A stretch of DNA of 64,000 nucleotides from Leucoraja ocellata (taxonomy: Eukaryota), in the NCBI GenBank assembly GCA_036785375.1, contig JAWMAR010000053.1, positions 4,588,001 to 4,652,000 of the forward strand, written 5' to 3'. A program made the translations under genes and the position numbers. Positions 1 through 64,000 of the stretch are shown piece by piece; the first letter of the stretch is position 1, and every line of letters begins with the position of its first letter. Below the pieces are notes generated by a model. That model saw only the letters and a list, made by a program, of their open reading frames with translations. It did not search any database and was not told the DNA's origin.

Positions 1-116
1 AATGGGTTTGTAAATTTGCTTATATTAATGCATAATGCTTTGAATTTGCATGTGTTCTATTAATCTTTTTATACAAAAGATATGTAATTAATCTTTTTGG
101 ATGGATTTTTTTGCAG

Positions 117-416
117 ATATTCCTGGACCTCCACAGCCTCCATTTGACATTTCAGAAATTGATGTTGATGCATGTAGTCTTAATTGGCATATACCATTCG
201 AAGATGGAGGCAGCAACATAACAAACTATGTTGTTGAAAAATGTGATTTAAGCCGTGGGGACTGGGTTACAGCCATAGCTTCTGTAACTAAAACAAACTG
301 TCGGATTGGTAAACTTATCTCTGGCAATGAATACATGTTGCGTGTTCGTGCAGAAAACAGATTCGGTGTTTCAGAGCCACTTACCTCTGCAAAAATGATT
401 GCAAAATATCAATTTG
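117..416 (+). CDS. TTN: Titin exon, Fn3 (A47), 300 nt
   Basis: ttgcag|ATATTCCT ... TTTG|gtaagt; DIPGPP...YVVEK...RVRAEN. Confidence 0.95.
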
Positions 417-501
417 GTAAGTTATGAAGTAACACATTTATCTTAAGATCTCAACATCTTGCTTGAGAGATGCCCATAATCAATATTTCTTTCATCCACA
501 G

Positions 502-804
502 ATGTTCCAAGTGAACCAAGGAATGTACGTATCACAAAGGTGAACAAGGATTGCATGTTTGTTGCATGGGAGAGGCCGGAATCTGATGGTGGTAGTCCCA
601 TCACTGGATATATTATTGAACGTAAAGAAAGGAATAGTCTTCTTTGGGTAAAAGGAAATGACACTTCTATCCGTACTACTGAGTATCCATGTTCGGGTCT
701 AATTGAAGGACTAGAGTATACCTTCAGAGTCATTGCACTAAACAGAGCAGGACCCAGCAAACCAAGTAAAGCAACTGAATTTGAAACTGCCAGGACGCCT
801 GTGG
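502..804 (+). CDS. TTN: Titin exon, Fn3 (A48), 303 nt
   Basis: cacag|ATGTT ... GTGG|gtaagt; WERPESDGGSPITGY. Confidence 0.95.
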
Positions 805-914
805 GTAAGTTTTCCAAAAAATTGAAAATAGTTATTAAATTATTTTATTTAAGGCAACTTAAATTCTATTGGCTTTGTATGTAACAAAACACGTATATTG
901 TTATTCTGCAACAG

Positions 915-1214
915 ATCCACCAGGCAAACCTGAAGCTGTTGATGTGACAAATAATTCTGTATCTCTTGTTTGGGCAAAACCAAAACACGATGGTGGAAGT
1001 AAATTGATCGGCTATTACGTTGAAGCCTGTAAATTGCCTGGTGATAAGTGGATACGGTGCAATACTAACTACCAAAATGTGCCTCGTGAGGAATTCACTG
1101 TTACCAGTCTTGAAGAAGGTGCACAGTATCAATTCAGGGCTATTGCAAAGACTGCAGTTAATATGAGCAAGCCATCCGAACCTTCAGACCCAATGACCAT
1201 CTTGACAGAGCATG
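915..1214 (+). CDS. TTN: Titin exon, Fn3 (A49), 300 nt
   Basis: aacag|ATCCA ... CATG|gtaaaa; DPPGKP...HDGGSK. Confidence 0.95.
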
Positions 1215-1343
1215 GTAAAAAAATTATATCACTATCATTTTTTAATTTGATTCTAATTTTTGATTTTACAATACAAGACATTAAAATAAATTAGTGGATT
1301 AATGTAAACAAATATTCACAGTAATGCTTTCTTCAATTTGCAG

Positions 1344-1631
1344 TTGCACCAAAAATTGATTTGGGTGTGGTGATGAAATCGCTGATCACTGTAAAGGCTG
1401 GATCAAATGTTTGTCTAGACGCTAATGTCTTTGGAAAGCCTTTTCCAAAAATCACATGGAAGAAAGATGGCACGATAATAACATCCGGTGAAGGCGTTAA
1501 GATAACCAGAGTAAGGAATCTGTGCACACTTGAACTATTTAGTGTACAAAGAAAAGAAACTGGAGAGTACACAATTATTGCAGAAAACCAGAGTGGATCC
1601 AAATCAGCCCATGCAAAACTGAAAGTACTCG
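1344..1631 (+). CDS. TTN: Titin exon, Ig (A50), 288 nt
   Basis: tgcag|TTGCA ... CTCG|gtaaat; GKPFPKITW...GEYT. Confidence 0.95.
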
Positions 1632-1895
1632 GTAAATAAATTATGCTACTTTATATACTGTATGTATGAATCTACTGTTAACTGTACAGGTGCTTTGTAA
1701 AATATGCAAATTTATCGATATTTAATAAATAACAAATATCTCTTGAGAAAGTCATGCATTAAAATAATATTTTTCCTTGAGAAGCTAATGACTAAAAGGG
1801 GGAAAAACAAAATGTTAAAATAAATTGACTTATTCCAAAGAAAAATATTTTTGTTAAACATTGATAGATCTTAATTTCTGGGGTTTTTTTTACAG

Positions 1896-2192
1896 ATAAA
1901 CCTGGTCCGCCAGTTTCTATCAAGATTGGCAATGTATATTCAGATCGTGTTATATTGAGTTGGGAACCTCCTCTCGAAGATGGTGGTGCTGAGATTACAA
2001 ACTACATTGTTGACAAACGTGAGACAAGCCGTCCTAATTGGGCTCAAGTTACTACTAATGTACAACTTACAAAGTGTGGTGTAGAAAAGCTGATTGAAGG
2101 ACATGAATACCAATTCCGTGTCAGTGCTGAAAACAAGTATGGCATTGGTGACGCAATAATGACAAATTCAGTTGTTGCCAAGAATCCATATG
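1896..2192 (+). CDS. TTN: Titin exon, Fn3 (A51), 297 nt
   Basis: tacag|ATAAA ... TATG|gtaatt; DKPGPP...KRETSR. Confidence 0.95.
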
Positions 2193-2283
2193 GTAATTTT
2201 AAAATGTTGGCTTTGTAGCTATTTTTATTTTGAATTTATTAATACTTAAAACATATCTAATACATACTGTGTATTCTTTGTAG

Positions 2284-2586
2284 ATGTACCTGGGCCATGT
2301 GATCCTCCAGTAATTAGCAACATCACCAAAGATCATATGACTGTTAGCTGGAAAGCACCATCAGACGATGGTGGCTCTCCTGTGACTGGATATTTACTGG
2401 AGAAACGTGAGGCAAGTGCTGTAAGCTGGTCAAAAGTCAATAGGAGGCCAGTATTGGATAGAACTGTTAAAGCTACAGGACTTCAGGAAGGAACTGAGTA
2501 TGAATACAGAGTTATTGCTTTGAATAAAGCTGGACCAGGCAAACCCAGTGAACCTTCTAAATCAGCAATTGCTTTGGATCCTCAAT
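2284..2586 (+). CDS. TTN: Titin exon, Fn3 (A52), 303 nt
   Basis: gtag|ATGTA ... CAAT|gtaagc; [10 protein letters not shown]. Confidence 0.95.
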
Positions 2587-2683
2587 GTAAGCAGATATAT
2601 AATCATATCTATATATGGGTATATTTTATTGTGATCTTTTCTTTTCTAACAATTTTTTCATATAAATTATTATTTTCACTTAG

Positions 2684-2989
2684 ATCCCCCAGGACCTCCT
2701 GCTTTCCCAAAAGTCATCGATACAACTCGTAGTACGATCAGCTTGTCGTGGAGTAAACCAGCCTATGATGGTGGCAGTCCGATTTTGGGATATCTAGTTG
2801 AAGTTAAACGTGCTGATGCTGAAAACTGGATAAAATGCAATATTCCAAGGGCTCTCCATGAAACAAACTATACTGCAACAGGACTATGTGATGGAACTGA
2901 ATACCAGTTCCGTGTAAGCGCAGTTAACAAAATAGGTTTCAGTGATCCAAGCGAAGTGCCTGAAAAACATACAGCCAAGGATATACTGA
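2684..2989 (+). CDS. TTN: Titin exon, Fn3 (A53), 306 nt
   Basis: ttag|ATCCC ... CTGA|gtaagt; [10 protein letters not shown]. Confidence 0.95.
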
Positions 2990-3389
2990 GTAAGTTTCAA
3001 AATTAATATGTAGGAAATTAAACGATGTGTCATAAAATAACCAACACATTAGATATCTGTCCTTTTGCTGATTCCCTTGTCAATTTCAAACAACTAAATT
3101 AATGCAGAATGTAATCTCATACCATAATTTCAAATATTCATGGACAAGTATCTGAAAGAATAATCACAATTCTGCACTTCCATTCTTCTAATTTGTCTGG
3201 GTTTCTTATCCCTTCCTGTTTCCGAGTTAATATCTCCACCTCTCTTGCATGTCACTTTCTTTCACTTTTGTTTCATGGGCCTGGAACTAGAGTTATTGCA
3301 CAAGGAAGAACTATTGGAAGGGATTCATGGAAAACTATCAAAACCATTCCCTACCATAATGAAAGGTGTTCGTTGGGGTGGGAGTAGCA

Positions 3390-3610
3390 TGGTACAGAGC
3401 AAAAAAACAAATTAGGAGCAGGAGGAGGCCCCTTAGCCTCTCAAGTATCTTCCATCATTTATAAGTTCATGGCTGCTCTTATTGTAAAATCAGTTCTACA
3501 TTCCTGCCCATCCCTGTAATCTCTTGTTCCGTACTTACCAAGATTCTATTTTGGCTTTTAAAAGATTCAAATACTTTATTTCCCCACCCTATGACGACGA
3601 GAGTTCTCAA
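3390..3610 (-). mobile_element. Degraded CR1 LINE 3' end, antisense
   Basis: aattaggagcaggaggaggcc...tcatggctg is close to the reverse complement of the CR1 3'UTR at ~6917-6990 in this window; boundaries approximate. Confidence 0.65.
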
Positions 3611-3726
3611 TGGTGCAATAAGATGGCAAGGCAGATGGCTCTGGTTCTGTGATCTGTTAGATGTACATCACTGATGCACATACTAAATATGGTAATAGAG
3701 ATTTCATTACTTATTTTTCTGAACAG

Positions 3727-4014
3727 TTGCTCCTGAAGCAGATCTCGACGCTGACTTAAGGAAGGTACTTGTTCTCCGTGCTGGTGTCACAATGCGAATC
3801 TACGTGCCTGTGAGAGGTCGACCTACACCAAAGATTAGTTGGGCTAAGATGGATGCCAACATCAAAGATAGACAAGGACTCGATATCAGAATTTCAGATT
3901 ATGACACGATGTTATACTGTGAGAATGTGAATAGATACGATGCTGGAAAATACATTTTAACTTTAGAAAATAGCAGTGGAGTAAAGGCATACACAATTAT
4001 TGTAAAGGTTCTTG
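3727..4014 (+). CDS. TTN: Titin exon, Ig (A54, start of super-repeat C2), 288 nt
   Basis: aacag|TTGCT ... CTTG|gtaagt; [13 protein letters not shown]. Confidence 0.95.
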
Positions 4015-4127
4015 GTAAGTTATTAATTATTTCATAAAAAGTAATATTTTATTAATTTAGAGCTAGTTGATTGTTATTGTTTTATTTTATGAGGCAGCTA
4101 CTTACTTACTTTTACCTTTTAAATTAG

Positions 4128-4418
4128 ACACTCCTGGTCCTCCAATTAATCTTATTGTTAAGGAAACATCTAAAGATCATGCTGTTATATCCTGGGATCC
4201 TCCTCTTATTGATGGCGGCAGCCCAGTAAAAAACTACATTGTAGAGAAACGAGATGCTGAAAGAAAGGCATGGTCAACTGTAGCAACTGAATGTTCCAAG
4301 ACAAGTTTCAGAGTTATCAACTTGGAAGAGAGTAAATATTACTACTTCAGAGTACTAGCTGAAAATGAATATGGCATTGGTGAACCATGTGAGACGAAAA
4401 ATGCTGTGAAAGCTTCAG
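4128..4418 (+). CDS. TTN: Titin exon, Fn3 (A55), 291 nt
   Basis: attag|ACACT ... TCAG|gtaaga; DTPGPP. Confidence 0.95.
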
Positions 4419-4535
4419 GTAAGAAATAAAAAGTTACGACTTCAGGATGTAGCATAATTATTTTTCAGAATGTTAAACAGAAAACTTAAAACTGCAATAA
4501 TTTTCTACTAATAACAACACATTTTCTTAATGCAG

Positions 4536-4823
4536 AGGAGCCTGGGCCAGTGGTAGACTTGAAAGCTTCAGCTATATCTAAGAAATCATGCACTTTGGTG
4601 TGGAAGAAACCAACAAGTGATGGTGGATCTCGAATTATTAGTTATGTTGTTGAAAAAATGCTTGAAGGGGATAAATGGTGTGAGTTGATGAGGTCCAAGA
4701 ATATGCAATTTCAAATTAATGATCTGCAAGAAGGGAAAGAATACACTTTCAGAGTAAGATCACAGAATGATGCAGGATACAGTGTACCACGTGAAATTAC
4801 AATCCAGGCAAAGGATCAAGTTG
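4536..4823 (+). CDS. TTN: Titin exon, Fn3 (A56), 288 nt
   Basis: tgcag|AGGAG ... GTTG|gtgagt; [10 protein letters not shown]. Confidence 0.95.
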
Positions 4824-5094
4824 GTGAGTATTCTTCACATTATTCTAATAGCATGCTCCTGAGGATATCTTCTGTTATGTGTAGGAAAATGTGGCAGTAC
4901 TGCATGAGATGAATAGTCAATGTCAAGAAAGGAATGTTGATGTTATTATTTCAATATATGTTATTCACATTAAATTCATTGATGCTTATACTTTATCCTG
5001 GAATAAATACAAATTGAATTACAGATGTAATGCATTGAATAGTAGGTTAAACAATATTTGATAATAGGAATTACCAAACTAGATATAGATAGAA

Positions 5095-5300
5095 AGGAAT
5101 GTTTATATAACACATTATCATATTACTCAGAATGATTTAAAGTGGATTTACAGCCAGTGAATTCTGAGTGTTATCATGTTAATCAGTGAAAAAATAACTG
5201 GAATTGAGATAAATAACCTAGACACCTTTTCATTAAAAAAATAATATTTTCTAGAGTTTCAGGAAAATTATCTATTCTTTGTCAAATAATGCAAGCATTT
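5095..5300 (-). mobile_element. Possible very old SINE remnant (shark SacSINE/Deu-type 3' region), antisense
   Basis: tttatataac...tttacagccagtgaa...caggaaaattatctattctttgtcaaataatgc loosely resembles my recollection of that SINE; highly diverged. Confidence 0.3.
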
Positions 5301-5354
5301 GAACCAAATTGATGGTGGTTGACCATAATATCTCAGGAATTATTCATACATCGA

Positions 5355-6999
5355 CCAAAGAAATTTTCATTAAGCGAGAAATAGTATTGGGTAGGCTAAT
5401 GGGATTGAAGGATGATAAATCCCCTGGGCCTGATGGCCTGCATCCCAGGGTCCTCAGGGAGGTGGCTCTAGAGATAGTGGACACATTGGTGATAATTTTC
5501 CAATGCTCAATAGATTCAGGATCAGTTCCTGTGGATTGGAGGATAGCTAATGTTATCCCACTTTTCAAGAAAGGAGCGAGAGAGAAAACGAGGAATTACA
5601 GACCAGTTAGCCTGACTTCAGTGGTGGGAAAGATGCTGGAGTCAATTATTAAAGAGGTAATAATGGGGCAATTGCATAGCAGTAAAAGGATTAGTCCAAG
5701 TCAACATGGCTTTATGAAAGGGAAATCATGCTTGACTAATCTTCTGGAATTTTTTGAGGATGTGACAAATAATATGAATGAAGGGGAGCCAGTGGATGTA
5801 GTGTACCTAGATTTTCAGAAAGCATTTGATAAGGTCCCGCACAGGTGACTGGTGACTAAAATTAGAGCACATGGTATTGGTGGTAGGGTGTTGACATGCA
5901 TAGAAAATTGGTTGGCAGACAGGAAACAAAGAGTAGGAGTGAACGGGTCCTTTTCAGAATGGCAGGCAGTGGCGAGTAGAGTGCCGCAAGGCTCGGTGTT
6001 GGGGCCGCAACTGTTTACCAAATATATGAATGATTTGGAAGAGGGAATTAGGAGCAACACAAGCAAGTATGCGGATGACACAAAGCTGGGAGTGTGAACT
6101 GTGAAGAGGATGTTAGGAAGTTGCAGGGTGACCTGACCTGGACAGGTTGAATGAGTGGGCAGATGTGTGGCAGTTGCAGTATAATATAGATAAATGTGAG
6201 GTTACCCATTTTGGCGGCAAAAACAAGGGGGCAGATTATTACCTCAATGGGGTTAGGTTAGGTAATGGGGAGGTGCAGCGAGACCTGGGTGTCCTTGTAC
6301 ACCAGTCACTGAAAGTTGGTGTGCCGGTACAGCAGGCAGTGAAGAAAGCTAATGGAATGTCGGCCTTCATAACAAGAGTATTTCAGTATAGGAGTAGAGA
6401 GGTTCTTTTGCAGTTGTATATGGCTCTAGTAAGACCACACCTGGAGTATTGTGTACAGTTTTGGTCTCCTAATTTGCGGAAGGACATCCTTGTGATTTAG
6501 GCAGTGCAGCATAGGTTCACGAGGTTGATCCCTGGGATGGCGGGACTGTCATATGAGGAAAGATTGAAAAGACTAGACTTGTATCCACTGGAGTTTAGAA
6601 GGATGAGGGGGATCTTATAGAAACATAAAAAAATTATAAAAGGACTGGACAAGCTAGATGCAGGAAAATTGTTCCCAATGTTGGGCGAGTCCAGAACTAG
6701 GGGCCACAGTCTTAGAATAAAAGGGAGGTCATTTAAGACTGAGGTGAGAAAAAACATTTTCACCCAGAGAGTTGTGAATTTGTGGAATTCCCTGCCACAG
6801 AGGGTAGTGGAGGCCAAATCACTGGATGGATTTAAGAGAGAGTTAGATAGAGCTCTAGGGGCTAGTGGAATCAAAGGATATGGGGAGAAGGCAGGCATGG
6901 GTTATTGATTGGGGACGATCAGCCATGATCACAATGAATGGCGGTGCTGGCTCGAAGGGCCAATGGCCTCCTCCTGCACCTATTTTCTATGTTTCTATT
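5355..6999 (+). mobile_element. 5'-truncated CR1 LINE (disrupted ORF2 reverse transcriptase plus 3'UTR)
   Basis: KSPGPDG, NYRPVSLTS, YLDFQKAFDKVPH, VPQGSVLGP and YADD motifs; TGA at 5846-5848 and frameshifts; tail ttctatgtttcta. Confidence 0.95.
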
Positions 7000-7132
7000 G
7001 TGTTGCCTTCCTACATACAGATGATCAATAAATAGCGCAGAGTTTACCAAGCGTTCACCTAGATTCACAAAAGATCAAGTAACAGTGTACATGGCAAACT
7101 ATTGGGAAATCATAGGAGGATGTCCAACTAGA

Positions 7133-7738
7133 TTGAGTATAGAAGCTGGGATGTAATGTTAAAATTGTACAAGGCATTGGTGAGACCAAATCTGGAGTAT
7201 GGTGTACAATTTTGGTCGCCCAATTATAGGAAGGATGTCAACAAAATAGAGAGAGTACAGAGGAGATTTACTAGAATGTTGCCTGGGTTTCAACAACTAA
7301 GTTACAGAGAAAGGTTGAATAAGTTAGGTCTTTATTCTCTGGAGCGCAGAAGGTTAAGGGGGGACTTGATAGAGGTCTTTATAATGATGAGAGGGATAGA
7401 CAGAGTTGATGTGGACAAGCTTTTCCCTTTGAGAATAGGGAAGATTCAAACAAGAGGACATGACTTCAGAATTAAGGGACAGATGTTTAGGCGTAACATG
7501 AGAGGGAACTTCTTTACTCAGAGAGTGGTAGCGGTGTGGAATGAGCTTCCAGTGGAAGTGGTGGAGGCAGGTTCATTAGTATCATTTAAAAATAAATTGG
7601 ATAGGCATATGGATGAGAAGGGAATGGAGGGTTATGGTATGAGTGCAGGCAGGTGGGACTAAGGGAAAATAATTGTTCGCACTTGTAGGGCCGAGATGGC
7701 CTGTTTCCGTGCTGTAATTGTTATATGGTTATATGGTT
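7133..7738 (+). mobile_element. Second, younger 5'-truncated CR1 LINE of a different subfamily
   Basis: Uninterrupted ORF2 C-terminus 7156-7662 (LVRPNLEYGVQFWSP...RRLRGDLIEV...FFTQRVV); tail (ttatatgg)x2. Confidence 0.95.
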
Positions 7739-8059
7739 AGAAGACTGGGCCCAGGAATGTAATATAATTAATAAGTAGCAGCATTAACCTAAAACCACAA
7801 TAATCCATTAAGATTTTTTCATTGTAATTGGATACCTCATCACCAGTAGATGAAACGATTTTGTCTGACTAATTCATCAGTTCATTCTACAAAGTTCCAT
7901 AAATAATTTTATAACATTATGCAGAAGAGAGCAAAATGAGAACTAGGAAAGGCAAATCAAGTGTAAGAGCATTAATGACAAGATAGTAGGGCTGTCTCGA
8001 ATGGATTTACGTCCAGATACATAAAACACTCAATCCTAGTCAATTGCTGGTAAGGATTG

Positions 8060-8190
8060 GAATACAGGGGAAGAAGTTGCATGCCATTATATAGAAATTT
8101 GTCCAAACCCCATCTAAAGTATTGAGCTGAACTCAGGGGATAATGCCTCAGGAAAAAAGGTGGAGAAAGTTTACCTGAATTAAATCAAAA
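8060..8190 (+). mobile_element. Possible ancient CR1 ORF2 remnant
   Basis: tatagaaatttgtccaaaccccatctaaagtattg resembles the LY..LVRPHLEYC-coding segment at 6413-6455. Confidence 0.35.
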
Positions 8191-8713
8191 CAGTAGTTAA
8201 ATTCAGCATTTCAAGATAAGCTTTTACTGAGATAATTTCAGAAACATAGATATGCATCTAAAATAGGTAAATGGAAGTGTGATATAGTACTAATTAGTCA
8301 AGATCTAACTGACCCATTTTGAAAAGTTAAATTAAAACCAAAACATCTTAAGTGATTATTATTGTCTTAGGGTAACACTATTCCTCGTATTGCTGTTGTA
8401 TGATATACATATTGTTTCCACCACTGCTGAAAAAGTTCCAAAGCAAAATAAAACACATTTGCTTCATAATTAAAGCCAAATAGAGTTTGTGATTCTGATA
8501 ATTGTAAAGGTGGCCATAAGCTATTAAAATTATATTTTTTAATTGTTATCACCCAATGTTGTCAATTTTTTTAACATAGGGTGTATTCACCTTAAGATTT
8601 TACTTATTAAAACATTTTGGGTTATCATTAACACATAGCAATGGTTTCTAAATCTAATTGTAAAAGCTGTCATTTGTATTTTCTAAACTAAATTATACTC
8701 TTTAACTTAACAG

Positions 8714-9301
8714 TTCCTCCAGGTATTGATCTAAAAGACATCCCTGATCTAACATACATTGCCAAGGAGGGAAGTAATATCCGTATAAAGATTCCAATCA
8801 GTGGGAAACCTGCACCAAAAGTAACGTGGAAGAGAGGTGAAGACCAGCTGCAGGAAAGTGGAAGAGTATCTGTGGAATCTTCAGCAGTTTATACAACCCT
8901 TACAGTCCGGGAATGTCAAAAGAATGATGCTGGAAAATACACAATTAACTTGAAGAATTCTGCTGGCAGTAAAGAAGCAACAATCTTCATGAAAGTAGTT
9001 GGAAAACCTGGAATACCGACTGCACCAATACGTTTCAACGAAGTAACAGCAGAGGCAATGACTTTAAGCTGGGCCGCTCCTAAGGATGACGGTGGTGCAG
9101 AAATAACAAATTATATTTTGGAAAAGCGGGATAATGTCACCAATAAATGGGTGACATGTGCCTCTGCTGTACAAAAAACAACATTCAGAATTACAAGGCT
9201 TCATGAAGGAACTGAGTATACGTTTAGAGTCAGTGCTGAAAATAAATATGGAGTGGGCGAAGGGCTAAAATCAGACTCTATCATAGCCAGGCATCCATTT
9301 G
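8714..9301 (+). CDS. TTN: Titin exon, Ig+Fn3 (A57-A58), 588 nt
   Basis: aacag|TTCCT ... TTTG|gtaagt. Confidence 0.95.
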
Positions 9302-9391
9302 GTAAGTATCACTCAAGTTTGTAACAAATTTTGATTGCAGTGTGATATTTGTTTTAAAACTGACTGGTATTTCTCATTCCCCTTCCCCAAG

Positions 9392-9496
9392 ATGTGCCCG
9401 ATGCTCCTTTGCCACCCGAAATAGTTGCAGTCAGACATGACTCTGTCTCCCTGACATGGTTGGATCCGAAGAGGAATGGTGGATCCCCTATTACAG
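9392..9496 (+). CDS. TTN: Titin exon, N-terminal half of Fn3 A59, 105 nt
   Basis: ccaag|ATGTG ... ACAG|gtacaa; DVPDAP...[14 protein letters not shown]. Confidence 0.9.
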
Positions 9497-9575
9497 GTAC
9501 AAGGAATAAATATCTCCTTTTAAACCAATAATTAAACATGAACATTTTATAACATTTATTCTCATTTTGAAACAG

Positions 9576-9773
9576 GCTATCACGTGGAGTATAAGGAAAG
9601 AAACAGTCTCCTTTGGAAGCGAGCAAGTAAGACACCACTAAGAATGAGGGATCTCAGAGTACCAGGTCTGACTGAAGGTCTTGAATATGAATTTAGAGTT
9701 ATGGCAATTAACTTAGCTGGTATTGGCAAACCAAGTGCCCCATCACATCCTGTAACTGCTCTTGATCCAATTG
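9576..9773 (+). CDS. TTN: Titin exon, C-terminal half of Fn3 A59, 198 nt
   Basis: aacag|GCTAT ... ATTG|gtaggt; [10 protein letters not shown]. Confidence 0.93.
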
Positions 9774-9864
9774 GTAGGTTAAAGCCATTGCACAATTGCT
9801 CATATAACATTCCATAATATACATGACAACATCATCAATTGACATATAAAATGCTTATTTTCAG

Positions 9865-10161
9865 ATCCTCCTGGAAAACCTGAGGTAATTAATGTAACCC
9901 GCAACTCTGTGACCTTAATGTGGACTGAGCCAGCGTACGATGGTGGTCACAAACTAATTGGCTACATGGTTGAGAAACGTGTCCTGCCTTCGAAGGCTTG
10001 GTTGAAAGCAAATCATGTTAACGTTCAACAGTGTGCTTTTACTGTTAATGACCTTACTGAGGGATGCAAGTATGAATTCCGTATCAAGGCAAAGAACGCA
10101 GCAGGTGCAATTAGTCTGCCGTCTGAAACAACAGGAACTATTATCTGCCAGGATGAATATG
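9865..10161 (+). CDS. TTN: Titin exon, Fn3 (A60), 297 nt
   Basis: ttcag|ATCCT ... TATG|gtatgt. Confidence 0.95.
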
Positions 10162-10251
10162 GTATGTAATTTTCCCTCATCACCCCCACATGAATACATA
10201 ATTAAAAGTGGTAAAAAGCTGTATTATTAATTAATATTCTTTACTCCACAG

Positions 10252-10839
10252 TGTCACCAACTATTGTGATTGATCCAACGGTTAAAGAAGGCTTAACAGT
10301 TAAAGCTGGTGATACTATTATAATCACTGCAACAAGTATTCTTGGCAAACCTCCACCAACGTCAGTGTGGTCTAAGGGAGGAAAATATTTCAAGGTTTCT
10401 GACATTGTCCACATTGAAGAAATGCCAACAAGCTCAACACTATCCATTAAATATGCCACTAGAAAAGATTCTGGTGAATATACTATTACTGCAAGCAATC
10501 CATTCGGGACCAAAGAAGAAAGTGTACGTGTGAAAGTGTTAGATGTTCCAGGTCCTCCTGGACCTATTGAAATAAGCAACGTTTCATCTGAGAAAGTTAC
10601 GCTAAATTGGTTACCACCAGCTGAAGATGGCGGTTCTCCAATCAAATCTTACACAATTGAAAAGAGAGAAACCAGTCGTCTACTCTGGACTTTGGTTGCT
10701 GAAGATATTCCAAGTTGTAGATATGTAGCAAGCAAACTCATAAAAGGAAATGAATATATCTTCCGCATCTCTGCTGTAAATCAGTTTGGAGTTGGCGAGC
10801 CAGCACAGGCAGAACCTGTTAAGATAGTGGATGGTTTTG
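10252..10839 (+). CDS. TTN: Titin exon, Ig+Fn3 (A61-A62), 588 nt
   Basis: cacag|TGTCA ... TTTG|gtaata. Confidence 0.95.
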
Positions 10840-10933
10840 GTAATAATTCTTTTTTAAATCTGAAGCTTTGCACTAGTTTTATGTATTTAGCTTGACAAAA
10901 ATGTAAACTGCTGTTGTGATATTCCTCTTTCAG

Positions 10934-11236
10934 GTCCTCCTGGTCCGCCTGCCAAGCCTGACGTGACTAATGTTACCAAGAATACAGTTACTATTGGCTG
11001 GAAGAGACCAATTAATGACGGTGGTAGTGAAATCACAGGGTACATTGTGGAACGTAAAGAGAGGAAAGGTCTCAGGTGGATTAGAGTAACAAAGAAACCA
11101 ATCTCGGATCTACGACATAAAGCAACTGGACTAACTGAAGAAACTGAGTATGAATTCCGTGTCACTGCAGAGAATAAGGCAGGCTTGGGTCCACCAAGTG
11201 ATCCATCACAACCAGTATTAACAAAAGATGTTGCAT
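10934..11236 (+). CDS. TTN: Titin exon, Fn3 (A63), 303 nt
   Basis: ttcag|GTCCT ... GCAT|gtaagg. Confidence 0.95.
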
Positions 11237-11333
11237 GTAAGGATTACATTTACATTATTTTAAAACGTATTTTCTAAACAATTTCTGTGAATCAAGGCAT
11301 TGTTAAATCTAAATAAATCATTTATTCTTACAG

Positions 11334-14300
11334 ATGTGCCCGGACCTCCTTCTAACCCAAGAGTGCTTGACACAACAAAGACTACTGCTAGTTTAACTTG
11401 GGGAAGACCTCATTATGATGGTGGCCTTGACATTATTGGCTATATAGTTGAACACAAGAAAGAGGGAGATGAAAACTGGATAAAGGACACAACAGGAACT
11501 GCACTCCGAATAACAGAATTTGTTGTTGCTAATCTTCAGTCAGGAGAAAAATATCACTTTAGAGTTAGTGCACTCAATGCAGTGGGTGTGGGCGAGCCTG
11601 CACAAGTTGAAGATGTCACTGAAATTAAGGAACGTGAAGCAGGACCTGATTTTGAGTTAGATGCTGAGTTAAGAAGAACTCTTGTTCTCAGAGCTGGAAC
11701 AACCATTCGCATTTTCGTTCCAATCAAGGGGCGACCAACTCCTGAGGTCACATGGTTTAAAGGAGACGTCCCTGTTAAAGGCCGTGCCACTGTAGAAAAT
11801 ACAGATTCATACACATTCCTACTTGTTCCAGAATGCACCAGATATGATGCTGGAAAGTATACAATGTGTCTTGAAAATGTTGCTGGTAAAAAGAGTGGTT
11901 TTGTAAATGTAAAAGTCCTAGATTCACCAGGACCACCTTTAAACCTCAAAGCCAGAGAAATAACAAAAGACAGCATTACAATGCAGTGGGATATGCCAAT
12001 GATTGATGGTGGTTCAAAAATAATCAACTACATTGTAGAAAAACGCGAATCAACTCGTAAGGCATACACTACCTTTGCAACTAATTGTCAGAAATGTTCA
12101 CTCAAAATCATCAATTTGTCAGAAGGGTGCCAATACTATTTCAGAGTAATGGCTGAGAATGAATACGGCATAGGTGAGCCAGCTGAGACTGTTGATCCTT
12201 TAAAAGCATCTGAAGCCCCATTACCTCCAGAGCGTTTGCATATCATGGATATAACAAAGCATACTGTTAGCCTAGCTTGGCCAAAACCAGAACATGATGG
12301 TGGTAGCAAAATTACAGGATATGTACTTGAGGCACAGAAAAAAGATTCTGAAAAATGGTTGGCTCTAGCAAAAGTGAAGACTTTAGATTATGTTGCAAAG
12401 AATCTTAATGAAAATGAAGAGTATACGTTCCGTGTCATGGCAGTTAATGCAGCTGGAACGAGTGAGCCACGAGAAAGCAGACCGGTTCTTGTTAAAGAGC
12501 AAACAATGCTTCCAGTACTTGACTTGCGTGGCATTTATCAGAAGTCAGTGATTGCAAGAGCTGGGGATAATATCAAAGTTGACGTTCCAGTCCTTGGTCG
12601 ACCACATCCAACAGTCACATGGAAAAAGGATGGCCAGGCTATGAAGCAAACACAGAGAGTGAATGTTGAAAGTACAGCAAATTCAACCATTCTGAACATT
12701 AATGAATGCGTGAGAAGTGATGGTGGCAAATTTACATTGACAGCTGTGAATGTACTAGGTGAAGTGAGTGATGTCATCACTGTTCAAGTTCATGACATAC
12801 CTGGCCCACCCAAAGGTCCAATTAAATTTGACGAAATTTCATCTGATTATATTTTGATGTCCTGGGAGCCTCCTGAAAGTGATGGTGGTGTGCCTATCAA
12901 CAATTACATTGTTGAAATGCGTGAAACCAACAGCACAACTTGGATAGAGAAAGCGGCTACCGTGATACGTACAACATTTAAAGCTGCTCACCTTACTACT
13001 GGAACTGAGTATCAGTTCCGAATTAAGGCTGAAAATAGATATGGTACTGGTCCTGCAATTGCCTCAGAGGCAGTTGTTGCAACATATCCATTTAAAGTGC
13101 CAGGACCTCCTGGAACTCCACAAGTTATTGCTGTTAATAAGGACTCAATGACAATCACCTGGAATGATCCAGTTTCTGATGGAGGAAGTCGCATTTTAGG
13201 ATATCACATTGAAAGAAAGGAAAGAAACAGTATTCTTTGGCAAACTATAAGCAAGGCTTTGGTTTTAGTTACCACATTTAAATCATCTGGGCTGACTGAT
13301 GGCATTGCATATGAATTCCGTGTTGTAGCAGAAAACATGGCTGGCAAAGGTAAACCAAGTAAAGCATCAGAACCAGTTTATGCATTAGACCCTATTGATC
13401 CTCCTGGTAAGCCAGTTCCAATCAATATTACAAGGCATTCAATTACACTCGTATGGACAAAACCAGAATTTGATGGAGGCTTCAAGATAACTGGTTACAC
13501 AGTGGAAAAAAGGGATTTACCGAATGGTCGCTGGCTTAAGGCAAACTTCAGCAATGTATTAGAGACTATGTTTACCATCAGTGGTGTCAATGAAGGTGAT
13601 ACATATGAATTCCGCATAGTAGCTCGAAATGCTGCTGGTGCAGTAAGCAAACCATCTGAGCCGACAGATGCAATAATATGCAGAGATGACATTGAAGAAC
13701 CCAAAATACTGGTCGATGCCAAATTCAAGAGTGTTTTACTGTTGAAAGCTGGTGAAATATTTAAACTTGAGGCTGATGTTAGAGGACAACCTCCACCAAC
13801 CATGGTTTGGACAAAAGGTGGAAATGATCTTGAAGAAACAGGAAAAGTGGAAGTAAAGATGACCGATTTCTCTACTGCACTGATCCATAAAGATAGTGTG
13901 AGAAGAGATGGTGGTGCTTATACACTCACTGCATCCAATCCAGGAGGATCAGCACAACATGTGTTTAATGTCAAAATTTTGGACAGACCAGGACCACCTG
14001 AAGGGCCTATTGCAATTTCAGATGTTACAGTTGAAAAATGTGTGATATCATGGTTACCACCACCAGATGATGGGGGAGCAAAGATTGAATATTACATCGT
14101 TGAAAAACGTGAAACCAGTAGACTTGCTTGGACAAATGTGGCTACAGATGTTCAAGTAAATAAGTTAAAAATAACCAAACTTCTGCAAGGAAACGAATAC
14201 ATTTTCCGTGTAATGGCCGTTAATAAATATGGAATTGGTGAACCATTAGAATCGGATCCTGTTCTTGCTGTTAATCCATTTGTACCACCTAGCCCACCAA

Positions 14301-17300
14301 AGAACCCTGAAGTTACATCAATTACAAAGGATTCAATGGTGGTTTGCTGGGGACATCCTGATTCTAATGGTGGAAGTGAAATCACAAACTATATTATTGA
14401 AAGACGTGACAAGGCAGGAATGCGATGGGTTAAATGCACCAAAAGGATAGTTACTGATTTCCGATACAAAGTTGGTAAACTCACAGAAGGGCACGAATAT
14501 GAATACAGGATCCAGGCTGAAAATGCTGCTGGTTTAAGTCAACCTAGTTCAACAAGCCCATTCTACAAAGCATGTGACACCGTATTCAAACCTGGGCCCC
14601 CAGGTAACCCCAGAGTGCTAGACACCACCAGATCTTCAATCACTATTGCATGGAATAAACCTATTTACGATGGTGGCTCGGAAATCACAGGTTACATGGT
14701 AGAAACATGTCTGCCTGAAGAAGATGAATGGACAGTTGTAACCCCACAAAGTGGACTGAAGGCCACATCATTTACAATCATAGATTTAAAAGAAAACCAA
14801 GAGTACAAAATTCGAATCTATGCTATCAACTCTGAAGGCATTGGAGAACCTGCACATATACCTGGAACAGCTAAAGCTGAAGATAGATTATTGCCTCCTG
14901 AGATTGAGCTTGACGCAGATTTGCGCAAGGTGGTGTCTATAAGAGCTTGCTGCACGTTGAGATTATTTGTTACAATTAAAGGAAGACCAGCTCCTGAGAT
15001 TAAATGGGCAAGAGAAAATGGGGAACCCCTAGACAGGGCTTCAATTGAGAATACAAGCTCTTACTCGCTCCTTGTCATTCCCAATGTTAATAGATTTGAT
15101 AGTGGCAAATATATCCTGACAGTGGAGAACAGTGGTGGCAGCAAGAAGGCTTTTGTCAATGTTAGAGTTTTGGATACCCCAGGGCCAGCACAAAATCTCA
15201 AAATTAAGGAAATTTCCAAAGACTCTGTTACAATTACATGGGAACCTCCTCTTATTGATGGCGGCTCCAAGATTAAAAACTACATAGTGGAGAAAAGAGA
15301 GTCAACAAGAAAAGCATATTCTACAGTGAATGCCAACTGCCATAAGACAAGTTGGAAGGTGGATCACTTACATGAAGGATGTAATTACTACTTCCGTATT
15401 CTTGCTGAAAATGAATATGGCATAGGTCTGCCTGTTGAGACAACTGAATCAGTTAAAGTATCCGAGCGACCACTTCCACCAGGCAAAGTAACACTTGTGG
15501 ATGTAACAAGAAACAGTGCAGTTTTGACATGGGAGAAACCAGAACATGATGGAGGCAGCAGAATTTTAGGATACATTGTGGAAATGCAAAGCAAAGGAAG
15601 TGAAAAATGGACAATATGCACTACTGTGAAAGTAACTGAAGCCACAATAACAGGGCTGACGCAGGGTGAAGAGTATATGTTACGAGTATCGGCACAAAAT
15701 GAGAAAGGTATCAGTGATCCCCGACAACTGGGAGTTCCAGTAATTGCAAAGGATCTTCTGATTGCCCCTGCTTTTAAGCTTTTGTTCACCACCTTCAGTG
15801 TCCTAGCAGGAGAAGACTTGAAAGTCGATGTACCATTTATCGGACGACCTAAGCCAACAGTCTCTTGGCTGAAAGATAATCAAACATTAAAACAGACAAC
15901 ACGAATTAATGCTGAAAGCAAAGATAATAAAACAGTTCTTTGCATTAAGGAAGCCTGTCGTGAAGATGTTGGGCGGTATAATGTGAAACTTATAAATTGT
16001 GCTGGTGAAGTATCTGAAGATCTTAGCATTATTGTTTTAGACAAGCCTGGACCTCCAGCTGGACCAGTTGTCATTGATGATGTTACTGCAGATCATATCT
16101 CAATATCGTGGAAAGCACCAGAATATGATGGTGGCTGTCAGATCAGTAATTACATTGTTGAGAAAAGAGACACTTCAACCACTACCTGGCAGATGGTTTC
16201 TGCCACTGTTGCCCGTACAACAATCAAAGCTGCACGTTTAAAGACCGGTACCGAATATCAGTTTAGAATTGCAGCTGAAAATAGATATGGAAAGAGCAGT
16301 TATCTTATTTCTGAATCTGTCGTTGCACAATATCCTTACAAGGCTCCAGGCCCACCTGGTACTCCATTCTTAACAAATGTCACGAAGGACAGTATGGTAG
16401 TACAATGGAATGAACCTGTCATTGATGGTGGCAGTAAGATTTTAGGTTACCATCTTGAACGCAAAGAAAGAAACAGCATTTTATGGATGAAGCTGAATAA
16501 AACAATTATTTCCGATACTAAATTCAAAACCACGAATCTCGAAGAAGGCATTGAATATGAATATAGAGTATCTGCTGAGAACATTGTTGGCATTGGAAAA
16601 CCAAGTAAAGTATCTGAATGTGTTGCAGCTAGAGACCCTTGCGATCCGCCAGGTCGTCCTGAAGCTATAATTGTGACTAGAAATTCAGTGACACTGCAGT
16701 GGACGAAGCCAGAATATGATGGTGGCAGTAAAATCACTGGCTACATCGTTGAAAAGAAAGAACTTCCTGATGGTCGCTGGATGAAGGCAAGCTTCACTAA
16801 TGTCATTGATACACAGTTTGCAGTAACTGGCTTAACAGAGGACCAAAGGTATGAGTTCAGAGTAATAGCAAGAAATGCAGCGAGTGTTTTCAGTGAACCT
16901 TCTGAATCCACTGGTCCAATCACTGTTCGAGATGAAGTAGACCCACCACGAATTAGCATGGATCCACAATATAAGGATGTTATTGTAGTGCATGCAGATC
17001 AATCATTCAAAATTGAAGCTGATGTATATGGTAAACCAATACCTACAATTCAATGGATGAAAGGAGACCACGAACTTGCAAATACAGCTAGGCTTGAAAT
17101 TAGAAGTACTGACTTTAATACACACCTGTCTGTGAAGGAAGCCATCCGTGTAGACAGTGGCCCCTACACCCTTTTGGTAAAGAATGTAGCTGGTCAGAAG
17201 TCTGTAACTGTTAATGTGAAGGTGCTTGACAAACCAGGACCACCAGAAGGGCCAATTATTATCAGTGGAGTCACTGCCGAGAAGTGCACATTAAGCTGGA

Positions 17301-20300
17301 AGCCACCATTACAGGATGGTGGTAGTGATGTTTCACATTATGTTGTTGAGAAAAGAGAAACAAGTCGTTTAGTCTGGACAGTTGTTGATGCTAATGTACA
17401 AACTTTAAGTTGCAAAGTTACCAAACTTCTGGAAGGAAATGAATATATCTTCCGTATTATGGGTGTAAACAAGTATGGTGTAGGTGAATCACTTGAATCT
17501 AGCCCTGTAATAGCAAAGAATCCATTTGTTTGCCCTGATGCACCAATGGCACCAGAGGTTACTGCTATCACAAAGGATTCAATGGTAGTTGCATGGGGCA
17601 GACCAGCATCTGATGGCGGTAGTGAAATTCAAGGTTATATTTTGGAAAAACGTGACAAGGATGGCATACGATGGACAAGGTGTAACAAACGGCTGATTAG
17701 TGAACTACGTTTCAGGGCTACTGGACTTATTGAAAACCATAATTATGAGTTTAGAGTATCTGCTGAGAATGCTGCTGGTGTCAGTGAACTAAGTCCATGC
17801 TCTATCTTCTATAAGGCATCTGACCCCATCTACAAACCTGGACCACCTAACAATCCTAAAGTAATTGACTTTACAAAATCTTCTGTCTTCCTTTCATGGG
17901 GAAAACCTATTTATGATGGCGGCTGTGAAATCCAAGGATACATTGTAGAGATGTGTGATGTAAGTGTTGATGAATGGACAATGTGCACAGCAGCAAGTGG
18001 GATTATGCAGACCAGATTTGAAGTGGATAAATTGCAGGAAAAACATGAATACAAGTTCCGTGTCTGTGCTATCAATAAGGCTGGAGTTGGTGAACACTCT
18101 GACTTTCCTGGCACTGTTCTTTTGGAAGATAAGTTAGAAGTCCCAGATCTTGACCTTGATGCAGATCTAAGGAAGATTATTAATGTCAGAGCCAGTTGTT
18201 CTTTGAGATTATTTGTTCCCATTAGAGGCCGGCCTACTCCAGAAGTAAAATGGTCCAAAGCTGATGGTGAAATAAGAGACACTGCACAGATTGAAGTTTC
18301 TGATAGTTATACATTACTTGTCATTGATAATGTTAATAGATATGACTCGGGCAAATACATATTAAATTTGGAAAATAGTAGCGGAACAAAATCTGCCTTT
18401 GTTAATGTGAGAGTCCTTGATACACCAAGCCCACCAATAAATCTTAAAATCAAAGAAATAACAAAAGATAGTGTCACTTTATCCTGGGAACATCCTCTGT
18501 TGGATGGAGGTGCCAAAGTTAAAAATTTTATTGTTGAAAAGCGAGAATCTACAAGGAAGGCATACTCGGCTGTTACCACGAATTGCCACAAGACGTCTTT
18601 TAAGATAGAACAACTTCAAGAAGGTTGCAATTATTACTTTAGAGTAACAGCTGAAAATGAACATGGAATTGGATTGCCTGCAGAAACGATTGACCCAGTT
18701 AAAGTATCTGAAGTGCCACAGCCTCCGGGAAAAATAACAGTGATTGATGTAACAAGGAACTGTGTGTCCCTTGCGTGGGAAAAGCCAGAACATGATGGCG
18801 GTAGCAGAATTATCCAGTACATTGTGGAAATGCAAACAAAAGGTAGCGAAAAGTGGTCAGCTTGTGCTCATGTAAAGGCACTTGAGGCGACAATTAGTAA
18901 CTTGGCCCAAGGGGAGGAATATGTGTTCCGAGTCGTAGCAGTGAATGAAAAGGGGAAGAGTGACCCAAGAACTCTTGCAGTGCCAGTGGTTGCGAAAGAT
19001 CTTGTGATTGAACCAGATGTCAGACCAACATTTAGTAGTTACAGTGTTCTGGTAGGGCAAGACCTAAAAATTGAAATTCCTATATCTGGACGTCCTAAAC
19101 CGAACATTACTTGGATAAAGGATGGTCAGCCACTCAGGCAGACGACCAGAGTCAATGTTGTTGACTCTGACAATAGTACGGTACTCAGCATTAAGGAATC
19201 AATTCGAGATGATCATGGATTATATACCATCACTGTGGCTAATGTTGTTGGCCAAAAAGCAGCATCCATTGAAATAATAGCACTTGATAAACCTGGCCCA
19301 CCAAGTGGCCCTGTAAGACTTGATGCAGTTAGTGCTGAAAGCATCACAATTTCATGGGATCCTCCAAGCTTTACTGGTGGCTGTCAGATAACTAACTACG
19401 CCGTTGAGAAGAGAGATACGACTACCACAAACTGGGACATTGTTTCAGCTACAGTTGCTAGAACAAGTCTGAAGATAAACAAACTTAAAACTGGAGCCGA
19501 ATATCAGTTTAGAATATTTGCTGAAAATAGGTACGGTAGAAGTTTTGCTTTGGATTCTGGGACAATTTTAGCACAGTATCCCTTTAAAGAGCCTGGTCCA
19601 CCAGGTACACCATTTGTAGCAACTGCTAGTAAAGACAGCATGGCTGTCCAGTGGCATGAACCAATTAATGATGGAGGTAGTAAAGTCCTTGGTTATCACC
19701 TCGAACGTAAAGAAAGAAACAGTATTCTCTGGACAAAAGTCAATAGGACTATAATACAGGATACAAGACTTAAAACTACAGGACTTGAAGAAGGCATTGA
19801 ATACGAATTTAAAGTATATGCTGAAAATATTGTTGGTATTGGAAAACCCAGCAAAGTTTCAGAATGCTATGTTGCTCGTGATCCATGCGATCCTCCAGGT
19901 TGCCCGGAAGCAATTATTGTAACAAGAAATTCAATAACTCTTCAGTGGACAAAACCAGAATATGATGGAGGCAGCGTCATTACTGGATATATTGTAGAGA
20001 AACGTGACTTACCCGAGGGTCGCTGGATGAAGGCAAGCTTTACAAACATAATTGAAACCCAATACACTGTAACTGGTCTCACTGAAGATGACAGGTATGA
20101 CTTCAGGGTAATTGCCAAGAATGCTGCTGGTACATTTAGCAAACCATCTGACAACACTGGGCCAATTACTGCAAAGGATGAAGTTGAGCTACCTAGAATA
20201 TCCATGGATCCAAAATACAAAGATACAATAGTGGTTCATGCAGGTGAAACATTTAAGTTAGATGCTGATGTTCATGGCAAACCATTGCCCATTTTACAGT

Positions 20301-23300
20301 GGATCAAAGGTGAAAAGGAAGTTGAAGAGTCAGCAAGACTTGAGGTCAAAAATACTGATTTTAAAGCTTTACTTCTAGTTAAAGATGCGATCAGAGTAGA
20401 TGGTGGACAGTATATACTTCAAGCCTCAAATGTGGCTGGTACAAAATCTGTTTCAATCAATGTAAAAGTCTTGGACAGACCAGGACCTCCAACAGGTCCA
20501 ATCCGAGTAACTGGCGTCACCATTGAAAAGTGTTCATTATCCTGGGGCCCACCAGAACATGATGGTGGAAGTGATATTGCACATTATATTATTGAGAAAA
20601 GGGAAACTAGTCACCTGGCTTGGACTGTTGTGACATCAGATGTCAAAGCTACAATGCATAAAGTTACCAAGCTCCTGGAAGGTAATGAATATATCTTCCG
20701 AATAATGGCTGTGAACAAGTTTGGTGTTGGTGAGCCCTTGGAGTCTGAACCCATTGTGATGAAGAATCCATTTGTACCTCCTGGTCCACCAAAATCTTTG
20801 GAAGTAACTAATATTGCAAGAGACTCGATGACTATCTGCTGGAATAGACCAGATGACAATGGTGGCAGTGAAATTATTGGTTATGTCCTGGAGAAGAGGG
20901 ATAAGGCTGGAATCAGATGGACAAAGTGCAACAAACATAACATAACAGATTTGCGTTTCAGAGTCACAGGTCTCGCAGAGGACCATGATTATGAATTTAG
21001 GGTAACTGCTGAAAATGCCGCTGCATTTGGTGAACCAAGCCATCCAACAAATTTCTATAAAGCGTGTGATCCAATTTACAAGCCTGGGCCACCATCAAAT
21101 CCTCGCGTTGCAGATACAACAAAAGATTCTATTATGCTTATATGGGGCAAGCCAATTTATGATGGTGGCAGTGACATTCAAGGATACATAGTGGAAATCC
21201 GTAAAGCAGACGAGGAAGACTGGACAATGTGCACACCACAGACTGGACTCCAAGTGACTCGCCTTGAAATTGGAAAGCTTATTGAACATCAGGAATACAA
21301 TATTCAAGTATGTGCCATCAATAAGATTGGAGTTGGAGAGCCAGCACAAGTTCCTGGTATGGTTAAAACGGAAGATAAACTTGAACCACCAGAAATTGAA
21401 CTCACAGCAGAGTTAAGAAAAGGAATCACAATAAGAGCTGGCAATACTATCAGAATCTTCGTACCATTTAAAGGGAGACCAACACCTGAGATCACTTGGT
21501 CTAAGGAAGAGGGTGAGCTATCTGAAAAGTCTCAAATAGAAAAGAGCCTGAGTTATACTCAATTAACAATAGATAACTGTGATAGAAGTGATGCTGGCAA
21601 ATATATCCTGACTTTGATAAACAGCAGTCTTACTAAATCTGCATTTGTTATCGTAAAAGTCCTTGACACACCTGGAGCTCCACAACATTTAACTGTAAAG
21701 GAGATAAGGAAAGAATCAGTTACACTAGTATGGGAACCACCCATTATTGATGGAGGTGCAAAGGTTAAGAATTACATTATTGATAAGCGAGAAGCAACCA
21801 GAAAAGCCTATGCTAATGTAACCACTAAATGTAGTAAATGCAATCTCAAAATTGAGAATCTAGCTGAAGGAGCTATTTATTATTTCCGAGTAATGGCAGA
21901 AAATGAGTTTGGTGTTGGTGTACCTGTTGAAACTGTGGATGCTGTAAAGGCTTCTGAACCACCTTTACCACCAGGAAAGATCACCCTTGTCGATGTCACT
22001 CAAAAGACTGTGTCACTTATTTGGGAGAAACCTGACCATGATGGAGGTAGCAGAATCATGGGATACTTGGTTGAAATGCAACCTAAAGGATCGGAGAAGT
22101 GGGGTGTTGCTACCCAATCCAAAACTTGCGATGCAGTTGTTTCTGGTCTCAGTTCAGGGCAAGAATATCTGTTCCGTGTGATTGCTTTCAACGAGAAAGG
22201 AAAAAGTGACCCTAGACTGTTGGCTGTGCCAGTGATAGCCAAAGATCAAAGTATAGCACCAGAATTTAGGCTCTTATTCAACACGTATAGTGTTCAAGCC
22301 GGGGAAACTCTGAAGATTGAAGTTCCATTTATTGGCCGTCCAAAACCCAAGATTGTATGGATGAAAGATGGGCAGACACTAAAACAAACAACAAGAGTTA
22401 ATGTTGAAGATGGAGAAACAGCTACAACCCTTCTTATAAAAGAAAGTCACAGAGATGACTATGGGAAGTATTCAGTAAGTGCTACAAATGCTGGCGGAAC
22501 AGTAACAGAAGAAATTGGCATTATCGTGCTTGATAAACCAGGTCCACCAATTGGACCTGTAAGATTTGATGAAGTTAGTGCGAATTTCATTGTAATATCA
22601 TGGAATCCACCTGAATATACTGGAGGATGTCAAATTAACAATTACATAGTTGAGAAACGGGACACAACTACAGTTACATGGAACCTGGTGTCTGCAACTG
22701 TGGCACGGACAACGATTAAAATCACTAAACTTACCACAGGATCTGAATATCAATTCAGAATCTTTGCTGAAAATAGATATGGAAATAGTTCATCTTTGGA
22801 TTCTACAGCAGTAATAGCACAGTACCCGTACAAACTACCCGGACCACCAGGAACTCCATTTGTGTCATCTGCCACAAAAGACAATATGCACGTGCAATGG
22901 AATGAACCAGTGATTGATGGTGGAAGTAAAATATTAGGTTACCACCTTGAACGCAAAGAAAGAAACAGTATTCTCTGGACAAAATTAAACAAGACCATTC
23001 TTCAGGATACACAATACAAGTGTAATAACCTGGAAGAAGGTATTGAATATGAATTCAGAGTGTCTGCAGAGAATATTGTTGGCATTGGTAAACTTAGCAA
23101 GGTGTCCGAATGTTATGTAGCACGTGATCCTTGTGATCCACCTGGCTGTCCTGAGGGAGTTGTCATCACAAGAAATTATGTTACTCTACAATGGAAAAAG
23201 CCTCAATATGATGGTGGAAGCAAAATTACTGGGTATGTTGTTGAAAAGAAAGATCTTCCTGATGGTCGCTGGATAAAAGCTAGTTTTACAAACATTATTG

Positions 23301-26300
23301 AAACTGAATTCACAGTTTCTGGATTAACTGAAGATGCAAGATATGAATTTAGAGTACTTGCGAGAAATGCAGCTGGTATTTTCAGTGAACCATCTGAAAG
23401 CTCTGGACCAATTACAGCGAGAGATGAAATTGAAGCTCCAAGGGTTTCCATGGACCCCAAGTACAAAGATATAATTATTGTTAATGCAGGAGACACCTTT
23501 GTATTGGATGCTGACATCCATGGTAAACCTATCCCTGATGTAGCATGGATCAAAGATGGCAAAGATATTGATATAAATGTTGCAAGAATGGAGATTAAAT
23601 CCAGCATTCAAAGAACTAGTCTTACTGTCAAGGATTGTATACGAACTGATGGAGGACATTACATACTTAAGCTCAGTAACGTAGGTGGAGAGAAATCTAT
23701 TCCTATAACTGTTAAGGTTCTTGATAGGCCCGGCCCACCCGAAGGTGTTTTGAAGGTTTCCGGTGTTACTGCAGAAAAGTGCTACCTGGCTTGGAATCCA
23801 CCTTCTCAGGATGGTGGTGCCAATATTTCTCACTACATAATTGAGAAGAGAGAAACTTCCAGACTTTCATGGACACAAGTAGCATCTGATGTGCAAGCTA
23901 TTAGTCACAAAGTAACCAAACTTCTTCCAGGTAATGAGTACATTTTCCGTGTAATGGCAGTAAACAAATATGGAATTGGTGAGTCGCTGGAATCTGAACC
24001 AGTTGTGGCTAAAAATCCGTACCATACCCCAAGTGCACCAACAACGCCTGAGGTGACAGCTATTGCTAAAGATTCTATGGTTGTGACGTGGGGACATCCT
24101 GTGGACGATGGTGGAGCTGAAATTGAAGGTTACATACTGGAGAAGCGAGACAAAGATGGAATCAGATGGGTCAAATGCAATAAGAAGAGGTTGACCGATT
24201 TACGATTTAGAGCTACTGGCTTAACAGAAGGTCATTTCTATGAATTCCGTGTGTCTGCTGAAAATGCTGCTGGCGTAGGTGACACAAGTGAACCATCCAT
24301 TTTCTACAGAGCCTGTGATGTAATTTATGTTCCTGGCCCACCAAACAATCCAAAGGTGATCGACACAACAAAATCCACAGTATCCCTTGCATGGAGCAAG
24401 CCAATTTATGACGGTGGAGCTAACATTAAGGGTTATACTGTGGAGATTAAAGAAACCAATGCTGATGACTGGATCACATGCACGCCTTCAACAGGTGTAC
24501 AATCAAGACATTTCACATTAACAAACATGAAGGAGAATACCGAGTATAATATCCGCATCTGCGCCATTAATTCAGAAGGAGTAGGCGAACCTGCTAATAT
24601 ATCTGGTACAGTAGTTGCAGCTGATAAGCTTGAAGCACCAGAAATTGAGTTGGATGCTAATCTCAGAAAGGTGGTGTCTGTACGAGCTGGTGGTACTTTG
24701 AGGTTATTTGTTCCCATTAAAGGAAGACCAGAGCCTGAAGTAAAATGGGAAAAAGTTGAAGGTGCTTTAAGTGAGAGAGCCCAGATTGAAGTTACAGGCT
24801 CCTACACCATGTTAGTGGTGGATAACGTTAACAGATTTCACAGTGGCAAGTATAATTTGACTTTGGAAAATAACAGTGGTAGCAAATCTGCTTTCGTTAA
24901 TGTCAGAATACTTGATTCACCTAGCAGTCCTGTGAATCTGCACATAAAAGAAGTGAGAAAAGATTCAGTAACTATATCATGGGAACCACCTCTTATTGAT
25001 GGTGGAGCTAAAATAACAAATTACATTGTTGAAAAGCGTGAATCTACTAGGAAAGCTTATGCTGCTGTTACCAACAATTGTATGAAAAACACATTCAAAA
25101 TTGATTCATTACAAGAAGGGGGGATTTATTTATTCCGTGTAATGGCAGTCAATGAGTATGGAATTGGCTTACCAGCAGAGACTGCTGAGCCTGTTAAAGC
25201 ATCTGAGGTGCCCTTGCCCCCAAGCAAAGTGATATTGGTAGATGTAACAAGAAATAGTGCAACACTTACCTGGGAGAAACCGGAACATGATGGAGGTAGC
25301 AAAATAACTTCCTACATTGTTGAAATGCAGACAAAAGGAAGTGAAAAATGGATTTCATGTGCCCAAGTGAAGGCACTAGAGACAACAGTGAAAGGATTAA
25401 CCTCAGGTGAAGAATACACCTTTACTGTGCGAGCTGTTAATGAGAAAGGAAAGAGTGATCCAAGGCAGTTAGGAGTACCAGTAATTGCAAAAGATATTGA
25501 AATTGAACCCTCTGTTGAGCTTCCTTTCAATAGTTTCAGTGTTAAGGCTGGTGATGACCTCAAGATTGATATACCATTTAGAGGAAGACCTTTGCCAACG
25601 GTGACATGGAAGAAAGATGGCCAGCCTTTGAGACAAACAACGCGATTAAATTTTCAGACAACAAAAACATCAACTCTTTTGACCATCAAAGAAGCCTTAA
25701 AGGAAGATGTTGGAAAATATGAACTAACTGTTGCCAATAGTATAGGATCAAAAACTTTCTTAATTAATGTAATTGTTCTTGACAAACCGGGACCACCAAA
25801 TTGTATTCGTCTTGATGAAATTAGTTCTGATTATGTGGTTATATCTTGGACAGCACCAGAATATGACGGTGGTTGCCAAATTACCAATTACATTGTTGAA
25901 AAGAGAGACACCACAACAACAACCTGGCAAATAGTTTCTGCCACTGTAGCAAGAACATCAATTAAAATCATAGGACTTACAACAAGAAGCGAATACCAGT
26001 TCCGTGTTTATGCAGAAAACAGATATGGTAAAAGCCACTCTTGTGAATCTCCTGCTGTTGTCGCAGAATATCCATTTAAACTGCCTGGTCCTCCATCAAC
26101 TCCTATCGTTGCACATGCCACCAAAGGTTATATGATTGTAAAATGGAATGAACCCGTTTTCGATGGAGGTTCTAAAATTATTGGATATCACCTTGAATGC
26201 AAAGAAAGAAGCAGTATCCTGTGGAAGAAGATGAATAGAGGTCCAATTAATGACACAAAAATGAAAGTAACTGGCCTTGAAGAAGGTCTGTCATATGAGT

Positions 26301-28439
26301 TCCGTGTTTATGCAGAAAATATTGCAGGCATTGGCAGAGCCAGTAAAGCTTCTGAAACTGTTGCAGCAAGAGATCCATGTGACTCTCCAGGTCAACCCGC
26401 CGTAACAAATATTACCAGAACCTCTGTTTCACTTTCTTGGACTAAGCCGGAATATGATGGTGGTGCTAAAGTTACTGGTTATATTATTGAATCCAAGCAG
26501 CTACCTGATGGACGCTGGCTTAAATGTAACTTTACCAACATCCAAGAAACATATTTTGATGTTACTGGTCTTACTGAAGATCAACGCTATGAGTTCCATA
26601 TTATTGCAAAGAATGCTGCAGGACTATTCAGTGAACCATCTGAATCAACAGGGCCCATTACTGTAAAGGATGATATGGAAGCCCCAAGAATTATGATGGA
26701 TGCCAAATTTAGAGAGATTATTGTGAAGGCAGGTGACACTGTTAAGTTTAATGCAGATATAGCTGGCCGTCCTCTTCCGGTGATATCATGGACAAAGGAT
26801 GGTAAAGAACTTGAAGGACATGCTAGAGTTGAAATCCAGTCAACGGACAACAGCACTGCAGTTGTCATTAAGGACTGCATTAGAAGAGACTCAGGACAAT
26901 ATGTCATAACATTGCAGAATGTAGCAGGAACAAGATCCCTAGCTGTTAACTGTAAGGTACTGGACAGACCAGGCCCACCTGCTGGTCCTTTGGAAATAAC
27001 TGGCTGCACATCTGAAAAGTGTTCATTGTCATGGGCACCACCTCAAGAGAATGGAGGAGCAGAAATTGATCACTATATTGTAGAAAAACGAGAAACAAGT
27101 CGTCTTGCTTGGACATGCATAACGGATAACTCACCTACAACATCTTGTAAGGTAACTAAACTGCTTCCAGGCAATGAGTATGTTTTCAGAGTAATGGGAG
27201 TCAACAAGTTTGGAGTCGGTGAAGTCTTGGAGAGTGAACCTGTAAAAGCTGTAGATCCATTCACAGTTCCCAGTGCACCAAAATCAATTGAAATTAGCAA
27301 TGTCACAAAGAATTCTATGACTATCTGCTGGGGAAGACCTGAGAGTGATGGTGGAAATTCAATTGCTGGATATGTTATTGAGAAGCGTGAAAAGACAGGT
27401 TTACGCTGGACTCGAGTCACTAAGAAACCTGTGTATGATCTAAGAGTAAAAGCAGCAGGACTTCGTGAAGGTGCTGAATATGAATATCGTGTTTATGCAG
27501 AAAATGCTGCAGGACTCAGTCTTCCAAGTGAACCATCAACGTTGGTCTGTGCAAAAGATCCAGTTTTCTTACCTTCTCCACCATCCAGACCAAAAATTAT
27601 TGATTCAACAAAGGCAAGCATTACTGTTAGCTGGAAAAAGCCATTGTTTGACGGTGGATCACCAGTGACGGGATACACTGTAGAGTATAAAATGTCTGAC
27701 GACACTGAATGGACTACCGCAGTTCAGAATTTGAAGGGCACTGAGTATACGGTGCATGGACTTACATCTGGAGCAGAGTATATTTTCTGTATAAGATCCA
27801 TTAACAAAGTTGGTGCCAGTGATCCAAGTGAAATATCAGAGCCACAAATTGCTAAAGAAAGAGAAGAGGAACCTGCATTTGATGTTGATAATGAAATGCG
27901 TAAAACGTTGATTGTCAAGGCTGGAAGTTCCTTTACATTAACTGTACCTTTTAGCGGAAAGCCAGTACCTAATGTTATGTGGAGCAAAACTGATGTAGAT
28001 CTCCGGGTAAGAGGAAATATAGAGACTAGTGATACAAAAACATCGCTGACAATCGAAAAAGCAACAAGGAATGACTGTGGTAAATACACAGTAACATTGC
28101 AGAACGTCTTAGCCACTGCCACACTGACAATGGTTGTCAAAGTTCTGGATTCACCTGGACCTCCTGGTGCTATTACTGTCAAAGAAGTTACCAAAGAATC
28201 TGTAACACTGGCCTGGGATGTTCCAGAAAATGAAGGAGGTGCTCGTGTGAAGACATATCATATTGAAAAGCATGAAGCTAGTAAGAAGGCATGGGTCACT
28301 GTGACAAACAACTGTCAGAGACTTACTTACAAAGTCAGTGACTTGCAAGAAGGAGGCATTTACTATTTCCGTGTCCGGGGAGAAAATGAGTTTGGCATTG
28401 GCGTACCTGTTGAGGCCAAGGAAGGAGTTAAAATAACAG
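11334..28439 (+). CDS. TTN: Titin giant A-band exon (A64-A121, about 58 domains; counterpart of human exon 326), 17,106 nt
   Basis: tacag|ATGTG ... ACAG|gtaatt inside the 5750-aa ORF; super-repeat-initial Ig domains recur about every 3.25 kb (~11640, 14900, 18140, 21385, 24635, 27870). Confidence 0.97.
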
Positions 28440-29479
28440 GTAATTTATCCATTTATTATTGTCACTTTAATATTTTAATTACGTTATTGAACAATGTATT
28501 GTGGCATAATCGCATAACGTTCTTTAGAATTACCAATGGAATTTTTGTGTAATTTTGCACATTTTAACTTAGCTTTTTCCATGAAGTCATTGCAAGATTA
28601 CAATGAATGATCTGCTAAATGAAAAAAATAGCAGCTTCCTTAAATATAAATATGACAGAACAATTATTGTAGTGATCAATAGGGGTTAAAAAAATAATCA
28701 GCCCATACTGAGTTTCAGCTGTGAATGTGCTAATGTGGCCTCAATATTTGTAGGACTAAGTGGCAAAAGCAATCAAAAACTATGCATTGGATCTCATTAA
28801 TCGTAATTGGTGATCTGTCAGTATTTGGTGAGCCTCCACAAACAGCCTGCCTGCCTGAAGAAAATGAATCACATTCCATTTATGCTCAAAGTAATCCTGA
28901 AAGGAAAGAGGAAGATCAACCTAGTGTTTAGGAGGATGCAAAATGGGTGCCAAAGCAAAATGGGTGCAAAAGAGCATGCTGAGATTGGGACATTAATCAG
29001 TACACCTCTCCTGCTTCTGACACAGCACCAATGTTTTACCAATTTCTTGAACAAAAAATAGTTGGTGGTATTCAATCAATCCCAGTTTCCATTAAATTAT
29101 CAAGATTGGAGCAGTCTTTCACTGACTCTATAGTTATGATACATAGCTTCAAAGAGAGGGCTGATTCGGGCATGAGGATTCCAATTTATTTCTGTAAGGG
29201 ATATAATGTTTTGTACTGCCAGAGACATTTCCTTAAATGGCTGACCTCATCAGAATATATGTTCTGCTCCGTTTCAGCGATAGGATATAGAATCAGACTT
29301 ATTGCAACTTTGAAGATGATTATTAGGCCCAATAAATGTGTGCCGGCTATTTGCATGCACATCCATGGCAAATCCAACTTTTTTCCCAGCAATTTATCTC
29401 TCTGTCAAATAGCTTTCCAATGCCGGTTTGAAAGTGAAATGCAGGTTGTGACAAATCACATTGTGAACACGCTTTTCCC

Positions 29480-29760
29480 AATGTCATCCCTAGTTCTTTC
29501 ACTAATCACTGTAAATCTGGTTGTCAATTCTTCAACCAATGGAAATATTTCTGATTCATTCATTTTACCTGAGCCCATAACAATTTTGAATACCTCTATT
29601 AAATAACCTCTCTGCCTTCAGTGTTCGAAGGGGAAAAAAGTTAGCTTCTCAAGTCTAGCTATTATCAACTAAGTTCCCACATCCTCTCTACTAATTTTTT
29701 TCTGCACCATCTCTGGCAATTTCACGTTCTTCCCATTGTACTGAATACTGTAGTTATGGC
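29480..29760 (-). mobile_element. Degraded CR1 ORF2 fragment, antisense
   Basis: caattttgaatacctctattaaataacctctc reverse-translates to an RG.LIEVFKI-like motif; boundaries approximate. Confidence 0.55.
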
Positions 29761-30060
29761 AAAATCAGTGCTTTACAGAGGTTCACCAATACCTTTTTAC
29801 ATAGGCTTAAGGATACATATGTTTTAGTCTGGGGGAGATTCTCTTTTCTCATTCCTAATATGATACCCTCTCAGTCTTTACCAACTCATTAAATTGAGAT
29901 ATCAAGTTATTACACAGTGTAAATAACATGGAGGAAGTAAATATTTTGATTTAAGTAGAGAAGCCAAAGCACATGGCCAAAATTCAGTTAAAGAATATTT
30001 TGACATTTTTATTTTCATTATTCTTAATATGCTTTAAAAATGTATTATACTTTTTTTCAG

Positions 30061-30357
30061 AGAAACCAAGCCCACCTGAGCGACTTGGAGTAACAAATGT
30101 CACCAAAGATAGCGTTTCACTTGCATGGTCAAAGCCTGAACATGATGGAGGCAGTAGGATCACAAGCTATTTTATAGAAGCTCTTGAAAAAGGCCAACAA
30201 AAGTGGATTAAATGTGCTGTTGTGAAGACTACATATCATGTTATACATGGTTTGAAACAAAATGCTGACTATTTCTTTAGAGTTTCTGCTGAAAACCAGG
30301 CTGGCCTAAGTGACCCAAAGGAAATGGTTCTACCAGTAACAGTTAAAGAACAACTTG
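30061..30357 (+). CDS. TTN: Titin exon, Fn3 (A122), 297 nt
   Basis: ttcag|AGAAA ... CTTG|gtaatt. Confidence 0.95.
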
Positions 30358-30504
30358 GTAATTATTTTTCATATTATAATGATAACAATCTGTAGTGTGA
30401 GTATCTCTAATTAATGTTGGTCACTTTTAGTTCAATAGCACTTTGAGCTTGAGGATTTATTCATTGAATCAAGAATACTATATATTTTTTCACGTTATTT
30501 TCAG

Positions 30505-31092
30505 AATCACCCGAAATTGACATGAAGAACTACCCACGCAACACTGTTTATGTTCGAGCTGGATCCAACCTAAAATTTGAAATCCCAATTTCTGGCAAGC
30601 CACAGCCTAACATATCTTGGTCCAAAGATGGCATTTGTGTGAAGTCATCCATGCGATTTAACACTGAAATGACTGCAGAAAGCATGATTGTGAACTTGAA
30701 AGAAAGTGTTGCCAGTGACTCTGGTCACTACGAAATTACTGCTTCTAACTCCAGTGGAACAACAAAGTCATTCATTAATATCGTAGTGCTGGACAGGCCT
30801 GGCCCTCCAGTGGGCCCTGTAAACATTAGTGATGTTACTGAAAATAGTGTGGCATTGAGATGGCAACCACCAACATATGATGGTGGCAGTCAGGTAACAA
30901 ATTACATTGTTTTGAAAAGAGAAACCAGCACAGCTGCTTGGTCAGAAGTATCTGCTGCTGCAGCAAGAAGTTTAATCAAAGTCATGAAGCTGACTACTGG
31001 AGAGGAATACCAGTTCCGCATCAAAGCTGAGAACCGTTATGGAATCAGTGATCATATTGACTCCACTTGTGTAACAGTCAAGTTGCCATATA
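30505..31092 (+). CDS. TTN: Titin exon, Ig+Fn3 (A123-A124), 588 nt
   Basis: ttcag|AATCA ... TATA|gtaagt. Confidence 0.95.
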
Positions 31093-31195
31093 GTAAGTTG
31101 TTTGCTCTTGTTTGCATGACTATTCATCTTAGCAAATAATATTGTTAATCTTCATCTGCTCACAATGCTAACTCTATATTCCCTGTATTTTTCAG

Positions 31196-31498
31196 CAACA
31201 CCTGGTCCTCCATCAACCCCATGGGTTACTAATGTCACCAGAGAAAGTATAACAGTCGGTTGGAATGAGCCTGTTTCTGATGGTGGTAACCATGTGACTG
31301 GTTATCATTTAGAAATGAAGGACAGGAATAGCATTTTATGGCAGAGAGTTAACAAGATTATGATCCGTACAACACACTTCAAGGTCACATCTATCAGTGG
31401 TGGACTTATCTATGAATTCCGTGTATATGCAGTAAATGCTGCAGGCGTTGGAAAAGTCAGCCATCCTTCTGATCAAGTTCTAGCAATTGATGCTTGCG
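31196..31498 (+). CDS. TTN: Titin exon, Fn3 (A125), 303 nt
   Basis: ttcag|CAACA ... TGCG|gttggt. Confidence 0.93.
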
Positions 31499-31617
31499 GT
31501 TGGTATTCACTGAAATTGTGATTTGGTTCTTTTCATTTCAATGTAGAATTGCTGGTGATAAACTAGTATTTGTAAATATAATCAGATAAATAAATCTCTT
31601 TCATGTTTGTCTTTCAG

Positions 31618-31914
31618 AGTTCCCAACAAATGTACGTGTAACAGATGTTTCAAAGACCTCTGTAAGCCTCAGCTGGAAAAAACCATCTTATGATGGTGGC
31701 AGCAAGATTACCGGATACATTGTTGAAAAACATGATTTGCCAAATGGGAGATGGACAAAGGCCAGCTTTACAAATGTTATTGAGACTCATTTCACTGTAT
31801 CAGGCTTGACTCAAGATGCACAGTACGAATTCCGTGTATTTGCGAAGAATGCTATTGGTTCAATAAGTAATCCGTCTGAGGTTGTTGGACCTGTAACCTG
31901 CCGTGATACCATTG
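31618..31914 (+). CDS. TTN: Titin exon, Fn3 (A126), 297 nt
   Basis: ttcag|AGTTC ... ATTG|gtaacc. Confidence 0.93.
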
Positions 31915-32012
31915 GTAACCGTTTTGCAACTTACTCTATATCTGCAAATATAGGATTTTCTTTTGTGATTAATATTGCTAATAATGTTGCTGTTATTAAC
32001 TTTGCTGCTTAG

Positions 32013-32300
32013 GTGCACCCGAGGTTGACTTGCCTTTGGAGTATATGGATATTGTCAAACTTAAGGCCGATTCAGCCATAAAGATTAAAGTTGGTATCTC
32101 TGGAAAGCCTCTGCCGTCTATTGAATGGTATAAAAACGGTAAAGAACTTGAGACAAGTTCACAAGTCTTTATTGAAAACACAACAGACTCTGCAGCAGTA
32201 ATTATTAAGGATGCCAGTCGTATCAACACTGGAAGCTATGAGGTCAGGCTTAAGAACCCCTTAGGCTCAGCATCGGGAACAATCAGATTACAAGTTCTAG
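32013..32300 (+). CDS. TTN: Titin exon, Ig (A127), 288 nt
   Basis: cttag|GTGCA ... CTAG|gtatgt. Confidence 0.95.
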
Positions 32301-32391
32301 GTATGTGAATGTATTGATTATAAATTGCAGGTTATTTTTAAAACTACACTTTTTTCAGGAGTTGCATGATTTATTTGCTTCTGTTTCACAG

Positions 32392-32691
32392 ACAAACCTG
32401 GACCTTCACTTGGGCCTGTACAGTTTAAGACTGTTACAGCTGAAAAGATCACATTTACTTGGGCTGCTCCAACGGATGATGGCGGTGCCCCCGTCAGCCA
32501 CTATATTGTTGAAAAGCGTGAGACAAGTCGAGTTGTATGGTCGCTCATTTCAGAAAAGATGGAACATACTATCGTTACTGTGCATAATATCATTAGGGGC
32601 AATGAATACGTGTTCCGTATTCGGGCTGTGAATAAATATGGTGTCGGTGATCCACTGGAATCTGATGCTGTTATTGCTAAGAATGCATTTG
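32392..32691 (+). CDS. TTN: Titin exon, Fn3 (A128), 300 nt
   Basis: cacag|ACAAA ... TTTG|gtaaga. Confidence 0.95.
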
Positions 32692-32775
32692 GTAAGAAAA
32701 CAAGCACTTTTTTTTCTTCAATGAATGCTCTTCCTAATTGTTACATGAAGGTTAATTTAAGAACTTTTTTAATAG

Positions 32776-33078
32776 TTACACCCGGGCAGCCATCATTGCC
32801 AGAAGCTTCCATGATAACTAAACAAACAATGACTATAAGCTGGAAGAGACCGACTGTCGATGGTGGCAATGAAATCAGTGGCTACATCTTGGAAAGACGC
32901 GAGAAAAAGAGTCTACGATGGTTTAAGGTTACTAAGGAATCTATCCGTGATACCAGGCAAAAGGTTTCTGGGCTTGCAGAAGGAAATGAATATCAGTACC
33001 AAGTGTGTGCTATCAATGCAGCAGGCGAGGGTCCATATTCTGATCCATCTGATTTCTACAAGGCTGCTGATCCAATTG
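32776..33078 (+). CDS. TTN: Titin exon, Fn3 (A129), 303 nt
   Basis: aatag|TTACA ... ATTG|gtatgg. Confidence 0.93.
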
Positions 33079-33173
33079 GTATGGAAAATTCATGGAAAAT
33101 TTGCAAAAGATTAAGCAATATGTATCAATATTTTACGGTTAATTCTTTCAAATATTCTCTTTCTTATATCTAG

Positions 33174-33479
33174 ATCAACCTGGTCAACCAACCAAACTGA
33201 AGATTGTGGACAGCACTAAATCTTCCATCACTCTTGGCTGGGTTAAACCTGTCTATGACGGAGGAAGTGCAATAACAAGCTATGTTGTTGAAATGAGGGA
33301 AGCTGATGAAGAACAATGGACAGTAATTACTTCTAAGGGAGAAGTCAGGACAACAGAATATGTTGTGTACCACTTGACACATGGCGTAAACTACTACTTC
33401 CGTGTCTGCGCAGTTAATATTGCAGGACAAGGGGAACCAATTGAAATGGTGGAACCTGCACAGGCTAAAGACATACTAG
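33174..33479 (+). CDS. TTN: Titin exon, Fn3 (A130), 306 nt
   Basis: tctag|ATCAA ... CTAG|gtaagt. Confidence 0.95.
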
Positions 33480-33566
33480 GTAAGTCTATGATATGTAGAA
33501 TGCCTTAATTACAATTAGCACGTGTATATATTAGATCCTGATATATATTTACATTTCCTTCTACAG

Positions 33567-35333
33567 AGGAACCAGAGATTGATCTTGATGTTGCACTCAG
33601 GACTTCCATAACTGCAAAAACAGGAGAAAATGTAGAAATTATGATACCTTTCAAAGGTCGACCTCATCCAAATGTTACCTGGAGAAAGGGTGAGAAAAAT
33701 ATCAACGATGATGAAAGATACACCATCCACAATACTGAGTCATCTACCCTTCTCAATATTACTGAGATCAACCGTGAAGATACTGGCAAATACGTTTTGA
33801 CAATTGAAAATGGTGTTGGAGTACCCAAATCAACATTTGTAAATGTGAAAGTCCTTGCATCTCCTGGACCTTGTCAGAAGTTGCATGTTAAGCATGTGAC
33901 CAGAGGTACAATCACATTAGTTTGGGAACCACCTCTTATTAATGGTGGTGCTGAAATTACCAATTATGTTATTGAAAAACGAGATGCAACAAAACGAGCC
34001 TGGTCTGGTGTTACAACCAAATGTTCCAGCACAACCTTTAAAATCACCAACTTGTCAGAAAAGTGCTCATTCTTTTTCCGAGTAATAGCAGAGAATGAGA
34101 ATGGAATGGGTGAGCCATGTGACACTGCAGAACCAGTGAAAGCCACTGAGGTACCAGGGCCTGTCAAGGATCTTATGATGAAAGACTCAACAAAATCTTC
34201 TGTCGTGTTACAATGGAACAAGCCTGACTATGATGGAGGCAGCATAATTACAGAATATGTAATCGAAAAGAAATTGAAAGAGGAACAAGAGTGGTGTCAC
34301 GCTGGGATTTCCAAAGTCTGTACTTTTGAAGTTACTAAATTAAAGGAGTTAACAGTAATTGAATTCCGAGTCTTTGCAAAGAATGAAAAAGGATTAAGTG
34401 ATAGTGTTATTACTGCACCTATCACTGTGAAAGATTACGTCATTACACCTGAAGCTGACTTATCTGAAATAGCAGGAGGACAAATTAAAGTAAGAATTGG
34501 TCACAATGTTCACGTTGATCTTCCATATAAGGGTAAACCTCGACCAAGTATCAAATGGGAGAAAGACAACATTCCATTAAAAGAAAGTGAACAAGTCCGG
34601 TACACAAAAGCAGAAGACAAACTTACATTAAGTATTAAGAATGTCAAGAAAGAACATGGTGGAAAGTACACCTTGATTCTTGATAATGCAGTTTCAAGAA
34701 AGTCATTCAGCTTTACCATAATTACTCTTGGCCCTCCTTCGAAGCCGAAAGGGCCAATTAGATTTGATGAAATCAAATCTGAAAGTGTCGTAATTTCATG
34801 GGATGCACCTGACGATGATGGAGGAAGTGAAATTACGAACTACAGTATTGAAAAACGTGAAACTTCACAAACCAATTGGAAAGTGGTTTGTTCCAGTGCA
34901 GCCAGGGAAACCTTTAAAGTTACCAAACTGGTTAAAGATCTAGAATATCAATTTAGAATTTATGCTGAAAATAGATATGGAGTAAGTCTTCCACTGAATT
35001 CAATGGCTGTTATAGCAAAACATCAGTACAGACTTCCTGGACCCCCTGGAAAGCCTGTTGTGTACAATATCACTTGTGATGCTATGACAATCTCATGGGA
35101 TGCACCTTTATATGATGGTGGTTCAGAAATCACTGGATATCATGTTGAGAAGAAAGAAAGGAACAGCATCTTATGGCAAAAAATCAACAAAGTACCTATT
35201 TCTAACAAAGAATACAGAATATTAGGACTTATTGAAGGCCTGGACTATCAGTTCCGAGTTTATTCTGAAAACAGTGTTGGATTGAGCACAGTTAGTGAAG
35301 CAAGCAAATTCACGTTGGCTGTCTCACCAGTTG
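33567..35333 (+). CDS. TTN: Titin exon, six domains (A131-A136), 1767 nt
   Basis: tacag|AGGAA ... GTTG|gtaagt; Ig-Fn-Fn-Ig-Fn-Fn. Confidence 0.96.
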
Positions 35334-35451
35334 GTAAGTAATTTCTTTCCTCAAACATACAAGTATTCTACTTGTATTAAAGCATAATAGTTGATGTTGA
35401 TGATTGATTGGATTTCTCTTTACGTGACTACTTGCAAAATTATTTCATCAG

Positions 35452-35745
35452 ATCCACCTGGTACACCAGATTACATCGATGTGACAAGAGATACTATAAC
35501 ACTTAAGTGGGAACCACCAACTCGTGACGGTGGAAGTAAAATTGTGGCATATAGTGTTGAAAAGCGGCAAGGTGGAGCTCGTTGGTTGAGGTGCAACTTT
35601 ATTGATATTTCTGAATGCCAATATACAGTGTCAGGCCTTAGCCCTGGTGATCGTTATGAATTCCGCATAATTGCTAGAAACGCTGTTGGAACAGTCAGTC
35701 CACCATCTCAGTCATCAGGCAATATTATGACAAGGGATGAAAGCA
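35452..35745 (+). CDS. TTN: Titin exon, Fn3 (A137), 294 nt
   Basis: atcag|ATCCA ... AGCA|gtaagt. Confidence 0.95.
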
Positions 35746-35846
35746 GTAAGTACATCTAAAAGCTAAATAGTTAGCATATGTATTGTTTATACTTGTAATG
35801 CCTTTGAAGCATCGACCTGGCAATCACTCATCTGTTTCTTTCATAG

Positions 35847-36134
35847 TATCACCATCAATTGAATTTGGTGCTGAACATTTTGAAGGTGTGACAGTAAAAT
35901 CTGGTGAGAGTATGCGACTTAAGGTACATATCAAAGGCCGCCCATTACCTCAAGTAACCTGGTACAAAGATGGAAAGGAGATTGAGAAGAAATTGATGGT
36001 GGATATCACCAACGTTATTGGGTCCAGTTCCATCTTTGTCAGAGACTGCAACCGAGATCATCGTGGCATATATACTGTGGAAGCCAAGAATGCATCAGGC
36101 ATCCAGAGGGCTGACATTCATGTTAGAGTTCACG
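35847..36134 (+). CDS. TTN: Titin exon, Ig (A138), 288 nt
   Basis: catag|TATCA ... CACG|gtaatt. Confidence 0.95.
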
Positions 36135-36249
36135 GTAATTAGAAGTCATTGGCAACTTATGTACTCTTTATAATTGTTCAGTTTAATGTTTTGGTAATTT
36201 TAATATTTTACTTCACTTGCTGGGCACTAACATTTCTGGTTTTCCTCAG

Positions 36250-36549
36250 ACACTCCGGGACCACCAATTGGACCAATTCGATTTACCAACATCACTGGAG
36301 AGAAGCTGACATTGTGGTGGATGCCACCAGAAAATGACGGATGTGCTGTCATTAGCAATTATGTAATAGAAAAGCGTGAGACCAGTCGACTTACATGGGC
36401 TTTGGTCAACGATAATTGTGAAGCCTGTTCTTATACAGTCACCAAGTTAATCAAGGGGAACGAGTACCAGTTCCGAATTTCAACAGTCAACAAATTTGGC
36501 ACTGGCAGACCAATAGATTCAGAGCCAGTTATTGCACAGATACAATACA
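36250..36549 (+). CDS. TTN: Titin exon, Fn3 (A139), 300 nt
   Basis: ctcag|ACACT ... TACA|gtatgt. Confidence 0.95.
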
Positions 36550-36661
36550 GTATGTATTTTTCAGAATTTGTAATTGATGTTCCAATCTTTTATCAAACAT
36601 TTGCCAGTCTTTACGTGCCCAAACAGTGCTACTTAATTAACTTGCTTTTGTTGTTTCACAG

Positions 36662-38725
36662 CTGTGCCAGATGCACCTGGAACACCAGAACCAACCCATG
36701 TTTCAGGTCAAACTATTACCCTTACTTGGTCAAGACCAAAATCAGACGGAGGGAATGAAATTACACATTACATTCTTGAACGACGTGAGAAGAAGAGTCT
36801 GCGCTGGGTCAAAGTTTCCAGCAAAAGACCGATTACTGAAAACCGGTTCAAAGTGACGAACCTCACAGAAGGAAACGAATATGAATTCCATGTCATGGCA
36901 GAAAATAAAGCTGGAGCGGGCCCCTCAAGTGATATTTCTAGACTTATTAAGTGTAGAGAACCAGTAAACCCACCAGGTGCACCCACCATTGTTAGAGTCA
37001 CAGATACAACAAAGACATCTGTAAGCTTAGAATGGACTAAGCCTGTCTTTGACGGAGGCATGGAAATTATTGGCTACATAATTGAAAAGTGCAAAGCCAG
37101 TCTTGGAGATTGGCATAAGGTTAACGTTGAAGCATGTGTCAATACCAAATACACAGTTACTGATTTGGAACCTGGTGAAGAGTACAAATTCCGTATCTGT
37201 GCTGTTAATGGGGCAGGAAAAGGAGATAGCTGCGAACTTGTTGGGTCAGTACATGCTACAGATAGGTTAACAGCACCAGAAATTGAGACTGATGCCAATT
37301 TCAAACAAATACATATTGTTAAAGCTGGCAATACCATTCAGCTGCATATTGCCTTCCAAGGTAGGCCAGTTCCAATTGCCACTTGGAAGAAAGCAGATTC
37401 ATCCATTGGAGTACATGTTCACATTAATACAACAGATAGGAACAGTACATTAACAATAGAGAACTGCGATAGATACGATGCTGGGAAATATACTCTTACT
37501 GTCGAAAACAGCATTGGCAGCAAGTCTATAACTTTCACCGTTAAAGTACAAGACACTCCAGGTCCACCAGGACCAATTACATTCAAAGATGTCACTCGAG
37601 GTGCAATTACGTTGATGTGGGATGCTCCCGTTCATGATGGAGGTTCCCGTGTTCGTCATTATGCAATTGAGAAGCGTGAAGCCAGTCGACGCAGCTGGCA
37701 AGAAATCAGTGGCAAATGCCCCCGACAGATCTTCAGAGCACAAGAACTTGCAGGAGTGCCATACTTTTTCCGGGTCATGGCAGAAAATGAATATGGCCTT
37801 GGTGTACCATATGAGATACCAGAACCTATTATAGCCACTGAGGAACCAGCACCACCTAAGAGACTAGATATTGTCGATACAGGCAGAACGTCTGCAATTT
37901 TAGCTTGGATGAAACCAGAGCATGATGGTGGCAGTTCAATTACTGGTTATGTAGTGGAGATGAAACAAAAAGGTTCAGATCACTGGGTTGAAGGTGGTCA
38001 AACCAAACTCCTTACACTTCAAATCGATGAACTTGTTGAAAATAAAGAGTATGAATTCCGTGTCAGAGCGAAAAATAATGCAGGTCACAGTGAACCAAGA
38101 GAGGCGTTTTCATCTGTGATTATTAAAGAACCACAGATTGAGCCGAAAGCAGATTTATCAGGAATCACCAATCAAACAATTACCTGTAAATCAGGAAGTA
38201 CCTTTACCATCGATGTACCTATTAGTGGCCGTCCTGCTCCTAAGGTGTCGTGGAAGCTTGAGGAAATGAGATTAAAGGAAACTGAAAGGGTCAGTATCAC
38301 AACGACAAAAGAGAGAACTACGTTGACTGCGAAGGACGCTATGAGAGGTGACTCAGGAAAATATTACCTAACACTTGAAAACACAGCAGGAGTCATGACA
38401 TTTGCTGTAACTGTTAATGTTATTGGACGACCAGGTCCAGTGACTGGACCTGTGAGTATCTCATCCGTCACTGCAGATTCATGCGTTTTGTCATGGGCAG
38501 AGCCTGAAGATGATGGTGGTGCTGATATCACCAACTATATTGTAGAAAAACGTGAATCTGGTACCACAACATGGCAGCTCATCAATTCCAGTGTAAAACG
38601 TACTCAGATTAAAGTTACCCACTTGACAAAGTATATGGAATACACGTTCCGTGTCTGTTCAGAGAACAGATTTGGTGTCAGCAAACCATTGGAATCAAAA
38701 CCTGTTGTTGCAGAACATCCATTTG
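36662..38725 (+). CDS. TTN: Titin exon, seven domains (A140-A146), 2064 nt
   Basis: cacag|CTGTG ... TTTG|gtaagt; Fn-Fn-Ig-Fn-Fn-Ig-Fn. Confidence 0.96.
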
Positions 38726-38818
38726 GTAAGTCAAAAAATCTAACTATTTATTGGATAATGCATATTAAGCAATGAAGCTGGAGAAAACTTACTAATTATA
38801 TATTTTTATGTCCTGCAG

Positions 38819-39121
38819 TTCCACCAAGCCCTCCAACCAGGCCAGTAGTGAATTTTGTGTCTGCTAATGCCATGTCAATCCAATGGGAAGACCCGTATCA
38901 TGATGGTGGCAGCAAAGTTACAGGCTACTGGATTGAAAAGAAAGAACGTAACAGCATTCTCTGGGTGAAAGAAAACAAAATACCATGCATTGATTGCCAT
39001 TACAAAATATCCACTCTTGTGGAAGGCTTGGAATACCAGTTTAGGGTTTATGCCATGAACGCAGCTGGCTTGAGTAAAGCAAGTGAAGCTTCTAGACTAA
39101 TAATGGCACAAGATCCTGTTG
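38819..39121 (+). CDS. TTN: Titin exon, Fn3 (A147), 303 nt
   Basis: tgcag|TTCCA ... GTTG|gtaaga. Confidence 0.95.
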
Positions 39122-39225
39122 GTAAGATCAAAAGTGAAAATGAAAGAATTCATATATTATACTTTCTATATTTGCAAATATTTACAGATTTCAATTGAAA
39201 TGTACTTTTGTTTAAATGTGTAAAG

Positions 39226-39531
39226 ATCCTCCAGGTCGACCAGAAGTAACAGATGTTACGAGATCTTCGGTTTCGATAAAATGGACTGTACCACTCCACG
39301 ATGGTGGAAGTAAAATTGTTGGATACATCGTAGATCGCAAGCCCTATAATGAAACTGGTGATGGCCGCTGGCTGAAGTGCAACTACACATCCATCTCTGA
39401 AACCTTCTACACTGTGACAGCACTAAGTGATTCGGAGGTCTATGAATTCCGCGTTTTAGCCAAGAATGCAAGTGGAGTCATTAGTACACCATCTGAATCT
39501 ACTGGACCTGTCGCTTGCAAAGATGAATATG
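39226..39531 (+). CDS. TTN: Titin exon, Fn3 (A148), 306 nt
   Basis: taaag|ATCCT (AAG acceptor) ... TATG|gtatgc; DPPGRP. Confidence 0.9.
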
Positions 39532-39625
39532 GTATGCTGGTGTCAAAAATATATCTATACATTTTCTGTTGAACAAGAAACATCTTTTTGGAAGATAATT
39601 CATTACTTTTTATTCTGATTTACAG

Positions 39626-39916
39626 TACCTCCTAAGGCAGAACTGGACAGCAGATTACTTGGAGACATTATTACCATAAGGGCAGGATCAGACTTGGTGC
39701 TCGATGCTTTCATTGGTGGGAAACCTGACCCGAAGGTCTATTGGTCTAAAGGAAACAAAGAACTAGAACTTTGTGAGAAGATTTCTCTACAGTACACAAA
39801 CAAGCGAGCTGTTGCCATTATCAAGTTCTGTGACAGAAATGATACTGGAAAATATACACTAACTGTGAAAAATCCAAGTGGATCTAAGACTGTATCCGTA
39901 AATGTTAAAGTGCAAG
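39626..39916 (+). CDS. TTN: Titin exon, Ig (A149), 291 nt
   Basis: tacag|TACCT ... CAAG|gtatgt. Confidence 0.95.
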
Positions 39917-40023
39917 GTATGTTTTCTGTTATAAAATAGAAAAAAAAAATCACGTATGAAAGCATCAAGGTATAATATTGGCATTGTATGCATCCTAATT
40001 TTTATGTTCCAAACTCTATATAG

Positions 40024-40323
40024 ATTCACCAGGACCTTGTGATGGTTCACTTAACATCAGCAGATTAACTGAAGAGAAGTGTACTTTATCATGGAATATG
40101 CCAAAGGAAGATGGTGGAGCAGAGATTACACACTATATTGTAGAGAGACGAGAGACGAGCAGACTTAACTGGGTCATCGTTGAAGCTGAGTGCAAGGCTC
40201 TCTCCAGTGTTGTTACAAGACTTATAAAGAACAATGAATACATTTTTAGAGTAAGAGCAGTTAATAAGTATGGACCCGGTGTGCCATTGGAGTCTGTACC
40301 AGTCTTGGCCAGAAAATCATACA
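40024..40323 (+). CDS. TTN: Titin exon, Fn3 (A150), 300 nt
   Basis: tatag|ATTCA ... TACA|gtaagt; DSPGPC...ERRETSRLNWVIVE...LIKNNEY. Confidence 0.95.
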
Positions 40324-40440
40324 GTAAGTACAATGTAATAATTCTTTTTCATTTTCAAATTATTATTAATCTTGGTAATGATTATTAATGAATTAATTAA
40401 TTGATTGGTTGATTAATTGAAATCAATTTGTTTTAAACAG

Positions 40441-40746
40441 CTATTCCATCACCACCTGGTGAACCAGAGCTTGTTACAGTGGGAAAAGATCACATCATTA
40501 TCCAGTGGCTGAAACCTGAAACTGATGGTGGTGCGGAAATTAGTAATTATCTGGTAGATAAACGTGAAAAACGAAGTGTACGCTGGACTCGAGTCAACAA
40601 AGACGTTACTATTTATGATACTAGACTCAAGATAACAAATCTAATGGAGAGCTGTGAATACCAGTTCCGTGTCTCAGCAGTGAATGCCGCTGGTAACAGT
40701 GAGCCAAGTGAATCATCGCAATACATCCTGTGCAAAGACCCCACAT
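40441..40746 (+). CDS. TTN: Titin exon, Fn3 (A151), 306 nt
   Basis: aacag|CTATT ... ACAT|gtaagt. Confidence 0.95.
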
Positions 40747-40833
40747 GTAAGTGTCAGATTTTTATTTTATTGTAGTTTCTTGTTGTAATTCTGTAAATAA
40801 TTATGAACATAATATTTTTACATTATATTATAG

Positions 40834-41139
40834 ATACACCTGGAGCACCTTCAATACCAAGAGTTGTAGATACAACCAAACACAGTATCAGCTTAGCGTG
40901 GACAAGATCCATGTATGATGGTGGTTCTGATATTATTGGATACGTACTCGAAATGAAAGAGGAAAGTATGGAACAGTGGTATAGAGCACATACAAAAGAC
41001 ACCATAAGAAATACAGAATATACCATTACAGGTCTTACCACCGACAAGAAATACTATTTCAGAGTTGCGTCTGTCAACGTAAATGGAATCAGTGAATACA
41101 GCGAGTCATCTGCTGTAATTGAAGCTGTAGAAAGAATAG
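40834..41139 (+). CDS. TTN: Titin exon, Fn3 (A152), 306 nt
   Basis: tatag|ATACA ... ATAG|gtaagt. Confidence 0.95.
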
Positions 41140-41394
41140 GTAAGTTGTATTATAAAAACTATCTATAAATCTATATTGTTTTTTCTTTATTCACGCATTA
41201 CTGACAGTGCCTTTAATATTGGAATAAAATATGTATAGCTGCTACTTAAAATATGCTACTGTTTAATTGTGACTAGAAATGAATCTACTCCTAAGCATTT
41301 TATTCAATGTAAATTTTGAATAACACTTTGAATATTTTATTGTGGAAGACTGCAATGTGTTTTTATTCTCTATTTCATTATCTTATTTTTCTAG

Positions 41395-41676
41395 AAATAC
41401 CAGATCTTGAACTTGCAGATGATCTCAAAAAGACAGTTACTGTCAGAGCTGGTGGCTCACTCCGCTTAATGGTGTCAGTGTCAGGTCGACCAGCTCCGGT
41501 GTTAACCTGGAGTAAACCAAATGTTGACCTCTACAGTCATGCTTATATTGACACAACAGATTCTTACACACTGCTTGTAATTGACAAGGTGAATCGCTAT
41601 GATGCAGGCAAATACACCATTGAGGCTGAAAATCCTTCAGGCAAGAAGTCAGCTACTATAGTTGCCAAAGTATATG
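41395..41676 (+). CDS. TTN: Titin exon, Ig (A153, start of C11), 282 nt
   Basis: tctag|AAATA ... TATG|gtatgt; ADDLKKTVTVRAG. Confidence 0.95.
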
Positions 41677-41774
41677 GTATGTGAAACAAGATATTTTCAG
41701 TCTTTTTCATTATCATCTATTCCAAGACTTTGAAAAAGTAGCAAACATTTTTTAAATAACTTCTCTCTTCTCAG

Positions 41775-42368
41775 ATACGCCTGGCCCTCCTGGTGCTGTT
41801 AAAGTAAAGGAAGTCTCTAGAGATTCTGTAGTCATCACATGGGATGTTCCAATGGTTGATGGTGGAGCACCAGTCATCAATTACATCATTGAGAGACGGG
41901 AAGCTGCTATGAGAGCATTCAAAACTGTGACAATTAAATGCAGCAAGACCATTTATAGAATAACTGGACTTACTGAGGGTACAATGTATTATTTTAGAGT
42001 CTCACCAGAGAATATCTATGGTGTCGGTGAGCCATGTGAAACCGCAGATGCAGTCCTTGTTTCAGAAGTTCCAATGGTCCCGCAGAAATTGGATGCAATT
42101 GATGTCACAAAATCCACAGTCACACTAGCCTGGGAAAAACCACTGCACGATGGAGGATGCAGACTGACTGGTTATGTTATTGAAGCATGCAAAGCTGGCA
42201 CAGAAAGGTGGATGAAAGTTGCAACTCTAAAGCACACAGTATTTGAGCATACCATAATCTCGCTGAATGAGTCTGAACAGTATATGTTCAGAGTCAGGGC
42301 CCAGAATGACAAAGGTGTCAGTGAACCAAGAGAGACTGTAACTGCTGTCATTGTGCAAGATCTAAAAG
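41775..42368 (+). CDS. TTN: Titin exon, two Fn3 (A154-A155), 594 nt
   Basis: ctcag|ATACG ... AAAG|gtatgt. Confidence 0.95.
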
Positions 42369-42490
42369 GTATGTGCTGCTTTAAATTGAATTTTGGTGTT
42401 TACATATGTTCTCATGTTGATATGAAATTGTACATGATGAATGCAATAATAATACATAAATATCTTATTCTTGTGCTTATTTTCCAACAG

Positions 42491-42778
42491 TGATACCAAA
42501 GATTGATTTGGCAGGCATACCTCAAAGGACAGTCAACGTACATGCTGGAAGGCCTATTGAATTATCTATTCCAATTAGTGGACGTCCACCTCCTGCTGCA
42601 ACATGGTACTATGAAGGTACTAAACTGAAAGAAAGTGATCGCACCAAAATAGAAAGAACTGCAAAGATGACCACTCTTACTGTGCGTGAAACCACCATAG
42701 ATGATACTGGTGACTATACACTTGAACTGAAAAATGTTGCCGGAACTACGACTGAATCCATCAAAGTGATCATTCTTG
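42491..42778 (+). CDS. TTN: Titin exon, Ig (A156), 288 nt
   Basis: aacag|TGATA ... CTTG|gtaagt. Confidence 0.95.
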
Positions 42779-42881
42779 GTAAGTTTTTCTTCCAAATTCT
42801 ATTTTTTAAATCTTAAACAGCTGCCCATTGTCGTGTGTAATATTTTTTGAATCCTTGTTAAATGTATCAATTAATTTATAG

Positions 42882-43181
42882 ATAAACCAGGACCATCCAG
42901 AGGCTCAATTAAAATTGATGAAATTGATGCCACCACTGTCACCATCAGTTGGGAACCACCAGAGAAAGATGGAGGTGCTGCCATCAGCGGTTATGTTGTG
43001 GAACAACGTGATGCTCATCGCCCAGGATGGCTGCCTGTGTCTGAATCCGTTACCAGGAACACATTCAAATTTACAAGATTAACTGAAGGCACTGAATATG
43101 TATTCCGTGTCGCTGCCACAAACCGTTTTGGTATTGGGTCATTCGTACAGTCTAGCATTGTGGAGTGCAAGAGTGCCATTA
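42882..43181 (+). CDS. TTN: Titin exon, Fn3 (A157), 300 nt
   Basis: tatag|ATAAA ... ATTA|gtaagt. Confidence 0.95.
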
Positions 43182-43484
43182 GTAAGTGCAAAATTGGCGA
43201 TGATTAGAGATGCCAGGATATTAAACAATGGATTTCTTGTTGTAAAGATTGATCATAATGCTCATCCATTAACTTTTATAATGAATAACTATTTCAGTGA
43301 TGATGAATTAATGAACCAGTATTGATATTTAAATATTAAATAAATGGTTTGAAAACAATAGAATATTAGAATTTTTAGAATCATTAATGTTCAGTAATAA
43401 TTAAAATATATATTTTATAAATATTTCTTTAGGAATCACTGGGTGATAATCTTTCTACAAACCTAATTTCTCTTTTCCCTGCAG

Positions 43485-43787
43485 ATGTGGCTGACTCCAC
43501 TGGTACTCCCCATGTATTTGATGTATCCCGTGATGGTATGACACTTTCCTGGGAGCCACCAATCGAAGATGGTGGTTCACCAATTTCTGGTTACATCATT
43601 GAACGCAAGGAGGTCAGGTCTGAGCGATGGGTGAGAGTTAACAAAGTGCTTGTGACAATGACAAGGTACCGCTCCACTGGCCTTATAGAAGGATTAGAAT
43701 ATGAACATCGTGTGACAGCTGTGAATGCTAGAGGGACCAGCAAACCAAGCAGACCTTCCAAATCTGCAGTTGCCATGGACCCGATAG
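43485..43787 (+). CDS. TTN: Titin exon, Fn3 (A158), 303 nt
   Basis: tgcag|ATGTG ... ATAG|gtaacg; FDVSRDGMTL...YRSTGLIEGLEYEHRV. Confidence 0.93.
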
Positions 43788-44454
43788 GTAACGTATCAAT
43801 TCAAATTACAATGTCAGTACAAAGATAGAGGTGCCACCAAAAATCAATTGTTTAGACTTTATTTCATGATTCTCTCTTCCATTTAGTTTCTTAAATATTA
43901 ATAATTTCCTGTAGATAATAGTAATGCAAAATGTTTAAATGAGTTGCTTTTATTTTCTGGTGCCGAGGTGGACGCGCAACTGTAGAGTGCTGCATTTTCC
44001 ACCGTGATAGGAACATTTTGTTAATGTGATGGGAATAATGTCTGAAAACCACAGTGTCTGGATTAACTGCACATCTCTGGTAAAATTGTTTGAGGTAGTA
44101 AAAATGTCAGATGATATATGTTTGCTGTGTAAGTGCTGTAATCTGACTGTGGAGAATCTCAAAACATATTCATGAAGAATCCCCACGTGCGCTTCCAATT
44201 GAATAGCTGGTAAGAAACAGATCCCGCTCTGATTTTATTTTCATGAGCCAAAAATATATGAACCTACATGTATGGTCAATTACAAGCTTAACTTAAATTA
44301 CCTAACATAAACCATGTGTCAAACTTTGACATTCCAGTTGCCTCAGTTGTACTCTATTTCAAATCATTGAGCATCATTTGGAAAAGTATTTTCAATATGC
44401 TATTTACATCAAAATTTCAATTTCAATGACTAATGACATTTACTGTTTCTGTAG

Positions 44455-44757
44455 ATCCACCTGGAAAACCACAAAATCCAAGAGTTACGGACACATCCAG
44501 AACATCCATTTCTGTTGCTTGGAGTCCACCAGAAGAGGAAGGTGGTTCGAAGGTCACAGGCTACCTTATTGAGATGCAGAAAGTTGACCAGTTTGAATGG
44601 ACTAAGTGCAACACTACTCCAACAAAGATCTGTGAATACACCCTGACTCACATGCCACAGGGTGCCGAGTATAGGTTCCGTGTTATGGCAGTTAATGCTG
44701 GTGGTCCTGGTGAGCCAGCTGATATGCCAGGAACTGTTAAGGTCACTGAAATGCTCG
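44455..44757 (+). CDS. TTN: Titin exon, Fn3 (A159), 303 nt
   Basis: tgtag|ATCCA ... CTCG|gtgagg; DPPGKPQNPRVTDTSRT. Confidence 0.95.
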
Positions 44758-45122
44758 GTGAGGAATTTTGACATTCTTATGTTTTGTGTTCAGCTAAGTG
44801 TGTTGAATTATACAGGTGAATTCACATTTGTCAGCTAGCCATTAAAATGAAACAAAACCTCCATCTTTTGAAGCATTTTTATGCTCTGTTAGACCATCAG
44901 CTAATCCTCAGGCACTCAGTGATGAAAGAAGAAATGGGACCCATATTTTTACCGCAAAATTTACATGCTGATTAGGCTATTTCAATTTTTGTTTTCAACC
45001 CATATTGAAATTTTGGAGTATTATGTTTTGTTCTTTTGTAAATGTGTACCTAGCCATTGGATGACACTAATGGATTATTTGCTTGCTTTTTAATATAACA
45101 CTTGATTTTTATTTTCTTACAG

Positions 45123-45707
45123 AGTATCCTGATTATGAACTTGACCATCAATACCTTGAAGGCCTGATTGTTAGACAAGGTGGAGCAATCAAACTAACAG
45201 TACCCATTAAAGGCAAACCTATTCCTGTCTGCAAGTGGACAAAGGAAGGCCGTGATATCAGTATGCGTGCAATGATTGCAACTTCTGAGACTCACACCGA
45301 ACTTGTGATAAAAGAATCAGTCAGAGAAGATTCAGGCACATATGACCTTGTTCTTGAAAACAAGTGTGGCAAAAAGACAGTTTACATTAAGGTGAAGGTG
45401 ATTGGCAATCCAGATCCTCCACAAGGTCCACTTGAATTTGATGATATTCAAGCTCGTTCTGTCAGAGTAAGCTGGCGATCATCTGTTGAAGATGGTGGAT
45501 CTGATATCATTGGATATATTGTTGAGAGACGTGAAGTATCCAAAACTGCCTGGTACACTGTTGATTCTAGAGTAAAGGACACTGCCATTGTTGTCAAAGG
45601 CTTGAAAGAAAATGTGGAATACCACTTCCGAGTTTCTGCTGAAAATCAATTCGGCATTAGCAAATCTTTGAAATCAGAAGAATCAGTTGTACCAAAGACA
45701 CCACTAT
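45123..45707 (+). CDS. TTN: Titin exon, Ig+Fn3 (A160-A161), 585 nt
   Basis: tacag|AGTAT ... CTAT|gtaagt. Confidence 0.95.
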
Positions 45708-45807
45708 GTAAGTTGAATATTGTTCATTGTCATCTTAATGTCATCTTATCTTTTGAATGTATTTATTTTTTGTGCGTGGTTGTCACTATTCACTACTGTC
45801 ACTCTAG

Positions 45808-46113
45808 ATCCACCGGAGCCTCCAAGCAACCCTCCAGAAATACTGGATGTCACCAAGAGTTCTGTCACCCTGTGCTGGTCAAGGCCAAAGGATGACGGTG
45901 GATCACGTGTTACTGGATATTTTATCGATCGCAAAGAGTCTACCACAGATAAATGGGTGCGACAAAACAAGACTCACATCACCACTACAATGTACACTGT
46001 TTCTGGGCTTATTCCAGATGCTGAATATCAGTTCCGTATTTTGGCACAGAATGACATTGGTCTTGGTGAGCCAAGCCCACCTTCTGATGTCGTTCAATGC
46101 AAGGATCCTTTTG
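45808..46113 (+). CDS. TTN: Titin exon, Fn3 (A162), 306 nt
   Basis: tctag|ATCCA ... TTTG|gtatgt. Confidence 0.95.
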
Positions 46114-46225
46114 GTATGTTTCATTCAATCTCTATTAATATGCTACATCAATATGAAATTTATGATGATGTGACTTCAGATATGACACAATTACTCGATT
46201 TTAACAAGTAAATACATTTCCACAG

Positions 46226-46525
46226 ATAAACCAAGCCAACCTGGAGAGATTGAAGTTACATCTGTCACAAAAGATAGCATCGCCATTCAGTGGGACCGTC
46301 CAGAGTGTGATGGTGGCAAGGAAATTATTGGTTACTGGGTTGAGTATCGTCAGTCCGGTGATAGTGCTTGGAAAAAATGCAGTAAGGAACGAATGAAGGA
46401 TAGGCAGTTTATCCAAGGTGGTCTTCTGGAAGCCACGGAATATGAATTCAGAGTCTTTGCAGAGAATGAGACGGGAATCAGCCGGCCTCGCAGAACTGTT
46501 ATTGCAATCAAGACTAAATTGACAT
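46226..46525 (+). CDS. TTN: Titin exon, Fn3 (A163), 300 nt; absent from the ORF track
   Basis: cacag|ATAAA ... ACAT|gtgtgt; DKPSQPGEIEVTSVTKDSIAIQWDRPECDGGKEIIGYWVEY. Confidence 0.9.
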
Positions 46526-46617
46526 GTGTGTATTTTTTTAATATTTTATTTTAAATAATATAATTTTTGTGTTATATAATGGCTTTAGCTAATTTGTCTC
46601 CTCTTCTTTGTCAACAG

Positions 46618-47193
46618 CGGGAGAAGTACCAACAGTTAAAGAAGAAATCACTGAAGTTGTTGCCAAGCTAGGTGAACCAGCAAAACTGGCTTGCCAGATC
46701 ATTGGTAGACCGCTTCCAGAAATTAAGTGGTACCATTATGGAAAGGAATTGCGACAAAGCCGCAAGTATAAGATGAGTTCAGACGGGCGTAATCATTCTA
46801 TCACTATTGTAACAGACGATCAAGATGATGAAGGTCTCTATCTCTGTAAAGCTACGAATGATACTGGTGAAATCGAGATCAGCGGCAATGTATTGCTTGA
46901 GGCTGCTCCACATTTCCATCCCTCTTATCCACAAAAAGAGCTCTATGTTGTAACCGTTGGTGCAAGTCTTCGTATCCATGTTGTATACATTGGCCGTCCA
47001 GTGCCTGCTATTCGCTGGTTCCATGAAAAGAAACTCTTGTCAGATTCAGATAATATATCAATAGAGAACACAGAGCATTACACTCATCTTGTAGTGAGAA
47101 ATATTCATCGAAAGAATCATGTTGGAAAATACAGAGTGCAACTCAGCAATTCATTTGGAACAATCGATAAAACATTTAACGTAGAAATCCAAG
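46618..47193 (+). CDS. TTN: Titin exon, two Ig (A164-A165, P-zone), 576 nt
   Basis: aacag|CGGGA ... CAAG|gtaatg. Confidence 0.95.
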
Positions 47194-47287
47194 GTAATGA
47201 TTTTCAATTGTGTACGTATGCATAAATTACATTACAATGAATGTTGATGATAATGAAAAGCCTAAAACCATCTATGTTTCCATACAG

Positions 47288-47593
47288 ATAAGCCAGATAT
47301 GCCAGAAGGACCAATATCAATTGATGCATTGCTGAAAAATTCTATAGTAATCAGTTGGAAGCCACCACTTGATGACGGAGGTGCTATAATTACCAACTAC
47401 ATTGTAGAAAAACGTGAAGCCAAGGAAGATGCACAATGGCAGCTGGTATCTTCTTCTATTGCTGGCACAACTTGTAGGATTGCACACCTCATCGACAATG
47501 CTGGCTACTACTTCCGTGTCTCTGCTCAAAATCAGTTTGGTGTCAGTAAACCATTGGAAGTTTCCTCCGTTGTCATCATCAAGAGTCAATTTG
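47288..47593 (+). CDS. TTN: Titin exon, Fn3 (A166), 306 nt
   Basis: tacag|ATAAG ... TTTG|gtaagt. Confidence 0.95.
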
Positions 47594-47682
47594 GTAAGTA
47601 TCTACATAAATGAATTTGTTGTTTGTCTATTAACATGTTACAGCCTAAATATTAAAATATCTCACTTCACTTCTGTCTACAG

Positions 47683-48276
47683 AGAAGCCAGGAAATCCAG
47701 CCAAACCTATAGTAGCTGCTGTCACAAAGGATTCGTGTGTGGTTTCATGGAAGCCGCCTGCCAGTGATGGTGGTGCAAAGATCAGAAATTATTACCTTGA
47801 AAAACGAGAGAAAAAGCAGAATAAATGGATCGCTGTAACAACTGATGAAATACATGAAACAGCTATCAGTGTGAAAGGCCTCATTGAAGGCATGGAGTAT
47901 GAGTTCCGTGTTAAATGTGAAAACCTTGGTGGTGAGAGTGATTGGAGTGAAATATCCGATCCTGTTATTCCAATGTGCGATATACCAATCAAGGCACCAA
48001 TGTTTAAAGAAGAAATACGCAATTTGAGTGTGAAATATAAGGGCAATGCCACATTTGTATGCAAGGTTATTGGTCATCCTAAACCTGTTGTGAAATGGTT
48101 TAAACAGGGAAGAGAAATTGAACCTGATGGTGAAAAGGTAAAGATCCAGGAATTTAAGGGAGGCTACTATCAACTGGTAATTACTGGCGTCACAGGAGAA
48201 GATGCAACCGTATATCAAGTCAGAGCAATCAATCAAGGAGGTTCCATCTCATCAACAGTATCTTTAGATGTTGATG
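47683..48276 (+). CDS. TTN: Titin exon, Fn3+Ig (A167-A168), 594 nt
   Basis: tacag|AGAAG ... GATG|gtatgt. Confidence 0.95.
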
Positions 48277-48344
48277 GTATGTATCATATAAAAATTATGT
48301 TAAAATTGTGTCATATTTCTGAATACATCTGGGATGTGATTAAA

Positions 48345-48968
48345 TTCATAGAGCATGGAAACAGACCATTCAGCCCACCCTGTCCATGCAGACCAAATTA
48401 GTCCCACTATCCTGCATTTGGCCCATAGCCCACTAAACCTTTCCTATCTATCCAAATGTCTTTTAAATGTTATAATTGTAACCAATTCTTTAGCTTCCTC
48501 TGACTGCTCATTCCAGATACGGACCACTCTCTGAGTGAATATGTTGCCCATGAGGAGCTTCTTAAATCACTCACCTCTCACCTGAACCCAATGCCCTCTT
48601 CTTTTAGAAAGCTCCACCCTGGCGAAAAAAAGTGTGATTCACTTTATTCATGCCCCTCATGATCTTGACCACCTCAATAAGGACATCCCTTAACCTCCTT
48701 TGTGCCAAAGAAAAATGTCACAGTCTATCTAACTTCACCCAATAACTCAAGCCCACAAGCCAAGTATCGTCCTTGTGAATCTCTTCTGCACCCTTTCTAA
48801 CTCAATTTACATCCTTCCTATAGCTGGGTGAGCTGCATGTAGTACCTCAAATGTGGTCTCACCAATGACTTGTACAACTGCACCATGATGTGCCAACGTT
48901 TGTACTTAATAATGTTCCAAATGAAGGCAAGTGTGCCAAATACCTTCTTTACCACACTGCCCTCCTGA
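48345..48968 (-). mobile_element. Degraded CR1 LINE 3' portion, antisense
   Basis: Begins catagagcatggaaacag (reverse of a CR1 tail); reverse strand gives LVRPHL- and DVLIEV-like ORF2 remnants. Confidence 0.8.
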
Positions 48969-49199
48969 TCAACCAAGCACCTGTAATTAGTCTAAGAAGT
49001 TATGCAAAATTATCATTGTGAAACAGCGGTCCCAGTGGCATATTCAGTTTGGAACCCCCGTGTTTCTCCCGCACCTGCAAATTTCCCTCCTCCGGATTTG
49101 CAACTCTTCAAACCTGTCTCACGCGTCTACCTTCCTTTCTTATCTTTGTTCCAACCAGCCTCCTATGAAATTCCCCCTCCTTCACCTGGGCATACAGGC

Positions 49200-49357
49200 T
49201 GTATGGTCATGAGAGGTCTCCTATGGTCGTGAGAAGTCTCCAAAGAGTCGTAGCGTCTTTCTGGTCACCGCTGAATTTTCAACATGTTGAAAATTTCGGC
49301 GACCTAGGACGGGTGCCGGCAGTCGCCTGTAAAGGTCCTGTAAGTGGGACAGGCCCT
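49200..49357. mobile_element. Fragment of a non-autonomous DNA transposon (PIF/Harbinger-like end)
   Basis: Terminal aagtgggacaggccct followed by tta; CpG-rich internal gtcgcc/gtcacc motifs; partner TIR not found, so left boundary is uncertain. Confidence 0.5.
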
Positions 49358-49599
49358 TTAACCAGCATCTGCAGTTCTTTGTTTCCTTGTATGTGAATAC
49401 TTGGCCAATAAACTTACTTACTTACTTACTTGTTTCCACATTTTAAAAGTTGCCTGGTTTTGTTTTTCATTCTTCTTTTATATCAAAGTCAATTAAGGAA
49501 AATATCATGTGGGGTATAAAGTGGGCTGTTAATTCACTACTCCCAGTTTTGTTCTGCTTTCCAAGACCAATTTCAAACTCATTAACTTTCAGTAACTCA

Positions 49600-50217
49600 G
49601 TAACCCAGGTATTTTCCCCTGCAACCGCAGGAGATCTCCCTTTACCTGCCCCTCGAATTCATCCAATGACCCCGACAGTCTTTTCAGGTGAGGCAGAGGT
49701 TCACCTGCTCCTCCTCCAACCTCATCTACTGTATCCCACTGTTCAAGGTGTCAACTCCTGTACATCGTTGAGACCAAGTGCAGGCTCGCTGATTGTTTCG
49801 CTGAACACCTCCACTCAGTATGCCTTAACCTACCCGATCTCACGGTTGCTCAGCACTTTAACTCCCCCTCCCATTCCCAATCTGACCTTTCTGTTGTGGG
49901 CCTCCTCCATTGTCAGAGTGAGGCCCAGCGCAAATTGGAGGAACAGCACCTCATATTTTGCTTGGGTAGTTTACACCCCAGTGGACTTCTCTAACTTCAT
50001 TCCATCCCCTCCCCCTTCCCAGTTCTCCCACCAGTCTTACTGCCTCTGACTTCATTCTATCTGTCCCGCCCACTCCCCTGACATCAGTCTGGAGAAGGGT
50101 CTCAATCCGAAACATCACCTTCCTTCTCTCCAGAAATGCTGCCTGTCCCATGCTGATTTACTCCAGCATGTTGTGTCTACCTTTGATTTAAACCAGCATC
50201 TGCAGTTCTTTCCTACT
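49600..50217 (+). mobile_element. Penelope-like retroelement 3' fragment (GIY-YIG endonuclease remnant plus terminal repeat)
   Basis: Translates with one frameshift to FQVRQRFTCSSSNLIYCI/HCSRCQLLYIVETK...FAEHL...VAQHFNSPSH...RKLEEQHLIF; ends aaccagcatctgcagttcttt, also seen at 49360-49381. Confidence 0.85.
50080..50120 (+). ncRNA. Degenerate minimal hammerhead ribozyme motif of the Penelope element
   Basis: ctggaga-agggtctcaatcc-gaaac-atc versus the hammerhead core CUGANGA-stem II-GAAA-NUH; core A6 is replaced by G. Confidence 0.55.
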
Positions 50218-50277
50218 CATTAACTTTTACATTCACTTGCCTTTAAGTATTTATAACCTTTTTTTGTTTGTTTCTAG

Positions 50278-53200
50278 TCCCAGCCAAGATTCAACTACCC
50301 AAATATCTGGAAGGCATGGGTGCAGTTCATGCTCTCCGTGGTGAAATTATAAGCATTAAGATTCCTTTCAGTGGAAGACCTGATCCTGTAATTACATGGC
50401 AGAAAGGACAAGATCTCATTGATAATAATGGTCATTTTCAAGTAATTGTCACCAGATCTTTTACATCTCTGGTGTTCCCGAATGGAGTTGACATAAAAGA
50501 TGCTGGTTTCTACGTTGTGTGTGCCAAGAACAGATTTGGCATAGATCAGCAAACAGTTGAACTGGACGTGGCAGATGTACCCGACATGCCAAGAGGAATT
50601 CAAGTCCGTGACATTGCACGTGATTCTGTCAATTTAACATGGAGTGCTCCAGCTAATGATGGTGGAAGTAAAATAATTAACTACATCATTGAGAAATGTG
50701 CAACAACTGCAGAGATGTGGATACGCGTAGCACAGTCACGTGATACACATTACACTGTTGTCAATCTATTTGGCAAAACTAGCTACCAGTTCCGTGTGAT
50801 TGCTGAAAACAAGTTTGGACAGAGCAAGCCATCAGAGCCAACTGATCCAATAGTCACAAAAGAAGACAAGTCAAGAGTTATGAACTATGATGAAGAGGTC
50901 GATGAAACCATTACAATTACTAAAGGCAAAGCTAATCATTCTACTATTAAAGATCTTCATTCCCGCTACACATTTGCTGAAGAGCTGGGACGTGGACAAT
51001 TTAGTATTGTTCATCGCTGTATGGAAAACGTAAGCAAGAAAACATACATGGCAAAGTTTGTGAAAATCAAAGGTGCTGATCAGGTACTTGTGAAGAAAGA
51101 GATTGACATTCTCAATATTGCTAGACACAGAAGCATCCTATGGCTGCATGAATCATTTGAGAGCCTTGAAGAATTAGTCATGATCTTCGAGTTTATTTCA
51201 GGTGCTGACATTTTTGAGCGCATTAATTCTACTACCTTTGAACTAACTGAGAGAGAAGTTATCATCTACACTCGCCAAGTCTGTGAAGCATTGGAATTTC
51301 TACATAGTCAGAACGTGGCGCTTTTTGATATCAAACCAGAGAATATAATCTACACCACAAGGAAAAGCTCTTTTATTAAGATTGTTGAGCTTGGTCAGGC
51401 CAGGGCACTCACACCGGGTGACAACATTAGAATTCAGTTCACTGCCTCAGAGTACGCAGCACCTGAACTGCACCAGCATGATGTGGTCAATGCAGCCACA
51501 GACATGTGGTCAGTCGGTACACTTGTGTATGTATTACTCAGTGGTCTGAATCCATTTATTGCTGAAACAAACCAACAGGTTATTGACAACATTATTAGAG
51601 CAGAATATAGTTTTGAGGATGAAGCTTTCAAGGATATCACAACTGAAGCTCTTGACTTCATTGATCGCCTGTTGGTCAAGGAAAGGAAGAGTCGGATGAC
51701 AGCTGCTGATGCTCTTGAACATGTATGGTTGAAGCAGAAGACAGAGAAAATGAGCACCAAAGTAATTAAGACTTTGAGACACAGAAGGTACTATCAGACC
51801 TTAATAAAGAAGGAAATGAACCTTGTTGTTTCCGTGGCTCGAATTTCCTCTGGTGGAGCTGTTAGAGCTCAAAGGGGAGTTACAGTTGCTAAAGTTAAAA
51901 TATCTTCAATTGAAATTGGTCCACTTGCTGGTCAGATCATGCACGCTACTGCTGAAGAGGGCGGTCATGTTAAATATTCCTGCAGAATCGAAAATTACGA
52001 TCAATCTACCCAAGTCACTTGGTACTTTGGTGTCAGGCAACTTGAATGCAGCGACAAGTATGAGATTACCTATCAGGATAGTTTGGCAACAATGTATGTT
52101 AAAGACATAAACAAGACAGATGATGGTACATACAGATGCAAAGTAGTAAATGACTATGGTGAAGATAGTTCCTATGCAGAATTGTTTGTGAACGGTGTAA
52201 GAGAAATCCGTAAATACTTTATGCAACGTACTGTAAAGAGAGTAAAACGTAAAGTGGATACAATGAGGCTTCTTGAAAGACCACCAGAATTCACTCTGCC
52301 TTTGTACAACCAAACTGCCTACATTGGAGAAGATATCAGATTTGGTGTTACTATAACTGTTCACCCTGACCCAAGAGTAACTTGGTTGAAATCTGGACAA
52401 AAGATTAAGCCTGGTGAAGATGAGAAAAAATATACTTTTGTGTCTGACAAAGGTCTCTATCAACTGATAATCCACAAGTTAACAAACGATGATGATGCTG
52501 AGTACACAGTACAAGCTCGCAATAAATATGGTGATGACAGCTGCAAAGCCAAACTAACTGTAACACCTCACCCACCTCCAGCAGACAGCACGTTGAGACC
52601 AATGTTTAAACGTTTGTTGGCAAATGCAGAATGTACAGAAGGCCAGAACATTCGTTTTGAGTGTAGAGTATCTGGCACACCAGTACCAACTCTGAAATGG
52701 GAGAAAGATGGACAGGCTTTGTCATTATGTCCAAATATTGAAATTGTACATGAAGGTCTAGACTACTATGTTTTGCATGTAAGGGATACTTTGCCTGAAG
52801 ATTCTGGCATTTACCGACTCACTGCTACCAACAGTGCTGGATCTGCAAGTTGCCAAGCATATCTGAAAGTTGAACGCATGACCTATGTTAAGCGTCAATA
52901 CAAGAGTGAGGAGGAACGCCAGCAACATGTTCAGAAACAAATTGACAAAACCATTAGAATGGCAGAAATACTTGCAAATGTTGAATCTGTTCCATTGACC
53001 GCTGTAGCAAAGCAAGCTCTGAAAGAAGCTGCAATATTGTACAAACCAGCTGTCAGTACCAAGAATGTAATAGGTGAATATGAAATTTCAGAGGTCAAAA
53101 GGAGAAAGGAAGAAAAGAGACTTCGAATGCCTTATGAAATTCCAGAACCTCGTGTTCATGCAGCAAATGTAATTGAAGAAAATCAAGATATTAAACAGTT

Positions 53201-56153
53201 TGTGCCTTTGTCAGACATGAAATGGTACAGGAAATTGCGAGACCAATATGAAATGCCAGCAACATTGGAACGAATTGTAACAAAACGGCCAAAACGAATT
53301 CGTCTGTCAAGATGGGAGCAGTTTTACGTTATGCCACTGCCACGCTTTACCGATCAGTATAAACCCAAATGGCGAATTCCCAAACTGTCACAAGATGATC
53401 TGGAAACAGTAAGACCAGCTCGAAGGCGAACCCCATCACCTGACTACGAAATTTATTACAGACCAAGAAGGCGATCACTTGGGGACATGTCAGAAGACGA
53501 CTTACTTCTACCTGTTGATGACTATCTCTCAATGAAAAGAGTGGAGGAGGAAAGATTACGTCTTGAGGAGGAGCTTGAATTAGGATTTTCTGCATCACCT
53601 CCGAGCCGTAGCCCTCCCTGTTTTGAATTATTATCCCTTCAGCAAAGATATAAACAGACACAATTATCCACAGCACAAAAAGAGGAAAAATATACCGGCT
53701 ACCAAAAATATCACATCCCTTCCAAATGTGAAGCTGGCCTTAGTTATACAGATCTCAGGCAGCGACATGACAAAGCTGTTTATAAACCCCCAAAGCAAAG
53801 ACAAAGAATGATGGAAGACATTGAAGACGACGAGCTCCTTAGACCAGTTGCTACCACTCAGAGATTGTCTTCCTACCGAAAAGAACTTGAGTACATGGAA
53901 CAGGAGGAAAAAGTAAGGATCAAACGTAGACGAGAAAGAGAGATATTTGTAACAAGATCAGAAGAAGAAGAAGCGCAAGCCATCGAGGTTAAGCAATATG
54001 TTCGTCAAGAATCCCCATCTGTCTCAAAGCTTCTTAGGAGAAGGAGATCACTTTCCCCAACTTACATTGAATTAATGCGACCTGTTTCTGAACTGATCAG
54101 ATCTCGAACACGTCATACCGAATTTGAAAGTGAAGGTTTAGAAAGACGCTCACCCACACCCGAGAGAACCCGGCCTCGTTCACCCAGCCCTGTGTCTCGA
54201 GAGAGCTCACTATCACGCTATGAAAGAACTGCTAGATTTGACATCTTTTCACGATATGAGTCAATGAAAACTGCTTTAAAATCTCAAAGAACTTCAGAAG
54301 GGAAATATGAAGTTATTACTCAAGAGCCTTTCAGCCTTGACCATGGTCCACGTATAACTTTGAGAATGCGTTCTCACCGCATCCCGCTCAGTCAAAATAC
54401 AAGATTTACTCTAAATATTCTGTGCAAGCCAAAATCTGAAGTTAGATGGTACCACAATGGTATAGAAATTCAAGAGAGTGACAAGTATCGTTTTACTGAT
54501 ATGACTGGTGTCCTGACACTGGAAATTCAGGATTGTCAAGCTGAAGATAGTGGAACCTATCGTGTTGTTTGTTCCAATTATAAAGGAGAGACCTCTGACT
54601 ATGCAACATTAGATATTACAGGAGGTGACTACCTTACCTACTTGTCTCGCCGTAGAGATGAGGAAGCACCACAATCACTTGTACCTGAACTGACAAGAAC
54701 TGATTTTTACCAAATATCTACAATTAGAAAAGCTGCAGAATTTGAAGAGACAAGAGAAACTAGAACAAAAGAATCCGAAATAAAAGAATCGGTCAGCTAC
54801 GGCCTCTATGATTCAAAGGAAAAGTCAGCTTATGCATCTAAGCGAACTCTTCCTGCCAAAATACTAACAAAACCACAATCAGTCACGGTAGCAGAGGGAG
54901 AATCTGTTCGATTTTCTTGTGGCACTGATGGTGAGCCAACACCCACTGTGACATGGATGCATGGGGGAAGAATGATTACAACTTCTAAACGTTTACTTAT
55001 TGTTACAACACAGTATAAATCTACCTTTACAATTACATCAGTTCAATCATCTGATGAAGGAAGCTATACGGTGATGGTAGAAAATTCTGAAGGAAAACAA
55101 GAAGCACATTTTACTCTGACAATACGAAGGGCAGGAGTAAAAGAAGTGGGTATTGTAGCAGAGCCAATGGGAAAGGTCCCTGAACCTCAAACAAAGTCTT
55201 TTGAGGGAACAAAAACTTCCAAGAGAATCAAATCACCAGAACCAGTCATTTCATCTCCAAGAGTTAAATCGCCACCAGCTGTCAGGACACTTTCAGGAGA
55301 ACGAGTAGAGATCCCGGCAAGTGCTCCACCTAAGATTTCTCAAGCTTTGAAAGCTGAGGTTTCTGATGATGGTTCTGTAAAACTAGCATGTGCAGTTGAA
55401 AGCACAGCTCTGAATGTGAAAGAATTAACTTGGTTTAAGGATGGATGTAAAATAAGAGAAAACAGCCATTACAAATTGAAATATGCTGCAAATGGTACCT
55501 ATACCTTAAGTATCTATGGACTTAATGAAACTGATGAAGGAGAATATACTTGTGAAATCACCGGTGAGGGAGGAGTTTCCAAAACAACTTTTTCCTTTGT
55601 TGGTCAAGTATTCAAAAACATTGTCAACAAAGTGACCAAGTTAGCTGAATCAAAGGAAGCTACTCAGAAAAAAACTGTAGCTAAGTCGCTTGGAGAAGCA
55701 AAGGTAGTTCAGGAACAAATTGTGAAAAAGGAACTTAAAACATCGTACACAGAGATTACAGCTACACGTGTACAGATTAATGCAGTTGATGGACAAAAGG
55801 CCATTCTTAAGGCCAGCATACCAAATGCTTCCAGTGTGAAATGGGTTGCAAATGGTGTTGAGCTTGCCAATTCAAAAGACTATCAATATGGTGCATCTGG
55901 AAGTGACCACACTTTAACTATCAAAACCATCAGTTTCAGAGATGAAGGCACAATCACCTGTGAAGCAAAAACTGAACATGGAATAGTTAAATGTCAATTT
56001 GATTTAACCATTAAGCAAAAAGAATCAAATGCCCCAAAGTTCATAAAGCAGCACAAATCCCAAAATGTCAATGAAGGAGAAAAGGTGACGTTTATTTGTG
56101 AAATGTCAGGAGATCCTTCTCCAGAGGTTGAATGGCTAAAAGACAACCAACCC
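50278..56153 (+). CDS. TTN: Titin M-band exon: A169, A170, kinase, M1-M6, M8 and first half of M9 (spans human Mex1-Mex3, no M7), 5876 nt
   Basis: tctag|TCCCA ... ACCC|gtaagt inside the continuous 1965-aa ORF. Confidence 0.93.
50967..51731 (+). other. TTN: Titin kinase (pseudokinase) domain coding region
   Basis: LGRGQFS, YMAK, LFDIKPEN, ELG, APE and DMWSVG motifs; followed by the regulatory tail KTLRHRRYY...VARISSGG. Confidence 0.97.
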
Positions 56154-56231
56154 GTAAGTAATTAATTATTTTCAGTTTATGCTAATTTATCTAGTTATCC
56201 AAATAATAATTTGACTTATTCTATATTTCAG

Positions 56232-56385
56232 ATTGCAGTCTCAAGAAATATAAAAATCAATCGTTTGAAAAACATGTATACATTAGAGATTAAGTGCACA
56301 GTGGTCTCTGACAGTGGAAAATATACAGCAGCAGCAAAGAATTTCCATGGACAATGTTCAGCAACAGCCTCTTTGATTGTACTTG
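56232..56385 (+). CDS. TTN: Titin Mex4 counterpart, second half of M9, 154 nt
   Basis: ttcag|ATTGC (phase 0) ... CTTG|gtaagt; DSGKYT...KNFHGQCSATASL. Confidence 0.95.
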
Positions 56386-56391
56386 GTAAGT

Positions 56392-57347
56392 TTTATTATT
56401 TTTTTTAATTTAATTTTATTCTTTATTTCGAACAGAATAAAAGAATAAAAAGCAAGTGTGAAACAGCATACAAAAAACAAAACAAGAATATTTATAAAGT
56501 GTCATAAACAATATCTATAAATAAATGAAATCGTATGTGTCCAAAAAGGAGCAGGAAGAAGCCAAAGCTTATTAATTCCCACCCCTTATTCAACTGCTTG
56601 TAATTATCTTATACAAATTTAGCAGCTATATGTACACCATATGTACACCAGCAGCTATATGTACACCAAATTATTTACATTTATACACTAATCAAATATT
56701 TACAAAGCCATACAAAAAAAGAGAATAAAAGAAAAGAAAAAACCCTCATGTACTATACAGTATCTTAATCATATATACAACCCATCACCCTTCCCAATAC
56801 AATCAGTATAACAAATATCCCACTCACAATCACCTATCCTCATCCCAATATCCTTTTTAAAAAGTGTTTTTGTACATCTTTTTAAACTGAATTATGTTTG
56901 TGCTAAGTTTTATCTCCTGTTCCAGACCATTCCACAAATTCACACCACAGATTGCTATGCACATACTTTTAAGAGTTGTTCTGACATTGAGTGTTATAAA
57001 ATTATGTTCCCCTCTTAAATTATACCCACCCTGTCTTTCCATAAACAGTTTTTGTACATTTCCTGGAAGTAAATTATGTCTTGCTTTGTACATGATTTGT
57101 GCAGTCTTAAATGTAACCGGATCGGTGAACTTCAGTGTATGTGACTTTAAGAATAATACATTGGTATGTTCAAGATATCCAACGTTATTGATCATTCTTA
57201 TTGCTCTTTTTTGTAATGTGCATAATGGCTGAAGGTTGGTTTTGTAGGTGTTACCCCATATCTCCACACAGTAACTCAGATATGACAATATGAGTGTATT
57301 ATACAATGTAATGATCTGTTATCCAGAATGCGTCTTGATTTTCCCAA
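56392..57347 (-). mobile_element. 5'-truncated LINE (L2/Crack-like), antisense
   Basis: Minus-strand ORF 56857-57306 (YNTLILSYLSYCVEIWG...LQKRAIRMI...YNLR...LWNGL); A-rich tail (T-rich on +) at ~56392-56428. Confidence 0.85.
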
Positions 57348-57359
57348 TCAAGGGCCATA

Positions 57360-57480
57360 AATCACTATATTTTATAAATTATAAATTACTATTTCACTAT
57401 ATGTGTCATAAATTAATTAATTAATTAACTAATTGTGGTTAGTGTCATAAATTGGGTCAGTGTCATAAATTAATTATTAT
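57360..57480. repeat. AT-rich segment with three gtgtcataaatt copies and (taat)n
   Basis: Direct repeats visible at 57403-57475; may belong to the adjacent element. Confidence 0.6.
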
Positions 57481-57673
57481 ACTTGCTATTACATAATTTT
57501 GATTTCCGTGAATCTGATTAATTTTGGCATTTTATAGAACATCCTTTAGTACAACATAGAACAAAGTTTCACTTGAAAATACTGTACACAATTTAAAATT
57601 TAAATTTGATGCAAATATTTTGATGGTTTTCCTTGATCAATTATCGTGTGATGTGTGATACTCTGTTCTACAG

Positions 57674-57952
57674 GTCTCCTTGAAGAACCTTCAAAATTGG
57701 TTGTTTTGGAATCCGGTGCCAGTGCCTCCGCTATGATGCAGGAACATTTCTCTGCCAAAACATTGCAAATGTCCAAGCAAGAGGCCAGCAGCAGCAGCAT
57801 GAGTGAAGTGAAGTTTGCCAGTATGTCTTCAAGCAGTATGTCATCTTTTAAAGAATCAATGATATCATCGAGCTCCAGCTCTTTTATGGAGCATTCCAGT
57901 ATGAGCCAGTTGGAAGCAAGTACTGGCAGAATGATTAGCGGTAGTATTAAAG
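57674..57952 (+). CDS. TTN: Titin Mex5 counterpart (is7, Ser/Met-rich), 279 nt, frame-preserving
   Basis: tacag|GTCTC ... AAAG|gtgatg; LEEPSK...SSSSMSEVKFASMSSSSMSS. Confidence 0.92.
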
Positions 57953-58053
57953 GTGATGTTGTTACTAAAGCTCCTTAATTTTTTTCCTATTAATTATAGC
58001 CAGTGTGCTGGACAGAGACACAAATTACCCTTTTGTTTCTTTTTTTAAAACAG

Positions 58054-58352
58054 GGTCTTCTCCTAAAATCGAAGCTTTACCATCGGATATCACAATCGAG
58101 AAAGGAAAAGTTTTAACAGTGGCCTGTGCTTTCTCAGGTGAACCCATGCCTCAAGTAAAATGGTCACGTGGAGGAAAACCTCTTTCTGATGAAGTAGAAG
58201 GTGGCCGATTCCACATTGAAACTACAGATGATCTAACAACACTCATTATTACAGGTGTCCAAGAAAATGATGCAGGACGCTACACTTTAAGACTCTCAAA
58301 TGAATTTGGATCAGATTCTGCCACTGTAAATATTAAAATTAGATCAATTTAA
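58054..58352 (+). CDS. TTN: Titin last coding exon Mex6 (M10) with stop codon
   Basis: aacag|GGTCT; PKIEALPSDITI...GRFHIETTDDLTTLII...ATVNIKIRSI TAA. Confidence 0.97.
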
Positions 58353-59312
58353 AGATATGAATCTGACAACACATGTTGTAAGCTAAACTTGAAAATTAAT
58401 AGATATTGTCATTGTAATGAACTTGAATCTGACTTGTATATATTATTTTATTTTTTGTACCTGACTTGACATCATGCATTTATACCAAACTAGACAATTA
58501 CTGAACAAATGATAGATTGTGCAGTAAACAATTATTGCACTTGATTTAGGAATTTTTAACCATTTTCTGTGACATGTACATACTGTATATAGCCGGTCTA
58601 AACGGTTATGCAAGTTTTGTACCTTGTATTTCATGAGATTTTCATTGCAACTGAAACAAATAGTTAGCAGGGGAAAGTTTGAATAGGACGATTACCTTGT
58701 TTAACTTGGAACTAAAATTTGTGCCTCAACATAATGTTGACGTATAAGAATACCTCAGCAGGTGGAGAGGCTCCCTGCTGAAGACAACCTACAAGTTTGT
58801 GGAATTAGATGGCTAGCCTTGTGATGCTATTTGCAAATACCCTCCTGCAAATACCATCACAACAGCCAATGAACCGACTATGTCATATCATTGTTTAACA
58901 TAGACAATTAATCAATGATGAATACAAAGTATGCGGCCAATACTTTGTATAACCATATTGCCCTGTTTCTAGCATGGTGACTTCTTGGATAGTATAAATA
59001 CATCAACCTGGTCATACCCTCATTTCAGCAAACTATTCCAAGTTCTCCTATGTAGAAACAGTGCTAACTCAAGGAGGTTTTCCATGGTTTTGTGTGGTAA
59101 TCATAGAATTGTATTAATGTTATTTGTTCATAGGGCATTGACTACAGAAATTAGCCACATTGAAAATTACACTGTGTTCCAACATTATAATGCCCTATGC
59201 AATAACTTTATTTAGATAAGTAGTATTTAGTTTATATTATTGGACCTCCTTGAGAATTAGAAAAGTAAAACTGAATTTATTTGTGAATTAAAGCATGTTT
59301 TCCGCACCTATA
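58353..59312 (+). other. TTN: Titin 3'UTR (3' end predicted)
   Basis: About 960 nt with no obvious repeat, from the stop codon to just past ATTAAA. Confidence 0.6.
59287..59292 (+). terminator. Candidate polyadenylation signal ATTAAA
   Basis: ATTAAA followed about 25 nt later by GU/U-rich tgttctgtcttattttgt; alternatives are AGTAAA at 59264 and AATAAA at 59698. Confidence 0.55.
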
Positions 59313-59486
59313 AACATGTTCTGTCTTATTTTGTACATCACTTTTCTACAAGCATTTATTGTGACACACAATACTTTAACCATTTAGTAACATCACCTGG
59401 CTACACGAAAGCACAAGAATTTTAGTTCACATAAATTTTGAAAATGTAACTGAAAAAAATTCTGATTTTTTAAAGTGTTTTTTCAA

Positions 59487-59611
59487 GAGTGCCAAAGGTT
59501 ACATGGAGAAGGCAGGGGTTAAGAGGGAAAAATGGATCAGCATTGTTGCATGGCAGAGTAGATTCGATCAGCTGAATGAACTCATTCTGCTCCAATGTCT
59601 TATGGTTATTG
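59487..59611 (+). mobile_element. Short CR1 3'UTR fragment
   Basis: aaaggttacatggagaaggcagg...atcagc...attctgctccaatgtcttatgg, homologous to 6872-6990. Confidence 0.7.
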
Positions 59612-60025
59612 GGTCATTTAAGTAATTTTGTTTTAAAAAAATTGTCCAATTTTAAAAGCTAAAAGCATGGTCAACCACAATTTAAATTCCAGTCGAGAAT
59701 AAAAATGGAAATATCAGTATTTTTTAATTATCTAAACCCCTTCAGAATTATTCAGGTTCAATAAGATCTATTTTAACCAGATGCAATACCAAGGTGTTGA
59801 AATCAATGCAGGGCTGCCAACTCTCACGCTTTGAGCATGAGAATAACGCATTTGGGCAAATTCTCACGCTCTCACGCTGATCACAAATGTCTCACGCTCT
59901 GTCGTGAGAAATTATGTGATCAACGAAAATTTCAAAACTCATATAAACTGCATGGGCCGCTGGTGTTGGAGAGCCGGGGCTGAGGAAGGGATGAAAGCAG
60001 TGGGCGGGGACAGATGCGGGAAGCT

Positions 60026-60794
60026 GGGGCTGGTGAGTGTTTGCCGGGCTGGTGAGTGTTTGCGGGGCTGGGAGTGTTTGCGGGGCTGGCGAGTGTTTGT
60101 GGTCTGGCGAGTGTTTGCGGGGCTGGCGAGTGTTTGCGGGGCTGGTGAGTGTTTGCGGGGCTGGTGAGTGTTTGCGAGGCTGGTGAGTGTTTGCGAGGCT
60201 GGTGAGTGTTTGCGGGGCTGGTGAGTGTTTGCGGGGCTGGTGAGTGTTTGCGGGGCTGGTGAGTGTTTGCGAGGCTGGTGAGTGTTTGCGGGGCTGGTGA
60301 GTGTTTGCGGGGCTGGTGAGTGTTTGTGGTCTGGCGAGTGTTTGCGGGGCTGGTGAGTGTTTGTGGTCTGGCGAGTGTTTGCGGTCTGGCGAGTGTTTGC
60401 GGGGCTGGTGAGTGTTTGCGAGGCTGGTGAGTGTTTGCGGGGCTGGTGAGTGTTTGCGAGGCTGGTGAGTGTTTGCGGGGCTGGTGAGTGTTTGCGAGGC
60501 TGGTGAGTGTTTGCGGGGCTGGCGAGTGTTTGCGGGGCTGGCGAGTGTTTGCGGGGCTGGTGAGTGTTTGCGGGGCTGGTGAGTGTTTGCGGGGCTGGCG
60601 AGTGTTTGCCGGGCTGGTGAGTGTTTGCGGGGCTGGCGAGTGTTTGCCGGGCTGGTGAGTGTTTGCGGGGCTGGCGAGTGTTTGCCGGGCTGGTGAGTGT
60701 TTGCGGGGCTGGTGAGTGTTTGCCGGGCTGGTGAGTGTTTGCCGGGCTGGTGAGTGTTTGCGGGGCTGGCGAGTGTTTGCGGGGCTGGTGAGTG
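60026..60794. repeat. Minisatellite, 19-bp unit ggggctggYgagtgtttgc, about 40 copies
   Basis: Direct tandem repeat; minus-strand ORFs show a 19-aa period (3 units); several shortened variant units. Confidence 0.97.
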
Positions 60795-60899
60795 GCTCGC
60801 TGCAGCTCCGGTCATGGAGCAACCCCAATACAAGAGTCCCGGGCCGTCGGAGGCGTCGGAAGCTTTGCGCCGCTGCCGTGAGAGTCAGAACAGAGACTG

Positions 60900-61385
60900 T
60901 CAAAGGGAGGCGGAGAGAGAGAGGGAGAAGGGGAGAGAGGGAGAGTGAGGTGGGAGAGGGGGGAAGAGAGAGAGGGGGAGTGAGGGGAGAGTGGGGGAGA
61001 AAGAGAGGGGGGAGAAAGGAAGAAAGAGGCGGTGGACAGAGAGAGGGGAGGAGAGAAGGGGAGAGAGAGGGGTGGTAAAAGAGAGAGGAGGGAGAGGGGG
61101 CAAAGAAAGAGACAGGAGATAGAGAGGGGAGGGTAGAGGGAGAGAGGGTAGAGAGAGCAAGGGGGAGAGTGAGGTGGGAGGGCGAAATGGGGGGGAGAGA
61201 GTGTGTGGAGAGAGAGCGTGTGGAGAGAGAGCAAGAGAGATGGAGAAGGAGGGAGAGAGGGGGGGAAGAGAGGGAGACAGAGGGGGAGAGACAGTTAGGG
61301 GAAATGGAGAGGAGAGTTAGAGGAAAGAGAGGGGGAGAGATGAAAGAGGAGGCGAGAGGGGATGGGAGGAGAGAGAACAGAAGAA
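60900..61385. repeat. GA-rich polypurine low-complexity tract
   Basis: About 480 nt almost entirely G/A on the + strand. Confidence 0.95.
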
Positions 61386-61789
61386 CAAATGTCTCACGCT
61401 CTGTCGTGAGAAAATAATATCAACTGCATGGGCCACGGAAGTTGGAAGCAGAAGCAGCAACGGGGACAGGTGCGGTGCGGGGATGGCGAGTGTTTGCTGG
61501 GCTGGCGAGTCGCTCACTGCAACTCCGGCCATGGATCAGCCTCAGTGCAAGAGACCCGGGCCATCAGAAGCATTGGAAGCGTTGCACCGCTGCCCTGAGA
61601 GTCTCTGTGCCAAATTTGCCCGGGTGACCAGTATGGATCAGGCTGCGGCTCGGTGCATCCTGGAGGACAACCAATGGCTGCTGGAAGTAAGTACCAAGCA
61701 CTGGGTAGAAACGGTGGAAGATAGTGGACTTCAAATGGGGGTGGTTGGAGAAAGCATCCTGCTTGCCTGCTAGATTTTCACTTACGGTA

Positions 61790-62128
61790 ACTGCAGAAAA
61801 AATGTTCCCAATGTTGGGGGAGTTCAGAACCAGGGGTCACAGTTTAAGAATAAAGGGTAGGCCAGTTAGGACTGAGATGAGGGCAAACTTTCTTCACGCG
61901 GAGAGTTGTGAATCTGTGGAATTCTCTGCCACAGAAGGCAGTGCAGGCCAATTCACTGGATGTTTTTAAGAGAGAGTTACATTTAGTTCTTGGGGCTAAT
62001 GAAATCACGGTGAAAAAAACGGAAAGAGGTTCTGATTTTAGATGAATAGCCATGATCATATTGAATGGCAGTGCTGGCTCGAAGGGCCGAATGGCCTATT
62101 CCTGCACTTATTTGCTATGTTTCTATGC
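61790..62128 (+). mobile_element. CR1 LINE 3' fragment (same family as 5355-6999)
   Basis: MFPMLGEFRTRGHSLRIKGR; tail ctatgtttctatg. Confidence 0.9.
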
Positions 62129-62199
62129 TTGAGTGTATGGCAATAAAACTCAATCACTTGATTTTGAAACATTCATGCATGGTGGAGGTATAATGTAGC

Positions 62200-62425
62200 C
62201 ATAGTGATACAGTGTGAAAACAGGCCCTTCGGCACAACTTGCCCACACCCGCCAACATGTCCCAGCTACGCTACCTGCTTTTGGTCCATACCTCCAAACC
62301 TGCCCTATCCATGTATCAGTCTAACTGTTTCTTAAATGTTGGGATGGTCCCTGCCTCAACTACCTCCTCTGGCAGCTTGTTCCATACACCCATCACCCTT
62401 TGTGTGGAAAAAATGACCCCTTAAA
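62200..62425 (-). mobile_element. CR1 LINE 3' fragment, antisense
   Basis: Reverse strand reads FFHTKGDGCMEQ/LPEEVVEAG-like C-terminus, then a gaagggcctgttt 3'UTR. Confidence 0.8.
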
Positions 62426-62924
62426 AAGTTACCTCTTAAAAATAATTAATACAAAAAACATTGAAATCATACTTCTATAATGCACTAACACATGATTTTA
62501 ATACATCAAATTTCAAAACGACCCTACCCTGGGAGGAGGGACACCCACTTCCACACCCTCTCCCCACTCGGTTGCTCCACTCCCTCACTGGGTACACCCC
62601 AAGCCAGTGATCAGTGATCGCTCAGCCTCCCCACTTTCAAAAATGTTCCGTGGTCCGTGGTTCAGACGGAGAACACTGCCCGATGTGAGCGGGGAACTGA
62701 GGCCAGTTGTCCATGATGTCTGGATCCCAATGCTCAGCGCTTCATGTTTCAGAGTTGGCTAATGTTTTTGATTTGTAATTAGCCTGATTTGTAATTAGTT
62801 GACAAAACCTTAATTTATTAATCTGGAATATCCAGGGGGATGGGATAAGTGAAATATTAAAATGACATGCAAGGTGTCAGGCTGTCTGTCACAACATACA
62901 GCCACGATAACCCATTATCGGCTT

Positions 62925-64000
62925 AAGGGCTTAATTAGGAAAGTGGAAAATAGATTATGAAAGAAAACTGGCAGGGAACATAAAAACTGACTGCAAAAGT
63001 TTTTATAGAAATGTGAAGAGAAAAAGATTAGTTAAAACAAATGTAGGTCCCATGCAGTCAAAAACAGGTGAATTGATCATGTTGAACAAAGACATGGCAG
63101 ACCAATTGAATAACTCCTTTTGTTCTGTCTTCACTAAGGAAGACATAAATAATCTGCCAGAAATAGCAGGGGACCGGGGGTCAAATGAGATGGAGGAACT
63201 GAGTGAAATCCAGGTTAGCCAGGAAGTGGTGTTGGGTAAATTGAATGGATTAAAGGCCGGATAGGCTGCATCCCAGAGTACTTAAGGAAGTAGCCGCAGA
63301 AATAGTGGATGCATTAGTGATAATTTTTCAAAACTCTTTAGATTCTGGAGTAGTTTCTGAGGATTGGAGGGTAGCTAATGTAACCCCACTTTTTAAAAAG
63401 GGAGGGAGAGAGAAAACGGGGAATTACGGACCAGTTAGTCTAACATCGGTAGTGGGGAAACTGCTAGTCAGTTATTAAAGATGGGATAGCAGCACATTTG
63501 GAAAGTGGTGAAATCATTGGGCAAAGTCAGCATGGATTTATGAAAGGTAAATCATGTCTGACGAATCTTATAGAATTTTTCGAGGATGTAACTAGTAGAG
63601 TGGATAAGGGAGAACCAGTGGATGTGTTATATCTGGACTTTCAGAAGGCTTTCGACAAGGTCCCACATAAGAGATTAGTATACAAACTTAAAGCACACGG
63701 TATTAGGGGTTCACTATTGATGTGGATAGAGAACTGGCTGGCAGACAGGAAATCAAGAGTAGGAGTAAACGTGTCCTTTTCACAATGGCAGGCAGTGACT
63801 AGTGGGGTACCGCAAGGCTCAGTGCTGGGACCCCAGCTATTTACAATATATATTAATGATTTGGATGAGGGAATTGAATGCAACATCTCCAAGTTTGTGG
63901 ATGACAAGAAGCTGGGGGGCAGTGTTAGCTGTGTGGAGGATGCTAGGAGGCTGCAAGGTGACTTGGATAGGCTGGGTGAGTGGGAAAATGCATGGCAGAT
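62925..64000 (+). mobile_element. Disrupted CR1 LINE ORF2 running off the window end
   Basis: SFYRNVKRK, FCSVFTKED, NYGPVSLTS, YLDFQKAFDKVPH, GVPQGSVLGP and FVDD motifs with frameshifts. Confidence 0.95.

Follow-up and report, generated by a model that had tools for sequence, protein, structure and literature searches.

The M-band end of human titin is described as a row of ten domains, M1 to M10, encoded by six exons, Mex1 to Mex6 (PMC6922384). In teleosts, M7 to M9 are given as missing from the zebrafish and salmon proteins (PMC6922384, legend to Fig. 1) and M6 as missing from Ttn.1 (PMC12854356), and a single titin gene has been reported in cartilaginous fishes (PMC12241362). Ligand sites of the M-band are placed in is2, is4, is7, M9-M10 and M10, with none in M7, in the available portions of PMC6922384 and PMC5123623. 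M7 is described as monomeric. A literature search found no report of a loss of M7 alone or of a fusion of Mex1 to Mex3; it covered few subscription journals and excluded the work of Granzier et al. 2007 on the chicken titin gene. That chicken study may already contain a layout without M7.

Here we describe the M-band end of a titin gene in a 64-kb stretch of DNA from Leucoraja ocellata (the window, to which all positions refer). The closest published titin is the connectin of the elephant shark (PMC12241362), whose primers match the window; it comes from another species, and the published primer names number it as if ten M domains were present. The same source credits it with an 'almost identical domain structure' to human in the A-band domains, a wording that could conceal precisely a difference in M7.

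Results

The window carries the 3' end of a vertebrate titin (TTN/connectin) gene. Domains A169, A170, kinase and M1 are present in that order (PDB 6ygn, residues 109-657, E = 1e-288; also 2nzi, 1tki and 2bk8), M3, M4 and M5 are orthologous by their matches to 6hci, 3qp3 and 1nct, and the terminal M10 matches named vertebrates with a full M10 at 57-72%. Four exons, of which the kinase exon is the first, lead to the stop codon (Table 1). The first lies within a stop-free frame at 50247-56165 and extends from an AG preceding 50278 to a GTAAGT following 56153, which gives the length of 5,876 nt that the original prediction had assigned to it; it is the equivalent of Mex1 plus Mex3 without Mex2. 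The human Mex1-Mex3 region totals 6,458 nt, with a Mex2 of 157 nt, and the exon count would be 52 against 54 in human, with the others corresponding one to one.

Among the flanking domains, M6 matches the post-M5 domain of Albula, frog and bird at 49-63% and M7 at 29%, and M8 matches the M8-position domain of Albula, Dallia, frog and bird at 55-61%. With human and mammalian titin, as far as PMC6922384 describes it, the window gene shares the kinase, M1-M6, M8-M10, a KSP-bearing is4, an is7 exon, an intron inside M9 and a terminal M10 exon; it differs in lacking M7, in having four terminal exons instead of six and in a linker of 45 aa between M6 and the first strand of M8. Two KSP motifs occur in is4 (55227-55277), and the teleost ttn.1-type is4 has many more. 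A 5,753-aa open frame at 11291-28552 is presumably the giant A-band exon, a label that follows titin gene structure.

Table 1. Features at the 3' end of the titin gene in the window
Feature	Position	Strand	Evidence
Single titin exon, 5,876 nt (A169, A170, kinase, M1-M6, linker, M8, half of M9)	50278..56153	+	AG/GT boundaries, PDB matches
Ig domain M4	54345..54617	+	Pfam I-set; PDB 3qp3, 169 bits
Ig domain M5	54855..55124	+	Pfam I-set; PDB 1nct/1tnm
Ig domain M6	55326..55616	+	Pfam I-set match 55320-55619
Predicted amphipathic helix after M6, start of is5	55602..55679	+	AlphaFold2, model residues 95-120, end of low confidence
Linker half, putatively from is5, 19 aa	55617..55673	+	z 3.3-5.8 against is5
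Linker half, putatively from is6, 26 aa	55674..55751	+	z 2.6-4.1 against fish is6; alignment; pLDDT <50
Ig domain M8	55752..56012	+	Pfam I-set match 55749-56021
M9, first half	56031..56153	+	Pfam I-set positions 1-40
Mex4-equivalent exon, M9 second half, 154 nt	56232..56385	+	
Mex5-equivalent exon, serine-rich is7, 279 nt	57674..57952	+	Label from position and composition
Mex6-equivalent exon, M10 and stop codon	58054..58352	+	

As originally noted, one unbroken frame leads from M6 through the linker into M8 and half of M9 with no intron and no Ig domain in between; Pfam detects no Ig family between M6 and M8 (55593-55793). The structure of titin M7, 3puc (PMC6922384, Table 1), is absent from the 44 PDB matches at E ≤ 1e-12; a Dallia M7 query has 3puc as its best single-domain PDB match (102.8 bits, next 74.3). 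Seven M7 queries (four from named fish and three N-terminal halves) were searched by tblastn against both strands of the 64 kb and yielded no orthologue, every best match being another Ig domain, so that the earlier statement that no displaced M7 or Mex2 exon lies in the window was borne out. The three longest queries reached 54.7, 57.4 and 52.0 bits (28-41% identity), and as controls four domains of the same fish matched their window orthologues at 50-66% and 95-122 bits. A global identity matrix places the window domains at no more than 29% to Dallia M7 and 36% to Albula M7, which are themselves 70% alike. Neither mark of the mammalian-type ten-Ig M-band, M7 between M6 and M8 or six M-line exons, was found. 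By these comparisons the window gene is predicted to encode a nine-Ig M-band titin without M7, in agreement with the original prediction, which had also described Mex1 to Mex3 as fused; M6 and M8 do lie in one exon.

The linker itself appears to be composite. For its first 19 residues, z is 3.3-5.8 with each of four is5 sequences but stays at -1.2 to 0.9 with is6. For the other 26, z is 2.6-4.1 with each of three fish is6 sequences, 2.0 with Albula is5 and negative with mammal-like is5; the split point was taken from the original prediction, and the is6 comparison used fish sequences, with no mammalian is6, some further mammal-like fragments having been left out of the evidence. The proposal of an is5 half followed by an is6-like half is upheld by these scores, and the linker is, as judged from them, is5 joined to is6, with M7 and two introns missing near the junction. 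A TQK-like motif at the join aligns to both is5 and is6 of other species, which hints, at the protein level and without a long DNA repeat, at a deletion between similar short motifs.

In the AlphaFold2 model of the M6-M8 segment (mean pLDDT 78.9), both Ig folds are confident; M6 is followed by a helix, and some 25 residues have low confidence. Helix positions i, i+3/4 and i+7 are hydrophobic in 94-100% of 67-68 M6-bearing rows, and the hydrophobic moment of the window helix was attained in 14 of 5,000 shuffles. The predicted helix is kept in M7-less and M7-bearing forms alike, including teleost ttn.2-type frames that end just past it. It may resemble the Ig-helix unit of myomesin.

Among 35 named proteins examined, 12 have both M6 and M8, and M7 is missing in 11 of these 12: one frog, four birds, one snake, one gecko, three turtles and Scleropages. 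All ten named tetrapods with both domains thus lack M7 in their gene models (P0319, P0321-P0323, P0326, P0327, P0088, P0211, P0218 and P0330). The model of Gopherus is gapped and was not counted as a firm loss. Six genomic frames (P0052-P0057) fall into amphibian-like, bird-like and squamate-like groups; like the window, each continues without a break from the kinase exon as far as the M9 intron and has no M7. The suggestion that the layout is special to one lineage is contradicted by these ten tetrapods and six frames.

The window has the nine-Ig layout of frogs and sauropsids: a single genomic frame holds M6, the linker, M8 and the first half of M9, and M7 is missing. It shares with frog, bird, squamate and turtle titins the short linker and the fusion of Mex1 to Mex3, and differs from them in linker length and junction. 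By one yardstick the spacing from M6 to M8 is 58 in the window, 55-56 in frogs, 69-73 in sauropsids and 170 in Albula, with 39 in one gapped turtle model. As to whether the breakpoints are the same, linker lengths differ and M7-bearing rows intervene. All M7-less linkers are mutually alignable and of low complexity; because such linkers vary freely in length, differing junctions are no proof of separate events. A quick tree of 37 rows with no usable root pairs the M7-bearing mammal-like rows with sauropsids and leaves the amphibian-like rows outside this pair. This position between M7-less groups implies at least two losses of M7 in tetrapods; labels such as mammal-like come from tree position and similarity to named rows, no named mammal being among the matches.

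A survey of open frames classified 118 of the 120 listed among 257 matches, two having been dropped, in a protein database whose length range full-length titins exceed and with a query that itself lacks M7, which favours M7-less matches. Seven frames pass from M6 to M8 without M7, one of them P0051, a protein from a read-derived contig. The beginning of M7 is present in 19, three of them with M6 and 16 lacking it; two more are named models with M7 and M8, one with the first half of M7 only. M5 is followed by M8 in one frame in nine cases (eight of them teleost genomic frames) and by M9 in 16 (15 teleost genomic frames, one keeping part of M8). M6 without M7-M9 was found in 44; 17 end too early and four are unclassifiable. 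An 'm8part' label in 24 survey rows was a cross-match to M6 and was disregarded. Proteins of 3,452-5,000 aa gave mostly unrelated multi-Ig matches, P0042 alone being useful, and a search of 50% representatives was dominated by multi-Ig proteins and held no recognisable shark sequence.

Within the same 118 classified frames, 16 teleost and three mammal-like genomic frames stop at one site inside M7, KDGK/V, and fish and mammal-like N-terminal halves of M7 are 51-59% identical. The shared intron site and this identity indicate that M7 and its intron are at least as old as the bony-vertebrate ancestor. Albula has M5, M6, M7, M8, M9 and M10 in order, in a gene model from a tandem-duplicated locus.

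Teleosts also lose M-band Ig domains, in two genes able to complement each other, whereas the window lacks M7 alone. The window belongs to neither teleost type as these are described in part of the sources, for it has M8 and M9, which ttn.2-type titins lack together with M7, and M6, which ttn.1-type titins lack. Frames of ttn.1 type that delete M7 or M7 and M8 (P0065, P0066, P0079-P0081, P0083, P0085, P0091, P0116-P0118, P0120, P0127, P0129-P0136, P0140 and P0147) have several visibly distinct junctions, and some teleost species may be without M7 in both titin genes. Models from Arapaima (P0332) and Scleropages (P0328) hold about ten M7 residues, after which both pass to is6 at one common point; a shared deletion, alternative splicing or annotation could each explain this, and they were not counted as firm losses. 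Gapped models from Goodea, Mastacembelus and Nothobranchius were likewise not counted as firm.

Taken together, these comparisons suggest that loss of M7 is common, tolerated and apparently recurrent, and not peculiar to the window animal. Within this dataset M7 is, as far as the matches indicate, the M-band domain lost most often.

Discussion

With a probability of roughly 70%, we favour an in-frame deletion in the lineage of this cartilaginous fish that removed M7 with its introns, separately from the losses in tetrapods, M7 being a dispensable spacer. That M7 is old and its loss recurrent in tetrapods and teleosts supports a deletion in the window. A single genomic event from inside is5 to inside is6 would have taken out Mex2, the introns on either side of it and the adjoining ends of Mex1 and Mex3. 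With all four splice sites gone at once, Mex1 and Mex3 would have become one exon with splicing presumably undisturbed, and the protein would pass from M6 through the helix and a short disordered spacer into M8. The low-complexity K/E/S/T flanks with their repeated TQK-like motif may tolerate or even favour such deletions. The event would spare the conserved post-M6 helix and the published ligand sites, and a role for M7 as a dispensable spacer fits this pattern. The different M-line geometry raised in the original prediction is speculative.

An alternative, possible though clearly the less probable, is that the window keeps an ancestral nine-Ig state of jawed vertebrates and that M7 with two introns was inserted on the bony-vertebrate stem. 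By the same reading, which we hold equally tentative, M7 later disappeared from frogs, from sauropsids and, many times over, from teleosts, mammals being the sole sampled tetrapods to keep it. The window and P0142 do fall outside tetrapods and teleosts in the quick, unrooted 37-row tree, every directly observed M7 comes from a bony vertebrate, and an is5-is6 linker fits an insertion equally well. P0142 is the closest relative (86% over kinase-M3), and its gene model, which jumps from M4 to M10, is uninformative about M7. Of seven elephant-shark primers tested, six fit the window at 0-3 mismatches; four primer peptides share 20 of 21 residues with it, and nine tetrapod rows reach 11-14 of 21, with frames picked by their fit to the window. 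These matches and the tree position suit a source that is probably a cartilaginous fish other than the elephant shark.

The names of these primers speak for a deletion. They equate a183 with A170, a185 with M1, a188 with M4, a190 with M6, a193 with M9 and a194 with M10 (PMC12241362), so that a185-a194 could accommodate ten M domains; for the I-band, the primer names use a domain count specific to the species. In the part of the source available, this numbering suggests that the chimaera keeps M7 and that the window lineage lost it; the polarity hinges on these names, which could copy the human count. Module deletions are also frequent among the 118 of 257 matches classified, with no insertion among them. 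Even if M7 was gained in bony vertebrates, frogs and sauropsids must have lost it again. Of the two origins originally offered, deletion thus stands as the likelier, and a gain in bony vertebrates is indirectly disfavoured by the elephant-shark numbering.

Coupled with the ancestral nine-Ig reading, the post-M6 helix, spared by every M6-retaining deletion in the dataset, would be an unrecognised functional element, a combination we regard as doubtful.

It is very improbable that the window, frogs and sauropsids lack M7 through one loss in common or from the start, mammals and teleosts each having gained it separately: the M7-less linkers all align together, as it would predict, but fish and mammal-like M7 have the same position, the same intron site and 51-59% identity, which is incompatible with two gains. 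A contig mis-joined across M7, the first error against which the original prediction asked to be checked, has hardly any probability left. P0051, which is genomic because its end is intron read-through, differs from the window by seven substitutions and a different start and carries the identical M6-M8 junction, so a misassembly is unlikely; the window holds no N letters, the frame is intact, the repeat search near the junction found short chance-type repeats and no long one, and many species have the same layout. Nor is it at all plausible that M7 sits at, or is spliced in from, another place in the locus, with no M7 orthologue on either strand of the 64 kb, M6 and M8 in one exon and no strong splice donor in the linker.

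The window adds one further, independent-looking case of a missing M7, modest by itself. The row of ten domains is a textbook picture taken from mammals and no rule for vertebrates, and lineages with a single titin gene manage without M7. Dispensability of M7 would bear on how in-frame M7 variants in people are weighed, and chicken or frog muscle would offer a ready natural knockout of M7.

Other features of the window

An Rfam search of the window gave no match. Two intronic open frames, at 49692-49994 (+) and 56857-57318 (-), have no Pfam match and look to us like Penelope-type and LINE-type retroelement remnants. A 19-nt minisatellite at 60026-60794 comprises about 41 copies with 92% matches; beyond it, a purine-rich tract extends to about 61380. 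A reverse-transcriptase fragment (Pfam RVT_1) lies at 63471-63995 and presumably resembles the CR1-type LINE of sharks and rays.
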